From the IMG/VR virus record IMGVR_UViG_3300044970_000539, positions 32,001 through 96,000 of that record: a DNA stretch of 64,000 nucleotides. The stretch is one strand, 5' to 3'. Position numbers and translations under genes: made by a program. This document shows, piece after piece, positions 1 to 64,000 of the stretch (position 1 is its first letter; each line of letters opens with the position of its first letter). Under the pieces are notes generated by a model. That model had not been told where the DNA came from, searched no databases, and was given only the letters and a program-made list of their open reading frames with translations. Source of the stretch: a virus.

Positions 1-2
1 CT

Positions 3-146
3 AAGGCTACAACTGATGCATTAAAGAAAAGTATGGATCCTGCTTTGATTATTGTGCTCGGTGAGGGTACACAAAAAGTACGCCTTGCTATAATAGAGTT
101 AGATATGTTAGAACAGTTAATAGAGGAGAACAAGAATGTCAAATGA
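3..146 (+). CDS. 3' end of a gene truncated by the window edge
   Basis: Open frame KATTDALKKSMDPALIIVLGEG...NKNVK* ending TGA 144-146 and overlapping the next start. Confidence 0.6.
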   Translation, partial: KATTDALKKSMDPALIIVLGEGTQKVRLAIIELDMLEQLIEENKNVK

Positions 147-450
147 GGGTCCACAAAAAACAACACTAGAGCAAGTAAATGGTTTGGCTGAGATTGCAGA
201 GTATATGAATGATGAAGAACTTACAGTTGCTCTTACAATGATTGCTAAAATAATCATTAAACCAGACATTCCAATTCAAGTTGCAAGTCTTGAGATTGTT
301 AGACTACAGGCAATTGCAGCAAAGATGTCATTAAAGGCTACATGGATGGCCAATGTTGATAAAAGTGACAGGGCAAAGAAAAATATTTACTATACCGCAG
401 CAGAATCAATCAATGATTTGGTATCAGCATTAAAATACATTATGCGCTAA
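136..450 (+). CDS. hypothetical phage protein
   Basis: 104 aa ORF with GAGGAG RBS. Confidence 0.75.
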   Translation: MSNEGPQKTTLEQVNGLAEIAEYMNDEELTVALTMIAKIIIKPDIPIQVASLEIVRLQAIAAKMSLKATWMANVDKSDRAKKNIYYTAAESINDLVSALKYIMR

Positions 451-475
451 CCTGCTATACTTATATAAACAAGGG

Positions 476-1291
476 ATGATAATGACTAAAAATTTACTAC
501 AGCAAATAATGATTAGAGAACCAAAGAAGATAGAGATTATAGACACTCAGGCATTGATTGAAAAGATTCAGTCAGGTTATACAGTTAAACGTGTAGATAA
601 ATTTCAAACAAAGAAAACTTTTGCACCATCAACAATTGCATACTCTCATGGTGAGTGCCCAAGATATTGGTACCTTGCATTTGAGGGTGCAGTCTTTGAG
701 GATAATGCAGATGCTTATGGAGCAGCAAATATGACTGCTGGTACTAAGTCACATGAACGCATTCAGCAGGCTATGATGGATTCTGGTATTGCAGAAATAT
801 ATGAATCAGATGAAGGTCCAACAACAGAGTTTAAGATTGTTAACAATGATCCACCTATCTTTGGTTATGGTGATGCCATGATTAATTGGGAGGGTGAACA
901 GATTGTTGGAGAAATTAAGACCATGCTCAATGAAGGTTTTGAGTATCGCAAGAAGGCGTTAAAACCAAAAACTGGCCACTTAATTCAATTACTTATTTAT
1001 ATGAAGATTCTTAAAAAATCAAAGGGTGTGTTGATTTATGAAAACAAGAATAATCATGAGTTGCTAGTTCTTCCAATAGAAGTAACAGATTATTATCGTC
1101 AATGGATTGACGAAACATTTCAATGGATGAGAGATGTTCGTAAAGCATGGACAGATAAAACACTACCTACAAAAAACTACAGATCAAATTCAAAAATCTG
1201 TAAGACATGTCCAATTCAAAAAGCATGTGAAGATGCTGGCACAGGGGTAGTAAAACTTAAATCCCTGGAGGGGCTCAGTGAAGTTATGTAG
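476..1291 (+). CDS. Cas4-like PD-(D/E)XK exonuclease with probable Fe-S cluster
   Basis: N-terminal CPRYWY, GT..HE, G.GD...GEIKT, QL..Y and C-terminal CKTCPIQKAC (1+3 Cys arrangement). Confidence 0.85.
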   Translation: MIMTKNLLQQIMIREPKKIEIIDTQALIEKIQSGYTVKRVDKFQTKKTFAPSTIAYSHGECPRYWYLAFEGAVFEDNADAYGAANMTAGTKSHERIQQAMMDSGIAEIYESDEGPTTEFKIVNNDPPIFGYGDAMINWEGEQIVGEIKTMLNEGFEYRKKALKPKTGHLIQLLIYMKILKKSKGVLIYENKNNHELLVLPIEVTDYYRQWIDETFQWMRDVRKAWTDKTLPTKNYRSNSKICKTCPIQKACEDAGTGVVKLKSLEGLSEVM

Positions 1292-1568
1292 TGTATGCGA
1301 TACATCATTTAAACCTAAAGTAACTTATCAAATTTACTGTACTAAGGTTTGTAGAGATATTGCAACCAGAGAAAAGATTGTGGAAAGATATAATGTCACA
1401 AAAAGACAAAAGCGAAAAGGCAAAAAGCGTTTATGTCTTGGCGGTTGTGCACAAGAACTTTCTATCTACAATGACTCTGGATTTTGTTCAAACTGTAATG
1501 TTAGTGAAAAAGCAGTTGCAAAAATGTTAAAAGAATTGAAAGGCTATATTCAGTATGAGCAAGACTAA
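1278..1568 (+). CDS. Cys-rich zinc-finger-like protein
   Basis: CSVC, YC..VC, CLGGC, CSNC. Confidence 0.7.
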   Translation: MKLCSVCDTSFKPKVTYQIYCTKVCRDIATREKIVERYNVTKRQKRKGKKRLCLGGCAQELSIYNDSGFCSNCNVSEKAVAKMLKELKGYIQYEQD

Positions 1569-2151
1569 GTGGGGAGCAGAGGCTGAGCCAAAGACTATTT
1601 GTGCTATTGATGCAAGCACTAATAGCCTTGCTTTTGCTTTGTTTGATACCCAACAAAAAACATTGGGCAGTATAGGTAAGATTTATTTTGAAGGAAACAA
1701 CATCTATGAAAAGGTTATGGATGCTGGTAAAAAGGTAAAAGCATTTATTGATTACTACGGTAGTTTTGATGCAATAGTAATTGAACATACAGTATTCATG
1801 AATAGCCCTAAAACTGCTGCAGATCTTGCATTAGTTCAAGGGGCTATTCTTGGAGCAGCAGGCCAGTCTGGAACAAAGCAAATAGGCAGGGTTTCTCCAA
1901 TAACTTGGCAAAACTTTATTGGAAACAAAAAGATTTCTAAAGAAGAACAGTTGGTTATTCGTGCACAAAACCCTGGAAAGTCTTTATCTTGGTATAAGGC
2001 TTATGAAAGAATGCTTCGTAAAGAAAGAACTATTAATTTTATTAATATTAATTATGACAGAACAATTACAGACAACGATGTTGCAGATGCCTGCGGTATT
2101 GGTCATTGGGCTGTAAAGAATTGGGATAAAGCGATAGGGGAAAGCAAATAA
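1555..2151 (+). CDS. ruvC: RuvC-like Holliday junction resolvase
   Basis: AIDAS..SLAFA, IVIEH and DVADACGI acidic catalytic pattern. Confidence 0.8.
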   Translation: MSKTKWGAEAEPKTICAIDASTNSLAFALFDTQQKTLGSIGKIYFEGNNIYEKVMDAGKKVKAFIDYYGSFDAIVIEHTVFMNSPKTAADLALVQGAILGAAGQSGTKQIGRVSPITWQNFIGNKKISKEEQLVIRAQNPGKSLSWYKAYERMLRKERTINFININYDRTITDNDVADACGIGHWAVKNWDKAIGESK

Positions 2152-2795
2152 TGCCTGAGTTAAATGCAAACATACCACCAATTGAATGCTATGTTCGTGG
2201 TAATTTTTTAAGAGATCAAGAAGATAGTCATGACAAATATTTTCCATGCGTTATCTTTGGTGTTTCAAGTATTAAGAGTAGAAGTCCACTGTTTCATTTT
2301 CTAATGGAAGATGGAGGAATTTGGTGGAGAATGCCAATCAATGCTTTTTGTACTAAGCCAGGAGTTCCAGAGGAGCCAATTCATAATCTTGTCTTATGGA
2401 ATTCTTTTAGCCCATATATTTCTGTTACAAAGTTTGAGAACTTAAGCAATATGAGAATGTCATACATTGACAGAACAAAAACAAGTATTCTTGGAACATA
2501 TTTATTTACTCTTGACTGGCATAATCCAGAAACAAACATACTAGATGATGGATACTCTGAAAATCCAGGGCAGCATAAATGTGGACATGTAATTCAAAGA
2601 GATGATGGAAACTTTGCTATTCAGCCTAACAATCGGGTAAGGCTAAAGGAACCCTCATTTGTAACAAAAAATGATCTAGTTATACAAAGACTCATTAATA
2701 CAAATAAGTGGGACGTTGAAAGTTATGACAAGTGGATGCTTGAAGACTCAAACGCCTACGACTATGAGGTTATTGACACAGGGGTTGACAAATAA
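2151..2795 (+). CDS. hypothetical phage protein
   Basis: 214 aa ORF, TAATG coupling, QHKCGH and QPNNR motifs. Confidence 0.75.
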   Translation: MPELNANIPPIECYVRGNFLRDQEDSHDKYFPCVIFGVSSIKSRSPLFHFLMEDGGIWWRMPINAFCTKPGVPEEPIHNLVLWNSFSPYISVTKFENLSNMRMSYIDRTKTSILGTYLFTLDWHNPETNILDDGYSENPGQHKCGHVIQRDDGNFAIQPNNRVRLKEPSFVTKNDLVIQRLINTNKWDVESYDKWMLEDSNAYDYEVIDTGVDK

Positions 2796-2799
2796 CACC

Positions 2800-2955
2800 A
2801 TGCCTGCTAAACTATATACATCAGAAGTCTATATGCGTAAGCGATATCTTATGGATAAAAAGACTCCAGAAGAGATTGCAAAGGAGTGCGGAGCCAGTGT
2901 TGAGACTATCTACGTATACCTTGCAAAATTTGGATTAAGGAAATCTAAAAGATGA
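2800..2955 (+). CDS. small helix-turn-helix protein
   Basis: TPEEIAKECGASVETIYVYLAKFGL HTH pattern; start uncertain (2800 or 2833). Confidence 0.7.
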   Translation: MPAKLYTSEVYMRKRYLMDKKTPEEIAKECGASVETIYVYLAKFGLRKSKR

Positions 2956-3089
2956 AAAAGATTAAATATTTTATGTCATTCATATCATTAGTAATGGCTG
3001 TTGGGCTTATAACTGCAATTGCTACACTTAAAAACATTCCAGAATCATTTGACTGGAACCTAGAGGAAGATGAAGATGAGAATTATTAA
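2952..3089 (+). CDS. small membrane protein
   Basis: MKKIKYFMSFISLVMAVGLITAIATL... 45 aa, ATGA overlap; below ORF-track cutoff. Confidence 0.6.
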   Translation: MKKIKYFMSFISLVMAVGLITAIATLKNIPESFDWNLEEDEDENY

Positions 3090-3237
3090 GCATTTTGTAG
3101 ATGTTGCAAAGGCACTTACACAAAGACTATTCTGTAAGCATACAGAGTCTTCAATATCATCTTGTCCCTTTACTGGTAGAACATATACAACATGCTTAAA
3201 TTGTTTTAAAAGATTAAAAGTTGAGGTAACTCCGTGA
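3076..3237 (+). CDS. small Cys-containing protein
   Basis: MRIIKHF...FCKH...CPFTG...CLNC 53 aa, overlaps both neighbours. Confidence 0.6.
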   Translation: MRIIKHFVDVAKALTQRLFCKHTESSISSCPFTGRTYTTCLNCFKRLKVEVTP

Positions 3238-3476
3238 GTGATAACCTACATATTACTGTTGATCAGGTAAACCACCCCGTTCATTACACATCAGATCCTT
3301 CTGGTGTTGAATGTATTCAAATTACTAGACATAGAAACTTTAATATTGGTAATGCATTCAAGTATTTGTGGAGAGCAGGGCTTAAAGATGAAGCAAAAAC
3401 AATTCAAGATTTAGAAAAAGCCATCTTCTATATTAAAGATGAAATAAATAGATTAGAGGGAAAGTATGTCAAGTGA
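3234..3476 (+). CDS. DUF3310 (SaV-like) protein
   Basis: DQVNHPVHY, ECI, GNAFKYLWRAGLK, DLEKA. Confidence 0.85.
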   Translation: MSDNLHITVDQVNHPVHYTSDPSGVECIQITRHRNFNIGNAFKYLWRAGLKDEAKTIQDLEKAIFYIKDEINRLEGKYVK

Positions 3477-4002
3477 GGCAGAACTTATTCAACATCTTGA
3501 TGAAGTTAATCAAGTAGTTACAGAATACCTTAAGGGTAATGATCCTACAGTTATTTCTAAAGAACTAGACATTCCAAGAACTCGTGTTGTATCTTTAATT
3601 AATGAGTGGAAGGTTATGGCATCTGCAAATGATGCTATTCGTGCCCGTGCAAAAGAGGCATTAGTAGGTGCTGACACACACTATACAAAGTTAATTACAA
3701 AGGCTTATGAAGTTATTGATGAGGCAAGCCTATCAACAAACCTTACTGCCAAGACTGCTGGCATTAAACTAGTTTTAGATATTGAGTCAAGAAGAATTGA
3801 TATGCTGCAAAAGGCTGGACTTCTTGAGAACAAAGAACTTGCAGAAGAAATGATTGAGATTGAAAGACGACAAGAAGTTCTTGTTGGAATACTAAGAGAC
3901 ATTGCTTCAGAGCATCCAGAAGTCCGTGATATTATTATGAAGAGGCTTTCTGCTATTGCAAAAGAAGGAGAAGTGATTACTGTTGTCCACGATGTTCAAT
4001 GA
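3466..4002 (+). CDS. probable terminase small subunit
   Basis: N-terminal HTH-like segment, helical, directly upstream of and overlapping TerL. Confidence 0.55.
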   Translation: MSSEAELIQHLDEVNQVVTEYLKGNDPTVISKELDIPRTRVVSLINEWKVMASANDAIRARAKEALVGADTHYTKLITKAYEVIDEASLSTNLTAKTAGIKLVLDIESRRIDMLQKAGLLENKELAEEMIEIERRQEVLVGILRDIASEHPEVRDIIMKRLSAIAKEGEVITVVHDVQ

Positions 4003-5767
4003 TTTTCTTGAGGTATTAAAAGAAAATCACTTTGTTGAAACTCCAGTTGATGTAAAGACATTTGTCCAGTCACCTGATTATCTTGGTCAACCACTTTTAT
4101 CTGATATTCAATATGAAATTGTAGAGGCAATGAGCCAGATATATCGTAAAGAAGATCTAATAGAGATTATGGGAGATGTTGAAGGCACCAAACACTTTAA
4201 CAAATATACCAAGAATGAACTAATTCTTCAACTTGGCAAGGGTAGCGGTAAAGATTTTATTTCAACTGTAGCATGTGCATATGTAGTATATAAACTGTTA
4301 TGTCTTAAAGACCCTGCAATTTATTATGGCAAGCCTGCAGGAGATGCTATTGATATTATTAACGTTGCTGTTAACGCACAACAGGCTAAAAACGTTTTCT
4401 TTAAAGGTTTTAAAACAAAGATTGAGAAGTCACCTTGGTTTGCTGGAAAGTATAATGCCAAGGCTGACTCAATTGAGTTTGACAAAGCAATTACTGTTTA
4501 CTCTGGACACTCAGAAAGAGAATCTCATGAGGGCTTGAACTTGCTTATGGCAGTACTTGATGAGATTTCTGGTTTTGCAAGTGAGGTTGTGTCTGGAAAT
4601 GAGCAAGGAAAGACTGCTGATAACATTTACAAAGCATTCCGTGGAACAGTAGACTCTCGTTTTCCAGACCTTGGAAAGGTTGTTTTGCTTTCTTTCCCAA
4701 GATATCAGGGCGACTTTATTTCTCAACGATATGAGTCTGTTATTGCTGACAAAGAAACTGTTGAGCGCAGACATACTTTTATTATGAATGAAGATTTGCC
4801 ACACGATGATCCTGGAAATCAGTTTGAAATTTCGTGGGATGAAGACAACATTCTCCAATATAAAATTCCAAGGGTATATGCATTTAAAAGACCTACATGG
4901 GAAGTAAACCCAACCCGTAAGATAGAAGACTTTAAAGTAGCGTTTTACACTGATCTTGGTGATGCCATGATGCGTTTTGCATGTATGCCAACCTATTCAT
5001 CTGATGCTTTCTTTAAGCAGATTGACAAGGTTGAGAAGTGTATGAACACTAGAAACCCGCTAGACTCATTTAGAAGGTTTGACGAAACGTTTGTACCAGA
5101 TCCAGATAAGACATATTATATTCATGCTGACCTTGCACAAAAGCACGATAAGTGTGCGGTAGCAATTGCTCACGTAGATAAATGGGTAAATATCCAAGTA
5201 ATCAAAGATTACGAGCAGGTAGCACCAATTGTAGTAGTAGATGCAGTTGCATGGTGGGAGCCGAGAGCAGAAGGACCTGTAAACCTATCTGAAGTTAAAC
5301 AATGGATTATGAACCTACGTAGACAAGGTTTTAATATTGGTATGGTTTCTTTTGACCGTTGGCAATCATTTGATATTCAAAATGAGTTACAAGCAGTTGG
5401 AATTAGAACTGAGACGGTCTCTGTTGCCAAGAAACACTATGAAGACCTTGCTATGATGATTTATGAAGAGCGTGTTTCTATTCCAAGAATACCTATCCTA
5501 TTAGAAGAAATGTCAGAACTTAAAATTATGAAGGGTAATCGTGTAGATCACCCAAGAAAAAAGTCTAAAGACTTAGCAGATGCCGTGACAGGCGCTGTAT
5601 TTGGTGCTATTTCTCATACACCAAAGAGTAATAATACTGAGATAGAAGTCCATACTTGGTCCTCTTCGGCAAGACTTGCAGAAAGAGAGCAGGGTATGGT
5701 AAAATTAGATAATCGAGAAATGCCTGACGACGTTAAGGACTTTCTTGACGGATTTAACTTAATTTAA
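3983..5767 (+). CDS. terL: terminase large subunit
   Basis: Walker A GKGSGKD, Walker B AVLDE, nuclease HADLA..HD, SFDRWQS, SKDLADA. Confidence 0.92.
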   Translation: MSTMFNDFLEVLKENHFVETPVDVKTFVQSPDYLGQPLLSDIQYEIVEAMSQIYRKEDLIEIMGDVEGTKHFNKYTKNELILQLGKGSGKDFISTVACAYVVYKLLCLKDPAIYYGKPAGDAIDIINVAVNAQQAKNVFFKGFKTKIEKSPWFAGKYNAKADSIEFDKAITVYSGHSERESHEGLNLLMAVLDEISGFASEVVSGNEQGKTADNIYKAFRGTVDSRFPDLGKVVLLSFPRYQGDFISQRYESVIADKETVERRHTFIMNEDLPHDDPGNQFEISWDEDNILQYKIPRVYAFKRPTWEVNPTRKIEDFKVAFYTDLGDAMMRFACMPTYSSDAFFKQIDKVEKCMNTRNPLDSFRRFDETFVPDPDKTYYIHADLAQKHDKCAVAIAHVDKWVNIQVIKDYEQVAPIVVVDAVAWWEPRAEGPVNLSEVKQWIMNLRRQGFNIGMVSFDRWQSFDIQNELQAVGIRTETVSVAKKHYEDLAMMIYEERVSIPRIPILLEEMSELKIMKGNRVDHPRKKSKDLADAVTGAVFGAISHTPKSNNTEIEVHTWSSSARLAEREQGMVKLDNREMPDDVKDFLDGFNLI

Positions 5768-5809
5768 CATTCTGGTCGTGGGATCAGATAAAACTAACAA
5801 GGAGAAAGA

Positions 5810-6982
5810 ATGAATTCATTTAAGAAAATCGCTCTTGCCGTGGTTGCAGCCATGACATTGGGCACAATCGTAGCAACACCTGCAAGTGCTGCCGTAATGA
5901 CAGTGGCTGTATCGCTAAACGGAACTGCAAATACAACAAATTCCGCTATTGCTACACCTGCTGCATTGCCAGTACCATCAGACAACAAGATTGATGCAAC
6001 AGATGCACTTAGATTTGTTGCAACTGTTGACACAGGAACAGCAGTTACTGTATCAGCAACCAACGCAACAATCGTGTCTGCTCTACACTCAGATGCAGCA
6101 CCAATTGGAGCATCGTCAGGATCATCATCTTTGACAATCGCAACAGGTACTGGAACAACTGCAACATTTTTTGTCTACACAAAGACAACAGCAATTGGTA
6201 CAGTTACAGTTACTAACCAGGGAACTACTTTTACATACTATGTACAGGGTACTGCTGGACTAATTAACAACCTATCAGTTTCTGCTCCAACAGCAGGTGC
6301 TGCTGGCACAAAGCATGATATTCTAGTTACAGCAACAGATGTATTTGGAAACAAGGTTTCTGGTAAGTCACTTACTGCAACAGTATTTGCTGCAACAGCA
6401 GTCATGGATACAGCAACAGCAACAACTGGTGCTACACTTTCAGACTTTGGAGTAGCAACATTTAAGGCAACACTTCCAGCAACTGGAAATCGTTCACTTA
6501 TTATGTTTGCTCCAACTACTGCTGGCGATGCATCAACTGCTGATGTGGTTGGTCTAACTGTTCGCACACTTGCACCATTTGCAGAAATTGCTGTTCGTGA
6601 TCTAGTATCAGAACTTGCTGCTGAAAAGGCTGCAAAGGATGCAGCAGTTGCTGCACTTGCTGCTGAGAAGGCTGCACATGATGCAACTAAGGCTGCAGAT
6701 GTTAAGGCTCTTGCAGATGCAAAGGTTGCTGCAGATAAAGCACTTGCTGATGCAAAGGTTGCTGCAGATGCAGCACTTGCTGCAGCAGTTAAGGTAGAAA
6801 CAGATAAGGCTGCTGCTGCTAAGTTAGCATCAGATGCTGCTCTTGCTGCTAAGGATGCTCAGATTGCTAAGTTAACAGCAGATAACGCTGCTGCTCTTGC
6901 ATCACTAAAGAAGGCATTTAACACACTTGCAAACAAGTGGAACAAAAAGAATCCAAAGGCTAAGGTTACTCTAGTTAAGTAA
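5810..6982 (+). CDS. secreted Ala/Thr-rich surface (S-layer-like) protein
   Basis: Sec signal MNSFKKIALAVVAAMTLGTIVATPASA-A, beta-rich body, Ala/Lys coiled coil, AAGGAG RBS. Confidence 0.7.
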   Translation: MNSFKKIALAVVAAMTLGTIVATPASAAVMTVAVSLNGTANTTNSAIATPAALPVPSDNKIDATDALRFVATVDTGTAVTVSATNATIVSALHSDAAPIGASSGSSSLTIATGTGTTATFFVYTKTTAIGTVTVTNQGTTFTYYVQGTAGLINNLSVSAPTAGAAGTKHDILVTATDVFGNKVSGKSLTATVFAATAVMDTATATTGATLSDFGVATFKATLPATGNRSLIMFAPTTAGDASTADVVGLTVRTLAPFAEIAVRDLVSELAAEKAAKDAAVAALAAEKAAHDATKAADVKALADAKVAADKALADAKVAADAALAAAVKVETDKAAAAKLASDAALAAKDAQIAKLTADNAAALASLKKAFNTLANKWNKKNPKAKVTLVK

Positions 6983-6999
6983 CAAAACCTTAAAAGTTT

Positions 7000-7030
7000 G
7001 GGAGTCAGGAAACTGGCTCCCTTTCTTTTT
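7000..7030 (+). terminator. intrinsic terminator
   Basis: GGGAGTCAG-GAAA-CTGGCTCCC followed by T-rich tract. Confidence 0.8.
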
Positions 7031-7085
7031 GTCCTCATGTCTAATTGAATAATTTGATATAATAGGTAAGAGGAGAGTCCACCAC

Positions 7086-9215
7086 TTGAAAAAACTCTTG
7101 CGTATATTTACAGTTTCTATACTTGCTTTTGCTTGGCTTTTAATAGCCCCTACAGAGGCTAATTCTGACGACCCTCTAACCGTTGCAGCCCAAGAAATAC
7201 AAGAACTTAATAGCAAAGTAAGCAATTTAGTTTATCAAGATGATTTTATAGATCTTATAGACATAGCAGAAAACAAGTTTGACTATGCCAAAAATGCGAT
7301 GGAACTTAGAGATGATGCAACCGATGCCCACGAAGATGCAGTAGAGGCAGAAGCCACAGCCTTAGAAGCAAAGAACCTTGCCCAGTCAAATGTGGATGGT
7401 CAGACAGCCACAGTAGCCTCGGCCCTTGAACATAAAGACAACGCTCTTGAAGAAAAGAATGATGCTCAAGATGCACTAAGCATAGCCAATATTAATGTTC
7501 AAACCACTCAATCAAATATGCAGGCTGCTGGAGGAACAGGTTTGGCATACACTGTTTATACTCTTGTTAGACAAGGTAATGTCGCTACCCCAGGATCTGT
7601 GCTTTGTTCTGGCACTTGGAACTCAAGCCACATGCAACTACCAGTTTGTGGTAACAGATACGAAAACTTTATAGTTAAGTTCACTGGTCAAATAACAGTA
7701 CCGTCTTGGTTCACATCAACATATTTTGCAGGATATACAGATGATGGATTTAGAATGTATGTAGACGGAAATCTTGCAATAGATCAATGGATAGAGCAAG
7801 GAACTACCTGGAGCGACTATTCACCAGTATATGATGTTAGCGAAGACAAAACATTTAGTGTAGAGATTTGGTGGTATAACGGTGGAGGCCCAGGATCTTA
7901 TCATCTTGGATGGGCAATTCCTGGAGGCTGGACTGGAGCAGGTTGTGACTATGCTGGAGATCCACGAGTATGGGGAGAAAATTTTAGTTGTAATCTTAAT
8001 ACATTTTCCTCTGGATCAGGACCAACCCAAGCACAGATAAATGCATATGATGAAGCACTTGCAGCAAGGACTACTGCACAAACAAATTATAATAATAAGT
8101 TAGAAGCATACAATGACAAACTAAGCGTATACAACTCTGAGAATGCAATACTATCATCAATGAATCAGGTTTTGCAAACCAAAACACAGGAACATCTTAA
8201 TGCAGTTGCAGATACAGAAGATGCTTTAGAGTTGAAGAATAGCAGAATAGAAATATACAATCAGTCAATCGTTGACTTAAATAATTCTATTAATGATGCA
8301 TGGGAATATTACTACGAGCAAGCACAAAGAGAACTTAATGCTGCTATTGCTCAAGCAGCAGCCAACGCTGCAGCCAATGAGCCTACCCCAGAACCCACAC
8401 CAGAGCCTTCTCCAGAACCAACTGAAGAACCAACAGATGACCCAAGCCCAGAGCCTTCACCAGACCCAACAGATGAACCAACTGAAGAACCTACTCCAGA
8501 GCCTACAGCAGACCCTACAGAGGAGCCTACACCTGAACCTACCCCAGAAGTTACCCCAGATCCAGAACCAACTGAAGAGCCAGTTGTAGAGCCTACTGAA
8601 GAGCCTACCCCAGAACCCACACCAGAGCCTGGACCAGAGCCAGAGCCAGAAGAGAATCCTTGGACTGAACCAGATGTAGAAATTACTGATGAGGTATTGG
8701 CAGCACTTGTTCCTGAAAAAGGAACTGGAACATCAGAAGATTTATCTGGAGTTATTGCCAACCTCACAAGCAAGGATAATAAGTTAGTTACACTTTCACC
8801 TGAGCAAGTAGCAGCAGTTAGCCAAACTCTTAAGTCTTTGACCCAAGAGGCAAAGTCAGAGATTTCTGAAGATCTTGGCATTAAAGCATCAGAAGTTGCA
8901 CAAATTGCTGAGCAGATGAAGGACAACCCAGCACTTGCTGCAGCATTTGTTGAGTTCGCAGATAGAGCAGAAGAAGCAGGGGATTCAGCAATGCCATTTA
9001 CATTAGCAGATGCAGTAACAGAGGTTCAAACAGAGGCATTTCTTGCTGACCCATTGGGAGCAATTACAGAGATAGATTTTGAAAAGGTTTTAAACCCAGC
9101 AGAATGGGGAAAGGATATGACTGACGACCAAAGAGAAAAGGTTCAGGAAGTCATAATTCCAGTAATTATAGTATCAAACATTATTAGTTCTGTTATGTCA
9201 ACAAGGAGGTTATAA
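7086..9215 (+). CDS. secreted/membrane-anchored PA14-domain protein with Pro/Glu/Thr linker
   Basis: Signal peptide, coiled coils, PA14 motifs (FTGQI, TDDGFRMYVDG, WYNGGG), EPTP repeats, C-terminal hydrophobic helix. Confidence 0.8.
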   Translation: MKKLLRIFTVSILAFAWLLIAPTEANSDDPLTVAAQEIQELNSKVSNLVYQDDFIDLIDIAENKFDYAKNAMELRDDATDAHEDAVEAEATALEAKNLAQSNVDGQTATVASALEHKDNALEEKNDAQDALSIANINVQTTQSNMQAAGGTGLAYTVYTLVRQGNVATPGSVLCSGTWNSSHMQLPVCGNRYENFIVKFTGQITVPSWFTSTYFAGYTDDGFRMYVDGNLAIDQWIEQGTTWSDYSPVYDVSEDKTFSVEIWWYNGGGPGSYHLGWAIPGGWTGAGCDYAGDPRVWGENFSCNLNTFSSGSGPTQAQINAYDEALAARTTAQTNYNNKLEAYNDKLSVYNSENAILSSMNQVLQTKTQEHLNAVADTEDALELKNSRIEIYNQSIVDLNNSINDAWEYYYEQAQRELNAAIAQAAANAAANEPTPEPTPEPSPEPTEEPTDDPSPEPSPDPTDEPTEEPTPEPTADPTEEPTPEPTPEVTPDPEPTEEPVVEPTEEPTPEPTPEPGPEPEPEENPWTEPDVEITDEVLAALVPEKGTGTSEDLSGVIANLTSKDNKLVTLSPEQVAAVSQTLKSLTQEAKSEISEDLGIKASEVAQIAEQMKDNPALAAAFVEFADRAEEAGDSAMPFTLADAVTEVQTEAFLADPLGAITEIDFEKVLNPAEWGKDMTDDQREKVQEVIIPVIIVSNIISSVMSTRRL
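8379..8660 (+). repeat. EPTP/EPSP low-complexity coding repeat
   Basis: Degenerate tetrapeptide repeats within the PA14 gene. Confidence 0.8.
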
Positions 9216-9219
9216 TAGG

Positions 9220-9690
9220 ATGGTTATGAATAAAGTTAAAGAAAGTATAAGGGTGATTTTAGGCAAAATAAAGATGCCTAAAATTGCAATCCCTAAAATA
9301 AAAATACCAAGCATTAAAATCCCAAGCATCAAAATGCCAAAGTTTAAGATGCCAAAAATGTATATGCCAAAGGTAAATATTCCAAAAATATCTATTCCAA
9401 AGATTAAAATGCCAAAAATAGATATGGAAAAACTAAAAGCATATGCTGCAAAGTATTTTCCCATTATTAAAAAAGTATTTGAAATTTTGGTAAAGATCGT
9501 TAAAGGATTTATCTCATGGCTTTGGAAAGCAGTTAAAGAAAGTATTGCTCAGGTTTGGACACTGCTTGGATTCTTTATTGCATGGCTTACGCTTACGGGA
9601 ACAGCACAACAGGTAGTTGGAGTGGCAACATTAATTGCTACTGCTATCTGGCTTATAACAATTCCATTGCGTGAAGAAAAAGAAGACTAA
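9220..9690 (+). CDS. membrane protein with pentapeptide repeats
   Basis: About ten KMPKI/KIPSI-type repeats followed by two hydrophobic helices. Confidence 0.75.
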   Translation: MVMNKVKESIRVILGKIKMPKIAIPKIKIPSIKIPSIKMPKFKMPKMYMPKVNIPKISIPKIKMPKIDMEKLKAYAAKYFPIIKKVFEILVKIVKGFISWLWKAVKESIAQVWTLLGFFIAWLTLTGTAQQVVGVATLIATAIWLITIPLREEKED

Positions 9691-9703
9691 GATAGTTACT
9701 GAT

Positions 9704-9913
9704 ATGAAAAAAATAGCAGCCCTTTTATCAGCAACAGTATTATCATTAATGTTAACATCTTGTGGTTTACTAGAAAATAGATATCGTTATGATTGCCATG
9801 ACCCTGAAAACTGGTATAATAAAGAGTGTAATCCACCAATCTGCCAAGCAGATGGATTATGCACTAAAGACATACTTGGTTTTGATCCTACGGAGGGTAG
9901 CGTAAATGAGTAA
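9704..9913 (+). CDS. small lipoprotein
   Basis: MKK + hydrophobic stretch + lipobox LTSC; four further Cys. Confidence 0.75.
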   Translation: MKKIAALLSATVLSLMLTSCGLLENRYRYDCHDPENWYNKECNPPICQADGLCTKDILGFDPTEGSVNE

Positions 9914-10238
9914 AAAAAGATATACATCAGATGAACTAGATGCACGACTAAAGTTTTTTCTTGGTATGACACTAGGAACAATCTTGTTGTTTACAACAAT
10001 GGGTATCTTGTATGCCCTTGTTTTTGTAACACAGCCAATTGGAGAGCAGTCAGAAAATGACAAGATGTTCTTCAATGTATTATCATCTGTTGCAACATTT
10101 ATTACTGGCACACTTGCTGGTATTTTAATTGGCAAAAATGGCGGGGGTTCAGATAACTCACAGCCTAATCAAGTATCTGAGCCTATGACTAATAGTGTTG
10201 TAGATGATCTTGATGACATTGATGATTTTATTGAATAA
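9906..10238 (+). CDS. two-TM membrane protein
   Basis: Two hydrophobic segments and an acidic tail. Confidence 0.7.
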   Translation: MSKKRYTSDELDARLKFFLGMTLGTILLFTTMGILYALVFVTQPIGEQSENDKMFFNVLSSVATFITGTLAGILIGKNGGGSDNSQPNQVSEPMTNSVVDDLDDIDDFIE

Positions 10239-10313
10239 ATAATACATTACTTGACGGCCCTCTTTGGGCAATGGTATACTTGATTATAACCTATCTGGAG
10301 AGGGCCTACAATT

Positions 10314-11030
10314 TTGTATAATCCGAATTCTGTTCCAAGTTTTTTTATTAAAGAAGCATCTTCTGGAACTGTAAAAATTGAAAAATATATGAATAGTTTT
10401 GGTCTTTATAATAATAACAAGCAATGGATGTGTTATCTTAACCATGACTCTGTTATTAAAGAAATGTATTCTTCTTATGATCTAGCACATGGAGACGTTA
10501 TTGTTTCTGGTTTAGGGTTTGGAATACTTGCTTTATGGCTTTGCAGTAAGGAAGAAGTAGATAGCGTTACAGTTATAGAATTTTCATCAGATGTTATAAA
10601 ATTATTTAAAGATTCAAACATTGTTCCAGATAAATTAAACATTGTTAATGCTGATATAAGAAGTTATAATACAGATATAAAGTATGACGTAATGTTGTTA
10701 GATCACCATGAACTGGAAGACTTTGATTTTAGGTTATTTGACATTGAAGAAATTTCTAACAGAATTAAACATAAGTATATGTGGTCTTGGTCTTTAGAAT
10801 TAATGTACATATTTAAAATGTATGCAAATGAAGATCATAAAGTCCAAGAGAGCCTATGGTACGATCTAACAATTAAATGCGAAAAAGACTTTAGTACACT
10901 CTGGAATGATTTTGTAGATAATTTTTTTCCTAAAGAAGAAATGCTAAAAAATATAAGCAATCAAAAAATAAATGAGTATGTGTATACATACTATAGCCCG
11001 AAATTTACCAAGTTTGACTTTTTAAAGTGA
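10314..11030 (+). CDS. SAM-dependent methyltransferase-like protein
   Basis: GDVIVSGLGFG motif I, VTVIE, IVNAD, YDVMLLD; TTG start. Confidence 0.65.
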   Translation: MYNPNSVPSFFIKEASSGTVKIEKYMNSFGLYNNNKQWMCYLNHDSVIKEMYSSYDLAHGDVIVSGLGFGILALWLCSKEEVDSVTVIEFSSDVIKLFKDSNIVPDKLNIVNADIRSYNTDIKYDVMLLDHHELEDFDFRLFDIEEISNRIKHKYMWSWSLELMYIFKMYANEDHKVQESLWYDLTIKCEKDFSTLWNDFVDNFFPKEEMLKNISNQKINEYVYTYYSPKFTKFDFLK

Positions 11031-11073
11031 GAACGGTATACTTAAATATACCTAATCTGGGAGGGGTTTTGTC

Positions 11074-11598
11074 ATGACTTGCATTGTCGCTCTGCGCCAT
11101 GAAGAAAAAGTTTATATGGCAGGAGATCGTGGAGCATCAGATGATGGAGTTATCCTTTCACTTGAATCGCCAAAGGTTTGGAAAGTTGGACCCTATCTAA
11201 TTGGATATGCTGGCTCAATGGACGGGGATAGAATAAGACACAACTTCAGACCATCAGCACCTAACATTAAAGACACAGATAGGTTTATGCACACAAAGTT
11301 TATTAAAGAACTTCGTGAATTCTATAATGAGTTCTGGATTGACACATCTAAAGAAGGTGAACTTAGTTTAATTATTGGTATTCGTGGAGAAATCTATGAG
11401 CATAGTTCTGGAGATATGTCTTTATCTAAATACTCTTTGCCATATATGTCTATTGGTTCTGGAGCAGAGTACGCTTATGGGGTTTTGTATGCAACAGATA
11501 AACAAAAAAATGCAAGGAACAGAGTAATTCAAGCAGTATCAGCAGCAATTAAATTTAACCCATCATGCATGGGTCCAATTGACATCATAAGTGCCTAG
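11074..11598 (+). CDS. HslV/proteasome-beta-like Ntn peptidase
   Basis: M-T-CIVA N-terminal Thr, AGD, PKV, IGYAGS, SIGSGA. Confidence 0.8.
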   Translation: MTCIVALRHEEKVYMAGDRGASDDGVILSLESPKVWKVGPYLIGYAGSMDGDRIRHNFRPSAPNIKDTDRFMHTKFIKELREFYNEFWIDTSKEGELSLIIGIRGEIYEHSSGDMSLSKYSLPYMSIGSGAEYAYGVLYATDKQKNARNRVIQAVSAAIKFNPSCMGPIDIISA

Positions 11599-11613
11599 GA
11601 GTATACTTAGTAT

Positions 11614-11835
11614 ATGAACGAAGAATTTGAAGAGATCCTAAAGGACATTCAGAATATAGAGTCAAATTTTGATGAGTTTGAAATTTGGCTTGAAAACGGA
11701 ATTGAACGGGGATGGGTAACTGAACCGTTCTGTAATACTCATGAGGGTGATCCCTATATGAATGAAGAAGAACAGAAGGAATGGGAAGAGGGCGGAGACC
11801 CTTGCCAAGTAGTAATTAAAATCAAAGAAAACTAA
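11614..11835 (+). CDS. acidic hypothetical protein (leaderless)
   Basis: TATACT-N6-ATG; C.TH.G...DPC motif. Confidence 0.7.
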   Translation: MNEEFEEILKDIQNIESNFDEFEIWLENGIERGWVTEPFCNTHEGDPYMNEEEQKEWEEGGDPCQVVIKIKEN

Positions 11836-11847
11836 CAAGGAGAAACA

Positions 11848-12726
11848 ATGAAGAAAATCGCAGTGGGAATTATTGCAGTACTTAGTTTAGTATTGCTACA
11901 ACCAGTACAAGCACAACCAAATAAATCAATTGTTATTATTGATACAGCAATTGATTCATCTATTCCACAACTAAAGGCAAAACTTGTACAGGAAGTTTGT
12001 ATTCTTGGAAGCATGGTTTGTCCAAATGGTCAAAAATTCCAAGAAGGTACTGGAGCAGCAACTCTTCCATCAGCACAAGCACTAAAGGGTGGATTTGAAC
12101 ATGGAACGATTATGGCACTTATTGCTAATAAGGTTAATCCAGATGTTGATCTTATCTTTATCAGAATTGCTGGTATGACAAAGCGTGGAACAATGGATAC
12201 ATATAGTATTACTGAAGTGGAAAAGGCTCTTACATGGGTAGTCAACAACAAGCAAAAGTACAATATTGTTTCAGTTTCTGCTTCACAAGGAAACCATAAT
12301 ATAAGAACTGGACTAAATTATTGCCCAATTAGAGCAACTCATTCACAACTTATTGGAAACATTGATAAGTTGTCTTCCGTTGGAGTTGCAACCATGTTTG
12401 CTGCTGGAAACCAAAGAGACTATTCAAGAATTAACTTTCCAGCATGTATTACACAGGCTGTAGCAGTAGGTGGAGCAACAGAAGATAATGCAATGGCTCC
12501 ATACTCAAATGCTGCACCAGAGGTAGACTTTTACGCTCTTGGAGCATTTGACACACAGGTTGGTAGGTCAGTTGGAACATCTGCAGCAACTGCAGCATTT
12601 TCTGCACACTGGGCTAAAAATTACAAGGGTACATATCAATCAACTTATGATTACTTTGTATCAGTATCTAAGTCAGCAGTAGGAAGATCAACTACAACTA
12701 ATAGGCTTGTAAGTCTTTTAGGTTAA
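11848..12726 (+). CDS. secreted subtilisin-like S8 serine peptidase
   Basis: Signal peptide; triad IIDTAID / HGT / GTSAA; oxyanion AAGN. Confidence 0.88.
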   Translation: MKKIAVGIIAVLSLVLLQPVQAQPNKSIVIIDTAIDSSIPQLKAKLVQEVCILGSMVCPNGQKFQEGTGAATLPSAQALKGGFEHGTIMALIANKVNPDVDLIFIRIAGMTKRGTMDTYSITEVEKALTWVVNNKQKYNIVSVSASQGNHNIRTGLNYCPIRATHSQLIGNIDKLSSVGVATMFAAGNQRDYSRINFPACITQAVAVGGATEDNAMAPYSNAAPEVDFYALGAFDTQVGRSVGTSAATAAFSAHWAKNYKGTYQSTYDYFVSVSKSAVGRSTTTNRLVSLLG

Positions 12727-12733
12727 TTGGTTT

Positions 12734-12806
12734 TGGTCTGTAACTCAGATGGTAGAGTGCCGAACTGTTAATTCGGATGTCGCAGGATCGATACCTGCCA
12801 GACCAG
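12734..12806 (+). tRNA. trnN: tRNA-Asn(GTT)
   Basis: Acceptor TGGTCTG/CAGACCA, anticodon arm CCGAA-CTGTTAA-TTCGG. Confidence 0.92.
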
Positions 12807-12811
12807 CAAAA

Positions 12812-12885
12812 GCGAGTGTTGCATAATGGTAGTGCTTCTGCCTTCCAAGCAGATGGTGCCAGTTCAATTCTGGTCACTCGCTCCA
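12812..12885 (+). tRNA. trnG: tRNA-Gly(TCC)
   Basis: GCGAGTG/CACTCGC, TCTGC-CTTCCAA-GCAGA, encoded CCA. Confidence 0.93.
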
Positions 12886-12886
12886 G

Positions 12887-12958
12887 GGCCCTATCTTCTA
12901 GTGGTTAGGATACCAGGCTTTCATCTTGGTGAGCAGAGTTCAATTCTCTGTAGGGCTA
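12887..12958 (+). tRNA. trnE: tRNA-Glu(TTC)
   Basis: GGCCCTA/TAGGGCT, CCAGG-CTTTCAT-CTTGG, GTTCAATT T-loop. Confidence 0.9.
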
Positions 12959-13032
12959 CAAAAGTTTGATATAATATATATGTACCTGCCAAATGGGGGT
13001 ACATTAACTTATTCGCTTGAAAGGGGAATAAA

Positions 13033-13461
13033 ATGGTAGTAACACATGCAATGGATCTATTCAATGATCCTTTTTTTATTGGGTTTAACAGAGAGTTAGC
13101 CCGTTTGAATACAGCACATAAAACAAATTCACAATCATACCCTCCGTATGATCTTCTTAAACTAGATGAAGATACATATAGAATCTCTTTGGCTGTTGCT
13201 GGATTTTCCAGGGAAAATATTGATATCTCAGTAGACAATGGAACTCTTATTATTAAGGGTGAGATTGTAGAGGTAGTAGACGCTGAAGTGGTTCATAAGG
13301 GCATTGCTGGTCGTAAATTTGTACGATCATTTGCTCTTGGAGAATATATGGAAGTAACTGGTGCAGAAATGAAGGATGGTATGCTGCATATTAATGTAGA
13401 TCGTATTATTCCTGAAGATAAAAAGCCAAAAACTATTGAAATCAAACTTGCTAAAAAGTAG
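13033..13461 (+). CDS. small heat shock protein (Hsp20/IbpA family)
   Basis: SYPPYDL, LAVAGF, HKGIAGRKFVRSFAL, A.MKDGML.I. Confidence 0.92.
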   Translation: MVVTHAMDLFNDPFFIGFNRELARLNTAHKTNSQSYPPYDLLKLDEDTYRISLAVAGFSRENIDISVDNGTLIIKGEIVEVVDAEVVHKGIAGRKFVRSFALGEYMEVTGAEMKDGMLHINVDRIIPEDKKPKTIEIKLAKK

Positions 13462-13482
13462 TATATAGGCTATAATTGTATA

Positions 13483-13512
13483 AGAGACCTAGGCATGTCT
13501 TTATAAACTGCC
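13483..13512 (+). ncRNA. H-type pseudoknot motif, copy at the 5' end of the endolysin transcript
   Basis: AGAGAC-CTAGGCAT-GTCTTT-ATAAAC-TGCC, directly after TATAAT 13471-13476. Confidence 0.55.
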
Positions 13513-13534
13513 CCTTAATATTAGGAGATAAAAA

Positions 13535-14338
13535 ATGGCAGCAAAGGGTAGTCTAGAAGCAATCATTGAGGTTGCAAAGAAAGAAGTAGGAACTATTGAA
13601 GGTCCTAAAGATAACGAGACAAAGTATGGTAAATGGACTGGAATGAACTTCCAACCGTGGTGCCAATCATTTGTTTCGTGGTGTGCATTCACATCTGGTT
13701 TAGATGCAAAGAAGTATCCAAAGTCTGCATCAACAGTAGCAGCATCAGATTGGTTTAAAAAGAATGATCGCTGGGCAGATGCTCGTAATGATGATCCAAC
13801 TCCAGGAGACTGGATTTATTTTGATTTTCCAGAAGATGGTGTAAACCGTATTTCACATGTTGGTATTTGTATTAAAAATAATGGAAACGGAACTATCCAA
13901 GTTATTGAAGGCAACACTTCAGGAACTGCAAAGGGAGACCAAAGAAATGGCGGAATGTGCGTAGAAAAGACTCGTGCATACGTTAAGGAAAATAAGTTAA
14001 AACTTATCAATGGAATTGTTGGTTGGGGTCGTCCAGTTTATGCTGGTGAAGAAAACCTTCCACTTCTTTCTAAGGTTGGATCATCTGATGCTCCAGTTAA
14101 AAAATCTGCTCCAGCCTCTTCAACACCTTCAGCACCTGCAGTTAAGAAAGAGTTTAAGCAGTTTAAAGAAGGAGCAAAAGGTTCACCTGTTAAAAAGATT
14201 CAAGAAGCACTTGGCTTAAAGGCTGATGGAGTTTTTGGTCCAGGAACATCTAAAGCAGTTAAAGATTTTCAATCTAAGTCTAAACTTCCAGCAACTGGAA
14301 TTGTAGATTTAAAAACATATAAGGCTATTTTGAAGTAA
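13535..14338 (+). CDS. CHAP amidase/endolysin with C-terminal peptidoglycan-binding domain
   Basis: PWCQSFVSW, SHVGI, IEGNT; C-terminal IQEALGL.ADGVFGP.T..AVK.FQ. Confidence 0.88.
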   Translation: MAAKGSLEAIIEVAKKEVGTIEGPKDNETKYGKWTGMNFQPWCQSFVSWCAFTSGLDAKKYPKSASTVAASDWFKKNDRWADARNDDPTPGDWIYFDFPEDGVNRISHVGICIKNNGNGTIQVIEGNTSGTAKGDQRNGGMCVEKTRAYVKENKLKLINGIVGWGRPVYAGEENLPLLSKVGSSDAPVKKSAPASSTPSAPAVKKEFKQFKEGAKGSPVKKIQEALGLKADGVFGPGTSKAVKDFQSKSKLPATGIVDLKTYKAILK

Positions 14339-14523
14339 TGCCAGTATATGAATACAAATGCACAGGACAATGTTCTGAAATTGTAATCAAACAAAGATCT
14401 ATTAAGGATAGCGATCCAGGGTATGAGTGTGAAACTTGCACTCTACCACTGGAACGTGTATACTCTAATGTAACAGCAGTATTCAACGGTAGTGGATTTT
14501 ATTCCACTGATAACAGAAAGTAG
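14338..14523 (+). CDS. FmdB-family zinc-ribbon protein
   Basis: MPVYEYKC..C...C..C...F.GSGFYSTD. Confidence 0.85.
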   Translation: MPVYEYKCTGQCSEIVIKQRSIKDSDPGYECETCTLPLERVYSNVTAVFNGSGFYSTDNRK

Positions 14524-14532
14524 CGGTATACT

Positions 14533-14787
14533 ATGAACATGACAATGACAAAAGAAGTTGTTCAAGAAGAGTGGATTTTAAATGCAACAGACAGATGTGA
14601 TGCTTGTGCAGCAGAAGCCCTTGTAAAGGTAACTGGATTATCTGGAGACTTAATGTTTTGTGGACATCACTACAACAAGATTATGGATAATAAAGAAGGG
14701 TATAAGAAGATGATTTCTTTTGCACTTTCAGTTGTTGATGAACGACATAAACTTATTGAAAACAAGTCAAAGGGGCAAGATTACTAA
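14533..14787 (+). CDS. hypothetical Zn-binding protein
   Basis: DRCDAC...FCGHH; probable leaderless start at 14539. Confidence 0.7.
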   Translation: MNMTMTKEVVQEEWILNATDRCDACAAEALVKVTGLSGDLMFCGHHYNKIMDNKEGYKKMISFALSVVDERHKLIENKSKGQDY

Positions 14788-15194
14788 TGTATGAATACTA
14801 TGTAAGAAAAGTAGAGAACGTAGTAGATGGAGACACTATTGACGTTATTATTGATTTAGGGTTTGATATCTTGTTTGCATCTCGTGTAAGGTTGGCTGGG
14901 ATCGATACCCCAGAGTCTCGCACAAAAGATCTTGCTGAAAAGGCTCTTGGACTTGAAGCCAAGGAGTACTTAAAGAAGTCTTTAAAGGACGCTAAGTCTG
15001 TTGTTATTAAGACTGAGAAGATGGACTCATCTGAAAAGTATGGTCGTATTTTAGGTTGGGTATATGTAGATGACAACACTGTTTCACTTAACGACATGAT
15101 GATTAATGATGGCTATGCCTGGGGATATCTTGGAGATACAAAGGTTAAAGATTTTACAGCCCTTGCAAAAGCCAGAAAAAAGTCTGGAAAATGA
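14787..15194 (+). CDS. thermonuclease (SNase-like)
   Basis: VVDGDT, RVRLAGIDTPE, KYGRILG. Confidence 0.9.
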   Translation: MYEYYVRKVENVVDGDTIDVIIDLGFDILFASRVRLAGIDTPESRTKDLAEKALGLEAKEYLKKSLKDAKSVVIKTEKMDSSEKYGRILGWVYVDDNTVSLNDMMINDGYAWGYLGDTKVKDFTALAKARKKSGK

Positions 15195-16048
15195 AAAAAA
15201 ATTTAACTTTGGCAAAAATAATAAAAGAAAATAGTTTTTCTAATTTTACAGAATTTGAAAAAATAATATCAATGAAATACACTAATTTTTTTAACGCCAA
15301 AATAAAAGAAAAAGAACTTAATAAAAATTTTATAGAACCAAATAATTTAATTTTTATGAATGATGGATATGCAGAAATAGACGAAAATGGTTATCCTTAC
15401 GATTCACAAAAAATAAAAAATATTTTATTAAATCCAAAATTTATTCAATTTAAATATCAAATAAATTTATACAAAAGATTATTAAATTTTGCTGATATTC
15501 AAAACAATAAAAATGTAAAAGTTTTAATAGATGTAGGTTGCGGTAAAGGTGGAGGAATTTCTTTTTATAAACAGTTTTATAATTTTGATAAATGTATTGG
15601 AATTGATTTAACTAAAATAAATATAGAGTTAGCAAAACAACACGAAAAAAATGTTTCTTTTTATGTTGCTTCTGCAACTAATCTTCCTATAAATGATAAA
15701 ACAGTAGATGTAATCACATCTGTTGAATCTTTGATGTATTACGACCCACTTATCAAATTTATTGAAGAGGCTAGGCGAGTTCTAAAAAACAATGGGAAAT
15801 TTTTAATATCAATGCCATTGACCGAACAAGAAGAAAATAACTTAGAAGAGTCATTTACTAACAATGGGTTTATATTAAGTAAAAAAGAAGATATAACAGA
15901 AAATGTAAGAATGGCTTGTGCAATATCAAAAAATAGGTTTAGAAATTCTTCATTTCAAGAATCAGAAATTATGAGAAATGATGAAGAGAGATATTTCAAC
16001 AAAACCGTATTTTACAAAAATTTTGTATTTATTAAAAAGGGCGATTAA
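15191..16048 (+). CDS. class I SAM-dependent methyltransferase (very AT-rich)
   Basis: LIDVGCGKGGG, GIDL, A.NLP....VDVI, RVLK..G. Confidence 0.85.
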   Translation: MKKNLTLAKIIKENSFSNFTEFEKIISMKYTNFFNAKIKEKELNKNFIEPNNLIFMNDGYAEIDENGYPYDSQKIKNILLNPKFIQFKYQINLYKRLLNFADIQNNKNVKVLIDVGCGKGGGISFYKQFYNFDKCIGIDLTKINIELAKQHEKNVSFYVASATNLPINDKTVDVITSVESLMYYDPLIKFIEEARRVLKNNGKFLISMPLTEQEENNLEESFTNNGFILSKKEDITENVRMACAISKNRFRNSSFQESEIMRNDEERYFNKTVFYKNFVFIKKGD

Positions 16049-16050
16049 AA

Positions 16051-16278
16051 TTGATGGATATAAAAAGTCAAGCCTTATTAGAGCATTTAATTATTCAAGG
16101 TGCAATTGAGATATCTGGTATTGATCAATCTGGTGAGATGACATACTCAATTACTGATAAGTTACAAGAGGTTCATCCAGAACTATACATGCAACTTAAA
16201 GATGAGTTTGAACATAACATGTTTGAAATGATAGATCAAGGACCAAAGGTTATGACGTGGAAGATTAGGACAAGATAA
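16051..16278 (+). CDS. hypothetical protein, paralog of 16529-16858
   Basis: LIIQGAIEISGID...YSITDKLQEVHPELY. Confidence 0.7.
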   Translation: MMDIKSQALLEHLIIQGAIEISGIDQSGEMTYSITDKLQEVHPELYMQLKDEFEHNMFEMIDQGPKVMTWKIRTR

Positions 16279-16536
16279 ATGAATATGATTCTTTATTTTA
16301 CTGCTGATTGGTGTAACCCTTGTAAAAAAACAAAGCCAATTGTTGAAGAGTTAAATCGTGAACAAATTATGGCTAAATTCTTTATAGTTGACGTTGATTC
16401 AGAGATTGAGATGACTAAAGATTTTGAGATTAGATCTGTTCCTACTTTTGTAGTAATGAAGGATAATACTGAGATTTATCGTGTAACTGGTGCACAAACA
16501 AGGCAACAGTTAGAGGAGTTAATTAGATATGAATAA
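16279..16536 (+). CDS. thioredoxin
   Basis: FTADWCNPCK, VDVD, IRSVPT. Confidence 0.9.
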   Translation: MNMILYFTADWCNPCKKTKPIVEELNREQIMAKFFIVDVDSEIEMTKDFEIRSVPTFVVMKDNTEIYRVTGAQTRQQLEELIRYE

Positions 16537-16858
16537 CAATGAAGATGAACTAATCAAAAATCTTATACTTGAAGGTGCCCTAGAAGTGGCTGGAGTAGAT
16601 TCAGAAACAAATGAACTTTTGTATACTATTACTCCAAAAATGCAAGAGGTCATGCCAGATATGTATGAAGACCACCTAACTCAAGTAAATAGGGATCTTT
16701 TAAATTTATGGGAAAAGGGTTATGTTAATATTGATTTTTTACTAGCAGATCCAGTAGTTACAATATCTGAAAAAGGTCTTGATAAGGCTGAGGTTGCTAA
16801 ATTAACCAAGCCAGAAATCTGGGCACTAGAAGAGGTAAAGAGATTACTAAAAAGGTAA
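16529..16858 (+). CDS. hypothetical protein, paralog of 16051-16278
   Basis: LILEGALEVAGVD...YTITPKMQEVMPDMY. Confidence 0.7.
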   Translation: MNNNEDELIKNLILEGALEVAGVDSETNELLYTITPKMQEVMPDMYEDHLTQVNRDLLNLWEKGYVNIDFLLADPVVTISEKGLDKAEVAKLTKPEIWALEEVKRLLKR

Positions 16859-16896
16859 AGTCTGATATAATCAGTATATAAACTAGGAGGATTGTT

Positions 16897-17646
16897 ATGC
16901 CATACAGAGTTGGAGCCAAAGGTTCTTTTGGGTGTTCTGGATACCCTGCACTAAAAGAAGGCACAAATGAAGTTATGGGTTGCCACACAACCCGTGCTGA
17001 GGCTGCTGCACAGATTTATGCAATCAATCGCTCTGAAGGCAACATAGGGAAAAGTATGAATGAAATTAAAGAGGGTGATTTCGTTATGGGAATGACCTCT
17101 GAAGGAATGGTTCACGGAATTGTTGAGCACATTATGATAGAAGGCGGAGTCTATGGGGTTCCTGGAACAGAATATGCAATTCAGTCTATGCCACCAGAAA
17201 ATCCAGCAATGGCTGTTAGAATTTATGAAGAAGAAGATGGTAAGTGGGAGCCAACCGCATATAGTATTGGAATGATGTACAAGGATGCACAGGTTGTAGA
17301 TATAAACAACCACACTATGGAAGATGATAAAGAAGAAATGGATTCAGAAGTTGCAATGGCAATGTATGATTCATCAATTGGAAAATCAGAAGAAAAGGAA
17401 GATGAAATGGAAAAAGCAAAAAAGCCTAACTATGGTGAAATGATTCAACCACGTCGTGGTGGATCAACACCTTCTAATCCAAGACTTTATGCAAGAGTTG
17501 TGCAGGCAGCAAAAGATAAATTTGATGTGTATCCATCTGCAGTTGCAAACTCTTGGGTTGTTCAAGAATACAAGCGTCGTGGTGGAACATATAAGTCTGA
17601 AAAATCAGCAGAGTTGGATAATTTTTGGAATGGATTTTTAAAATAA
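16897..17646 (+). CDS. hypothetical phage protein, possibly virion-associated
   Basis: AGGAGG RBS; C-terminal YPSAVAN.W...YKRRGG.Y motif. Confidence 0.7.
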   Translation: MPYRVGAKGSFGCSGYPALKEGTNEVMGCHTTRAEAAAQIYAINRSEGNIGKSMNEIKEGDFVMGMTSEGMVHGIVEHIMIEGGVYGVPGTEYAIQSMPPENPAMAVRIYEEEDGKWEPTAYSIGMMYKDAQVVDINNHTMEDDKEEMDSEVAMAMYDSSIGKSEEKEDEMEKAKKPNYGEMIQPRRGGSTPSNPRLYARVVQAAKDKFDVYPSAVANSWVVQEYKRRGGTYKSEKSAELDNFWNGFLK

Positions 17647-17780
17647 TGCCAAAGAAAAAAGCACAATCATTTAATGCAACACAAATCAAAGATGGAAAGA
17701 TTGTACGCATGAATAAAAACGGTACAGTTAAATCTATTATTGGTCCTTATGAAGTGAAGCATCCAAAGAAGGGTAAGTAA
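17646..17780 (+). CDS. small basic protein
   Basis: MPKKKAQSF...KKGK 44 aa, TAATG-coupled on both sides. Confidence 0.6.
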   Translation: MPKKKAQSFNATQIKDGKIVRMNKNGTVKSIIGPYEVKHPKKGK

Positions 17781-18151
17781 TGGCAGATACATATTCACCT
17801 AATGCAGGCATGAAGGCTGCTGCAAGACGTGCTTTGAAGTGGAAAGAAGATGGAAAGGCAACAGGGGCTGGAACTCCAGTAGGTTGGGGCAGAGCAACAG
17901 ATATTGTTAGCGGTGCATCTATGTCTCTTGATACTGTCAAAAGAATGTACTCTTTCTTTTCACGTCATGAAGTAGATAAAAAAGGTAAAGGTTTCTTTGA
18001 TGGACCAGAGTTTCCATCAAATGGAAGAATAATGTGGGACGCATGGGGCGGAGATGCAGGTTTTGCATGGAGTCGTGCTATCGTTGAACGTGAAAAAAAT
18101 AAAACAGAAAAGGTTTGGCAAGGAAGTCCATTTAGTTTTAAGGGGGAATAA
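17780..18151 (+). CDS. hypothetical phage protein
   Basis: TVKRMYSFFSRH...WDAWGGDAG..W motif. Confidence 0.75.
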   Translation: MADTYSPNAGMKAAARRALKWKEDGKATGAGTPVGWGRATDIVSGASMSLDTVKRMYSFFSRHEVDKKGKGFFDGPEFPSNGRIMWDAWGGDAGFAWSRAIVEREKNKTEKVWQGSPFSFKGE

Positions 18152-18153
18152 AT

Positions 18154-18333
18154 ATGGAAGATTTAACGATTGATGAATTAAGACAACTTCTGACATTCTA
18201 CAAGCAAAGAGCGTCAGACGTAGAGTTTACATTCTTACAGACACAGATAAAACTAAATAAGTTTATATCTGATCAATTAATTTCAGATCAAAATGTTTCA
18301 AAAAAAGAAACACCAGAAAAAACAACTAAATAA
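18154..18333 (+). CDS. small hypothetical protein
   Basis: MEDLTIDELRQLL... 59 aa with AGGGGG RBS. Confidence 0.6.
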   Translation: MEDLTIDELRQLLTFYKQRASDVEFTFLQTQIKLNKFISDQLISDQNVSKKETPEKTTK

Positions 18334-18345
18334 TTAGGAGAAAAG

Positions 18346-18762
18346 ATGCAGGCTATTTTGATTATCGGCTTGACATTGATCTCTTTTTCGTCTATAATTA
18401 TAGTAATGAACAAAAAAAGAAAAAACTCTTTTAATAAAATACTATATCGTCAAAGCGATATGCATAATATATTAAAGGATTTTTTCTTTAAAGATATTTT
18501 TGATGACAAGGTTGTTACATCTCAGTCTAAAATTTGGAAAGAGAAACAGACAACCAAGGTAGTCATAATAGATCAAAAGGCATATTGGGTATCAAATAAC
18601 ATGTTCTATGTTGGAGATACAGTAGATGGAAAGGTCAGACCAGAAACTGGAAGACCTTTAGATACAACCAAGATGTCAAAAAAAGAAGTAGATAAGATGT
18701 TATTCATCCTGGATAACTTAAAGAATGGGAAACTAAATGATAGTGGCAGTGCAGGGAACTAA
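18346..18762 (+). CDS. membrane-anchored hypothetical protein
   Basis: N-terminal hydrophobic helix, AGGAG RBS. Confidence 0.65.
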   Translation: MQAILIIGLTLISFSSIIIVMNKKRKNSFNKILYRQSDMHNILKDFFFKDIFDDKVVTSQSKIWKEKQTTKVVIIDQKAYWVSNNMFYVGDTVDGKVRPETGRPLDTTKMSKKEVDKMLFILDNLKNGKLNDSGSAGN

Positions 18763-19087
18763 TGAGTTTGATGACTATAATCTATTCCTTCGTGCTATAA
18801 GCGTTGCTTTATCTGGAATGAAAGAAGAAGAAAAAGATTTTATAATTTATTCTGTTGGTCCAACAAGGGTCAACTCTTTTGTTTCAGAGTTTTCAAACCT
18901 TTCAGAAAGAGGAATGAAAGCAAGGGGTCGTAAGATAAAGTTTTATAAAGTTCCAGAAAGTTGGGTACATGACAACATGGACAGCGTAAACTATTTTGCA
19001 TTTCTTAGCAAACCAAAAGAGCCAGTATCCAAACTAACTACTTTTGCAGAATCAAAAAATGTAGAAGTAGGAATATTCCGTTACTAA
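18737..19087 (+). CDS. hypothetical protein
   Basis: 116 aa ORF in operon. Confidence 0.7.
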   Translation: MIVAVQGTNEFDDYNLFLRAISVALSGMKEEEKDFIIYSVGPTRVNSFVSEFSNLSERGMKARGRKIKFYKVPESWVHDNMDSVNYFAFLSKPKEPVSKLTTFAESKNVEVGIFRY

Positions 19088-19100
19088 AAGAAAGAATACA

Positions 19101-19310
19101 ATGATAATTAATTCGTTAGCACAAATGGAAAAGATTGTTTCAAAGAACAAAGAACTTGAATGGGTTGGCTGGGATGTTGTTGAACGCAAGCGATCAGACC
19201 TTGCAAGAACATCACCAAGCGGAGTTCGTGTAAAAAATGCATGGTACCTACAAAAAACTTTTAACCTTAATCGTAATGGTTGGGATATTCCAAACAAATA
19301 CGGTCAGTAA
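19101..19310 (+). CDS. hypothetical protein
   Basis: 69 aa Trp-rich ORF in operon. Confidence 0.7.
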   Translation: MIINSLAQMEKIVSKNKELEWVGWDVVERKRSDLARTSPSGVRVKNAWYLQKTFNLNRNGWDIPNKYGQ

Positions 19311-19595
19311 ATGAAGCAACATTTATGGAAAGATCAAGCAGCGTGTCTTGGTCTTGATACTAATATCTTTTTTGATAAGTATGAAGACAATGTAGATGTG
19401 CGCCCAATTGTAGATTCAATGTGCCAAAGGTGTCCAGTATCAAAGGTTTGCTTTGCTAACGGTGTTTCTGGTAAAGAGTACGGTGTATGGGGTGGGGTGT
19501 TCCTTGAACTTGGAAATATATCTAGAGAGTTTAATAAACACAAAACCAAACAAGACTGGGCTAATACTTGGCAAGCATTGACAATGGAGAAATAA
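19311..19595 (+). CDS. whiB: WhiB-family transcription regulator
   Basis: W...AAC...FF...CQRCPV...C...GVWGG. Confidence 0.92.
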   Translation: MKQHLWKDQAACLGLDTNIFFDKYEDNVDVRPIVDSMCQRCPVSKVCFANGVSGKEYGVWGGVFLELGNISREFNKHKTKQDWANTWQALTMEK

Positions 19596-19826
19596 TTGTA
19601 CACTGATCAAATGCGTAGAGCCTTTCACTCTGTAGTACCTCCAAAGGGTTTTGCTATAGAGTTAATTGATAATGAACACTTTTTAACTATTAAGTTAAAT
19701 GAACTTAAGTTTGCAAACATGGTTCATGACGATAAAATACAGGCTCTTCAATATGTTTTAAATTTAAAGAAAGCATTGGAAATGGAAGGGGCTATCGTCC
19801 TAGTAACAAGAGAGGCAATAAAGTGA
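19596..19826 (+). CDS. hypothetical protein
   Basis: 76 aa ORF, TTG start. Confidence 0.65.
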   Translation: MYTDQMRRAFHSVVPPKGFAIELIDNEHFLTIKLNELKFANMVHDDKIQALQYVLNLKKALEMEGAIVLVTREAIK

Positions 19827-20737
19827 AAATCTTTGTATCTATTGCATCTTATCGTGATCCAGAACTTCAATGGACAATTAAAAGTGCTATTACAAATGCA
19901 AATAATCCAGACAATCTATATTTTGGTGTTGTTCATCAGGGAGTTGATTCAGAACTGTTTGATATTCAGGAAATTAAAAACATATCTATAACTAAAATGC
20001 ATCCAAAAGAAGCAAGAGGTGCAGGATATGCAAGAGCAAAAGCAATGGAGTTATACTCTGGACAAGAGTATTTTCTTCAAATTGATTCACATACTAGATT
20101 TGTTCCTGGTTGGGACTCTATATCTATTGATCAGTTGAATAGGGCTAAGAATATATCTGGCCATAGTCGTGTATTGTTATCATACTTTCCTGCCCCGTTT
20201 GAGCCAGAAAGAAATGGCGGTATGTATTTAATTACAAACAACCCAAAAGTAAAGCCATATCCAACTAGACAAAAGATATCATTAAATAAAAGAAAACAGT
20301 GGACAGCAGAAAGACTTGAGTTTAATAACAAACTAAAAGAAGATCCAGAACTTTCTGAAACAGTTCTTGGTGGCTTTATGTTTTCAGATGGTTCAATAGT
20401 TAGTGAAGTTCCTTATGATTCAGAAATTAGTTTCTTTGGTGAAGAGATTTGTTTTGCTATGAGATCATGGACAAGAGGATGGGATATATATTCTCCTTCA
20501 AAAAATATTGTATACCACTTTTATTCTCGTGGAGGATACAGTAAGATATGGAAAGATAGAAATCTACGTGGAATATCTTGGAAAGAGTTAGAAGAAATAT
20601 CATACAACAAACAAAAAAGAATTCTTTGTGGTGAAGAAGAAGGTGTGTTTGGTGCTGGAAACGTTAGAACCCTTGCCGAGTATGAGATCTTTACTAATAC
20701 TAACTTTAAAGATTTTTATAGTTTGACAAAACCTTAG
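19823..20737 (+). CDS. GT-A glycosyltransferase (GlcNAc-transferase-like)
   Basis: IFVSIASYRD, AR, LQIDSH.RF..GWD, FFGEE, RSWTRGWDIY.P. Confidence 0.85.
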   Translation: MKIFVSIASYRDPELQWTIKSAITNANNPDNLYFGVVHQGVDSELFDIQEIKNISITKMHPKEARGAGYARAKAMELYSGQEYFLQIDSHTRFVPGWDSISIDQLNRAKNISGHSRVLLSYFPAPFEPERNGGMYLITNNPKVKPYPTRQKISLNKRKQWTAERLEFNNKLKEDPELSETVLGGFMFSDGSIVSEVPYDSEISFFGEEICFAMRSWTRGWDIYSPSKNIVYHFYSRGGYSKIWKDRNLRGISWKELEEISYNKQKRILCGEEEGVFGAGNVRTLAEYEIFTNTNFKDFYSLTKP

Positions 20738-20757
20738 TGTTAGGATATAATTAAAAC

Positions 20758-21204
20758 ATGTGGAGTGGTGATATGAAAGATATTTTTATTGTTGTTTTTG
20801 CAACATTGTCAGTTTGCTTTGCAGCATCATATATTTTAGTCTTAGGACAGTCCATTAAACTTAAAAGAGATGTTTCAAAACTTTTTATTGAAAAGACTTT
20901 GCTTCAAGAATATGTTGATATAACTAAGTCTACAAAAATAAAAGAAGATTCAGATGACTCAATACACAAAGAAAACTTTATTAAGTTTCTTTCTGATTCT
21001 AGACTATGGGCATTTGAATATATTGAGAATGTACAAAAAGGTTTAACTAAATTTGTTAATGATGTTGATGCAGACATATCATACTTTGATGAATATGGAG
21101 AAGCCTTATCTATGTCAAGACCAGACTATCCATCTATGAAGAATATTTCAAAAGCATATAAAGAATTAAAAACACTATTACCAGAAGATGAAATAAAACA
21201 ATGA
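20758..21204 (+). CDS. membrane-anchored hypothetical protein (leaderless)
   Basis: TATAAT-N6-ATG; N-terminal TM. Confidence 0.7.
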   Translation: MWSGDMKDIFIVVFATLSVCFAASYILVLGQSIKLKRDVSKLFIEKTLLQEYVDITKSTKIKEDSDDSIHKENFIKFLSDSRLWAFEYIENVQKGLTKFVNDVDADISYFDEYGEALSMSRPDYPSMKNISKAYKELKTLLPEDEIKQ

Positions 21205-21359
21205 GAGATATATTGTTGTCAACACTAACAGGTTTTGGATGTGGTGTAGTATTTGCTGCATTCAAATTGCCAGTTCCAGCACCGCCAGTTTTTGCGGGAG
21301 TCGCAGGAATTGTAGGGCTGTGGGCTGGATATGCTATACTAATAAAGGTTCTATCCTAG
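21201..21359 (+). CDS. XapX/DUF1427-like small membrane protein
   Basis: MRDILLSTLTGFGCGVVFAAFKLPVPAPPVFAGVAGIVGLWAGY; missed by ORF track. Confidence 0.8.
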   Translation: MRDILLSTLTGFGCGVVFAAFKLPVPAPPVFAGVAGIVGLWAGYAILIKVLS

Positions 21360-21367
21360 GAGGAAAA

Positions 21368-21637
21368 ATGAACACAGAACAACTAAAGGCAGTACTTGCA
21401 TCATACGGACGTTCAGTCCTTGCATCAGGCCTTGCACTATACATGGCAGGCGTAACAGATCCAAAGGATCTATGGACTGCACTTGTTGCTGCAGTTGCGC
21501 CAGTTGCAATTAGAGCAATCAACCCTAATGACAAGGCGTTTGGCGTATTGCCAGATGCTAAGGAAGTAGAGAAGGCTCTTAAGGGTGCAAAGGCACCCGT
21601 AAAGAAGGCTGCTAAGAAGGCTGCTCCAAAGAAGTAA
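21368..21637 (+). CDS. holin-like membrane protein
   Basis: GGAGG RBS, two hydrophobic segments, RAINPND..FG, basic tail. Confidence 0.6.
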   Translation: MNTEQLKAVLASYGRSVLASGLALYMAGVTDPKDLWTALVAAVAPVAIRAINPNDKAFGVLPDAKEVEKALKGAKAPVKKAAKKAAPKK

Positions 21638-21654
21638 TATTTACTTACAGAATT

Positions 21655-21682
21655 GCCAGTCTAGAAATAGGCTGGCTTTTTT
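21655..21682. terminator. terminator between convergent blocks
   Basis: GCCAGTCTA-GAAA-TAGGCTGGC-TTTTTT. Confidence 0.8.
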
Positions 21683-21685
21683 GTT

Positions 21686-22720
21686 TTATGAATTAATTAA
21701 ATCAATATACTTTTGTTTTAGTGAGTCTATTGAAAAGTTATTGTTGCCAAGATCAAATGCTTTATCTTTTAACTTGGGAATATCTAAGCCATAATAATCA
21801 TCAACTAATTTACCAAGCATTTTAGCATTTCCATCATAAACATCAAGCATTGTTCTTGTCTGTAGTTCGTCAATCTTATTAGATTCAAATAACCACTCCT
21901 CTGGTAAAACCTTATTGTTTGGAGATATGTTAGTCATAAAAACAGGCAGGGAACTGATTAAAGCCTCATTCATAGGAAGACATAGGCCAGCATACCTTCT
22001 AGGCAATATCATAGCGTCAAAGCCCTCATACAGGCTCTGATGGCTATCTGGGTTTGATTTGTCAATGGTTAATCTTGGATCATTGCATTTTATGTCTAAA
22101 TTGCTCTGGGTTCTTATTACTAACTCATAATCACCGATAGAATAATTAAGCATTTCAATTACTGTGTCAGTACCGTTTCTATCTTTGGCTGCAGCCTTCC
22201 CAGCAATGTGTAATAATCTTTTATGTGTTTTGCTTGTATTTATTTCTCTTGCATTAGAAAATAAGTTAATGTCAGTCGGCGGCGGTATATGAACAACCCT
22301 TGTTTTATCTCCAAATTTACTAACAACATCTTCAAAGTTCCATAGACTAGGAGCAACAAGAACATCAGGCAATGTTTGATTAGGGTTTGCTAAATAATCT
22401 AAAAACTCATAGTTATACTGCAATATTGTTTTTATTCCACGACTTTTTGCAAGATCAACAAACTTTGGATTATAAAATAATTCACAACTAAGAACTACGT
22501 CAATGTCTTTTAAAAATTCTAAGATTTCATTTGTATTTGGAAAACCTTTGATTGTGGTTTGACAGTTGTATCCTTCGTACCATTCAGGATGCTGCTTGTT
22601 TTGATTAAAAAATCTTGAGTTAATAAGCATAATCTTATCAGGATTAAGCATGTTTACTAACTCTCTTGTTTGATTACCAAGACCTGTGTTGTCTGATCTT
22701 GCAATTATTCCTAGTCTCAT
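21686..22720 (-). CDS. GT-B (GT4-like) glycosyltransferase
   Basis: TGLG.QT, DAMILPRRYAGLCLPMNEAL...LPV. Confidence 0.82.
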   Translation of the reverse strand: MRLGIIARSDNTGLGNQTRELVNMLNPDKIMLINSRFFNQNKQHPEWYEGYNCQTTIKGFPNTNEILEFLKDIDVVLSCELFYNPKFVDLAKSRGIKTILQYNYEFLDYLANPNQTLPDVLVAPSLWNFEDVVSKFGDKTRVVHIPPPTDINLFSNAREINTSKTHKRLLHIAGKAAAKDRNGTDTVIEMLNYSIGDYELVIRTQSNLDIKCNDPRLTIDKSNPDSHQSLYEGFDAMILPRRYAGLCLPMNEALISSLPVFMTNISPNNKVLPEEWLFESNKIDELQTRTMLDVYDGNAKMLGKLVDDYYGLDIPKLKDKAFDLGNNNFSIDSLKQKYIDLINS

Positions 22721-23379
22721 GAGTCCATATCTTTATATAGTTGTTTTAATCCATTAAGCGTTCCTATGTCCATATACTTACCGCCAGGACTTACAGATCT
22801 AATATTAAGACTCATATCTATCCAATCCTGTATTTGTTTTCCTGGATGCTCTAGTAATGGATCAATATATCTAATAAGGTTTTTACGAAACAACATTGTC
22901 CCCCACATATCTGGGTAATCACAGTCAGATACTTTGTCTCTAGATGACATAACCTTGCCTTCAGATATTGATACTTGTCCAACTCTACCCTTAAGTTCTG
23001 GATCACAACTCCAGGTTCCAAGAACCAGATCTCCAGAAGTATCCATCATATCTTTATAAATATTGGTTTTGCATCCAAGAATATATGTGTCTGGCATTCC
23101 AATTAAAACGGTATCGTTATAATCTCCAACCATAAACTTAACAGCATCAGACATAGTTGAAGGTTCACGAACAACTAACTTTATATCCATATTCATATTT
23201 TGAATAATAGGAACCCATTCAGCCCTTGTTGAAACTCTAACTTCATCACATACCTCTAGCATTTGATTAACGTGCCATTGAAGTATAGATTCTTTTTCTG
23301 AAACTGGAAGACAAAACTTTGGAATACCACCTATTCTAGATGCTTTTCCTGATGCTGGTAGGATTCCTATTGTAGCCAT
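22717..23379 (-). CDS. sugar-phosphate nucleotidyltransferase
   Basis: GILPASGKASRI..IPK..LPV, GMPD, YMDIGT. Confidence 0.85.
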   Translation of the reverse strand: MATIGILPASGKASRIGGIPKFCLPVSEKESILQWHVNQMLEVCDEVRVSTRAEWVPIIQNMNMDIKLVVREPSTMSDAVKFMVGDYNDTVLIGMPDTYILGCKTNIYKDMMDTSGDLVLGTWSCDPELKGRVGQVSISEGKVMSSRDKVSDCDYPDMWGTMLFRKNLIRYIDPLLEHPGKQIQDWIDMSLNIRSVSPGGKYMDIGTLNGLKQLYKDMDS

Positions 23380-24167
23380 TACCTTAACCCATATTTTTTC
23401 TTTAATGTTGCTATATCATTTACTGGCCAATAGTCTAAAGATTTTGTTGGATCATTAAATGGGTTCTTATATTCTCCCCAACCTTCCCTTGTTCTATCCC
23501 CGCCCCACTTGGCCTTAAAGTAATCGTGAAGAGGTTCAATGTTAATTCTTAGTCCGTCTATTGTTGCGCCTCCGTCTATTTGACATGTTACATCAACTTC
23601 TGCAGCAGGTGCGTTTATTCTCATTACATAACTTATAGGTGCATTAGGATGTACAAACTGACTACGCCAAGAAACTGCAACATCTGAATCAGGATTATTT
23701 ATAACTTGTTCTTCAAGTATTCTGCACCTTTGATCCCAGTCACAATCATCAAAATTATATGGATAAAAATTTTCATCAAAATATCCAATTGCTTCAACCA
23801 ATTTTTTGTTTATTCCAGCCAAATGCCATCCATGCTGTGTTCTAAACATTAAACCATTAAAGCCATTAAGCATATCAACTATATGAGAAAAGGGTTGATT
23901 AAACAACATTGAAGACGAAACAAAAAAGGTCCAGTCGTGATTCTTTTTTAATCCTATGTTCCATGCTCTGGCTAAACCAATATTTTCTGATTGATACTCT
24001 ACCTGAAAGCCATACTTCTTCTCAAATACTTCACACTCTCTGTTGCCACTATTGTCTATAAGTAAAACATTTTTATCTTTTATAGACTCCATGCATTTGT
24101 AGATTCTTTCTGTTACCCTGTAAACAGGTATACAAATTAAATAATCAATCTCAGTATCTATTTGCAT
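23379..24167 (-). CDS. GT2-like glycosyltransferase
   Basis: IDNS, NIGLARAWNIG, IGYFDENFYP..FDDCD; start set at MQIDTE. Confidence 0.8.
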   Translation of the reverse strand: MQIDTEIDYLICIPVYRVTERIYKCMESIKDKNVLLIDNSGNRECEVFEKKYGFQVEYQSENIGLARAWNIGLKKNHDWTFFVSSSMLFNQPFSHIVDMLNGFNGLMFRTQHGWHLAGINKKLVEAIGYFDENFYPYNFDDCDWDQRCRILEEQVINNPDSDVAVSWRSQFVHPNAPISYVMRINAPAAEVDVTCQIDGGATIDGLRINIEPLHDYFKAKWGGDRTREGWGEYKNPFNDPTKSLDYWPVNDIATLKKKYGLR

Positions 24168-24846
24168 AAATATATCCTCCTCTTTCAGGGCTACCCAAAA
24201 TATCAATTCCAAACTGTTTTGAAAGTTTTTCAATCATTTGGCCAAATCTTCCATCAAAAGATTTATCAAATTCAAGAACTAATCTGTTTATCTTTGCTAA
24301 AGTTTCTGCGGGGGTATTTATAATAAGATCAAACTCTGCACCCTCTATATCAATCTTCATGACATCAACCTCTTTGATATCATAAGTTGAAAATAAGGTT
24401 TCTAAAGTTATTGCTAAGACTTCTGAATTATCTTCTTCTATGTCTACAATACTACTGTTGCCACCACGATTACTGATTGAAACCATCTTTTCTTCATACC
24501 AGATAGCATTATTTACTATAGTAATGTTTTCAGTAGGGTTATTTTCTATATTTTGACTAAGTAGATATAGGTTATTTGGCTCTGGTTCTACAGCGTATAC
24601 TTTGATTTTACTATCATCTGGTCTATCTTTATTAAAACTATCTACAAAAAGGCTAACTGCTCCAATATTTGCACCAACATCAACAAAAACACCACCACCA
24701 AAGAATTGGCCTTGATGTATTCTATATACATTTTCTATCCATGTTTCGTTAACTACTTTAAAGTCAAGGTTATGATCATAACTAGGATCTTCTGTATACT
24801 CTCTTATTTGAAAATTATAGTTTTCGTGGTTTAAGATAGATGTCAT
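24151..24846 (-). CDS. FkbM-family methyltransferase
   Basis: FVDVGANIG, AVEP, MKIDIEGAE. Confidence 0.9.
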   Translation of the reverse strand: MTSILNHENYNFQIREYTEDPSYDHNLDFKVVNETWIENVYRIHQGQFFGGGVFVDVGANIGAVSLFVDSFNKDRPDDSKIKVYAVEPEPNNLYLLSQNIENNPTENITIVNNAIWYEEKMVSISNRGGNSSIVDIEEDNSEVLAITLETLFSTYDIKEVDVMKIDIEGAEFDLIINTPAETLAKINRLVLEFDKSFDGRFGQMIEKLSKQFGIDILGSPERGGYIYANRY

Positions 24847-25784
24847 AGGTTTAATTCTTTCAATATGTTTTGCCATCTATTTTTATAAGTATAATTAGAC
24901 TTAACTAATTCATGACCTGCTTTTCTAATTGCTTCACGCTCTTCATCATGTTCTATATAGTAATCAATTAGTTCTTTTAGTTGATTGAAGTTGCCGTACT
25001 CATAAAATACCAAATGTTTTTTGTCTTCAAACTCTCTTTCCATACCTTGGACATATGGGTGAATCATAAAGCCACCACGACCCAAGGTTTCATAAACACG
25101 ATCAGACCAGTAATCTGGGTAATCAAAGTTTATACAAAGAGTATCACCAACAACAACTTTTGTAGACCAATAAAGTTTATTAAGTTTTAGTCCACGAATT
25201 GATGGCAATCCACCACTTCCATAATGCTTAAAGTTATTTCTATATTTATCTTCAAGCCAATTAATAAGTTCAGTTCTGTAGTTCCACTCTGGATGATACT
25301 TCTTGCTACCGACAAATATAACTTGGTTGTTTAATTCTGACTCTTTATATATACACTCTTGATCATAAACTCCAGCAGGTACATAATGACCAATTACATT
25401 TGTTTTTGCATTAAACCATTCAGACATTTTTTTGTCTACCGTAAAGAAGTGCCCAATGTGTTTATATACTGGGTGAGTATCTAGATCTTTTTGTCTTTGT
25501 AGTCCAAACCAAAGATCAAGGTGATATGTCATTGTTGGGATATTATAATCTCTAAGTGTTAGCAACACCTTGTCCATTTCAAACTTTCCAGGAGTCTTCC
25601 AACCGTGTGTGTGAATCCATATGAAAAGATCTGAGTCAACAGAAGACTTTAATATGTCTTCGCTCTTAGCCTCTGTTTCTTGTAATCTTATTACTTTGTG
25701 TCCCAAAGATTCCAGGGTATTGGCATGGTGACTTTCACTAGTATAATCAACACGAAAGTTACCAAGAAAAACTATTTTTGCCAC
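24843..25784 (-). CDS. CgeB-like (Glyco_trans_1_2) glycosyltransferase
   Basis: FVGS, YWSDRVYETLGRGGF, ERE.I...G...V...YTY..RW. Confidence 0.8.
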   Translation of the reverse strand: MAKIVFLGNFRVDYTSESHHANTLESLGHKVIRLQETEAKSEDILKSSVDSDLFIWIHTHGWKTPGKFEMDKVLLTLRDYNIPTMTYHLDLWFGLQRQKDLDTHPVYKHIGHFFTVDKKMSEWFNAKTNVIGHYVPAGVYDQECIYKESELNNQVIFVGSKKYHPEWNYRTELINWLEDKYRNNFKHYGSGGLPSIRGLKLNKLYWSTKVVVGDTLCINFDYPDYWSDRVYETLGRGGFMIHPYVQGMEREFEDKKHLVFYEYGNFNQLKELIDYYIEHDEEREAIRKAGHELVKSNYTYKNRWQNILKELNL

Positions 25785-25813
25785 AAATACCCCTTTGTTT
25801 TCATCTATTATAG

Positions 25814-25885
25814 CATCTCTGGTAGGATTTGAACCTACGACCTACACCTTAGAAGGGTGTCACTCTTCCGCTGAGTTACAGAGAT
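25814..25885 (-). tRNA. trnR: tRNA-Arg(TCT)
   Basis: ATCTCTG/CAGAGAT, ACACC-CTTCTAA-GGTGT, GTTCAAATC. Confidence 0.92.
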
Positions 25886-25889
25886 TTAG

Positions 25890-25960
25890 TAGACCTAGAA
25901 GGTAATGCTCCTTCTTCTCAGGATTAAAAGTCCTGAGCATCACTTTAATGCTTTAGGTCC
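25890..25960 (-). tRNA. trnK: tRNA-Lys(TTT), atypical T-loop
   Basis: GGACCTA/TAGGTCT, CAGGA-CTTTTAA-TCCTG; T-loop AGCATTA. Confidence 0.8.
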
Positions 25961-25964
25961 ATAG

Positions 25965-26038
25965 TACATCTGGAAGGACTTGAACCTTCGGCTCTCTGCA
26001 TATAAGGCAGGTACTCTAACCAACTGAGTTACAGATGC
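25965..26038 (-). tRNA. trnI: tRNA-Ile(TAT)
   Basis: GCATCTG/CAGATGT, CTGC-CTTATAT-GCAG, GTTCAAGTC. Confidence 0.85.
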
Positions 26039-26042
26039 TTAG

Positions 26043-26117
26043 TACACCAGGTAGGACTTGAACCTACGAATAGCCGAATTATGAGTTCGGTGCCTTAACC
26101 AACTTGGCTACTGGTGC
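26043..26117 (-). tRNA. tRNA(CAT): Ile2 or elongator Met
   Basis: GCACCAG/CTGGTGT, CCGAA-CTCATAA-TTCGG; no initiator features. Confidence 0.9.
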
Positions 26118-26133
26118 TTGCTTTATAAGTATA

Positions 26134-26574
26134 TTAAAATTCTTTATCAAAGTCAAGCCAGTACTGTTTAAAGTTATCTCTTGGTTCAAGATATCTAACC
26201 TCATCAATAATTTTATGTTTTAATGCAGTCTTAATCATGTTATCAGAATAACTTCCTGGTTCTGGTTTGGCAGAAAAATAAACAACATAGTATAAAACAT
26301 TAGAAGTTTTTATTAATGCACCATTAGCAATTGCTTTTTTAACATTGTCAGTTCTTTGTGCTCCTGGTCTTTTACCCTCACCAGAAAGGCCACCCTTTGC
26401 TTCAATATACTCAAAGGTTGTTTTAGAGTGTGCACGAAAGTCTACTTCACAACCAACATTCTCAAAGCAATAATTTCTATCAATAGGACCAAAACCCCTA
26501 CTAACCAAATCTGCGTATACAAGTTCTTCAAAAGCGTCTCCTGACTTTTTAGATTGTGATTGAAAGTTTTCCAT
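26134..26574 (-). CDS. PD-(D/E)XK restriction-endonuclease-like protein
   Basis: GDAFE...EVDF...YIEAKG...RTDNVKKA. Confidence 0.7.
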   Translation of the reverse strand: MENFQSQSKKSGDAFEELVYADLVSRGFGPIDRNYCFENVGCEVDFRAHSKTTFEYIEAKGGLSGEGKRPGAQRTDNVKKAIANGALIKTSNVLYYVVYFSAKPEPGSYSDNMIKTALKHKIIDEVRYLEPRDNFKQYWLDFDKEF

Positions 26575-26586
26575 ATGTTTATTGTA

Positions 26587-26808
26587 TCAGTTTACTGTTT
26601 CTTTAGACCAACGTAAAAATGACTTAATGTAAACGGCAGTGTATGCAAGAGCAGCAAATATAAATCCGTACTGCTCAGTGGCAAGTGCAAAAATGATCCA
26701 TAGACACTCATTAAATATAAGCCATAGCCAGGCCCATTTCTTTTTACGACCAACAAAGTAAATTCCAGACACACCTATCACTGCAAGAACCCATGAGTAC
26801 CACTCCAT
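26587..26808 (-). CDS. short PnuC-like membrane protein
   Basis: Three Trp-rich hydrophobic helices, G.K...AW. Confidence 0.55.
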   Translation of the reverse strand: MEWYSWVLAVIGVSGIYFVGRKKKWAWLWLIFNECLWIIFALATEQYGFIFAALAYTAVYIKSFLRWSKETVN

Positions 26809-27141
26809 ATTAGTCCTGCTTAACTTTATATGTCATAACAAGATAGCAAATTGAATACCCAGCAACAAATGTAGGGATCAAAAATAAAATATTAATCATC
26901 TTCTTCCTCAAATTCTCTAAGGGCGTTGCTATTATCATTACAATAATTACAATCGCCATATTCTACTCTATTACCACAGTAGTTACAAAACATTTATTAT
27001 TCTACCAAATTTTCTTTTATTTCTTTTAAAACATTATTTTTAATTTTAAACATGTTGTAATACTCATCAAGACTTCTTATTTTAACCCTTCTATTAGATT
27101 TTGAATTAATAACTAAGTCTTTATAATAATATAATTTATCA

Positions 27142-27834
27142 TTATTCATATGTTTTTTTAAACCACTTATTATTCTTATAGTTTCCATAAAAAACATTCA
27201 TAGATCTTGCTCTTTCATCATTATCCTCTTGTTGCATACTTAAATCTTTTTCTGCTTTCCAGTTTTCTCTTTTAAATGGAAGAATTTGTAAAATTGGAGT
27301 TCCCTTTTCTATTAAACCAGAAAACCCAGTTTTTAAGAAAAATGGAACTTGACCACCAAACATAATTTTTTCTGCATCAACAATTCCAGTGGAACTTAAA
27401 AATGGAAGTTCATATCTATTAAATGGATGAGAAATAAGCAAGGAGTATCCTGGAGGAGTTTTCATTGCATATGGCAATCTCCACATATAATGCATTGTTT
27501 CATCATATCCAGCAGGTGTTGGAACGTTTGTTGTTTCAGATTTTCTTTGTTGAAATGGTGGAACATTTCCAGCCCACTTAATTGACTTATCTTTTTCATC
27601 AAAAAATATATCACACCAAAGTTCAATTGTGTATCCAGATAGAAGAGTATCAAAAAATGGAATACAAGATTTTAGATTTTTTGCTGCATTATTATTTTTA
27701 TCAAAAACCATGTTTGATTTATTATATGCTTTTATGGATTTAAACCAGTCTGGAATATAATTTTTTGATGGACCTATATCATCAATTCCAGTATCTAATG
27801 GTGTATATTTAAAAATATTTTTGTTTTTCCACAT
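27142..27834 (-). CDS. DUF6065-like hypothetical protein (paralog family)
   Basis: PDWFK, KSCIPFFD, GY.I.LWCD, TPPGYS, GIVD, KGTPI.QI.PFKRE. Confidence 0.65.
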   Translation of the reverse strand: MWKNKNIFKYTPLDTGIDDIGPSKNYIPDWFKSIKAYNKSNMVFDKNNNAAKNLKSCIPFFDTLLSGYTIELWCDIFFDEKDKSIKWAGNVPPFQQRKSETTNVPTPAGYDETMHYMWRLPYAMKTPPGYSLLISHPFNRYELPFLSSTGIVDAEKIMFGGQVPFFLKTGFSGLIEKGTPILQILPFKRENWKAEKDLSMQQEDNDERARSMNVFYGNYKNNKWFKKTYE

Positions 27835-27928
27835 AGTTAAACCCTTCTTTATTGTTGACATTTTGTTTAGAATACCTTTTAATTGTATCATATTGAAAAA
27901 ATTTTTGCAAGTATGGTAGAATTATAAT

Positions 27929-28135
27929 ATGTGCACATTTTGCAAGGGTATATTAACCCCAATTGTATATTCACGGGTAGTTGACGATGTGCTTCTTGGT
28001 ATGCATAAAACGGGACAAATAATCTTATCAGGTCCATCAGAAAGATATTCAGACCACCCTAGATCATATTGTAGAGCCTGTCAAGAGCCAAGCACTATAG
28101 AAGTTTCCATTGATAACGCATTAGTTCTAGACTAA
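27929..28135 (+). CDS. small Zn-finger protein (leaderless)
   Basis: TAGAAT-N6-ATG; CTFC...CRAC. Confidence 0.6.
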   Translation: MCTFCKGILTPIVYSRVVDDVLLGMHKTGQIILSGPSERYSDHPRSYCRACQEPSTIEVSIDNALVLD

Positions 28136-28338
28136 TCTTTATCTGGTATCTCATCAAACCTACGATAGCCTTTTCTAACCAGAACCTTTGCTATTTGAAA
28201 TGTAGCAAGTAGATATCCAAATAGCATTCCGTATAATATATGTAAAAGCATCAATCAATCCTATCTAAATCTTCAAGACTATATACTCCATATAGATTTA
28301 TCATTTCTTCAACACTAAACTCTAAATCAAACTCTTCT

Positions 28339-28578
28339 TCAGTATCCACCTGTGCACTCATTTCTTGTATGATATAGTCTAATCTTTGTCATAATTTTGC
28401 GGGATGGAGCATAAAGATCTTCCTTACAAGTTAAACACTTATAAGACCATTCCCCAGTAAAGAAGTCATGAACATAACCTTTGGCATTAGCATACTTCTT
28501 GGCTACAAAGGTTTGAAAGGGATCAGGAATCTCTAGTGACTGGATCAAGTCTATCCCAAAACCCCATAGAATTCCCAA
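28339..28578 (-). CDS. small Zn-binding protein
   Basis: CLTC...HTR.EC; start uncertain. Confidence 0.55.
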   Translation of the reverse strand: MGILWGFGIDLIQSLEIPDPFQTFVAKKYANAKGYVHDFFTGEWSYKCLTCKEDLYAPSRKIMTKIRLYHTRNECTGGY

Positions 28579-28690
28579 CGAATACCTGACCAGTTTCTCT
28601 ATCTACAAGAAGATATTTTTCTGGACATCTAGTTTTAACTGTAAGACCAATTGGTTGTTCTAATTTTTCAAACTTTTTTGACTGTATCAT
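28523..28690 (-). CDS. small hypothetical protein
   Basis: MIQSKKFEK...TRCPEKYLLVDRETG. Confidence 0.5.
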   Translation of the reverse strand: MIQSKKFEKLEQPIGLTVKTRCPEKYLLVDRETGQVFVGNSMGFWDRLDPVTRDS

Positions 28691-28879
28691 TTTCTTCCTT
28701 TTCCCATATTTTTTTACCATCTTTGTAGACTGGCCAATAGCCCAAGGCTCTCCAGTCCATCTTCGTAATCTTAGGTTCTTTTGGCATACGCACACCAAAT
28801 TCTACCATCTGTCATTGTTTGATGTGTTTCCCAAAACAATGGATCTTTGTGTGACATCTTACACTTTACGCATTCATTC

Positions 28880-29041
28880 TTATTCAAAGTCTACCTGGCT
28901 TTCAAAGATGCTGTTCTCTCCTCTTGCTATTTTTGCAGCAGCAATACGCATACCAAGTGCATTTGTTACTCCTGTTTCAATTGGAATCAACTCAATAGCC
29001 TTGGCAATTTCTTCTCGCAAAATCATATCATCTATGCTCAT
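28880..29041 (-). CDS. small hypothetical protein
   Basis: MSIDDMILREEIAKAIE... 53 aa, coupled to the upstream gene. Confidence 0.5.
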   Translation of the reverse strand: MSIDDMILREEIAKAIELIPIETGVTNALGMRIAAAKIARGENSIFESQVDFE

Positions 29042-29484
29042 TTAACACCGTCCCAAGTTCCTATCTTTGTTGTAGGAATCTTATTGTCTTCCCACAATCT
29101 TATCACATTTGGGTTATCATCTACTGCATGTGTTACATCCCAGAGTTTAGTAATCTTATCAAGCATATCTTTCTTTGCTTCATAGTCTGGTCGGTTATCA
29201 TCGTCTGCTCTCATAAACAAGCCATGCGATCTAATATTGTTCTTTGCAAGCCACATGGATGTAAGACCACGGTATTTTTCTTTGCGTGATGTAACAACTA
29301 AAATAGAGTGTCCATCGCTAACAGAATTATTAAGCATTTCTAATACCTCAATATTTGGCAGGGCATCAATAGAGGCAGAATGAAAGGCATCGTAATCCCT
29401 ATCAGAGCCACGGACAAAATGTAAGTATGGGTCAACATTGGCAAGAGTGCCGTCTACGTCATATATATGTGCTGTTGGTTTCAT
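29038..29484 (-). CDS. HAD phosphatase (polynucleotide kinase phosphatase-domain-like)
   Basis: YDVDGTLA, VTSR, LFMR..DD.RPD...K, AVDD; leaderless. Confidence 0.85.
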   Translation of the reverse strand: MKPTAHIYDVDGTLANVDPYLHFVRGSDRDYDAFHSASIDALPNIEVLEMLNNSVSDGHSILVVTSRKEKYRGLTSMWLAKNNIRSHGLFMRADDDNRPDYEAKKDMLDKITKLWDVTHAVDDNPNVIRLWEDNKIPTTKIGTWDGVK

Positions 29485-29568
29485 ATATCAAGTATACAGT
29501 TCGGCGAAAAGTATGTCAAGTTCGGCGCAAAAATAGGAGTTAACAAACCTTCCCTTGAGTCTAACGAC

Positions 29569-30141
29569 TCACCCTTGGTTAGCAGGCTTCAACTTGCTCA
29601 AATAGTATTTATACTCTGAGACTAATCTAGATTTCTTACTGGAGTTACATTTCCTACAAAGAGGCTGAAGGTTTCCAATTGAATGGTTTCCCGACCTAGA
29701 TATGGGAATAATATGATCCATCGTAATCTTTTCTGTTGCCCCGCAGAAGGCACAGGGAGAGTTATAGAGACGTTTATACTCTTTATCTAATATCTTATAA
29801 CTCTTGGCATCTTTGGCTATCTTACGCTTGATATGGGAGTTGGCTACATGAAGGGTAAATCTTTCACGGTTTGCTTGATTCCAAGCCTTAGCAGTTGCTA
29901 CACGCCTTGCACTATTTTCTTGACGATAGATAGCCTTCTTAGTCATATAAACTTGATCTTGCTTTTGTTTTACCCAACGCTCTTTATTTTTCTTTTGCCA
30001 TTGCTTTTTATATTTCTCTGGATTAGCCTTTTGCCAAGCCTTAGAATACTCTTTGGCACATGGCTTACATTGTGACTGACCTTTATAAAAGTCTGTGACA
30101 AGGCAGGTCTTTTGACATTTTCTGCAAACCTTTGTATCCAT
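29569..30141 (-). CDS. HNH endonuclease
   Basis: CAFCG...DHIIP...G.H...NLQPLCRKCN..K; own TTGACA/TAGAAT promoter. Confidence 0.9.
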   Translation of the reverse strand: MDTKVCRKCQKTCLVTDFYKGQSQCKPCAKEYSKAWQKANPEKYKKQWQKKNKERWVKQKQDQVYMTKKAIYRQENSARRVATAKAWNQANRERFTLHVANSHIKRKIAKDAKSYKILDKEYKRLYNSPCAFCGATEKITMDHIIPISRSGNHSIGNLQPLCRKCNSSKKSRLVSEYKYYLSKLKPANQG

Positions 30142-30172
30142 ATACCTATTCTACCAATTTTGCCAGGGTATG

Positions 30173-30340
30173 TCAAGAATGCTCTTTACACACAGGCATA
30201 GGAATATCTTCTACTGGTATAAACATATGTCTAGGTTTGCGACATATATAGCATAGGCTCCAGGGGACTATGTTCTTGAATTTAATGTCATTAAAGTACT
30301 TTTGCTGTAGAGACTTTCGTTCATCATTAGATAGTCCCAT
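30173..30340 (-). CDS. small Cys/His protein (leaderless)
   Basis: TATAAT-N6-ATG; CYIC...CKEH. Confidence 0.55.
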   Translation of the reverse strand: MGLSNDERKSLQQKYFNDIKFKNIVPWSLCYICRKPRHMFIPVEDIPMPVCKEHS

Positions 30341-30367
30341 ATGCTGATTATAGCCTATAATGTATGC

Positions 30368-30685
30368 ATGGAGCAAGCCATACTATACCTACTATACAGT
30401 CCAGAGCATAAGGCTATTAAGATAGGCATATCAGATATCTCAGGTAAAAGGTTTGCAAGCCACAGGACCAAAGGTTGGATCTTGATTAAGTATTGGCATT
30501 TTTTTGAACGGTATAGGGCAAAAGAAGTAGAAACTACAGTACTAAGAACACTAAGGGATAGATACGGACACTATCTAACTAAAGAACAAATGCCTCATGG
30601 GGGATATACGGAGACATTTGATGCAAATAAAGTAACCAGGAGGATGTTGATCCGTATGGTTAATAAGGCGATTAAAGAGGTTTGA
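30368..30685 (+). CDS. GIY-YIG/T5orf172-like nuclease (leaderless)
   Basis: LYLL...AIKIGIS....R...H...E...GGYTETF. Confidence 0.65.
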   Translation: MEQAILYLLYSPEHKAIKIGISDISGKRFASHRTKGWILIKYWHFFERYRAKEVETTVLRTLRDRYGHYLTKEQMPHGGYTETFDANKVTRRMLIRMVNKAIKEV

Positions 30686-30827
30686 GACTATTGCTTTAAT
30701 GGCATAACAGCATCACATATACAGATGATTGACTCTGGCAATGTATGGACTTTAGTATTGATTGCAATAGTTGTTGCACACTCTGGACACTTGTATGTAT
30801 TCTTCATATACCCATCATATCATAGAG

Positions 30828-30880
30828 TTATCCACAGGTTTTATGTTAGAAATGTCATAGTTATCCACAAGTTATCCACA
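30828..30880 (+). promoter_or_regulatory. three perfect DnaA boxes (TTATCCACA)
   Basis: 30828-36, 30861-69, 30872-80. Confidence 0.8.
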
Positions 30881-30964
30881 ATTAAATGTTACTGATATTT
30901 TTTAGATTTATCCCAAAGTGGAGGAAAGTGGAGGATAGTGGTTTATGGAGCACTTTTATAGAGG

Positions 30965-31550
30965 GCGTTCGTAATGTCGCAGAGCGCCAAACCTCCTACC
31001 ATAAAACCTTTACATTGTCAAACCTTCATATTTGGATAGCGGATTATACTCCCAAACCTCTATATTGTCAAGTATATTTGATAACAATTTGATAACAAAC
31101 CCCTATATAAAACCTCTCAAAATGTGAGAAAAATGTAGAAAAACCTCTATAAAAATATATAAAGGTTTGATAAATATTCTAAAATCCAGGGAAAAATATA
31201 TGTCCTTCGTAATGTCTTTTATACTATAGGGTTTGGTATATCTTTTGATCCCCCGCTGCAGAATGTCTGATAATCCTGGGTTTCATTGCAGGGCGGGGGA
31301 TAAATAAAGAGAGTTCGTAATACCCCTATAGTAATAACAAACCATACATTCTGGTTTTTGGATATAGAGGTTTGAAAGATATGAGTTTATATGATATAAG
31401 GTTTGACAAACAAGGTTTGATATGCTAGAATCCTGGGAAATTTATAGGTCGTTCGTAATCTTTTTTATTGGGATATAAGGTTTGATCGAAAACCCTGCGA
31501 ATTTTTTAGAAGGTTCGTAATAAGGTTTGGTGTGTAAAAGGTTTTTCGAA
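30965..31550. repeat. iteron-rich non-coding region, putative replication origin
   Basis: AAACCT repeats invert to AGGTTT around 31155; TTCGTAAT x5; TTGATAACAA tandem; GC-rich hairpin 31248-31300. Confidence 0.6.
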
Positions 31551-31554
31551 AATC

Positions 31555-31833
31555 TCAGTCTTCAGCAGCAGAGATTTCCAAAACCTCATCAAGGGTCATG
31601 CCTTCAATGATGTCATCTTCAGTAAGTTTAATAGACTCAAGAAACATTTCAAATGTGTCAGCAATGTATCTGCGACCATCATCTGAAACCTCAACAACCA
31701 AACCCTGTGATGTTAGATATGCCAATGGCAATCCGAGATCGTTGTATTCTATAAAGGCTCTGAAGTCTTTCTCTTCTTTATAGTTTTCATACAACTCCCC
31801 CAGGATTACACACTGTGTTACAAAATCTGTCAC
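31555..31833 (-). CDS. acidic hypothetical protein
   Basis: 92 aa, DLGLPLAY motif. Confidence 0.7.
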   Translation of the reverse strand: MTDFVTQCVILGELYENYKEEKDFRAFIEYNDLGLPLAYLTSQGLVVEVSDDGRRYIADTFEMFLESIKLTEDDIIEGMTLDEVLEISAAED

Positions 31834-32108
31834 TCTTTAACTTCCTGTGCCCTGAAAAAGTCTAGAGCCGTGTCATACATAACTTCTGGGTCAAGGTCAC
31901 GCATCTCGCAAAGTTCTCTCCATGCATACTCTAACTCAAACTCACCAAGAGATGTAAGTGTTACCCACTCTGCTGCGACATACTCTGCTAACTTTAGTTC
32001 ATCTACAAGCCCTGCCCAAAAATCAATTGGTAGGTAAGACACCTCTACAAGGCTTTCAGCCTCAATACTAATGTAAGCCAAAATGTCTGCTATCTTGTTA
32101 TAATCCAT
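31830..32108 (-). CDS. acidic hypothetical protein
   Basis: 92 aa, coupled to neighbours. Confidence 0.65.
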   Translation of the reverse strand: MDYNKIADILAYISIEAESLVEVSYLPIDFWAGLVDELKLAEYVAAEWVTLTSLGEFELEYAWRELCEMRDLDPEVMYDTALDFFRAQEVKE

Positions 32109-32325
32109 GTCTCCACCGTTCCATTTGTAGTTTAGGGTCTAGAATACCTTCTTTTTCATACTCTGCACTTTCAATTATAGCAATTAAACGAGTGTATGTC
32201 AAGTGTGGCAATACCCTAGCAAGCATTATGCCTGTCTGTTCAAGGTCTAGATTTAAGTCCTCAATAATAGGTTTAATTCGCATAGCCACACGCTCTTCTG
32301 GCGTGATACCTCTACTAATTCTCAA
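32098..32325 (-). CDS. hypothetical protein
   Basis: 75 aa, TTG start, G-rich RBS. Confidence 0.6.
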   Translation of the reverse strand: MRISRGITPEERVAMRIKPIIEDLNLDLEQTGIMLARVLPHLTYTRLIAIIESAEYEKEGILDPKLQMERWRHGL

Positions 32326-32438
32326 AGCGTCCCCCTTCTATCCATTATACCAAAAGTATAGGGGGAGGGCAACCCACCACAGATGCCCTCCACCCTTTGG
32401 CATAGTCTGACCCTAGATCTATGCCTGCTCATTGTAAA

Positions 32439-32795
32439 CTAAACTAATGCTGGCAGATAGGCATTAATAAATAACTGCCAGTCAACCTGTAGGTCTTTGC
32501 CTGCTTCATAGATAGTTTCTTTAGCAATATCAATAACGACGGTGGTCTCGCCTAGTTCAAAGTTGGTACCCTTGATAGCATAAATGCCAAACCCTGTTTC
32601 TTCTAGCACGGAGTCTTGAATAAGATAACTAATCATCATACGGGTAAAGTAAGCATAGTCTTTCCACCTAGGCTTTGAATGCTGCAGAGCCATTGCTAGG
32701 TCCCGCTGCCATTCTGTCTCACCCCAGTGGCTATAGAGCACTACGTGTGCTTCATCCTCAACGTCTTTAAATACAAAATTAATACGGGCTCCCAT
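32439..32795 (-). CDS. hypothetical phage protein
   Basis: MGARINF...LYSHWG...Y.TRM. Confidence 0.7.
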   Translation of the reverse strand: MGARINFVFKDVEDEAHVVLYSHWGETEWQRDLAMALQHSKPRWKDYAYFTRMMISYLIQDSVLEETGFGIYAIKGTNFELGETTVVIDIAKETIYEAGKDLQVDWQLFINAYLPALV

Positions 32796-32941
32796 TACTC
32801 TTCTTCCTTCCAAGATACAATTGATAGTTGGTTTAATATTTCATTGACAAGGTCTGCTTCATTATCTGATTCAGCCTCGTATCTAAATGTCATGTAATCA
32901 CCTGTGGGTTCAAAGATGATTTCTACTTTATATTCGTTCAT
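32795..32941 (-). CDS. small acidic protein
   Basis: MNEYKVEIIFEPTG... 48 aa, coupled on both sides. Confidence 0.55.
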   Translation of the reverse strand: MNEYKVEIIFEPTGDYMTFRYEAESDNEADLVNEILNQLSIVSWKEEE

Positions 32942-33300
32942 AGGTCTATTCCTTCGCAGTCGTGGGTTTCTTCTTCAAGTGTATCACCGCAGAAATCACA
33001 TGTCAAGTCTGGTTCTCCTACCATGATTTGAATAATAGTATTATCAGGCACAGGCTTCTCACTAAGGAAATAGCCAATGCGATTAACAAATCCCCAGCCG
33101 CTCCAGATATAGGTACCGCCATCGTCTCCGTCGCCATACATCCAGATGCGGTTTTGTGGCTGGGACTTAATAAACTCTACCTCATCACCATAGGTCTCAT
33201 ACATCAAACCATCAAAGGAGGCATCTATGTCATATGAGTTAAGTATAAACTTAAACTGCTCATCTGCTTCTTCAAAGGTCATTTCAATAAGTTTATCCAT
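32938..33300 (-). CDS. hypothetical phage protein
   Basis: YETYG.E..F, IW...GD, GW.FVNRIGY. Confidence 0.7.
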   Translation of the reverse strand: MDKLIEMTFEEADEQFKFILNSYDIDASFDGLMYETYGDEVEFIKSQPQNRIWMYGDGDDGGTYIWSGWGFVNRIGYFLSEKPVPDNTIIQIMVGEPDLTCDFCGDTLEEETHDCEGIDL

Positions 33301-33538
33301 TGGCCTTGGTCCTATCTGCTATAGCAAATGCTAGTTGGTATGTTAGTTGGTATACATTAGCATATGCGTCAAGTACACCTTCTAAGTAATCTCTTGCAGG
33401 TCCGTCCTCAATACCAGAAAGACGTGTCTGTGTGTCATACATAAGGTTTTTAAGTTCACCGTGTAGGATATCAGTTCCTGACTCTCCCATATCAATTAGT
33501 TTCTGTAGGTTTGGTGCTAGTTTGTCTCCATTTGTCAT
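33293..33538 (-). CDS. hypothetical protein (leaderless)
   Basis: TATACT-N6-ATG. Confidence 0.65.
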   Translation of the reverse strand: MTNGDKLAPNLQKLIDMGESGTDILHGELKNLMYDTQTRLSGIEDGPARDYLEGVLDAYANVYQLTYQLAFAIADRTKANG

Positions 33539-33882
33539 TTATTAAGTATATCCTCTGCTACTGACAAAAGGTGGCGGGTAGCCTCAATTGCTCCAACATT
33601 ATAATGCCAGTCAATTGAATCCTCTCCTAACGATGACTGTTCAATTAGTTCCTTGTCTTGTTCAAGACTGATTAAATGAATCTTCATATACTCAATAAAC
33701 TGGGTCATTATCTATCCTTTCGTAAAGAGGTTTCTCGCAGGGCAGGGTCAAAGATTTCGCAGTAGCAGACATGGCATAGCATGAAGTTATCAGCCTCATC
33801 AACATTAAGTTTATTCTTGCATACTGTGCAGTCGTATTCAGTAAAGGTGGCAAATCGGGTGTAAATTACATTGGTCATAATA

Positions 33883-34098
33883 CTAATTATACGGGTTGGT
33901 GTTGATTTTCACAAGCCCACGGGGTGTGACCTTGCTCACATCTGTAATGATAGGGGCATTTCCATCTTCTTCTGATATTAGGACAACTATTCCATACCCT
34001 CCACAAATACAGGCAGGATCAAGAACCTTATCAGCACAAGCAGTGATTTGAATCAGCGCATCACAATCAGTACATAGATAATCATACTTAGTCCACAT
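33883..34098 (-). CDS. small Zn-ribbon protein
   Basis: CTDC...CICG. Confidence 0.6.
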   Translation of the reverse strand: MWTKYDYLCTDCDALIQITACADKVLDPACICGGYGIVVLISEEDGNAPIITDVSKVTPRGLVKINTNPYN

Positions 34099-34630
34099 TG
34101 ATTACTCCCCAGCACTTATCGCAGGTAAAGCCATTAGGTAGGGAAACATCATCAACTCTATCTCCTTCTACCCCATCCCAGCAGGGTACACAAATAACAC
34201 AATCATCTAAGTAAACACCAATAGTATTCATTAGTCAAAATACCCTTCTGCCCATAAGCCCTGGAGAAACTGTTGTGCCATTAAGATACCCTCTTTATCA
34301 TCAGGGTCAGTTATATACTTATATGAATTGTGTACAGCATTGCTCATCTTATCTAAATCATCAATGGTATAACCTAACATTATTCTCCCCAATATTCTAC
34401 TATAAGGTTTAATGCACTACAGATACGGCAATCACAAGGGTCTCCCCCCATGTTTTCCATAAATTCAATGTGAGAGAAATTATCCTCACAGATTTGTTCA
34501 ACAAGGTCTTTTACTGTGTAAGGTTTGAATGTGGTAGTCATATATTAATTATAGCCGAAATCCTAGAAAAATACAAATCCTTACGTAATCGTAAAGTGTG
34601 TTTAATATCACATTGTCGAAAAATTTCTTG

Positions 34631-34704
34631 CGATCCGTACGGGACTTGAACCCGTGACCTCCACCGTGACAGGGTGGCGAACTAACCAACTATTCTAACG
34701 GACC
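34631..34704 (-). tRNA. trnD: tRNA-Asp(GTC)
   Basis: GGTCCGT/ACGGATC, CCACC-CTGTCAC-GGTGG, GTTCAAGTC. Confidence 0.93.
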
Positions 34705-34707
34705 GTG

Positions 34708-34736
34708 TGAGCAGTTTTAATTCTTACTCAGGAATT
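34708..34736 (-). ncRNA. H-type pseudoknot motif copy
   Basis: AATTC-CTGAGTAA-GAATT-AAAAC-TGCTCA. Confidence 0.65.
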
Positions 34737-34743
34737 TTTTTAA

Positions 34744-35760
34744 TTATGCAATTTGCAAAGTGCTTTGCACAATCTTTAGCAAACGATTTTTTTCTGCATT
34801 AATAGCAGGGTCAAAACCACTTGCAGATGCAAGGATAGATTCGTTAGAACCACCACGAGCAGAACGGTACCAATCAAGGCGTTCAGTTAGTGCATTGAAA
34901 GCACCCCAAGCATTACCAGCAATCATGCCGTTAAACTCGCCTGTGTAGATGTCATTGATAACATCAACCTTGTTTTCCCACTTCTTGAAAGCACCCTTAG
35001 AATCTTTTTCTGGCTTAGGGTATGCAGCAAGAATGATGTCGTTAAATTGCTTAGCAGAAACTTCCTTCTCAATCATAGCCTTAGCCATGAGGTCAAAAGA
35101 ATCCATGTACTTGTGAGCCATGCCAAGAGTCTCACGAGCAACGGCAACCTTACCAGAAGCGGTCTGAGTGTGGCGAATCTTGAAAGATTGCTTGACACCA
35201 TTCTTTTTCTTAGTAGTGTTTAGTGCAAGATTAAGAGTGTTAGCGCACACAACACGAACAGGTGTAATGCTTGCTTGAATAGCGATTGAGCCGTCATGTG
35301 ATGTGTTGATAAGTAAATAAGTCTTTACCTTATCTGCAACACCGTTAGGGTCTAGGACAGTTTCACGCTCTAGTGCTAATGCACCGAATACGACACGACC
35401 ACCCTTGATTGAGCCAGCCGTTTCCCAACGACCTCCACCGTCAAGAATGTTGTCACCGAATGAGAATAAATCTTCATTCTGCATAACATGATAACGCTCA
35501 CCAACGACACCAAGAATGTCGGTCTGTGAGTTATCAGTAGGGTTAGTACGCAAAACATACTGGTATGCCTTGTCGCTTGTTAAGTGTGATGGGGTTTCCA
35601 AATCTTCCAGACGAACATTCCAATTATTTAGATTGGCAGCAGCAAGCATTTCGCTTGTTGTTTTTTCTTCTGTAAATACGGTACCCAATCCATGCCAAGC
35701 AGGTTCACGAAATGATGCAAAACTTGCTACGCCATTTTGTGATTCTAGTTCATGTGCCAT
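34744..35760 (-). CDS. DUF932-family (TIGR03299-like) protein
   Basis: MAHELE...REPAWHGLG, Y..MQN, ETAGS..GG, YLLI.TSHDGS, TPVRVVCANTL. Confidence 0.88.
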   Translation of the reverse strand: MAHELESQNGVASFASFREPAWHGLGTVFTEEKTTSEMLAAANLNNWNVRLEDLETPSHLTSDKAYQYVLRTNPTDNSQTDILGVVGERYHVMQNEDLFSFGDNILDGGGRWETAGSIKGGRVVFGALALERETVLDPNGVADKVKTYLLINTSHDGSIAIQASITPVRVVCANTLNLALNTTKKKNGVKQSFKIRHTQTASGKVAVARETLGMAHKYMDSFDLMAKAMIEKEVSAKQFNDIILAAYPKPEKDSKGAFKKWENKVDVINDIYTGEFNGMIAGNAWGAFNALTERLDWYRSARGGSNESILASASGFDPAINAEKNRLLKIVQSTLQIA

Positions 35761-35936
35761 GAGTTTTCTCCTTTTTGTTGTTGTTAATTTAAGTATACAC
35801 GGACGGTCTGACAAATGCAAATCGGGATAGTTAAACATAGGGCAATTCGGACATTTTTCTTGTGATCTTAAACACATGCTCGTAACTTGACATTGACTGG
35901 TCAGCCGTGTCGAAAAATTTTTCAAGGGATTGAGCG

Positions 35937-35964
35937 GAGCAGTTTTAAAACATGCTCAGGTTTT
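35937..35964 (-). ncRNA. H-type pseudoknot motif copy
   Basis: AAAAC-CTGAGCAT-GTTTT-AAAAC-TGCTC. Confidence 0.65.
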
Positions 35965-35979
35965 GTTAGTAGCCCCCTA

Positions 35980-36396
35980 CTAAATATCTACTCTGTCAAC
36001 ACTGGATGACAAATAAGTTACCTCTTCACCATATGAAACAGAATCAAAATCAATTTCATGAATTGCATTAATTGCTTCTTCTTCATTACGTGCATTGACT
36101 GTAATTGAATACTGAACTGAAACTTCCAATTCAAATTCTTTTGCTAATTCAAAACCACAGATGTCTGCAATTTCTTGTGCAGTGCTCTCATCAATGGTAC
36201 CGTTTTCCATTGTTTCCAAGGTCCACTCTTGCATTTCATTACGCATACGGGAGCGCTCTGCAGCCTCGCCGTATGAGCGCTGAGTTACTTCTTGAATGTG
36301 CTTTTCTAATTGCTCAATGCGTGTTTTGTTTTGTACTAGTTGTGACTCAAGAAACTCTCGTGTCATGTAGTGATTGTCTATTACTGGTTGGTCCAT
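35980..36396 (-). CDS. acidic hypothetical protein
   Basis: 138 aa, own promoter and RBS. Confidence 0.75.
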   Translation of the reverse strand: MDQPVIDNHYMTREFLESQLVQNKTRIEQLEKHIQEVTQRSYGEAAERSRMRNEMQEWTLETMENGTIDESTAQEIADICGFELAKEFELEVSVQYSITVNARNEEEAINAIHEIDFDSVSYGEEVTYLSSSVDRVDI

Positions 36397-36472
36397 GGGG
36401 GCCCTCTTTCTGTTAGTTGTTTAATTTAATTATACTGGGCACCACTGACAAATGTCAAGATCCCCTTACGGG

Positions 36473-36499
36473 GAGTAGTTTATACACATACTCAGGTGT
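36473..36499 (-). ncRNA. H-type pseudoknot motif copy
   Basis: ACAC-CTGAGTAT-GTGT-ATAAAC-TACTC. Confidence 0.65.
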
Positions 36500-36554
36500 C
36501 TCATCTCAGGCATACCTACGCATCATGGCATAGGGCTTAGCAGAGATAAATTAT

Positions 36555-36980
36555 TTAGAGATAACGAGCAATAGCGTTGTATGTAGAAGTATTAACTACT
36601 TCCTCATCTGTCATCTTGAGAATACGAATAGCGTTCTCAATTTCCTGCTTTTGCTCTAGGTATGAGTGACGACCCATTTGCTCAAACTCACGCTCAGGCT
36701 CTACTGGCAGACCTTCTTTAGATACTGTCAGGTCAAAGTCAATGTTGAGTTGGTTGTTCCATGAGCGATAGTTAGTGCGGAAGTTTTCTGCCTTCTTGAT
36801 GTTTGCTACTGCATACTCAACAAGTTCCTTCTGCCACTTCTCATAAGCCTTCTTATACTTTGCTTCGTTTGCTTCTTGTGAGGTGTAAGACTTTTCTAGT
36901 TCTGCTAAACGAGTTTCTAGTGCCTTAATTACCTTTGGTGTTGCGATTTTTACTGAGATTGATTTTCCGTTTCTTGCCAT
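36555..36980 (-). CDS. hypothetical phage protein
   Basis: 141 aa helical, EIENAIRILKMTDEE.V.TSTY. Confidence 0.75.
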   Translation of the reverse strand: MARNGKSISVKIATPKVIKALETRLAELEKSYTSQEANEAKYKKAYEKWQKELVEYAVANIKKAENFRTNYRSWNNQLNIDFDLTVSKEGLPVEPEREFEQMGRHSYLEQKQEIENAIRILKMTDEEVVNTSTYNAIARYL

Positions 36981-37025
36981 GTGTTTTCTCTTTTCTTTGG
37001 TGGTTTAATTGTTAGGGGGTTGTGT

Positions 37026-37054
37026 TGAGCAGTTTGTATTCATGCTCAGGAATA
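37026..37054 (-). ncRNA. H-type pseudoknot motif copy
   Basis: TATTC-CTGAGCAT-GAATA-CAAAC-TGCTCA. Confidence 0.65.
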
Positions 37055-37064
37055 AGCAATTAGA

Positions 37065-37229
37065 TTACTTAGCCGTCCAAGTTGTGTATCGGTGTGAGCC
37101 ATTGACATCTAACTTTACACGAACATTACCATTTGGTTGTGGGTTAATCTCTACGATTGTTCCTGTTACCTTTGACTTCTGTGTTGTGTATGTGTCGCCT
37201 ACCTTGTAGGTTGCTGTTGCTACTGACAT
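37065..37229 (-). CDS. small SH3/KOW-like beta protein
   Basis: YKVGD...TGTIVEI...VRVKL; AAGGAG RBS. Confidence 0.65.
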   Translation of the reverse strand: MSVATATYKVGDTYTTQKSKVTGTIVEINPQPNGNVRVKLDVNGSHRYTTWTAK

Positions 37230-37444
37230 TGTGTTTCTCCTTTTGTTTAGTGTGTTTTGCTTATGTATTAAGTGTAACATTTCCTACTGACATTATCAAC
37301 ATTTTTCTGAGATTTCTCACTATTTGAGACGCTCAGGGGGTGTGAGTTGAGTCACATTAGACAGATTGAGGGCTATTGTCCACCTGCCACGATTAGCATG
37401 ATTAGTAGCCCTATTCCTGTTGCTATTACTATTTCCATTTTTCC

Positions 37445-38167
37445 TCATTTCTTTGTTGCTGAGAATACTATGTCACTCTTTGAGTATACACAAAGTGAGC
37501 AAGAAACGCAAGCCGAACCCTTAGTGCTAATTAGTGGTATCTGCTTATTATTCTCAGGACACTTAGCGCCAGGTTTATTTGTTAGGGCTTTCATGTCTGC
37601 TTGTCCAATTAGAAAGTTTTTAGCAAGGTATGCTAATTTAACTCCATGATCTGTTTTTAATTCCACACCTGTATCTTTATTCTCGCTATCTGTGGAATAG
37701 TATAGTGAGAGATTATCAATACCCTTCAACATTAGGGCGGCACTTTTAACTCTAGTGTAAACCCAGAATTGAATATCAGGATTATTAAGGATGACATGCT
37801 TCCATGCGAATGTATAAGTATCGTTAAAGAAGTCTCCGTCCCAATGGATACGGAATAGCATAGGGGCTTCACGCTTTACACAATCAGCCTTGAAGTCTTT
37901 TATCATATCTTCAAGCAATGCTTCAATAGTATCGTGATCAGCGTCTTTAACTAATTCCCAATTGTGCAATAGGTTTTTCTTTACTGTTGGGAATACTTTT
38001 TCCAATTTGCCAGCATAACAAACACTCTCGCATACGCTAGTCGCTCCAGGGCATGAATAAGCCTTTCCTGCGGGTAATCCGAAAGTGTTGGCGATACTTG
38101 CTTGTTTTCCATTTGGTGTAACTGCATTTGCTACTTTCCTATCTTTGCTTCTTAGTAGTTTAGTCAT
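37445..38167 (-). CDS. GP88-like protein (Cys-rich, possible Fe-S enzyme)
   Basis: FGLPAG..SCPGAT..C..VCYA, FRIHWDGDF, FWVYTR, NLSLY.S.D. Confidence 0.75.
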   Translation of the reverse strand: MTKLLRSKDRKVANAVTPNGKQASIANTFGLPAGKAYSCPGATSVCESVCYAGKLEKVFPTVKKNLLHNWELVKDADHDTIEALLEDMIKDFKADCVKREAPMLFRIHWDGDFFNDTYTFAWKHVILNNPDIQFWVYTRVKSAALMLKGIDNLSLYYSTDSENKDTGVELKTDHGVKLAYLAKNFLIGQADMKALTNKPGAKCPENNKQIPLISTKGSACVSCSLCVYSKSDIVFSATKK

Positions 38168-38421
38168 GGTGGCTACTCTCTTTCTTTCTTTAATTCTAAC
38201 ATAAGGGACTGACATTTTTTTCTATCGTATTTTTTCTTATTGGGTACGGCAGAGGCAGCGTTAGACCTACGTAATTCCATAAGCCTACGTAATTCCTCTT
38301 TGCTTTTCTTCATACTTAATCTTAGCAGAATCGTGGAAAAATGTCAAATCTTACGTAAACACGACACGCCCGACTGCGTTCGAAAATTTTGTGCGGGGAA
38401 GCACACAAAATCTTTTTTTAA

Positions 38422-38664
38422 TTATTCGTCAGCGTCTACGTAAACGTAAAGAGAAACTGATTCATCATACTTAAATTGCACAATGTCTTTGTCACCAAAA
38501 TCGGTTTTATAAGCAACCGCATAGACATCGCCTGTTTCATCGGATGCAATTCCAAGTACTTCAACAACCTCACCATCAACCATGATTAGATCTTCAATCA
38601 TTAGTTGATCTGGTGTTAGGCTATCTGCAAATTTTAATTCCATATTAGATATTGTAACAGTCAT
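38422..38664 (-). CDS. small acidic beta protein
   Basis: ORF with GGGGG RBS. Confidence 0.6.
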   Translation of the reverse strand: MTVTISNMELKFADSLTPDQLMIEDLIMVDGEVVEVLGIASDETGDVYAVAYKTDFGDKDIVQFKYDESVSLYVYVDADE

Positions 38665-38727
38665 TTTAACGAGCCCCCGCAATCATTAGTAGGAATAAAA
38701 AGCAGCCTGCAACAAATAAGAATTCTA

Positions 38728-39048
38728 TCACTCAAGCCCCAATCCTAACTCATAGCCTGCATCCTCTTCGCCATAGTATTCATCTTGTGGCAACCAAAAA
38801 TCCAAGTGGTGTTGTTCAATGATAGCCCACGCTGGTGCATGACTCATGCCTTTATAGAATACGCCTTCTGGCATAGCAATAAATCGCATAGCGTCATTCT
38901 CATAGTATGCATCAATAGCATCAATGCAAGGTTGCACCATGCTTAGCGGTACTGGTGGATAGTGATTACCTTGCAAGTGATAACCAATAGCCTGTTCAAG
39001 TGGTAGATCTAAGTTTGTTGCTAGGTCAATTCCTGTCATGCTTCCCAT
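38728..39048 (-). CDS. hypothetical phage protein
   Basis: HLQGNHYPPVP...C..AI...HHL..W. Confidence 0.7.
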   Translation of the reverse strand: MGSMTGIDLATNLDLPLEQAIGYHLQGNHYPPVPLSMVQPCIDAIDAYYENDAMRFIAMPEGVFYKGMSHAPAWAIIEQHHLDFWLPQDEYYGEEDAGYELGLGLE

Positions 39049-39269
39049 TATCGTGTTGTTACCTTTCCCATGCGGTCAATAATTTTTGTGTGCATTTTGC
39101 CTGACGGCTCTGATAAATTAATTGTTGAGTACTCATTAGCAAACCCGACATCAACAAAGCGTTGGTATGCTTCCACGGCAGTTAAAGCATCTGAGTAACG
39201 ACCAACCCAATTAGGCTTAGTGCCTGAGTCATAGGTTACTGTTATTGAGTATAGGTATTCATTATTCAT
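39048..39269 (-). CDS. hypothetical protein
   Basis: 73 aa, coupled. Confidence 0.65.
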   Translation of the reverse strand: MNNEYLYSITVTYDSGTKPNWVGRYSDALTAVEAYQRFVDVGFANEYSTINLSEPSGKMHTKIIDRMGKVTTR

Positions 39270-39448
39270 TATGCATTCTCCAATGTGTATTCGTTTAATT
39301 CATTACTAGCGTACCATTCGCAATACTCATTTTCAAGTGTCATGCCTTTAACGCACTCACAAAACTCTGAGTCAAACTCCTCATGACCATTACCAAAAAA
39401 GAGGACACCCTCATCATAGCAATCATAGCAATCCCAATTATTCATTTA

Positions 39449-39658
39449 TTAGTCTCCAATCTTTACTGCAAGTATGCGGTATGTATCTTTTAAGTTAAGT
39501 GGTGCTGAGTAGTGGGGGCGTACCTGAACACGATAAGACTCGCAATCTTGATACCATACATCAGACTTTTCTGCTGAGATAATTTCTCCCGTAAGTGTGC
39601 GGGACTTATAAGTTTTTCCTACAAGTAGGTTTTCTATTGTATAGACATTTGCTGACAT
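39449..39658 (-). CDS. hypothetical protein
   Basis: 69 aa, AGAGG RBS, own promoter. Confidence 0.65.
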   Translation of the reverse strand: MSANVYTIENLLVGKTYKSRTLTGEIISAEKSDVWYQDCESYRVQVRPHYSAPLNLKDTYRILAVKIGD

Positions 39659-39915
39659 TTGCCAACCTCTTTCTTTTTGTTGATAATTCTATCCTACCAT
39701 AGGGGTCTGACATTTTCTGTTAGACACGCCCAAAGGTAATAGACTTTCTTTTATTTATTTTTTCTTACTATGTAAGTCTAGCCTATTAGACAAAAAATCT
39801 CAAGTTACTTATGAGTAATCTTAAATAGTGAGACGCTCAAGCCATGTGACAAATCTCACAAATCTAGCCTGTGGATAACTCTGTGGAAGACACGCCCGAA
39901 CGGGTCGAAAAAATT

Positions 39916-39944
39916 TAAGCAGTTTGAAATCATGCTTAGGATTT
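39916..39944 (-). ncRNA. H-type pseudoknot motif copy
   Basis: AAATC-CTAAGCAT-GATTT-CAAAC-TGCTTA. Confidence 0.65.
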
Positions 39945-39949
39945 TGATT

Positions 39950-40102
39950 TTACTTTTTAAGTCGCTCAGTTCGCAACGCAACCTGCAATCTGCGAATTTC
40001 TTTATGTTGCTCAACGTTTTGTTTCCAAAACGCAATCATCATTCCAACAGATCCAGCAAGTGCAATTACAATTGCGATAAGTGTTCCAGTGTCTAGAATC
40101 AT
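39950..40102 (-). CDS. small membrane protein
   Basis: MILDTGTLIAIVIALAGSVGMMIAFWK... 50 aa. Confidence 0.6.
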   Translation of the reverse strand: MILDTGTLIAIVIALAGSVGMMIAFWKQNVEQHKEIRRLQVALRTERLKK

Positions 40103-40284
40103 GCTTTCACCTCAACACCATCAACGCAAGCATCATAGAATTTATTTTCATCAAATCTAGGATTATCAGAAGCAAACCATTCGCTAAATTCAAAAACTAA
40201 TTGGTCAAAATCATTTGAGTCAATGTCATCAACGAATTTGTTTAGAATTTTTGCAGTTTCTACATAGTCTTTACGAGTCATCAT
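40099..40284 (-). CDS. hypothetical phage protein
   Basis: MTRKDY...A.I...F..DNPRFD..KF..AC. Confidence 0.75.
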   Translation of the reverse strand: MMTRKDYVETAKILNKFVDDIDSNDFDQLVFEFSEWFASDNPRFDENKFYDACVDGVEVKA

Positions 40285-40490
40285 TATTCGGCCACCTTTA
40301 GAATTGCATAAGAGCCACCTTCATTGATGTGGTCCAAGATTGGTTGAAGTTTAGAACCGACTAGGTCCTTGAGCATTGACTCAAGCATTGCAATTTGCAT
40401 TTCTTTTTCTAGTGCAAGAAGTTGCATTCCTACTGGATGAGTCTCGTCTACCTCTGTGACGAACTTTAGATTGTGTTCAATTTTTACCAT
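40284..40490 (-). CDS. hypothetical protein
   Basis: MVKIEHNLK..., AGGA RBS. Confidence 0.6.
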   Translation of the reverse strand: MVKIEHNLKFVTEVDETHPVGMQLLALEKEMQIAMLESMLKDLVGSKLQPILDHINEGGSYAILKVAE

Positions 40491-40509
40491 GTTTAGTTTT
40501 CCTATTCTT

Positions 40510-40707
40510 TTAGTTTGAGTTAGTAAGTGTACGAGTGCCACGAAGTACGCCACGAACGCCAAGGGCATCACATGACATTTTTACGGATACGCCAACAGGT
40601 AATTGTGTTGGGTAAGTTGATACGAATTGAGCAACCGCACCACGAGAGGCAAGGTTGATTTTTTTAGTTGAACCTGAAAAGGTTTCTAGTGTAACAGTGT
40701 AAGTCAT
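40510..40707 (-). CDS. hypothetical protein
   Basis: 65 aa, AAGGA RBS, own promoter. Confidence 0.65.
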   Translation of the reverse strand: MTYTVTLETFSGSTKKINLASRGAVAQFVSTYPTQLPVGVSVKMSCDALGVRGVLRGTRTLTNSN

Positions 40708-41563
40708 TGAGTGACTTCCTTTCTTTAAGTGATAAGACTATCCTATCATGGGGCACTGACAAATTGGGGCACTTATTCGCTAGGCTCACTGTGATACTGG
40801 TCACATTTATTTGCTAGGCTCATTGCCTTGTCTGTCCTTATTTAATTGTTATACTAGAAGTATAGCAAGGAAATGTCAAAAAGTCAAGTCCTGCATGGGC
40901 GTGTCGTGTGTGATTTACACCACACCTACCCTGTGGATAAGCCTGTGGATAACTTTTGTCGAAAATTTTTCAGGGGATCAATCCTGAAAAACTTTTCTAT
41001 TAACTATGAATTGCAATAACAAAAGCAAAACAAGTAATTGCGATTAGAATAACTAACATTAGTTTTCCTCAATTTCATTTAGTAGTTCCCATAGCACGGG
41101 TTCTAGTGCAAGGGCTGCTTCATCTAACTTTTCTTGTAAGGTTTTCATTTACTTACCTTCATTCTTTCTAATTATTGCAATGCATTCTCTAATTGCAGTA
41201 ACGCCATTCTGGTCGCCACGATACTCAATGATTAGGTTTTCTAATTCACGAATTGTTTTTTCCATTTATGCAATCTCCAATTCGTTATAGTCAATAACCT
41301 GAAAGTCATGTCTTTCTAGTGGCATAGCCTTTAGCCATGATAGTGCAGACTCAAAGTCCTCAGCCTCAATAGTAACCATTAGGTCAAAGTTAAATAGTGT
41401 CATTACTTTACCTCCTTGTATAAAAAGTCCCAAGCCTTACGGCATAACACAATTGATTTGCAATTGTCACAACAGATAACCCCATGAGGGTTAAGGTCTA
41501 GGTCATAGACATCTACGCTGGCAGATGTCGCCCCACATACTGAGGGGAGATTAACAAAGGTAC

Positions 41564-41764
41564 TCATCTTGTAAGTCCTTCCTTTCCATAAGTGTTAATA
41601 AAATCAGGGAGAGCCATTACGCCCTTGTAGTCTTTACATCTAGGGCAAAATCTATTCCACCCGTCAAATAGTGTTATGCAAAAAGCGCAAATGTTATCCA
41701 TAGCGCATAAGCCTTGCTCATCTATAAATTGCATAGTGTCTAAGAATTGATTAGTCTGGTTCAT
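41564..41764 (-). CDS. small Zn-finger protein
   Basis: CAFC...CPRC.DYKG. Confidence 0.65.
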   Translation of the reverse strand: MNQTNQFLDTMQFIDEQGLCAMDNICAFCITLFDGWNRFCPRCKDYKGVMALPDFINTYGKEGLTR

Positions 41765-42288
41765 TTAGTCACATACCAATCTGTCCACATAGGGAATTGC
41801 TCAGGGTCACTATCATAGTAGTAACGCTCAATGTTTTGTTCACAATCTACGCAGAAAGTGAATTGGTTATCCCCTACCTCGGAGATAGCGGAATACTGAG
41901 GATTATGCTCAGTGCATTTTGTTAGTGTAGTCATTTTGACCTACCTTTCGTTAAGGGATTTCTTTACCCTTGTTTTTCTTTATACTGTAAGTGTAGCATG
42001 GGGGTCTGACAAATTGCAAACCCAAAATGGTATCAAAACGGACATTGTGAGGCGTATCACATGAGACATAGGTCACATTTGAATGGTCAAAGATAAAAAT
42101 GACCATTTTCTACGGCGTGTCGCCTTGACAAAATCGGGTCGAAAAAAAGTTATCCACAACCCCTGTGTATAAACTATGTGACGGGTATCACAAAAATACT
42201 TTCCCGACACGCCCGAAAAACAGGCTAATTTGTCAGTGGTAGGTGCTAGAATACTATGTATAAAGATTAACAAAGAAAGGTGTTCCCA

Positions 42289-42694
42289 ATGAATACACTA
42301 GAAAGACTAAGAGCAGAACAACAGGCTCGTTACGCTATTGAGCGTGAAAAGAATAAGGCTAAGATTGAGGCTATGTTTGCCAATAACTCTCGCCCCCTAA
42401 ACAATGCCCACCTATTAGAAAAGGAGGAAAACTAATGAAAACCAATTTTGAGATTACACAAGAGATTAACACTCTTGCTAAGAAACACTATGGTGAGCAA
42501 GACCTTGCCTATGTATGGGGTTGCGCTCAAGCGTTGCTTTCAGTAAGTCAATTAGATTTGATTTTAGGAATACTAAAAGAAAAGGAAACTAATTAATGAA
42601 CGCTATGTATGCACACACTTGCGAATTCTGCGGTGATACGGGTATCATCATTTTCTCTGAAAAAGAGACACGCATAGACCCTTGCAAATGTTAG
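42289..42694 (+). CDS. operon of three micro-ORFs (42289-42435, 42435-42596, 42596-42694)
   Basis: TAATG-coupled, each with RBS, downstream of the rightward TGTCAG promoter; the last has CEFC...CKC. Confidence 0.6.
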
Positions 42695-42888
42695 GATAAA
42701 TCGGTGGCACTAGTGTTAGAATTATTGACGGCACTAGTGCTAAGATCTTTGCACCCACCACACTAGTGTGCTCACTAATTAAATTATTTATTCTACACAA
42801 ATGTATGTATCATACACTTATAAAAAATATTCAGATTTTGGGGGAAACCCCTTTTATAAAATTTTTCAGATTATGCTATAATTAAAAT

Positions 42889-43218
42889 ATGATTCTTACA
42901 GAAAAAGCAAAACAAAAAGTTTCGGAACTCATAGGAGACTCTCGCATATCTATCCCAGATAGAGAGATCTTCCTAAGAATCTCTGTTCAGCCTGGTGGAT
43001 GTTCTGGACTTAGATATCAAACCTTCTTTGACTATGAAAAGTTAGACGGAGATACGGATTATAACTTTGAAGACTTTACATTAAAGTTAGATAGAATGTC
43101 TGTTCCTTATTTACAAGGGGCTACGCTTGATTTCGTTGACACAATTGAAAAACAAGGTTTTGTACTTGACAATCCCAATGCTCAAGGATCTTGTGCATGC
43201 GGAGACAGTTTTAACTAA
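42889..43218 (+). CDS. iscA: HesB/IscA A-type Fe-S cluster carrier
   Basis: LRI.V.PGGCSG, LDF, F..DNPNA..SCACGDSF; leaderless. Confidence 0.92.
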   Translation: MILTEKAKQKVSELIGDSRISIPDREIFLRISVQPGGCSGLRYQTFFDYEKLDGDTDYNFEDFTLKLDRMSVPYLQGATLDFVDTIEKQGFVLDNPNAQGSCACGDSFN

Positions 43219-43234
43219 TTTCGAGGGGAATCAA

Positions 43235-43375
43235 ATGGCCATACTAGATAACGTAGACAACAATACATATCCTTTATTTGAGACAGAATCCACATCTCTG
43301 GCTGTAAAAATATTTTCAGAAACCTGTTGCAATGGATGTTCTTGCAAATCAGAGTCTGATCATATAAAAGAATAA
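43235..43375 (+). CDS. small Cys-rich protein
   Basis: GAGGGG RBS; CCNGCSC. Confidence 0.55.
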   Translation: MAILDNVDNNTYPLFETESTSLAVKIFSETCCNGCSCKSESDHIKE

Positions 43376-43382
43376 CGTTTTG

Positions 43383-44135
43383 TTACTCTTCTAACCTATC
43401 TCTAAGGTTTTCTAAAAATCCTTTTTTAGGTTTATCACGATCTCTTTGGTTTTTTCTGTAAATTCCAGTTGGTGTAAATCTTGCAAATGTATCGAGCATC
43501 TGTAAGTTAAACTTTTTTAATTCTTTTTCATTAGCATCTCCTACTTCTAGTTTATGCTTTTCTCTTTTAAACGGGATGTATAAAACAAAAGCCTCTCCAG
43601 CCTTTATAACAACCCTTTCTTTGTCGCTATGGAATAGTAGTTGCTGATTTAATTCGTGGTGTATATCTGTATCAACAATTCCAGGTAGCACTGTCCAATT
43701 TTTATTAAAGTTATAAAATATAGGCAACTGCAATACAGACCAACCAGGTTCAGTAATTGCATACCAAGGACATACAGACTTAAATATAAACTCAGATTTA
43801 ACTCCAAGGTTTGAAGCATCTGTATAATCTAAGAATTGTGAGTTTGGATGAATTGACCATTTATCAAAACCAGGAGATGATTTTGCAGAAAAAGAACGAG
43901 TCTCTTTATCATAAGCAAGATCTGAGTCCATCCACATGGGCAGAATATATCCTTGTGAAAAATAATCTGGCAATGCAGGACATACCCTAGCAGTACTAAC
44001 TGGACCGTCCTCTGTATTTACACTTGCAGGCATAGATTTAAACCATTCAGGTATAAACGCCTTTGCAGGTTTTGGCCTTGCCCATTCAAGTTCTGATAAA
44101 CCTGGAACCCTGCTAACAAATCTTATTTTACTCAT
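43383..44135 (-). CDS. DUF6065-like hypothetical protein
   Basis: PEWFK, CPAL.D...GY.LP.W.D, T.PGWS, PGIVDTD, IPFKRE. Confidence 0.65.
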   Translation of the reverse strand: MSKIRFVSRVPGLSELEWARPKPAKAFIPEWFKSMPASVNTEDGPVSTARVCPALPDYFSQGYILPMWMDSDLAYDKETRSFSAKSSPGFDKWSIHPNSQFLDYTDASNLGVKSEFIFKSVCPWYAITEPGWSVLQLPIFYNFNKNWTVLPGIVDTDIHHELNQQLLFHSDKERVVIKAGEAFVLYIPFKREKHKLEVGDANEKELKKFNLQMLDTFARFTPTGIYRKNQRDRDKPKKGFLENLRDRLEE

Positions 44136-44136
44136 C

Positions 44137-44334
44137 TTACCACTTTCCTATAGGACACCTAGCATTAGCCAACATTGATTTAGCAGCCATAAAACAACCA
44201 CACTTCTTGCATGTTTGGGTTTTTGGTCTAAAGAAATCACAACCTTTGCAAATCTCTAATCTATGTGCTGCTACCTCTTCAGGACTTCTAGGAGATCCAT
44301 TGAATAGATCCCAAGGCTTTACATCATCACTCAT
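44137..44334 (-). CDS. DUF6171-like Cys-rich protein
   Basis: KPWD...RLEICKGC...CKKCGCFM..K......CP..KW; leaderless. Confidence 0.7.
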   Translation of the reverse strand: MSDDVKPWDLFNGSPRSPEEVAAHRLEICKGCDFFRPKTQTCKKCGCFMAAKSMLANARCPIGKW

Positions 44335-44359
44335 ATATCTAGTATATCCTATCTTGCAA

Positions 44360-45100
44360 CTAATCTAGAAGGTTATTTTTTATTTCAAACAAGACTTTTT
44401 TATCTAAATCAACATCTTTAAATCGGTTGTACCTAGAAAACAAAGACTGCCCTCTGCCAAAAAGATGGGTTGAATCAACGCACTTTCTTGAATACTCATA
44501 CAGTTGCTCATTAATTTTAAACCTTTTTAATACAACCTTTTTGTTTGTTTTAAACTCAACATAGAATAAAGGCTCATTATCTTCAAACTTTATCTCTCCC
44601 TTATTTTTCCATGTTTGAATTTCAAAAAGATAGGGTCTAAACCACTTTCCAATATTGAACTCTCCTGGAATTACAGATCCATAGTTTGTATATGTTGGTT
44701 TATGAAAATATGGCGGAGTAAAAAATGCATCAACAGACTCTTCTGAAAAAAAATGATATTGCAGATCAAACAAAAATGTAGGGCCATAAGATAACATCGG
44801 GCTCCTATCATTTTTAAAATTATAATAGTTGCCATTAACGCTAGAAATAAGTCTTTTTCCATCTGAGAAATCATACCTATATTCGCAATCCATTGTTCCT
44901 TTAAATACAAATGTATTTTTTGCTTTGTTAGATATTGCAGGGCATGTAAAATAAGAGCCTGTATTTTCTCTTTGTACCTTATTTTCACGCATGTCATCAA
45001 ATAATGATTTTGGTTTTGGATAGAACAAAGGATTGTCATTTATTCCTTTACTTGTTGAACTATCGGACCAGTATATGACTATTTCATCTTTTTTTGACAT
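44360..45100 (-). CDS. DUF6065-like hypothetical protein
   Basis: IYWS, CPA, FFSEE, TPPY.H, PGEFNIGKWFRP, EPL.Y..F. Confidence 0.6.
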   Translation of the reverse strand: MSKKDEIVIYWSDSSTSKGINDNPLFYPKPKSLFDDMRENKVQRENTGSYFTCPAISNKAKNTFVFKGTMDCEYRYDFSDGKRLISSVNGNYYNFKNDRSPMLSYGPTFLFDLQYHFFSEESVDAFFTPPYFHKPTYTNYGSVIPGEFNIGKWFRPYLFEIQTWKNKGEIKFEDNEPLFYVEFKTNKKVVLKRFKINEQLYEYSRKCVDSTHLFGRGQSLFSRYNRFKDVDLDKKVLFEIKNNLLD

Positions 45101-45274
45101 TTTACCCTTTCTTTATTTTTAAAGCATACTACAATCCATTATAGCCCATATCCAGATATAAGTCCAATGTTTGACACTGTTAGGCATTGTATGCCTTATG
45201 TTGTCAAAGAGAGGTTTGTATACTCTATTTTCGGCTTAACTCGTATCCCGCCGAAATAATGCTATAATGACTAT

Positions 45275-45559
45275 ATGGCTGAACATTCATTAATAGCAGT
45301 TAGCAACTCCGCTGCGACTCGTTTAACACCTGGTGGAATCCATTCTGGTATGGATGTTACTATTCAAAATGTAAACGCATCTGGGTATATATATCTTGGC
45401 GTTGACGACACTGTTACCAGTTCAAATTACGGCTTTAGAATTATGCCAAACCACGCTATTTCTTTTGAACTTGCTGGCGGAGATATACTTTACGCAATTG
45501 CATCTGCCTCAGACATGAATGCTGCCGTTATTAAAATTAATTTAGAATCTGGATCATAA
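45275..45559 (+). CDS. small beta-rich virion-type protein (leaderless)
   Basis: IQN....YIYLG....T...YGF..P......L.....LYAIA. Confidence 0.7.
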   Translation: MAEHSLIAVSNSAATRLTPGGIHSGMDVTIQNVNASGYIYLGVDDTVTSSNYGFRIMPNHAISFELAGGDILYAIASASDMNAAVIKINLESGS

Positions 45560-46017
45560 TGGCACGGTTTACACACCCAGGAACAGATATATACGGAAAC
45601 ACTGTTGGATCAGTTGTTGACTTTACTGTTCAAGGTGGAGTAGTAAGCGGAACACAGCCAACATTTAACGGTGCACCACTATTTACAGGATCATACTCTA
45701 GAATTGGTGATTTAGTACACTTTCAAATTCAGGTAGACTTTGATAATATTACAAATTTTGGAGACGGTCAATATTATATAAACCTCCCATTCCCAGCAAG
45801 ATATGGCTATCAAATAAGAGAAGGCTGTGTTCACGACATTTCCACATCAAGACAATACTCTATTGGTGGACATGTTTTTGCTGGACAATCACAACTTGCA
45901 TTAAATTTTATAGACACAAATGGAAGAGATTCAGCATTTACACATAACACTCCATTTGCTTTAGCGGTACAAGATAATTTTCATACTTCAGGAACATACA
46001 TAGCACAGCCAATTTAA
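45559..46017 (+). CDS. fibre-head-like beta protein
   Basis: GSYSRIGDLVHF...NLPF...SGTY. Confidence 0.6.
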   Translation: MARFTHPGTDIYGNTVGSVVDFTVQGGVVSGTQPTFNGAPLFTGSYSRIGDLVHFQIQVDFDNITNFGDGQYYINLPFPARYGYQIREGCVHDISTSRQYSIGGHVFAGQSQLALNFIDTNGRDSAFTHNTPFALAVQDNFHTSGTYIAQPI

Positions 46018-46045
46018 TCTTAAATAATGATATAATAATCTCATT

Positions 46046-46300
46046 ATGACAATTCAAGACTGGGCTTCACTAATCGTAGCAATTCTCACAATTGTGTCTT
46101 CAATAGCATTTGGAATCAAGTGGCTCGTAAAGCATTATCTCATTGAACTTAAACCAAATTCTGGCTCGTCGCTAAAAGACCAAGTTTCAAGATTAGAAAG
46201 TCGCCTTAACGAAGCAGATGTAAAAAGAAAAGATATGGATCGCAAACTAGATCATATGTATGATATTCTATTACAGTATATTTCTAAAAATACTAAATAA
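46046..46300 (+). CDS. membrane protein (TM + coiled coil)
   Basis: N-terminal TM, ELKPNSGSSLKDQV.RLE. Confidence 0.7.
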   Translation: MTIQDWASLIVAILTIVSSIAFGIKWLVKHYLIELKPNSGSSLKDQVSRLESRLNEADVKRKDMDRKLDHMYDILLQYISKNTK

Positions 46301-46525
46301 CTACTATATATAATATATAAGATATCTTTTAAAAACTTAACTATAGTATATTCTTTTCTTATATATATTTAAGTATACACCAAAAGTTCTTTGTTTTAAC
46401 CTTTAATACCCTGGCTGATTGTAACTCTTTGATAACAATTTAATATATAACTTTTTGTTACCATATATGTAACGTTTTGTTATACTTCTATGTATGCTGG
46501 TATAAATTAATGTTATAATGTGAGT

Positions 46526-46581
46526 GCTGACACCCTAAGTTCTACCCCCACCCCACTGCGCTTAGGGTGTCCAGCCTTTTT
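46526..46581 (+). ncRNA. candidate ~55-nt hairpin small RNA with C-rich loop
   Basis: Extended -10 TGTTATAAT 46511-19; stem GCTG-ACACCCTAAG/CTTAGGGTGT-C-CAGC; T tract. Confidence 0.5.
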
Positions 46582-46597
46582 ATGATACAATCATTAG

Positions 46598-47371
46598 GTG
46601 AAAATAAAAAATAAAAAAGAATCTAAAGACTATGTTGACATTTATTGGTCTTCATATGGGGAAAAAAATCAAAACTTTCACAGAATGTTGATGGATGTTG
46701 CTCCAGAAAAAATGACAGCCGATCTAATAAAAAACAAGGCTATCTCTCCAAAAATACCAAAAGTTGAAACATTTCAGGCAAACGGATATCAACAATGTTC
46801 TGCTCTACATACACTTTCAAAAAATATGTTTGTTATAAAGTCTCCAATTTCTGCAAAAATACAATTTAATGAAAATGGAGAAATAATAAAAAACACTAAA
46901 GACTCTATCTTCTTTAATGAAAGAGCATCTTCACTAAAAGATTCTTTTTCATTTGATTTTAATTTTGGATATTTATTTTTTACAGATGAAGAAAATGTCA
47001 ATATTACACTAACGCCAGCATATATACATAAAACTTCATACAGAAATGATGCCTTTCTTGCCCCTGCAAAATTTAGCATATCTTCATGGTTAAGGCCAGT
47101 TACTTTTATTTTTCAGATGTGGGAAGAATCAAAAACGTTTGAGTTAAATCAAGGAGATGCCATAGGATATATTTCTTTTGATACAGAAAAACCTATCAGA
47201 TTTCATCAATTTATGGTAACTGACGATATTGTAGATCAGGTGTCTGCCTGTATAAACTATAAATATTTTAAAAAGTTTGTTCCAATGAAGGACCTATATG
47301 ATTTATTTAAAAGAACATCTTTAAAAAATGTAGTTTTAAAGGAAATAAAGAAAAATGTTATATCTGATTAA
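46598..47371 (+). CDS. DUF6065-like hypothetical protein, paralog of 44360-45100
   Basis: IYWS, C.A, FFTDE, TPAY.H, F.ISSWLRP; leaderless GTG. Confidence 0.6.
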   Translation: MKIKNKKESKDYVDIYWSSYGEKNQNFHRMLMDVAPEKMTADLIKNKAISPKIPKVETFQANGYQQCSALHTLSKNMFVIKSPISAKIQFNENGEIIKNTKDSIFFNERASSLKDSFSFDFNFGYLFFTDEENVNITLTPAYIHKTSYRNDAFLAPAKFSISSWLRPVTFIFQMWEESKTFELNQGDAIGYISFDTEKPIRFHQFMVTDDIVDQVSACINYKYFKKFVPMKDLYDLFKRTSLKNVVLKEIKKNVISD

Positions 47372-47396
47372 AGACTTTGTGGTATAATCTAGTATT

Positions 47397-47813
47397 ATGT
47401 GCTCTCCTTTAATTGAAAAACTCGGTGCCTCACCAGCCAATATCCAATGGACAGTGGTCCGTGGAGACACTGCAAACCTTAGAGTAGATTTTCTTGAAGA
47501 TGATGAAGTAACAGCCTACGATACAAGTGGATGGACATTTTCTGCTTCAGCCTATGATCCAGCAGGAGATTTTGTAGATGAACTAGTCGTTGAATCATAT
47601 GACGATGGAACAGTTTTTATTATTGCTAGTCAAGATATAACTGCTAACTGGGGTATTGCTAAGTATAAGCCTATTGTTGCAGAGTTGAGATTTGACCTTA
47701 CCGCCACAATTCCTGGAGATGGAGTATCTGGCGGTGGAGGAGATCTTGAAACAGTTTGGACTCCAGTTGTTGGAACAATCTGTGTTCTTGGAGATGTTAG
47801 TGGCACATTATGA
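47397..47813 (+). CDS. small tail/baseplate-type protein (RGDT family)
   Basis: WTVVRGDT...FDL...WT...GTI.V..DV. Confidence 0.6.
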   Translation: MCSPLIEKLGASPANIQWTVVRGDTANLRVDFLEDDEVTAYDTSGWTFSASAYDPAGDFVDELVVESYDDGTVFIIASQDITANWGIAKYKPIVAELRFDLTATIPGDGVSGGGGDLETVWTPVVGTICVLGDVSGTL

Positions 47814-47899
47814 TTGTTAAAGTAACTTCAAATAAAGTAAACCTTCCACCTGCAATTAAAGTTGGAACAAAGATCTATAAAGTAAAGTAAAATAGATCC

Positions 47900-48637
47900 A
47901 TGGCAACTAGCATGGAACCACCTCAACCTTTAAAGAAAAAAAACTATTTAGACGCAGTTAAATCTTCAAACCCACAAGAACTAGATAAACAATATATTGC
48001 AGTTCCTGGACTACAAGGAGAAACTGGATTAACAGGTCCCAAAGGAGATAAGGGTGATAAGGGTGATACAGGCCCTCAAGGACCACAAGGAGAACGTGGT
48101 AGGCCTGGACCGCAGGGAGAGCGTGGCGAGCCTGGTAGAGGAGGAGAAGGATATGATTCACTTTCAGGACAATATCCAGGTTGGGTATATTATAAAAATA
48201 AACTAGACACTGCCAGCCTTTTAGGACCACAAAGAGGAGATGACGGATGGGTATCTCTTAATTTTTATCCAAACCTTGAATTATCAAATAAAGACTACAA
48301 TGTAAAAAATAATCCAGAACTTTGGTTATCAGATAACAACATGTTTAATTTTAAATCATTAAAACTAGGTGCTAAAGTTGACATAAGGTATGACTTTACA
48401 ATAACTACTGAATCAAACTACACAGAGTTATGGATTAGAACCTTTAATGAAAAATATTTAAATTCTCCTACCTCTTATGTAGCAAACCTTAAATACCAGT
48501 ATTCTTACGATATGTCATTTTTTCAAACCCTGTATATTGACGATCAAAGAATTAAGGGGTATGGGGCAAAAGCACAAGCAAGAACTGATTCAGAAAGTGC
48601 CTTATTATTAAATGGCATCTATATATCAGTCTGTTAA
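47900..48637 (+). CDS. collagen-like repeat virion protein
   Basis: G-X-Y run GLQGETGLTGPKGDKGDKGDTGPQGPQGERGRPGPQGERGEPG. Confidence 0.8.
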   Translation: MATSMEPPQPLKKKNYLDAVKSSNPQELDKQYIAVPGLQGETGLTGPKGDKGDKGDTGPQGPQGERGRPGPQGERGEPGRGGEGYDSLSGQYPGWVYYKNKLDTASLLGPQRGDDGWVSLNFYPNLELSNKDYNVKNNPELWLSDNNMFNFKSLKLGAKVDIRYDFTITTESNYTELWIRTFNEKYLNSPTSYVANLKYQYSYDMSFFQTLYIDDQRIKGYGAKAQARTDSESALLLNGIYISVC

Positions 48638-48661
48638 TGGTATAATAAAGCAGGAGGAATA

Positions 48662-49015
48662 ATGGCATTTCCAGGTACATATAATTTTAGTTACTATCGT
48701 GGGGACACGTATCAATTTGTAATCCGTCCAAAAAATGCAAATGGAACAACCTTTGCACTTGATGCTTATGCAGGCAATGCAGACTTTACTATAGCAAATG
48801 TCCGTGGAAGCACTGGAACTCAGATTGCTGCAACTGCAACGGTAGATACAGCAAATGACATTATTACATGCACTATTACGGGCAGTCAAGGAAGACAACT
48901 AGTTGGCGGAACTACATATGTTTATGACGTTCAAATTGATAACGGTGCAGGTATTATTTATACACTTCTAACTGGTTCTATTTCAGTAACAAACGATATC
49001 ACTGGAGCCGTATAG
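48662..49015 (+). CDS. small tail/baseplate-type protein (RGDT family)
   Basis: YYRGDT...YVYDVQI...TLLTG.I.V..DIT. Confidence 0.65.
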   Translation: MAFPGTYNFSYYRGDTYQFVIRPKNANGTTFALDAYAGNADFTIANVRGSTGTQIAATATVDTANDIITCTITGSQGRQLVGGTTYVYDVQIDNGAGIIYTLLTGSISVTNDITGAV

Positions 49016-49578
49016 TGGCAGATGTTGTTTTATCAAATGATGATTTAACTGTTTTATCTGGACCATCAACAGTAGAATTGCTTGTGGACATTGGTCCAAC
49101 AGGAACTCGTGGCAGTAAGTTTTTTGTGGGTATTGGAAATCCAAATTTAATTTCTGGACTAGGCCAAATACTAAATGACATGTATATTAATACAGCACCT
49201 GGAGAAGACTATGGATACCTATATCAATATGTATCTGAGCCTGGAGGAAACTCTTGGGTTGAGGTTTTAAAGATTAATCCAACAATTTATTCTAAACTTC
49301 ATACAGTAACTTTTGCTTCAGGAACAAGTGCATATGCTGGAAATGGATCTATACTTATTCCAATAACAGATATATCAACTGCTGCAGGACTTACGGCTGA
49401 AAACTTTAATGTGCAATATTCAATTCAAAATGCAAACCCATTAGCATCTTCTATTTCATCTATTCAGATATCTGGAACAGATTTAATTATAAATCTTGAG
49501 GCTTCTGAATATGATGGAACTTGGGGTCCACTTGATGCAGAGGTTTCTGTTAATATTTTTGTATCGGTCATGATATAA
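49015..49578 (+). CDS. minor tail protein
   Basis: GP.G.RGS..F.G.G.P...DMYIN motif. Confidence 0.6.
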   Translation: MADVVLSNDDLTVLSGPSTVELLVDIGPTGTRGSKFFVGIGNPNLISGLGQILNDMYINTAPGEDYGYLYQYVSEPGGNSWVEVLKINPTIYSKLHTVTFASGTSAYAGNGSILIPITDISTAAGLTAENFNVQYSIQNANPLASSISSIQISGTDLIINLEASEYDGTWGPLDAEVSVNIFVSVMI

Positions 49579-49596
49579 TGAATGAGGTGAAATGAC

Positions 49597-50625
49597 ATGG
49601 CAGCAGAATCAATAGGAGCAATATACTCCACAAAAATTCCAGGGTATGCAGACAATGCTGATATTCAGGCTGCCTTTAAATTATATCATTACGGATCAGC
49701 AGAATACAATAGTGCTAATGCTAATACCGCAAACCTAGTAAACCCATCTATTGCATATACCTTAAATGACATTCAATCACAAATTACAGCACTTGATCCA
49801 GCAGGTGGAATATCAAAATCTATAATTGATGCCAAGGGTGATTTGTTAGTAGGCTCTGCAAATGATACAGTAGATAATCTTACAGTAGGAAGTAATAACT
49901 TTATATTAACTGCAGACTCTTCACAAACACTTGGAATTAAGTGGGCTGCGCCAGAAATTACTGCTACCAATACGGTTACTTTTACAAATAAGTCAGTTTC
50001 TCTTGCAACTAACACATTGACAGGTACAATTGCACAATTTAACACAGCAGTATCTGATGCTGACTTTGCAACACTAGCAGGTACTGAGACCCTCACAAAC
50101 AAGTCAATTTCTCTTACAAATAACACATTAACAGGAACTAAGGCACAATTTAATACTGCAATGTCAGATGCAGATTTTGCAACAATTGCAGGAGCAGAAA
50201 CTTTAACAAACAAGACTTTAACTAGCCCAATAATCAATACAGCAACAATAAGTTTAGGAGCACAGATAGATGGTGGTGGATATACTTACAAGAATCTTCA
50301 TCCATCTACAACTGTTGCCACAGCATCTGCAACTCCATCAATTGCAGTAAATACAGATTCATATTATGTTTTAAATAACTCTGCAAACACTGTCTCAGCA
50401 ATGACAATTACCTTTACGGGTTTTGCAACAAGCGGAACAGCACATGCTTGGCAAGTAGAAGTAGACCGTGGATCTGGAACTTTGGCATTAACATGGCCAG
50501 CAGCAGTGGTTTGGGATGGTGGAACTGCACCATCAACAACGGCAAGCAAAAAAACAGTCTTTACATTTTTAACTCGTGACGGTGGAACAACTATTTATGG
50601 TGGAACAGCATTTGGAGCAATCTAA
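49597..50625 (+). CDS. tail fibre with 37-aa tandem repeat and WP..V.W.GG.AP tip domain
   Basis: DAKGDLLVG, two copies of TNKS.SL..NTLTGT.AQFNTA.SDADFAT.AG.ETL, tip WPAAVVWDGGTAP...DGGTTIYG. Confidence 0.75.
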   Translation: MAAESIGAIYSTKIPGYADNADIQAAFKLYHYGSAEYNSANANTANLVNPSIAYTLNDIQSQITALDPAGGISKSIIDAKGDLLVGSANDTVDNLTVGSNNFILTADSSQTLGIKWAAPEITATNTVTFTNKSVSLATNTLTGTIAQFNTAVSDADFATLAGTETLTNKSISLTNNTLTGTKAQFNTAMSDADFATIAGAETLTNKTLTSPIINTATISLGAQIDGGGYTYKNLHPSTTVATASATPSIAVNTDSYYVLNNSANTVSAMTITFTGFATSGTAHAWQVEVDRGSGTLALTWPAAVVWDGGTAPSTTASKKTVFTFLTRDGGTTIYGGTAFGAI

Positions 50626-51536
50626 TGCTTCCACACATTATTCTATTAACTAGAAAACAAAAATCACTACCACTGAGTGCAACATGGTCTACTGGATTTG
50701 TAGGTGGATCAAGCCAGTATTGGACAAACGCATATGGAGTAGTTTCTGTTACAGATGGAACAAATCTACTTTCTGGATTAGACTATAATGGTTCAACATT
50801 AAGTGGAACCAATATGTTTTATTTATCACCATCGACTGGCTATGCTTGGACCGCTGGTACAACCTATCCATTAGCAGCAGATGTTCAAGTCGCTGAATTT
50901 TTAACTCCATATTTTTATTTTATTGGAGGGGGAACTGCTTCAGCAACTTCATATATAACAAATGGAACTGCAAGTAGTTGGACAGCAATTGCAAGCACAA
51001 ATAAAGGAAGAAGGCAAGGTGGATTAGCAAAAATTGGATCAACTTTATATGCTTTTGGTGGCCTTGGTAATGGCTCCAATGAAGGGGGTACTAACTGGGA
51101 ATCATATAACGGATCTTCATGGATAAATGGAGGAAATACTCCAGCATTCATTGCAAATACATCAAATGCGGCAAAAACAATTGGAAGCAATATTTATTTA
51201 TTGAGTTTTCTTGCATTTTATAAATTTGATGGAGTCAATTTTACTGCATTAACAAGTCCTCCAGTAACTGCTAGATATTCAGCAAATACTGTTCTTAATG
51301 GTAGGTTTTATATTATGGGCGGACAAGGTGTTTCAGATTTTTTTCCACACGCTTTAGTTCATTCAACAGATGCAAATGGAGCAACTTGGCAAGTAGAAAC
51401 ACCTCTTCCATACGGAAGATATTTTGGATCTGCAGTAACATATCTTAATCAAATTTTTAATTTTGCAGGACAAGGTACTGGTCCAGATACAGGAGTAAGT
51501 TACCAAAGAACAATTTATAGAAACAACCAAACATAA
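50625..51536 (+). CDS. Kelch-like beta-propeller, putative fibre-tip adhesin
   Basis: Repeats FYFIGG, LYAFGG, FYIMGG, IFNFAG with Y..W spacing. Confidence 0.75.
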   Translation: MLPHIILLTRKQKSLPLSATWSTGFVGGSSQYWTNAYGVVSVTDGTNLLSGLDYNGSTLSGTNMFYLSPSTGYAWTAGTTYPLAADVQVAEFLTPYFYFIGGGTASATSYITNGTASSWTAIASTNKGRRQGGLAKIGSTLYAFGGLGNGSNEGGTNWESYNGSSWINGGNTPAFIANTSNAAKTIGSNIYLLSFLAFYKFDGVNFTALTSPPVTARYSANTVLNGRFYIMGGQGVSDFFPHALVHSTDANGATWQVETPLPYGRYFGSAVTYLNQIFNFAGQGTGPDTGVSYQRTIYRNNQT

Positions 51537-51545
51537 GGAGAAAAA

Positions 51546-51845
51546 ATGAGAGAATATACAGTAAGAGTAACTCAAGAAGAAGGAAAGCATGTAGCCTGGA
51601 TTGACATTGATGGAAGTCCAGTTATCAAACAACTTTCTAGACCTGGGTCACAAGAAGGTGAATTCTTTGAAAGTTCTGCAGATGCTAATTCATGGGCAGA
51701 TTCACATGTGCTAGAAATTCAGGCATCAGAACAAGCACAACTAGAAGAAGTTGCTAGACAAGAAGCCTTAGTTGCACAAGCACAGGCAGATTCAGAGAGA
51801 CTTTTAAGAATTGAAGAAAAGTTAGATCAGTTATTAAATCCTTAA
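51546..51845 (+). CDS. small acidic partner protein
   Basis: I.Q...P....F.S...A..WA; AAGGAG RBS. Confidence 0.65.
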   Translation: MREYTVRVTQEEGKHVAWIDIDGSPVIKQLSRPGSQEGEFFESSADANSWADSHVLEIQASEQAQLEEVARQEALVAQAQADSERLLRIEEKLDQLLNP

Positions 51846-51889
51846 ACAAAATAATGTTATAATGAAAACAACATAAGGAGTTTTATAAA

Positions 51890-52798
51890 ATGCCATTGCT
51901 GGGTGCTCGTGGAGGTGGATCTGTAAGAGGGTTTGGTCGTTTTGGCAAAGCCTTGCTTTTATCCTTTATAGACAACCTTAATAGATCAACCTCTGGAACT
52001 TTGGGAACATCAAGTGATGGCAAGGGAATATGGTCAAATATAAGAGGAGCCTGGATTGGAAATGGCTCTTCTGCAATTAACGCAGATGCAGCATCTAATA
52101 ATAGTATTACAACAATAACTCTTGATGGATCAACAATTACAAATGCACAAGTTGATGTTAATGCAAGCGGAGGAGTAGGGTTATCTTTCTGGGTAACAGA
52201 TGCTAATAACTACTATGCTATTTTTCCATCTTATAATTTAACAACTTCTTCATCTACAACATGCTCTTTAGCATCAACAAATTCTGGACAGAATAATTAT
52301 TCTGGATTTTGTGCAAATGGAAATTCTTACAGTGTTCCAGAGTGGGAATGCTACGGACCAGGCTTTGGTCAATATGCATATTGCTCGGGCAATAACTGTT
52401 GTTATAATTTTGGATCAGGCTGGAATCCAGGAGTACAATGGAGCACCTCCTTTTACACAAATGGTACTAGAAATCAAACAATTGTTACATCAAACTATAC
52501 ATCAAGAGTAAATTTAAAAAAAGTTGAATCTGGATCAGAAACTGAATTAATAAGTTCAAACTATAACTCTAGCAGTTCAGCCTATTCTAAGACTAACTCA
52601 ATTGCAATTAGTACATCAGGTGACACAATATCTTATAGTTTTTACAGCGGTACAGGAAAAAGTGGATCCCTACTCGCATCTGGATCAAATACTCCATCTA
52701 GTCCAATAAAAGGAAATAAGATAGGTCTATTTAAAGGAACATCTATAACAGAACAAGGCAGCACATTAAATAATATTGAAGTAACCGTAACCGCATAA
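51890..52798 (+). CDS. MPLLGARGGG-family protein 1 with Cys-rich variable insert
   Basis: Conserved ends shared with 53245 and 61319; 6 Cys confined to the middle. Confidence 0.8.
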   Translation: MPLLGARGGGSVRGFGRFGKALLLSFIDNLNRSTSGTLGTSSDGKGIWSNIRGAWIGNGSSAINADAASNNSITTITLDGSTITNAQVDVNASGGVGLSFWVTDANNYYAIFPSYNLTTSSSTTCSLASTNSGQNNYSGFCANGNSYSVPEWECYGPGFGQYAYCSGNNCCYNFGSGWNPGVQWSTSFYTNGTRNQTIVTSNYTSRVNLKKVESGSETELISSNYNSSSSAYSKTNSIAISTSGDTISYSFYSGTGKSGSLLASGSNTPSSPIKGNKIGLFKGTSITEQGSTLNNIEVTVTA

Positions 52799-52846
52799 AA
52801 CTTTAATGATAGAACTTAACTACTAGGAAATATAGGGAGAATACAT

Positions 52847-53191
52847 ATGAGTGAGATGACAGAAGAAGAAATAAATCAACTAACACCAAAAAAGGTAGCA
52901 TTTATAATTGATGGTGAGGTTGTTGACATTGTAGGTACAGATGAAAGGCTTGCTGCAATATTTTTAAGCCAACCAACTATGGTTGATGTTACTGGACCAG
53001 ATGGAAGTTCAACAACGGACATAGGTTACAGTTATGATCAAATAACTGGAGAATTTAGAGAACCAAAACCATATGAGTCTTGGATTTTTGATCAAGAAAG
53101 AAGTCGCTGGAGAGCACCAGTAGAGTTTCCAATAGATGGAAGAAGTTATACTTGGGATGAGGAAACAATTTCTTGGAATTTACAGTCCTAG
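52847..53191 (+). CDS. TDERLA-family partner (possible assembly chaperone)
   Basis: PKKVAFIIDG.VVD...TDERLAAIFLSQP...PKPY.SW. Confidence 0.75.
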   Translation: MSEMTEEEINQLTPKKVAFIIDGEVVDIVGTDERLAAIFLSQPTMVDVTGPDGSSTTDIGYSYDQITGEFREPKPYESWIFDQERSRWRAPVEFPIDGRSYTWDEETISWNLQS

Positions 53192-53244
53192 TTTATTTTA
53201 AAATAAATTATGATATAATAAAAACAACATAAGGAGATTTATAA

Positions 53245-54183
53245 ATGCCAATGATGGGTTCTCGTGGTGGGGGTTCCATAAGAGGTTTTGGCCGTTTTGG
53301 CAAGAACATATTACTTGCTTTTCTTGATTCTTTAAATAGAACAACCTCTGGCTCCCTTGGAACATCAAGCGATGGTAAGGCTGTGTGGAAAAATGTTAGA
53401 GGAACCTGGCAAGGAAATGGAAGTGCTGGTTCTTCAAACGCCGCAGCATCAGGAAACAATATTGCTGTTGTAGACTTAGATGCAACAGTTATTTCAAATC
53501 TTCAGGTTGATACAGGAAACACTTCAGGAGTTGGACTAGCATTTTGGGTAACAGATGCTAACAACTGGTGGGCATCAACAACATCAAACTCAACTAGTTC
53601 TTATAACTATTCAACTTGCACTGGAGGAGGATCTGGCCTACAGGCAGGTGGTTGTCCAGGAAGTTGTTTTGGAGCATGTGGTGGTTGTAACCAATCATCA
53701 AGTTACTACGTTTGGTATGTTTATTGCAATTATGGTCGTGGCTATCAGACATGGACTACAACATCAAATACATTTCAGGTTGCTGAAATTGGACAGGGTG
53801 CTTGCCAATACTATGGTGGGCAGCCTAATTACAGAGACTCAGTTACTGCATATGGATGTTCGTCAACTACCCAGTCATTTTCAGGAACTAACTACCTTTC
53901 TAACTTTAAGTTACTAAATAATTCAGGAACGGTAGTAAATACAGAGTACAATACAAACACATCTGCATTTGCTTCTGCAGGATCAATAGCAATTTCAACT
54001 GTAGGAAACGTAATTACATACTCAGTATATTCTGCAGCAAATAAAGGTGGCAGTTTATTACATACTGGAGCATATACAGCAACAACCCCAACTAAGGGTC
54101 CTGGAGTTGGAATCTTTCATAGTGATGGTGGATCAAACCAAGGCTCTTCTGTAAGTAATTTTAGTGTAACGACAGTACTATAG
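53245..54183 (+). CDS. MPLLGARGGG-family protein 2 with Cys-rich variable insert
   Basis: 8 Cys confined to the middle. Confidence 0.8.
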   Translation: MPMMGSRGGGSIRGFGRFGKNILLAFLDSLNRTTSGSLGTSSDGKAVWKNVRGTWQGNGSAGSSNAAASGNNIAVVDLDATVISNLQVDTGNTSGVGLAFWVTDANNWWASTTSNSTSSYNYSTCTGGGSGLQAGGCPGSCFGACGGCNQSSSYYVWYVYCNYGRGYQTWTTTSNTFQVAEIGQGACQYYGGQPNYRDSVTAYGCSSTTQSFSGTNYLSNFKLLNNSGTVVNTEYNTNTSAFASAGSIAISTVGNVITYSVYSAANKGGSLLHTGAYTATTPTKGPGVGIFHSDGGSNQGSSVSNFSVTTVL

Positions 54184-54195
54184 GAGATAAAACAA

Positions 54196-54483
54196 GTGTC
54201 AGAAAATAATAATAATCTTACACCAAACAAGTTAGCAGTTATTACAGATAACGTTGTAATGGATGTTTTACATACAGATGAAAGATTGGCTGCAATATTG
54301 TTAAGTCAGCCCACAGTCCTAGAGTTAACAGAAGAATATGAAGAAGTAAATTCAAGAATTGGAAATGTTTATGATGAATCTACTCAAAAATTTATGCCAC
54401 CATCTCCAGGGCCATCACATGTTTGGAATGAAGACATTAAAGGTTGGGTTATCCGAGAAATTTTTGATACTCTTGAGCCTTAA
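54196..54483 (+). CDS. TDERLA-family partner
   Basis: PNKLAVI.DNVVMDVLHTDERLAAILLSQP; GTG start with AGGAG. Confidence 0.75.
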   Translation: MSENNNNLTPNKLAVITDNVVMDVLHTDERLAAILLSQPTVLELTEEYEEVNSRIGNVYDESTQKFMPPSPGPSHVWNEDIKGWVIREIFDTLEP

Positions 54484-54521
54484 GTAAATTTCAATAAAAA
54501 ATAAAACAAAATATAAATAAT

Positions 54522-54557
54522 AAAAACCCCCAAGGATTTCTCCAAGGGGGTATTTTA
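54522..54557. terminator. bidirectional terminator
   Basis: A-tract, CCCCC-..-GGA-TTTC-TCC-..-GGGGG, T-tract between convergent genes. Confidence 0.65.
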
Positions 54558-54568
54558 TTTGTATAAAA

Positions 54569-55114
54569 CTATTTAGGAAATTTATTCATCCACATTCTAG
54601 TTTTAGGTGTTATGCCTTTCCAAGAAGACCAATCTTCTCCACCCCTAGACATATAGTATGCAATCTCAGCATTTTTTACTGGATTAAATAATTCAGCGTT
54701 AGAGTCAAGATCAAACTTATCTCGTCTGTCTGGACCCAAGTTATCAATCATATTAATTTGAAACACCCCGTAGGATGAGTCCCCAGTCTTATGGTTTCCG
54801 TTAAATGCTAAAGGACGACCATTAGATTCTTTCTTGGCAATAGCCCAAGCCACTACTAAATCATTACCTCTAAACCCAACAAGGTGAAGAAGGTCTTTTA
54901 ATTCAACATCTGTAAGATGTGTTTTGTTTTCATAACGTTCTAACATTTTTGCTTTAGAAACAACAAAAGCCACCTTGTGGGTGGCAGCAGGGTTTTCAGC
55001 CTGTTTAATTAGTAAGTTATTTTCCGTACTTGACGCATTGGCAAAGTTGCTAAATGGTGCAACAACCCCTACCAATGCTAGGATTCCAATCCAAGCCTTT
55101 AAATCTCTTCTCAT
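54569..55114 (-). CDS. secreted lysozyme-like/SLT transglycosylase
   Basis: Signal peptide; AIAKKES.G, SYGVFQIN, LFNP..NA..AY, W..W. Confidence 0.85.
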   Translation of the reverse strand: MRRDLKAWIGILALVGVVAPFSNFANASSTENNLLIKQAENPAATHKVAFVVSKAKMLERYENKTHLTDVELKDLLHLVGFRGNDLVVAWAIAKKESNGRPLAFNGNHKTGDSSYGVFQINMIDNLGPDRRDKFDLDSNAELFNPVKNAEIAYYMSRGGEDWSSWKGITPKTRMWMNKFPK

Positions 55115-55260
55115 AATAAAAACCTCCTAGAGACTAAAAATGCTACTTGTTAGTAGCATGTATTAATTATAACATGAATTTGGCTTTAAAGTCAAACTTT
55201 GGATAACATTTTAATAACTTTTTAATTTTTATGCGGGGAAGTGGTATAATAATAAGTACT

Positions 55261-55788
55261 ATGGCTACTGGTGCAACTACAACTTATGATCTTCCTTACC
55301 CCCTTTTAACTGACCCTGTAAATGTCCATGAGGATATTCAGTCATTAGCAGAAAAAATAGAAGATGTTATTTCAAACGTTGGTCTTCCTTTTATTTCACT
55401 TGAAGTTAGAAATACAACAGGTGCAACAATTGCAAAAGGAACTCCTGTATATATTTCAGGGTATTCAACAAAACCATTAATTGCAAAATCTGACTCAGAT
55501 GATCTAGCAACATTTCCAGTGGTAGGAATAACACAAGCATCAATTGCAAATAACGCAAATGGAGTAATTATTATCTCTGGAGTGTTTGAGGACATTGACA
55601 CTTCTTCTTATACCGCTGGAGAAATATTATATGTTGCAAATGGTGGAGGACTTACAGATACGATCCCAGCAGGTGGATCAGGTGCGGTAGCAGTAGTTGC
55701 TAAATCAAATGCATCAACTGGAATAATTATTGTTGGACAACCAAAAGGCAATGGAACGTGGGGATCAATGAAAGCAGGTTTGGCATAA
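55261..55788 (+). CDS. minor tail/virion protein
   Basis: TT.YDLPYP...D.VNV..DIQ.LA; RNTTG.TIAKG.PVY; G..LYV...GGLT. Confidence 0.7.
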   Translation: MATGATTTYDLPYPLLTDPVNVHEDIQSLAEKIEDVISNVGLPFISLEVRNTTGATIAKGTPVYISGYSTKPLIAKSDSDDLATFPVVGITQASIANNANGVIIISGVFEDIDTSSYTAGEILYVANGGGLTDTIPAGGSGAVAVVAKSNASTGIIIVGQPKGNGTWGSMKAGLA

Positions 55789-56201
55789 TGGCAACTTTAA
55801 GAGGTCAAGGCGCATCTACATACGACATTGGTGAAAAGCCACCATTTGTTAACTGGACTATCGTAAAAGGCGATACAGCATCATTTAAGATCTACCTAAC
55901 AGATGATACAAAGCAGCCTTTAACTATTTCTGATTGGACAATAGAGGCAGAGTTTAAGAGACCAACCACAATAGTTGATCCTCAAATAATTACGGACACT
56001 GCAACATTAATTTTTACAATTAATCCAGCACAAGACCAAGATGATGAAGACGGAGAGTTTAAGGTTAATCTAACTGCAGCACAAACTGCACAGTTAAGAA
56101 CAGATGACATATTTGACATTGAACTACGTCTTCCACAAAATACCCTTGTATGGACAGTTGCTCAAGGCAAGATTACCCTGATTGAGGATGTTACAAACTA
56201 A
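55788..56201 (+). CDS. small tail/baseplate-type protein (RGDT family)
   Basis: WTIVKGDT...FDIEL...WTVAQG.I..IEDVT. Confidence 0.65.
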   Translation: MATLRGQGASTYDIGEKPPFVNWTIVKGDTASFKIYLTDDTKQPLTISDWTIEAEFKRPTTIVDPQIITDTATLIFTINPAQDQDDEDGEFKVNLTAAQTAQLRTDDIFDIELRLPQNTLVWTVAQGKITLIEDVTN

Positions 56202-56422
56202 TGGCAACGGTTACTATAAATAGTAACAATCCCGTTGCTACAAAAATTATTGAAAGAGTTTCTTTTCCAAAAGCAGAGATTGTTGATTTAAATCGTGGTA
56301 TAAGTATAAACTCAGTATTGCCATTTAGAATAAGATTCACGGCAATACAGATACCCAACAGTATTGGAAATGTACCAGCAATTCCTTTGCAGGTCATTGG
56401 TTTCTCTAACTATATACTTTAA
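56201..56422 (+). CDS. hypothetical virion-region protein
   Basis: 73 aa, TAATG-coupled. Confidence 0.6.
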   Translation: MATVTINSNNPVATKIIERVSFPKAEIVDLNRGISINSVLPFRIRFTAIQIPNSIGNVPAIPLQVIGFSNYIL

Positions 56423-56443
56423 AATATATGATATAATTCAGAC

Positions 56444-56884
56444 ATGGCGAAAATATCATTAGCAAACGTAAAGGCCCTGTTTCAGACAGGTGATAGACCA
56501 ACCGAAGCAAACTATGTTGACTTAATTGACACCTCTGCAGCCCAGGCAACAGATCTGGGTACTGCTGGTAACAACGAAGTAACAATCACTGGTATTGAGA
56601 ACAGCACAATCTTTGATAATTTTACTGCCTCAGAATGGAGATCCGTTAAGTACGTGGTCACATTAAAGAAGAGCACTGGAGACAAGTTCTTCACAACAGA
56701 GTTAACCATAGTCCCTGATGGTACAAATGATAACGTCAGTGAATATGGAACAGTAGACAATGATGGGAATATTGGCACCATTAGCGTCTCTAGGGCAGGA
56801 GGCACAGTTAACCTAACTGTAGTTCCCGTGGTGGGTCAGACCCCGATTACCTTACGCTACATGCGTACTGGTTTGAAGGCTTAA
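56444..56884 (+). CDS. virion structural protein (leaderless)
   Basis: FQTGDRPT...Y.DLID; C-terminal domain SVKY...SEYG related to the C-terminus of 56900. Confidence 0.7.
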   Translation: MAKISLANVKALFQTGDRPTEANYVDLIDTSAAQATDLGTAGNNEVTITGIENSTIFDNFTASEWRSVKYVVTLKKSTGDKFFTTELTIVPDGTNDNVSEYGTVDNDGNIGTISVSRAGGTVNLTVVPVVGQTPITLRYMRTGLKA

Positions 56885-56899
56885 CCAAGGAGATAATAA

Positions 56900-59023
56900 A
56901 TGGCAACAATAACAAAAGACTTTAGAGTAAAGGCTGGATTAGTAGTTGAGGGAGCAACCGCAACCGTTGAAGGCCACGATATTCTTACAAAGAAGATTGC
57001 AGATGCAAAAGGTGATTTGCTAGTTGGTACTGCAGATAATGCAATATCTAAATTAAGCGTTGGAACAAACGGACACGTCCTTACAGCAGATTCTGCTGAA
57101 GCAAGCGGAGTCAAGTGGGCAGCCCCTGCAGCAGTTGGAGTATTTGATACATCAATTACTTTTGAAGGTGCAACAGCAGATGATTATGAGACAACTCTTA
57201 CAGTAGTAGATCCAACAGCAGACCGCACAATTACACTTCCTAACGTATCAGGTACTGTAGTTACATCTGGTGATACTGGTACAGTTACAGCAACAATGCT
57301 TGCTTCAGATTCAGTAACTACAGTAAAGATTGCAGATGCAAACGTGACTGCAGCAAAACTTGCTACAGACTCTGTAGAAACAGCAAAGATTAAAGATGCT
57401 AACGTAACTGCTGCTAAACTTGCTGCAGATTCTGTAGAAACAGCAAAGATTGTTGACTCAAATGTTACAGCAGCAAAGTTGGCTGCAGACTCAGTTACAA
57501 CTTCAAAAATTCTTGATGCAAATGTTACAGATGCAAAACTTGCTTCAAACTCAGTTACAAACGCTAAAATTGCAGATTCAGCAGTAAATACAGCCGAAAT
57601 TGCAGACAATGCAGTTACAGCAGCAAAACTTGGTACAGATGCAGTTGAAACATTAAAGATTAAAGATGCAAACGTAACTGCTGCTAAACTTGCTTCAGAC
57701 TCTGTAGAAACAGTAAAGATTCTAAATGGAGCAGTAACAGAAGCAAAGATTGCAGACGGAGCAGTAACTTCAGCAAAGATTCTAGATGGAACCATTGTTA
57801 ATGGGGACATTAATGCAGCAGCAGCAATTGATCAATCAAAGATTTCAGGATTGACAACAGACCTTTCTAATAAACTAGCACTTGCTGGTGGAACAATGAC
57901 TGGCGCAATTGCAATGGGTACAAACAAGATCACAGGTCTTGGAACACCAACTGATGGAACAGATGCAGCAACAAAGTCTTATGTAGACACAACAGTTCAA
58001 GGAATTGACTGGAAAGCGTCTGTAAAGGCAGCAACAACTGCAAACCTAACACTAGCATCTGATCTTGAAAATGGAGACACACTTGACGGTGTAACTCTTG
58101 CTACTGGAGATCGTGTTCTTGTTAAGGATCAGTCAACTGGTTCACAAAATGGTATCTATGTAGTTAAGGAATCTGGTGCTCCAGATCGTTCTACAGATGC
58201 AGATGAGGGTGCAGAAGTAACTGCAAACTTTGCGGTATTCGTAGAGCAAGGAACAGTAAACGCTGACTCAGGATTTACATTAACAAATAACGGTTCAGTT
58301 ACAATTGGAACTACAGCACTTGCTTTCACACAGTTTACTGGCCTTGGACAAATTATTGCTGGTACAGGATTAGACAAGACTGGAAACACTCTTGATATTG
58401 ATTCAACTGTAACAACAAACGATGGAGTTCAAACCCTTACTAACAAAACTATCAATGGTTCAAGTAATACTATTACAAATGTTTCTTTAACTACTGGAGT
58501 TACAGGAACACTTCCTGTTGCTAACGGAGGTACTGGAATAACATCACTTGGAACAGGTATTGCAACATTCCTTGAAACTCCATCTTCTGCAAATCTTGCA
58601 GCAGCATTAACCGATGAAGCAGGAACTGGAACAGTAGCATTTACTGATAGTCCAACCTTTACTACACCAACACTTGGTGCAGCAGCAGCGACAAGCATTG
58701 CTTTTGCAGATGCTCTTGTTGGTTCTGCTCTAGCAACTGCTGGAACATCAGCAACTACAATTGATACATGGTCAGCAACAACATACTCTGCTGCTAAGTA
58801 CATTGTTCAAATGAAAAAGGGCAATGACATTGAAGTAATTGAAGTTCTTGTTGCAGTCAACGGAAGCAATGATGTTTACTTAACAGAGTACGCAAATGTA
58901 CAAAGTAATACAGAACTTGGAACAACAAATGCTGTCTACTCAGGTGGTAATGTTCTTCTACAGGTAACTGGAGCAGCAGCAGATACTGTTGTTAAGGTTC
59001 ACAAGACTTATATCGAAGCATAA
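56900..59023 (+). CDS. long tail fibre with 10-aa VT.AK repeats
   Basis: Many VTAAKLATDS/VETAKIKDAN repeats; DAATKSYVD; GDRVLVKDQ...NGIY. Confidence 0.85.
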   Translation: MATITKDFRVKAGLVVEGATATVEGHDILTKKIADAKGDLLVGTADNAISKLSVGTNGHVLTADSAEASGVKWAAPAAVGVFDTSITFEGATADDYETTLTVVDPTADRTITLPNVSGTVVTSGDTGTVTATMLASDSVTTVKIADANVTAAKLATDSVETAKIKDANVTAAKLAADSVETAKIVDSNVTAAKLAADSVTTSKILDANVTDAKLASNSVTNAKIADSAVNTAEIADNAVTAAKLGTDAVETLKIKDANVTAAKLASDSVETVKILNGAVTEAKIADGAVTSAKILDGTIVNGDINAAAAIDQSKISGLTTDLSNKLALAGGTMTGAIAMGTNKITGLGTPTDGTDAATKSYVDTTVQGIDWKASVKAATTANLTLASDLENGDTLDGVTLATGDRVLVKDQSTGSQNGIYVVKESGAPDRSTDADEGAEVTANFAVFVEQGTVNADSGFTLTNNGSVTIGTTALAFTQFTGLGQIIAGTGLDKTGNTLDIDSTVTTNDGVQTLTNKTINGSSNTITNVSLTTGVTGTLPVANGGTGITSLGTGIATFLETPSSANLAAALTDEAGTGTVAFTDSPTFTTPTLGAAAATSIAFADALVGSALATAGTSATTIDTWSATTYSAAKYIVQMKKGNDIEVIEVLVAVNGSNDVYLTEYANVQSNTELGTTNAVYSGGNVLLQVTGAAADTVVKVHKTYIEA

Positions 59024-59043
59024 TTTAGGGACGGGAGTCAACT

Positions 59044-59502
59044 ATGGCAACAGTAAATAAAGACTTTAAGGTAAAACATGGGCTTAATGTAGCCGAAGGT
59101 GGTACTTTTGGTCAAGCAGTCGTAGTTGGCACCCCAACCGAAAATACACATGCCGCTACTAAGGCATATGTAGACGGTAGAGAACTTCTTGTAGCGCAAG
59201 GCTCTACACCACCAAGCGATCAAAATTCATCAAATGGTGAACTTTTTATTGATACTGCTGAAAATAGACTTTTGTTTTATTACAATGGTCAGTGGAACAC
59301 TCTTGCACTATTAAATGACACAATTGAAATAGCGCAACACATCCACGATACATCAATTGGTGGAACTGGTTTGATTGTTTCAACATTTAAAGATGCAGGA
59401 TTCTATAACGAGGCTGGCGCAGAAGAAGATGCTGGTTTTTATAATACTAACAGTTGGTCTGCCACATATGATGGTGGAATTGCAACAGAAGTATATAATT
59501 AA
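59044..59502 (+). CDS. short fibre/virion protein
   Basis: KDFKVK.GL, HAATKAYVD. Confidence 0.7.
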   Translation: MATVNKDFKVKHGLNVAEGGTFGQAVVVGTPTENTHAATKAYVDGRELLVAQGSTPPSDQNSSNGELFIDTAENRLLFYYNGQWNTLALLNDTIEIAQHIHDTSIGGTGLIVSTFKDAGFYNEAGAEEDAGFYNTNSWSATYDGGIATEVYN

Positions 59503-59544
59503 AAACTGATATAATATGATCATACACCAATGGAGGAGTAAATA

Positions 59545-60996
59545 ATGGCAACAAGAATGCAACAGCGTAGAGGTACCGCATCACAGTGGACATCTTCTAA
59601 CGATGGCGATGGTCCAATCCTAAATGCTGGAGAAATCGGCTGGGAATCAGACACAAATAAATTTAAGATTGGCGATGGAGTAACTTATTGGGTTGACCTT
59701 AAGTATTTCGTAGACGCAGAAGATGTTATTGCAGCATCTCTTGGATCATACCTCCAGGATTCAGACGTTGGAGCAATCTCTGGTGTAGCAGGACTTGATG
59801 CAAGCAAGAATCTAGTGGTTCCTGGAACATCTATCCACATAGAGGGCGCAACAGATAATGCAAACGAAACAACTTTAACTGTAGTAGACCCAACTGCTGA
59901 CAGAACAATCACTTTCCCTGACGCAACAGGAACTGTTCAACTTAGAGTTACAGATGTTGATGATACAGAAATTGGATACCTAAATGGTGTTACTTCTGCA
60001 ATCCAGACACAGATGGATGCAAAGGCTCCACTAGCAGGCCCAGCACTTACTGGAGATGCAACAGCAGTTAACTTGACAATTTCTGGCAACCTAACAGTTA
60101 ATGGAACGACAACAAATATTAACTCAACCAACCTTGTAGTAGAAGATAAGAATATCGTTCTTGGAGATACAGCATCACCTACTGACACAACAGCAGATGG
60201 TGGCGGTATCACAATCAAGGGTGCAACAGATAAGACTTTTAACTGGGTAGACGCTACAGATGCATTTACGTCTTCTGAGCATATCAACCTTGCTTCAGGT
60301 AAGTCTTATTATGTAAACGGAACACTTCTAAAGGATGTTTCAGAGACTCTTACCAACAAAACTCTTACTAGCCCAACTTTGACAACACCAGCACTTGGTA
60401 CTCCAGCATCTGGAACTCTTACAAATGCAACTGGGTTGCCAGTAGACACAGGTATATCAGGTCTTGGTACAGGAGTAGCAACATTCCTTGCAACTCCATC
60501 ATCTTCAAACCTTGCCTCAGCAGTTACAGATGAAACAGGTTCAGGAGCACTTGTATTTGGAACATCTCCAAGCATTGCCTCACCAACTGTTACAGGTACT
60601 ACAAAGATTGCACAAATTCTTGAAACTACAACGGTATCAGCAACTGCAGCAACAGGTACAATTAACTATAACGTACTAACAAACGGAGCAGTAACATACT
60701 ACACATCAAATTCAAGCGGTAACTGGACATTAAACCTACGTGGAGATGGTTCTACAACGCTTAACTCAATCATGGCAACTGGACAGTCTCTAACTATAGC
60801 ATTTTTAGTTACAAACTCTACAGCCTACTATCAGAGTGGATTCCAGATTGACGGATCATCAGTTACTCCAAAGTGGCAAGGTGGAACAGCCCCTTCTGCA
60901 GGAAATGCTTCATCAATTGATATTTATACAATAACTGTAATTAAAACAGGAGATGCAGCATTTACTGCATTTGCTGCTCAAACAAAGTTTGCATAA
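59545..60996 (+). CDS. tail fibre with Mtd_N/hyaluronidase-like N-terminus and WQGGTAP tip domain
   Basis: QRRGT..QW...GEIG.E.DT.KFKIGDG; C-terminal [20 protein letters not shown]...IKT...FA. Confidence 0.85.
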
Positions 60997-61047
60997 ATAG
61001 TATATAATGAAGTAGTAGTAAAACATTATATAGAATAGAGGAGAAGC

Positions 61048-61263
61048 ATGACCACAGAACCAGAGACTATAGAGATGCCACCAATCAAGGTAGCATTTGT
61101 TATAGACAATACAATTGTTGATATCTTGCATACAGATCGTCGCCTGGCTGATATATTTTTAAGTAATGGCGTTGTAGTAGATATAACCTCAAATACCGAA
61201 AGCATTCAGTTTGGCTGGATCTATAACCCAGAAACTGGACAGTTTTCAGAACCAGCATTATAA
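61048..61263 (+). CDS. TDERLA-family partner (orphan, short)
   Basis: PIKVAFVIDN.IVDILHTDRRLA.IFLS. Confidence 0.7.
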   Translation: MTTEPETIEMPPIKVAFVIDNTIVDILHTDRRLADIFLSNGVVVDITSNTESIQFGWIYNPETGQFSEPAL

Positions 61264-61318
61264 GTAAATACTTATATCATTTCATGCTATAATGAAAACA
61301 ACATAAGGAGATTTATAA

Positions 61319-62242
61319 ATGCCATTGCTAGGTGCTCGTGGAGGCGGATCTGTAAGAGGGTTTGGTCGTTTCGGCAAGAACTTGCTTTTAGCATTAATTG
61401 ACTCATTTAACAGAACAACATCTGGAAATCTTGGAACATCAAGTGATGGTAAGGGTCTTTGGAAAAACGTTGTAGGAACTTGGCAAGCAAATGGAAGTTC
61501 TAGTGTTTCTAACGCTCTAGCATCAGGAAATAACGTTGCTGTTGTTGATTTAGATGGAACAAACATCACCAATCTTCAGGTAGATACTGGCTCAAATGGT
61601 GGTTCTGGGCTATCCTTTTGGGTAACAGATGCTAATAACTACTATGCTTTCTATCCATCATACACATCCTCTTCAGCAACAAACACAACATGTTCATTAC
61701 AACAAACAAGACAGGGTGTTGGTTGTGCAGGCTTAGGGTTTTGTGGTGGATGTAGTAGCCCATTTACTATTACTTATTATGAGTGTATTGAAAATCGAAA
61801 CTCACCTAATGATCCAGTTGTCGGCTATCAGGTGTGCTGCAGCCCTAACAACTGTGCACCTAGAGGGTATTCTTCAGGTGCCTCTGAGACTCTATATTAT
61901 GTTACAGGAAATATAAATCAAACTATAACAACTACCACTTATAATTCTATAGCCAATTTAAGAAAAGTTGAAAGTGGATCTGCTACCGATTTAGTTACCA
62001 ATACATACAATACAAACAATTCTGGATTTTCAAAAGCCCAATCTATTGCAATCAGCACTTCAGGAAGTACAATTTCTTATACTCTTTACAGTGCTGCAAA
62101 TAAGGGTGGATCTACTATAGGCAGTGGTTCAAATACTCCATCTAGCCCAGTAAAGGGCCAAGGGGTTGGACTATTCCACGGTACATCAATTGTTGATCAA
62201 GGTTCAACATTATCAAACTTTAGTGTTACAGTTACGCCTTAA
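61319..62242 (+). CDS. MPLLGARGGG-family protein 3 with Cys-rich variable insert
   Basis: 8 Cys confined to the middle. Confidence 0.8.
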   Translation: MPLLGARGGGSVRGFGRFGKNLLLALIDSFNRTTSGNLGTSSDGKGLWKNVVGTWQANGSSSVSNALASGNNVAVVDLDGTNITNLQVDTGSNGGSGLSFWVTDANNYYAFYPSYTSSSATNTTCSLQQTRQGVGCAGLGFCGGCSSPFTITYYECIENRNSPNDPVVGYQVCCSPNNCAPRGYSSGASETLYYVTGNINQTITTTTYNSIANLRKVESGSATDLVTNTYNTNNSGFSKAQSIAISTSGSTISYTLYSAANKGGSTIGSGSNTPSSPVKGQGVGLFHGTSIVDQGSTLSNFSVTVTP

Positions 62243-62253
62243 AGGGGGAAAGA

Positions 62254-62496
62254 GTGTCAGAAACAAAAAAAGCAAGACCTTGGGATATTTTTAATAAAAA
62301 TATAAAAAAAGTAGAAGATGTTGTATCAGAAGAAAGAATGAAAATTTGCAAGTCCTGTCCAGAACTACTTCCTACAGGAAATTGCAAGAAGTGTGGATGT
62401 TTTATGTCTTTAAAAACAAAACTTCCACATGCATTTTGTCCTTTACATAAGTGGGGGGTTGTGGAAGTAGGATACAAGGAGGAAACTAATGAGTGA
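62254..62496 (+). CDS. DUF6171-like Cys-rich protein, paralog of 44137
   Basis: RPWD...RMKICKSC...CKKCGCFM..K..L....CP..KW. Confidence 0.7.
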   Translation: MSETKKARPWDIFNKNIKKVEDVVSEERMKICKSCPELLPTGNCKKCGCFMSLKTKLPHAFCPLHKWGVVEVGYKEETNE

Positions 62497-62782
62497 AGAT
62501 ATACAAGAAGAGATGTTAAACTTAGTACCAAAAAAAATAGCATTTGTTGTTGATAATATGGTAGTAGACGTTTTACATACAGATGAAAGATTGGCTGTTA
62601 TTTTTTTAAGCCAACCTTTAGTTCTGGACGTGACAGAAACATATGAAGAATCACAGCCAATGCCTGGGTATGTTTATTACGAAGATACTCAAACATTTTT
62701 ACCACAATCTCCAGATCCATCCTATGTTTGGAATGAAGAGTATAAGTCTTGGCTTCCACCAATAGATGTTATTCCTGAATAA
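62489..62782 (+). CDS. TDERLA-family partner
   Basis: PKKIAFVVDN.VVDVLHTDERLAVIFLSQP. Confidence 0.75.
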   Translation: MSEDIQEEMLNLVPKKIAFVVDNMVVDVLHTDERLAVIFLSQPLVLDVTETYEESQPMPGYVYYEDTQTFLPQSPDPSYVWNEEYKSWLPPIDVIPE

Positions 62783-62810
62783 AAATACATAACTTTATTA
62801 AACTTAAAGT

Positions 62811-62842
62811 GCTATACCTTAACATTAGGTATAGCCTTTTTG
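62811..62842 (+). terminator. intrinsic terminator
   Basis: GCTATACCT-TAACATT-AGGTATAGC followed by T-run. Confidence 0.75.
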
Positions 62843-62937
62843 TTTTACGCTTAAAATAGTTAAATATTTGTGATATACTTAAGACCACTTTGGAAAACTC
62901 AAAGCACTCATCTAAATTTGCTTAGAAAGGTAAATAA

Positions 62938-64000
62938 ATGTCAGAAGTTTTTTCATTTCGTCTATCAGAAGAATTTGTAAATAAATATAATAATGTTCCA
63001 GCGCCATTTGGATTTTCAGATGCTGGATCTAACTCATTAGGAGAGATTACATTTATTCGTACATATTCTCGTGTTAAGGAAGACGGTACAAAAGAACGTT
63101 GGCATGAAGTTTGTCGTCGTGTAATTGAGGGCATGTATTCAGTTCAAAAAAACCATGCTAAGGATAATCGTTTACCATGGAATGATAACAAAGCACAAAA
63201 GTCTGCACAAGAAGCATTCCAAAGAATGTTTGAATTAAAGTGGACACCACCAGGTCGTGGGCTATGGGCATTTGGAACTCCTATGACTATGGAAAAGCGT
63301 AACTCAGCATCTCTTCAAAATTGTGCAATGGTTTCAACAAGAGACATTGATCGTAATGATCCTGGTGCTTTATTTGCTTGGGTAATGGATGCATTAATGC
63401 TGGGTATTGGAGTTGGATTTGACACCCTTGGACAAGACAAGCAAATGTCTATTTATGCTCCTACTGAACCAGCATCTATTTATGAAATCCCAGATACCCG
63501 TGAAGGCTGGGTTGAATCAGTTCGTCTTTTGATCAACTCTTTTCTTCGTCAAAACCAGTCTATTCAAGAGTTTAACTATGACCTTATCCGTCCTCTAGGG
63601 GCACCCATTAAGGGCTTTGGAGGGGTAGCAAGCGGTCCAGCACCACTTATTGATCTGCATACTCGTATCAAAAATGTAATTGGCTCTAGGGCTGGAGAAA
63701 TACTAGATAGCCGTGCTATTGTTGATATTGTTAATCTTATTGGCACCTGCGTAGTATCAGGAAATGTTCGTCGTTCTGCAACTCTTGCACTTGGAACACC
63801 AGAAGATGAAGGCTTTATTAATCTTAAAAATCCAGAAGTATTTCCAGATCGTAACTCATATGATCCAGAAAAACCAGGATGGGCTTGGATGTCAAACAAC
63901 TCTATTTCAGCAACTGTTGGAACAAAATATGAAGACTATGTAGATTTAATTGCAGATAATGGAGAGCCAGGTTTTATTTGGCTTGATGTTGCTCGTAATT
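62938..64000 (+). CDS. nrdJ: class II (B12-dependent) ribonucleoside-triphosphate reductase, 5' part
   Basis: RTYSR..E.W.EV..RV, PPGRGLW, SLQNC, LMLG.GVGFD, GFGGVASGP, CVVSGNVRRSA; runs off the window. Confidence 0.92.
   Translation, partial: MSEVFSFRLSEEFVNKYNNVPAPFGFSDAGSNSLGEITFIRTYSRVKEDGTKERWHEVCRRVIEGMYSVQKNHAKDNRLPWNDNKAQKSAQEAFQRMFELKWTPPGRGLWAFGTPMTMEKRNSASLQNCAMVSTRDIDRNDPGALFAWVMDALMLGIGVGFDTLGQDKQMSIYAPTEPASIYEIPDTREGWVESVRLLINSFLRQNQSIQEFNYDLIRPLGAPIKGFGGVASGPAPLIDLHTRIKNVIGSRAGEILDSRAIVDIVNLIGTCVVSGNVRRSATLALGTPEDEGFINLKNPEVFPDRNSYDPEKPGWAWMSNNSISATVGTKYEDYVDLIADNGEPGFIWLDVARN

Follow-up and report, generated by a model that had tools for sequence, protein, structure and literature searches.

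Three paralogous genes, hereafter termed cassettes, combine a constant N-terminal peptide and scaffold with a hypervariable, cysteine-rich insert, and we judge it reasonably likely that they encode adhesins that serve a tailed phage as alternative receptor-binding proteins, anchored by their N-peptide, most likely at the tip of fibre 59545, with the knob formed by the insert as specificity element and with HTDERLA and DUF6171 proteins as helpers. In the arrangement that we propose, each protein would comprise a 20-residue N-terminal anchor peptide, a Cys-free ConA-like lectin sandwich and a two-stranded beta stalk, which would leave one edge of the sandwich and carry a 50–60-residue knob stapled by three to four disulfides. 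The knob would determine specificity, and the common anchor peptide would place all three proteins at one virion site, most likely this fibre tip domain, so that a particle could show up to three binding specificities.

Three paralogous genes with a constant scaffold and an unalignable insert

The cassettes are 43–57% identical to one another and are the only copies in the 105,135-bp genome. They follow a common plan of a nearly invariant 20-residue N-peptide, a Cys-free scaffold and an insert of 75–89 aa, which cannot be aligned between copies and contains every cysteine of the respective protein (6, 8 and 8). All three start with MP(L/M)(L/M)G(A/S)RGGGS(V/I)RGFGRFGK, and the N-peptide codons vary at synonymous sites, indicating that conservation acts on the protein. 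The initial annotation, which had described a shared start, a constant scaffold and an unalignable insert holding the cysteines, was upheld in all these statements. The features of the locus are as follows.

44137..44334, - strand: second DUF6171 paralog, 65 aa, away from the cassette loci
51855..51889, + strand: upstream unit 1, extended -10-like TGTTATAAT and 16-nt leader AAAACAACATAAGGAG including a ribosome-binding site; direct repeat D2 begins at 51855
51890..52798, + strand: cassette 1, 302 aa, 6 Cys; N-peptide residues 1–20, predicted ConA-like scaffold, insert residues 121–195 (nt 52250–52474)
52847..53191, + strand: partner 1, 114 aa; HTDERLA-type core and phrog_7759-like tail
53210..53244, + strand: upstream unit 2, TGATATAAT and the 16-nt leader of unit 1
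53245..54183, + strand: cassette 2, 312 aa, 8 Cys; insert residues 121–209 (nt 53605–53871)
54196..54483, + strand: partner 2, 95 aa; GTG start
59545..60996, + strand: fibre, 483 aa; Mtd_N start, C-terminal tip domain at about residues 350–483 (WQGGTAP, phrog_5906), candidate docking site
61048..61263, + strand: fourth partner-family gene, 71 aa (HTDRRLA), between fibre 59545 and cassette 3
61284..61318, + strand: upstream unit 3, TGCTATAAT and the 16-nt leader of unit 1
61319..62242, + strand: cassette 3, 307 aa, 8 Cys; insert residues 121–200 (nt 61679–61918); copy used for modelling
62254..62496, + strand: DUF6171 protein, 80 aa, six invariant Cys (CxxC-x8-CxxCxC-x12-C), between cassette 3 and partner 3
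62489..62782, + strand: partner 3, 97 aa
62811..62835, + strand: terminator-like hairpin with T-run, closing unit 3

The claimed upstream unit of the TGnTATAAT type was found before each cassette, in the form ATGnTATAAT-rAAAACAACATAAGGAG. The 16-nt leader occurs exactly three times in the 64-kb window, that is, the whole stretch of DNA analysed (chance expectation 0.16), each time at a cassette. By their match to the consensus, these units are putative promoters. The cassettes are located among fibre genes (the collagen-like 47900, followed by 49597, 56900 and 59545).

Predicted fold of the cassette proteins

The cassette sequences gave no match to Pfam, PHROG or PDB sequences. In the AF2 model of cassette 3 (pLDDT 92.2, pTM 0.77), the N-peptide is disordered (pLDDT of about 51), and long strands at residues 107–132 and 183–218 flank the insert. 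Using VIA-align, the model was best matched by the GALC lectin domain (Z 16.3, 165 residues aligned, rmsd 2.8) and CBM66 (Z 16.0), followed by the receptor-binding domain of mycobacteriophage TM4 gp23 (Z 15.0, 173 aligned), the Douge baseplate (Z 13.8) and the CBM2 of phage J-1 Dit (Z 12.9). According to the model, the scaffold is a ConA-like lectin sandwich from which the insert projects on the two long strands. This bears out the earlier proposal of a stalk-and-knob layout on a beta-sandwich, with a stalk of two strands and a variable, Cys-rich module at its end. The cassette motifs GL.FWVTDANNYY and G.GLF...QGS..NF.VT are ones that we take to be typical of the CBM66/lectin jelly roll.

The best-matching modules, including those of GH43, GH32 and galactocerebrosidase, are sugar-binding parts of enzymes and, unlike the cassettes, lack a stalk-and-knob insertion. 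The TM4 gp23 C-terminal domain (PDB 9n6a), the Douge baseplate/central fibre (8zdo, 8zdp) and J-1 Dit CBM2 (5ly8) share the sandwich fold over 173–179 residues; they are tail proteins and, as is probable for the cassettes, come from phages that infect Actinobacteria or Gram-positive hosts. Matches in BFVD are likewise actinophage minor tail and tail-fibre proteins, among them minor tail proteins from Arthrobacter, Gordonia, Rhodococcus and Streptomyces phages. However, sequence identity of the cassette to the three phage structures is 11–12%, about 85 cassette residues (stalk plus knob) fall outside the aligned core, and the cassette domain is a free-standing 300-aa protein.

Bovine ultralong CDR-H3 regions consist of a two-stranded beta stalk and a small knob whose fold depends on disulfide-bonded cysteines, variable but even in number, and whose sequence and cysteine pattern are hypervariable. 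The cassettes, with their putative disulfides, are analogous in architecture and not homologous: in the cassettes a lectin sandwich takes the place of the immunoglobulin domain as bearer of the knob, and knob variation would stem from evolution and recombination among phage lineages instead of somatic mutation.

Divergence of the insert

Across homologs, per-site entropy was lowest in the N-peptide (0.5 bits), intermediate in the scaffold (0.9–2.0) and highest in the insert (2.0–2.9), in keeping with the hypervariable knob proposed initially. Between cassette 3 and the homolog P0002, identity reaches 94% and 86% in the two scaffold halves and 25% in the insert, and insert identity is generally at background level once scaffold identity drops below about 70–80%. 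These sequence comparisons indicate that the knob diverges far faster than the scaffold. Moreover, synonymous divergence of the knob is several-fold above that of the scaffold in related pairs (dS 0.40 vs 0.05; 1.07 vs 0.16), suggesting that knobs are also exchanged by recombination. Since knob dN/dS stays below 1 in every measured pair (0.01–0.64), the data speak for weaker constraint together with recombination only; positive selection is not demonstrated.

The diversity would originate from gene duplication and ordinary evolution, with no programmed mutator. That the knob is instead diversified by a programmed system of this phage, be it a diversity-generating retroelement, a shufflon working by inversion or conversion of the three copies with one another as template, is scarcely credible: neither a reverse transcriptase (RVT_1) nor a resolvase/serine invertase was found in the complete genome, which confirms genome-wide what had been noted for the window, and no inverted repeats flank the inserts. 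The common 5' ends of the three copies could support conversion, and a 97% identical relative of cassette 3 has the N-peptide variant of cassette 2; yet the copies lie on the same strand, each with its own start, and their inserts are mutually unalignable, so that no copy can template another. Programmed diversification is thus largely refuted. The Mtd_N domain at the start of fibre 59545 would also fit such a system, and the Mtd fibre-tip protein of Bordetella phage BPP-1, a target of such a retroelement, likewise presents a massively varying binding surface on a fixed scaffold, but neither a template repeat nor a C-type lectin fold occurs here.

Even cysteine numbers in the insert

Among 52 close homologs, cysteine is absent from the scaffold and accounts for 8% of insert residues, while histidine, at 0.4%, shows no enrichment there. 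Cysteine counts of 50%-identity cluster representatives lie between 2 and 46, and 135 of the 150 representatives have an even count (134 of 149 full-length ones; binomial p about 5e-25). Even counts are likewise seen for 110 of 117 unique proteins and, with clustering at 70% identity, for 54 of 58 clusters. Many counts are not multiples of four, with 6, 10, 14, 18 and 22 being as frequent as those that are. In a 97% identical relative, the adjacent pair C173-C174 has been lost jointly. The even parity noted initially in the three copies hence extends across homologs and points to disulfides, and the sequence evidence supports the view that the insert cysteines would form disulfides rather than metal sites. 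Even cysteine parity reportedly served Daniels et al. (2010) as a criterion for disulfides in exported actinobacterial proteins. In the freshwater phage Pam3, disulfides have been shown in tail parts (PMC9942802).

We regard as improbable the opposing explanation that the cysteines bind zinc or iron-sulfur, yielding a metal-stabilised knob folded in the cytoplasm, with the metal delivered by DUF6171 and an IscA-type protein. Phage particles are assembled in the reducing cytoplasm, which counts against disulfides and in favour of metal, and T4 fibre tips contain metal ions. The tightly linked DUF6171 protein has a zinc-ribbon-like CxxC...CxxC pattern, and the phage encodes a Fe-S biosynthesis A-type carrier (PF01521, 50.9 bits); a sulfhydryl oxidase was not found in a search run without a working control. 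However, even parity is what disulfide pairing predicts, and the free use of counts outside multiples of four, the lack of histidine enrichment and the conservation of Cys positions in about four insert columns at most all argue against metal binding.

Candidate docking site and alternative locations

As the most conserved cassette segment and one disordered in the monomer model, the N-peptide may plausibly dock at the WQGGTAP tip of fibre 59545. Elsewhere, too, a fibre gene with a WQGGTAP tip domain immediately precedes short cassettes whose N-peptide is of this kind. A fibre gene with a 59545-type tip lies upstream of 19 of the 35 unique short cassettes that have room upstream, and most of the other 16 are preceded by a fibre gene whose small tip domain is of a different kind. 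The long RGFG-type peptide accompanies the 59545-type tip, with cassettes 1 and 2 as the only exceptions. On this view, one socket would serve three interchangeable tips, as the initial annotation had suggested.

Anchoring elsewhere, at the baseplate, the tail tube or the capsid, for instance as a Hoc-like decoration for loose adherence, is unlikely on balance while keeping a real chance of being correct; adjacency to fibre genes would then merely mirror a shared late operon. Cassettes 1 and 2 are preceded by genes for a Kelch and a small acidic protein instead of a tip-bearing fibre, which would be compatible with another site. So would the 16 short cassettes without a 59545-type tip gene upstream and the finding that one tip class (64–84% identical) pairs with such dissimilar N-peptides as MPLLGARGGGSVRGFG and MPILSSIAGAAAKAYG. 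The fibre module is far from the tape-measure gene and includes a cement-like protein (55231), and fibre 56900 has head-decoration PHROG matches, so that a capsid or tail-tube location may apply. Docking at the fibre tip is nevertheless favoured by gaps of about 10–15 nt between fibre stop and cassette start, which recur in many diverged loci, and by the co-variation of N-peptide length and type with tip type. In addition, long cassette forms possess their own fibre-like N-terminal part and are not preceded by a 59545-type tip gene, as expected if short forms borrow a shaft.

Incorporation of the cassettes into particles is itself something that we infer, and disulfide-rich proteins are typically extracellular; together with a promoter-like unit for each gene, apart from the fibre operon, this would also suit soluble lectin-like factors that are made late, released at lysis and bind host or competitor surfaces or act as decoys. 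Such a non-virion role is very improbable, given that the cassettes lack a signal peptide, that a conserved disordered N-peptide is best explained by a binding partner, that the domain is fused to the ends of long fibre-like proteins in other phages, and that its structural neighbours are tail receptor-binding domains.

The gp38 adhesins of T-even type phages (T2, T6, Salmonella phage S16) are small separate proteins that sit at the tip of the gp37 fibre, and their genes lie immediately after that of the distal fibre. Their N-terminal attachment part is conserved, hypervariable receptor-contacting segments are set on a constant frame, and exchange of paralogs or alleles shifts host range. The cassettes, if attached to the tip, would follow the same logic, which the initial annotation had already drawn on. 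They differ in combining a ConA-like sandwich with a putative disulfide knob, whereas gp38 has glycine-rich motifs and folds as a polyglycine-II sandwich; the sequences are not similar, and the cassettes occur in three copies with one anchor and additional HTDERLA and DUF6171 genes. The gp38 adhesins are also mentioned in PMC9942802.

Partner and DUF6171 genes

The statement that each cassette is followed by a TDERLA partner holds for all three, but in unit 3 a DUF6171 gene intervenes. The initial annotation had overlooked the fourth partner-family gene after fibre 59545, an arrangement repeated in another locus (L004), as well as the near-universal DUF6171 companion. DUF6171 lies just downstream of about 40 of 44 unique cassettes (automatic count 35; four more overlap the cassette end), and of the genes next to cassette arrays in other phages it is the most constant; a partner gene is found downstream of 29 of the 44. 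The partner family is not specific to knob proteins: it numbers at least 475 members, and one of its copies stands behind a plain fibre gene. Partner divergence follows that of the scaffold (rho 0.74) rather than that of the knob (rho 0.38), giving no sign of a knob-specific partner. The predicted partner fold, a beta-hairpin-plus-helix core, had no match among solved structures (best Z 3.0).

The HTDERLA and six-Cys DUF6171 proteins may act as assembly or folding helpers for the cassette. Similar to tail fibre assembly proteins (lambda Tfa, Mu U, P2 G, T4 gp38/gp57A), the HTDERLA partner is small, and across widely diverged phages its gene lies immediately behind that of a fibre or an adhesin, although it matches neither Caudo_TAP nor any other Pfam family.

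Cassette family and probable host

The cassettes belong to a large, previously undescribed phage protein family comprising 804 clusters at 50% identity. In other phages, the cassette domain forms the C-terminus of longer proteins (593–780 aa) that also carry He_PIG and FN3 domains. A single cassette copy is present in each of the related complete genomes of about 100 kb, indicating that function does not require triplication. The phage is uncultured, and its host is probably a freshwater actinobacterium; the phage genome encodes WhiB (45.9 bits), and the large terminase is 55% identical to those of Streptomyces phages.

Three paralogous cassettes built around a cysteine-rich insert

The virus record is complete (105,135 bp, with direct terminal repeats), and the window corresponds to its bases 32001–96000. 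It carries three plus-strand adhesin-like paralogs that are 43–57% identical to each other, and the genome holds no further copies:

51890–52798, plus strand, cassette 1 (302 aa; insert of 75 residues with 6 cysteines)
53245–54183, plus strand, cassette 2 (312 aa; insert of 89 residues with 8 cysteines)
61319–62242, plus strand, cassette 3 (307 aa; insert of 80 residues with 8 cysteines)

All three proteins start with MP(L/M)(L/M)G(A/S)RGGGS(V/I)RGFGRFGK (residues 1–20, hereafter the N-peptide). Approximately 120 N-terminal residues, ending in GL.FWVTDANN(Y/W)(Y/W)A, and approximately 105 residues at the C-terminus are conserved (the scaffold), and every cysteine lies in the unalignable insert between these two halves (the knob, from residue 121). 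The 35 nt upstream of each start codon are likewise near-identical, consisting of an extended –10-like TGnTATAAT followed by AAAACAACATAAGGAG, and it is at this unit that the DNA repeat of the cassette units begins. A 16-mer of this leader occurs exactly three times in the window, each time before a cassette, against a chance expectation of 0.16. Since the first 20 codons of the cassettes vary at synonymous sites, the N-peptide is maintained by protein-level selection and not by recent copying. The shared start, conserved flanks, cysteine-holding insert (6, 8 and 8 cysteines) and common upstream unit described in the initial annotation were thereby recovered in full.

The initial annotation also placed a small partner gene after each cassette. 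This holds for all three units (partners at 52847–53191, 54196–54483 and 62489–62782), whose products share the core VAF(V/I)IDN.VVD(V/I)LHTDERLA; the listing had omitted a fourth family member, and in the third unit a DUF6171 gene intervenes between cassette and partner:

61048–61263, plus strand, fourth partner-family gene, directly after the fibre gene at 59545–60996 (fibre 59545)
62254–62496, plus strand, DUF6171 gene between cassette 3 and its partner (42.2 bits against a Pfam gathering cut-off of 27)
62811–62835, plus strand, terminator-like hairpin at the end of the third unit

Predicted fold of the cassette protein

An AlphaFold2 model of cassette 3, built from an alignment of 71 family members, reached a mean pLDDT of 92.2 and a pTM of 0.77 and is all-beta apart from residues 1–20, whose pLDDT of ~51 suggests that they are without order on their own. 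Two unusually long strands (107–132 and 183–218) flank the insert, which is modelled as short strands and one short helix (pLDDT 88–95). Exhaustive structural comparison of the scaffold retrieved the lectin domain of galactocerebrosidase (3zr5, Z 16.3), CBM66 (4b1m, Z 16.0) and, among phage structures, the C-terminal receptor-binding domain of mycobacteriophage TM4 gp23 (9n6a, Z 15.0), with 156–173 residues aligned at an rmsd of 2.8–3.0 for these three top matches, followed by a baseplate protein of mycobacteriophage Douge (Z 13.8) and the CBM2 of phage J-1 Dit (Z 12.9). This comparison places the modelled scaffold as a two-sheet curved beta-sandwich of the ConA-like lectin/glucanase fold, with a CBM66-like jelly roll. 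As the aligned part covers 156–179 of the 287 ordered residues across the structural matches, stalk and knob would lie outside the common core. The predicted stalk extends roughly 17 residues per strand past the sandwich; this length, like the cysteine pairing in the model, was taken from the secondary-structure string and not from coordinates.

At the sequence level, the cassettes gave no Pfam match at E ≤ 1 beyond noise to curated lectin families (Laminin_G_3, DUF1080, CBM66 and similar), no match in a PHROG search and none when the family profile was compared with PDB sequences. In a library of viral models, the nearest neighbours were proteins of uncultured phages, then minor tail and tail-fibre proteins of Arthrobacter, Gordonia, Rhodococcus and Streptomyces phages. 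Foldseek against the PDB additionally gave low-probability matches to pore-forming toxins and class II fusion proteins, which a long beta hairpin would lead one to expect.

Family size and variability of the knob

No DNA or protein match for the cassette was found among the deposited phage genomes (50,697 records). The cassette is common in metagenomic protein collections, which yielded 70 close homologs and 64 viral contigs; a profile search retrieved 804 clusters at 50% identity, 451 of them below E 1e-10. A metagenome contig scan gave only 14 loci and brought no long-flanked close relative.

Per-column entropy, computed over 52 close homologs, rises from 0.5 bits in the N-peptide to 0.9–2.0 in the scaffold and 2.0–2.9 over residues 121–200. 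Single pairs display the same borders: the metagenomic homolog P0002 and cassette 3 share 94% and 86% identity over the two halves of the scaffold and 25% over the insert, the corresponding values for P0022 and cassette 1 being 90%, 89% and 56%. Below 70–80% scaffold identity, insert identity falls to a background of ~24%. In pairs of related viral loci, synonymous divergence is several-fold higher in the knob than in the scaffold (dS 0.40 in the knob and 0.05 in the scaffold for L011/L006; 1.07 and 0.16 for L015/L018), and knob codons are also raised in non-synonymous divergence. The simplest reading of these alignments is that knob variability reflects weaker constraint together with recombinational replacement of the knob segment. 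Pervasive positive selection on the knob was not demonstrated, as dN/dS stayed below 1 in every measured pair (0.01–0.64).

Nor did the 52 close homologs support a wholesale lateral transfer of knobs from one distant scaffold to another, a single mild case (P0008/P0010) being seen among them; the raised knob dS of related loci points to recombination between nearer alleles. A small sign of paralog-to-paralog exchange may be seen in a 97% identical relative of cassette 3 that bears the N-peptide variant of cassette 2. Related complete genomes of 94–109 kb carry one cassette each, so that the three copies described here are a lineage-specific expansion; coinciding pairs of source-contig sizes among several close homologs give a hint that the nearest relatives commonly carry arrays.

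Dedicated diversification systems were searched for over the complete genome. No RVT_1 match was obtained, control genomes responding, and no repeat matches any insert, which rules out a diversity-generating retroelement. Similarly, the absence of a Resolvase family match (control positive in 12 of 14 genomes) and of inverted repeats flanking the inserts rules out an invertible or shufflon-type fibre switch such as Mu Gin or P1 Cin. The lack of a reverse transcriptase or invertase, which the initial annotation had noted for the window, therefore extends to the whole genome. Templated knob conversion within the genome is ruled out as well, the inserts of the three copies being mutually unalignable.

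Knob cysteines and their likely pairing

In the 52 homologs the scaffold contains zero cysteine, and the insert is 8% cysteine and enriched in Pro, Tyr, Gln and Gly. An even number of cysteines is seen in 110 of the 117 unique proteins, in 54 of the 58 clusters formed at 70% identity and, for clusters at 50% identity, in 135 of their 150 representatives (counts from 2 to 46, median 16); restricting the latter to full-length representatives gives 134 of 149 (binomial p ~5e-25). Counts of 6, 10, 14 and 18 are no rarer than multiples of four, and the insert shows no enrichment in histidine, a combination which speaks for disulfides and against Cys4 metal sites. An adjacent pair, C173–C174, is lost together in the 97% identical relative of cassette 3. 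The composition and parity of these sequences thus argue for pairing of the knob cysteines as disulfides. A precedent in tail parts of freshwater phages is provided by cyanophage Pam3, whose disulfides were demonstrated by mass spectrometry and DTT treatment (PMC9942802).

The cassettes raise the question of how a virion protein rich in cysteine folds inside a reducing cytoplasm. A search for sulfhydryl oxidase (Evr1_Alr) gave no match in the phage and was uninformative, since control genomes were equally silent. A thioredoxin match (66.7 bits, window 16270–16524, complete-genome positions 48270–48524) is far from the cassette module and unlinked to it; the match spans one TAA, so that the gene may be shorter than the match or interrupted.

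Gene position and probable anchoring of the cassettes

Short cassettes (≤420 aa) lie nearly always directly 3' of a fibre gene, mostly with a gap of 10–15 nt. A fibre with a tip of the 59545 type (...W.GG.AP...ID.Y...) is found upstream of 19 of the 35 unique short cassettes with room upstream, and the fibre before most of the remaining ones terminates in another kind of small tip (...LSGQWAAATLIK...). N-peptides of 24–26 residues, of the MP(L/I)L(G/S)(S/A)...(R/K)(G/A)(F/Y)G type, pair with the 59545-type tip, and peptides of 12–14 residues with the second tip type. Cassette 3 is located downstream of fibre 59545 with one partner gene between; cassettes 1 and 2 are the only ones with a long peptide but without an adjoining fibre of this tip type. 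Long cassette forms (593–780 aa) supply an N-terminal part of their own, containing He_PIG and FN3 domains, and no gene with a 59545-type tip precedes them. Two long paralogs stand in tandem in locus L016, with 53% identity over the first 310 residues and different knobs, a parallel to the triplication in the window. At L016:2446–7438 and in L014, the tandem long-form cassettes (595 and 780 aa) each have a partner, and one DUF6171 gene closes the array, which makes them an independent instance of cassette duplication.

Encoded by a separate gene downstream of a distal fibre gene (cassette 3 and the 19 of 35 short cassettes, mostly within ~15 nt), the cassettes resemble the gp38-type adhesins of T2, T6 and S16. 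These adhesins, however, form a polyglycine-II sandwich with glycine-rich motifs alternating with hypervariable segments, whereas the cassette is predicted to be a ConA-like sandwich with one cysteine-rich insert.

The gene order and the pairing of peptide and tip types fit the docking model of the initial annotation, in which the N-peptide would plug the cassette protein onto the fibre tip, the two extra copies using the same socket in trans. The position of cassettes next to tip fibres is also what mere common descent of the gene pair would give. A serious rival has the N-peptide anchoring at a site other than the 59545 tip: one tip class accepts rather different N-peptides, and the module includes a cement-like protein together with head-decoration-like matches. 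The former, a Phage_cement_2 match (31.5 bits, window 55231–55788), lies in the middle of the fibre module, and in view of it and of the head-decoration PHROG matches of fibre 56900, part of the module might decorate the capsid. Plugging onto the fibre 59545 tip is the anchoring that we retain as probable.

Several further features of the fibre module were recorded. The C-terminus of fibre 49597 was rejected as a homolog of the 59545 tip, the two sharing the motif W.GGTAPS alone (E 0.079). Fibre 49597 is followed by a Kelch-repeat protein (50625–51536) and a 99-aa acidic protein (window 49597–51845 in all), and these genes may represent a second kind of fibre-plus-adhesin set. Fibre 56900 contains at least six copies of a 60-nt (20-aa) tandem repeat, ...TAAKLA.DSV.T.KI.DANV... 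(window 57284–57791). The sole minus-strand gene of the module (54569–55114) encodes a probable secreted lysin, which combines a signal-peptide-like N-terminus with a lysozyme-like SLT_3 domain (59 bits); before it lies the best promoter-like match of the region (55195–55166; sigma-70-like, 11/12, TG extended).

Companion genes of the cassettes

To survey neighbourhoods, ORFs were called in all fetched loci and compared with four profiles, one each for the cassette, the partner, DUF6171 and the fibre 59545 tip domain (~residues 350–483). Among 44 unique cassettes with enough downstream sequence, a partner gene lies downstream of 29 and a DUF6171 gene downstream of 35 in the automatic count, or ~40 with four overlapping starts added; a cassette that lacks it mostly stands ahead of others in a tandem array, as cassettes 1 and 2 do. 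No companion is thus more constant than DUF6171, which occurs about once per array. Its six cysteines (CxxC-x8-CxxCxC-x12-C; PF19668) are invariant in 43 unique sequences. No paper on DUF6171 was found in a literature search, the PDB held no relative, and the ESM Atlas confirmed only the family identity. The family is not restricted to cassettes, since a second paralog lies elsewhere in the window among proteins of unknown function, with a phrog_7084 protein on one side and a phrog_17480 protein, itself one of two paralogs, on the other:

44137–44334, minus strand, second DUF6171 paralog
44360–45100 and 46598–47371, phrog_17480 paralogs

An opposite-strand second copy is also present in two other phage loci (L017 and L044). 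At a distance of ~1 kb from the second DUF6171 gene, the phage encodes an A-type iron-sulfur carrier (Fe-S_biosyn, PF01521, 50.9 bits, window 42889–43218, plus strand), which may be linked to the cysteine-rich proteins.

The partner family comprises at least 475 proteins, all unnamed and some with two tandem cores, and outnumbers the cassette family; an ESM Atlas search returned unnamed viral clusters only, and no form longer than 426 aa was found, which is weak evidence. The partner model (pLDDT 81) consists of a beta hairpin, a helix and small strands, and a fold search returned no solved neighbour (best Z 3.0). As to kinship with tail fibre assembly proteins (Tfa, Caudo_TAP), the partner gave no Pfam match at E ≤ 1 and its profile nothing below E 0.48 among PDB sequences, results still compatible with a distant relation. 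Its divergence correlates with that of the scaffold (rho 0.74) over that of the knob (rho 0.38), so that knob-specific co-evolution was rejected; from these correlations, we read the partner as a probable general helper of fibre-type proteins. Complex prediction for cassette 3 and its partner (scores 0.00, 0.37 and 0.00) weighs neither for nor against. Partners of 218–243 aa, in which the HTDERLA core is present twice in tandem and the tail is W-rich (...YP.DGK.Y.WD....W), occur at L006:7099–7827 and L010:3636–4289, adjoining cassettes of 397–399 aa that start with MAVRKASDSNL.

Proposed role of the cassette array

We consider it reasonably probable that the array encodes three alternative receptor-binding adhesins, each of which would consist of a lectin sandwich, a stalk and a hypervariable knob stapled by disulfides. 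The HTDERLA protein and DUF6171 would assist these adhesins, whose common N-peptide would serve as an anchor, probably at the fibre 59545 tip. Lectin-fold receptor-binding domains and hypervariable tip adhesins are already known; what is new is the insertion of a stalk and knob holding as many as 46 cysteines, together with the size of this undescribed family and the two genes that constantly accompany it. The co-travel of the cassette with the HTDERLA protein and DUF6171 offers testable roles for two functionally uncharacterised families.

Binding diversity is rarely achieved through a stalk-borne, hypervariable mini-domain stapled by disulfides, a solution otherwise best known from bovine antibodies; a phage stalk-and-knob, if true, would be a case of convergence with them and a possible source of small stable binders. 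That the system as a whole is a phage counterpart of an antibody repertoire, joining knobs of 1–23 disulfides that evolve like CDRs, a common plug and socket, and DUF6171 as an oxidative-folding factor, we regard as improbable when its parts are taken jointly. If true, a family of lectin-fold adhesins would recombine its knobs like CDRs and dock by one N-terminal plug onto a common fibre-tip socket; the three paralogs could give mixed or heterotrimeric tips, a form of bet-hedging across host surface types, and the six-cysteine DUF6171 would act as an oxidative folding factor or protector of knob cysteines in the reducing cytoplasm. We know of no phage factor with such a function.

Likely host

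A WhiB gene (window 19326–19499, complete-genome positions 51326–51499) was detected at 45.9 bits against a cut-off of 23.6, only Corynebacterium being positive among the controls; WhiB is a hallmark of Actinobacteria and their phages. The large terminase is 55% identical to that of Streptomyces phages of ~131 kb, with Gordonia phages also matched. Together with the actinophage tail proteins among the model neighbours and a G+C content of 32–42%, these results indicate that the host is likely a low-G+C freshwater actinobacterium. To our knowledge, next to nothing has been described of how phages of uncultured freshwater Actinobacteria recognise their hosts, and the cassette family, with its 804 clusters and its absence from the deposited records, is a concrete candidate specificity element for such phages. 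Its sharp borders between a constant lectin frame and a replaceable knob might permit metagenomic typing of phage–host specificity. The window also carries seven tRNA genes (Asn, Gly, Glu, Arg-TCT, Ile-TAT, Met and Asp) at 12734–12959, 25813–26117 and 34630–34704.
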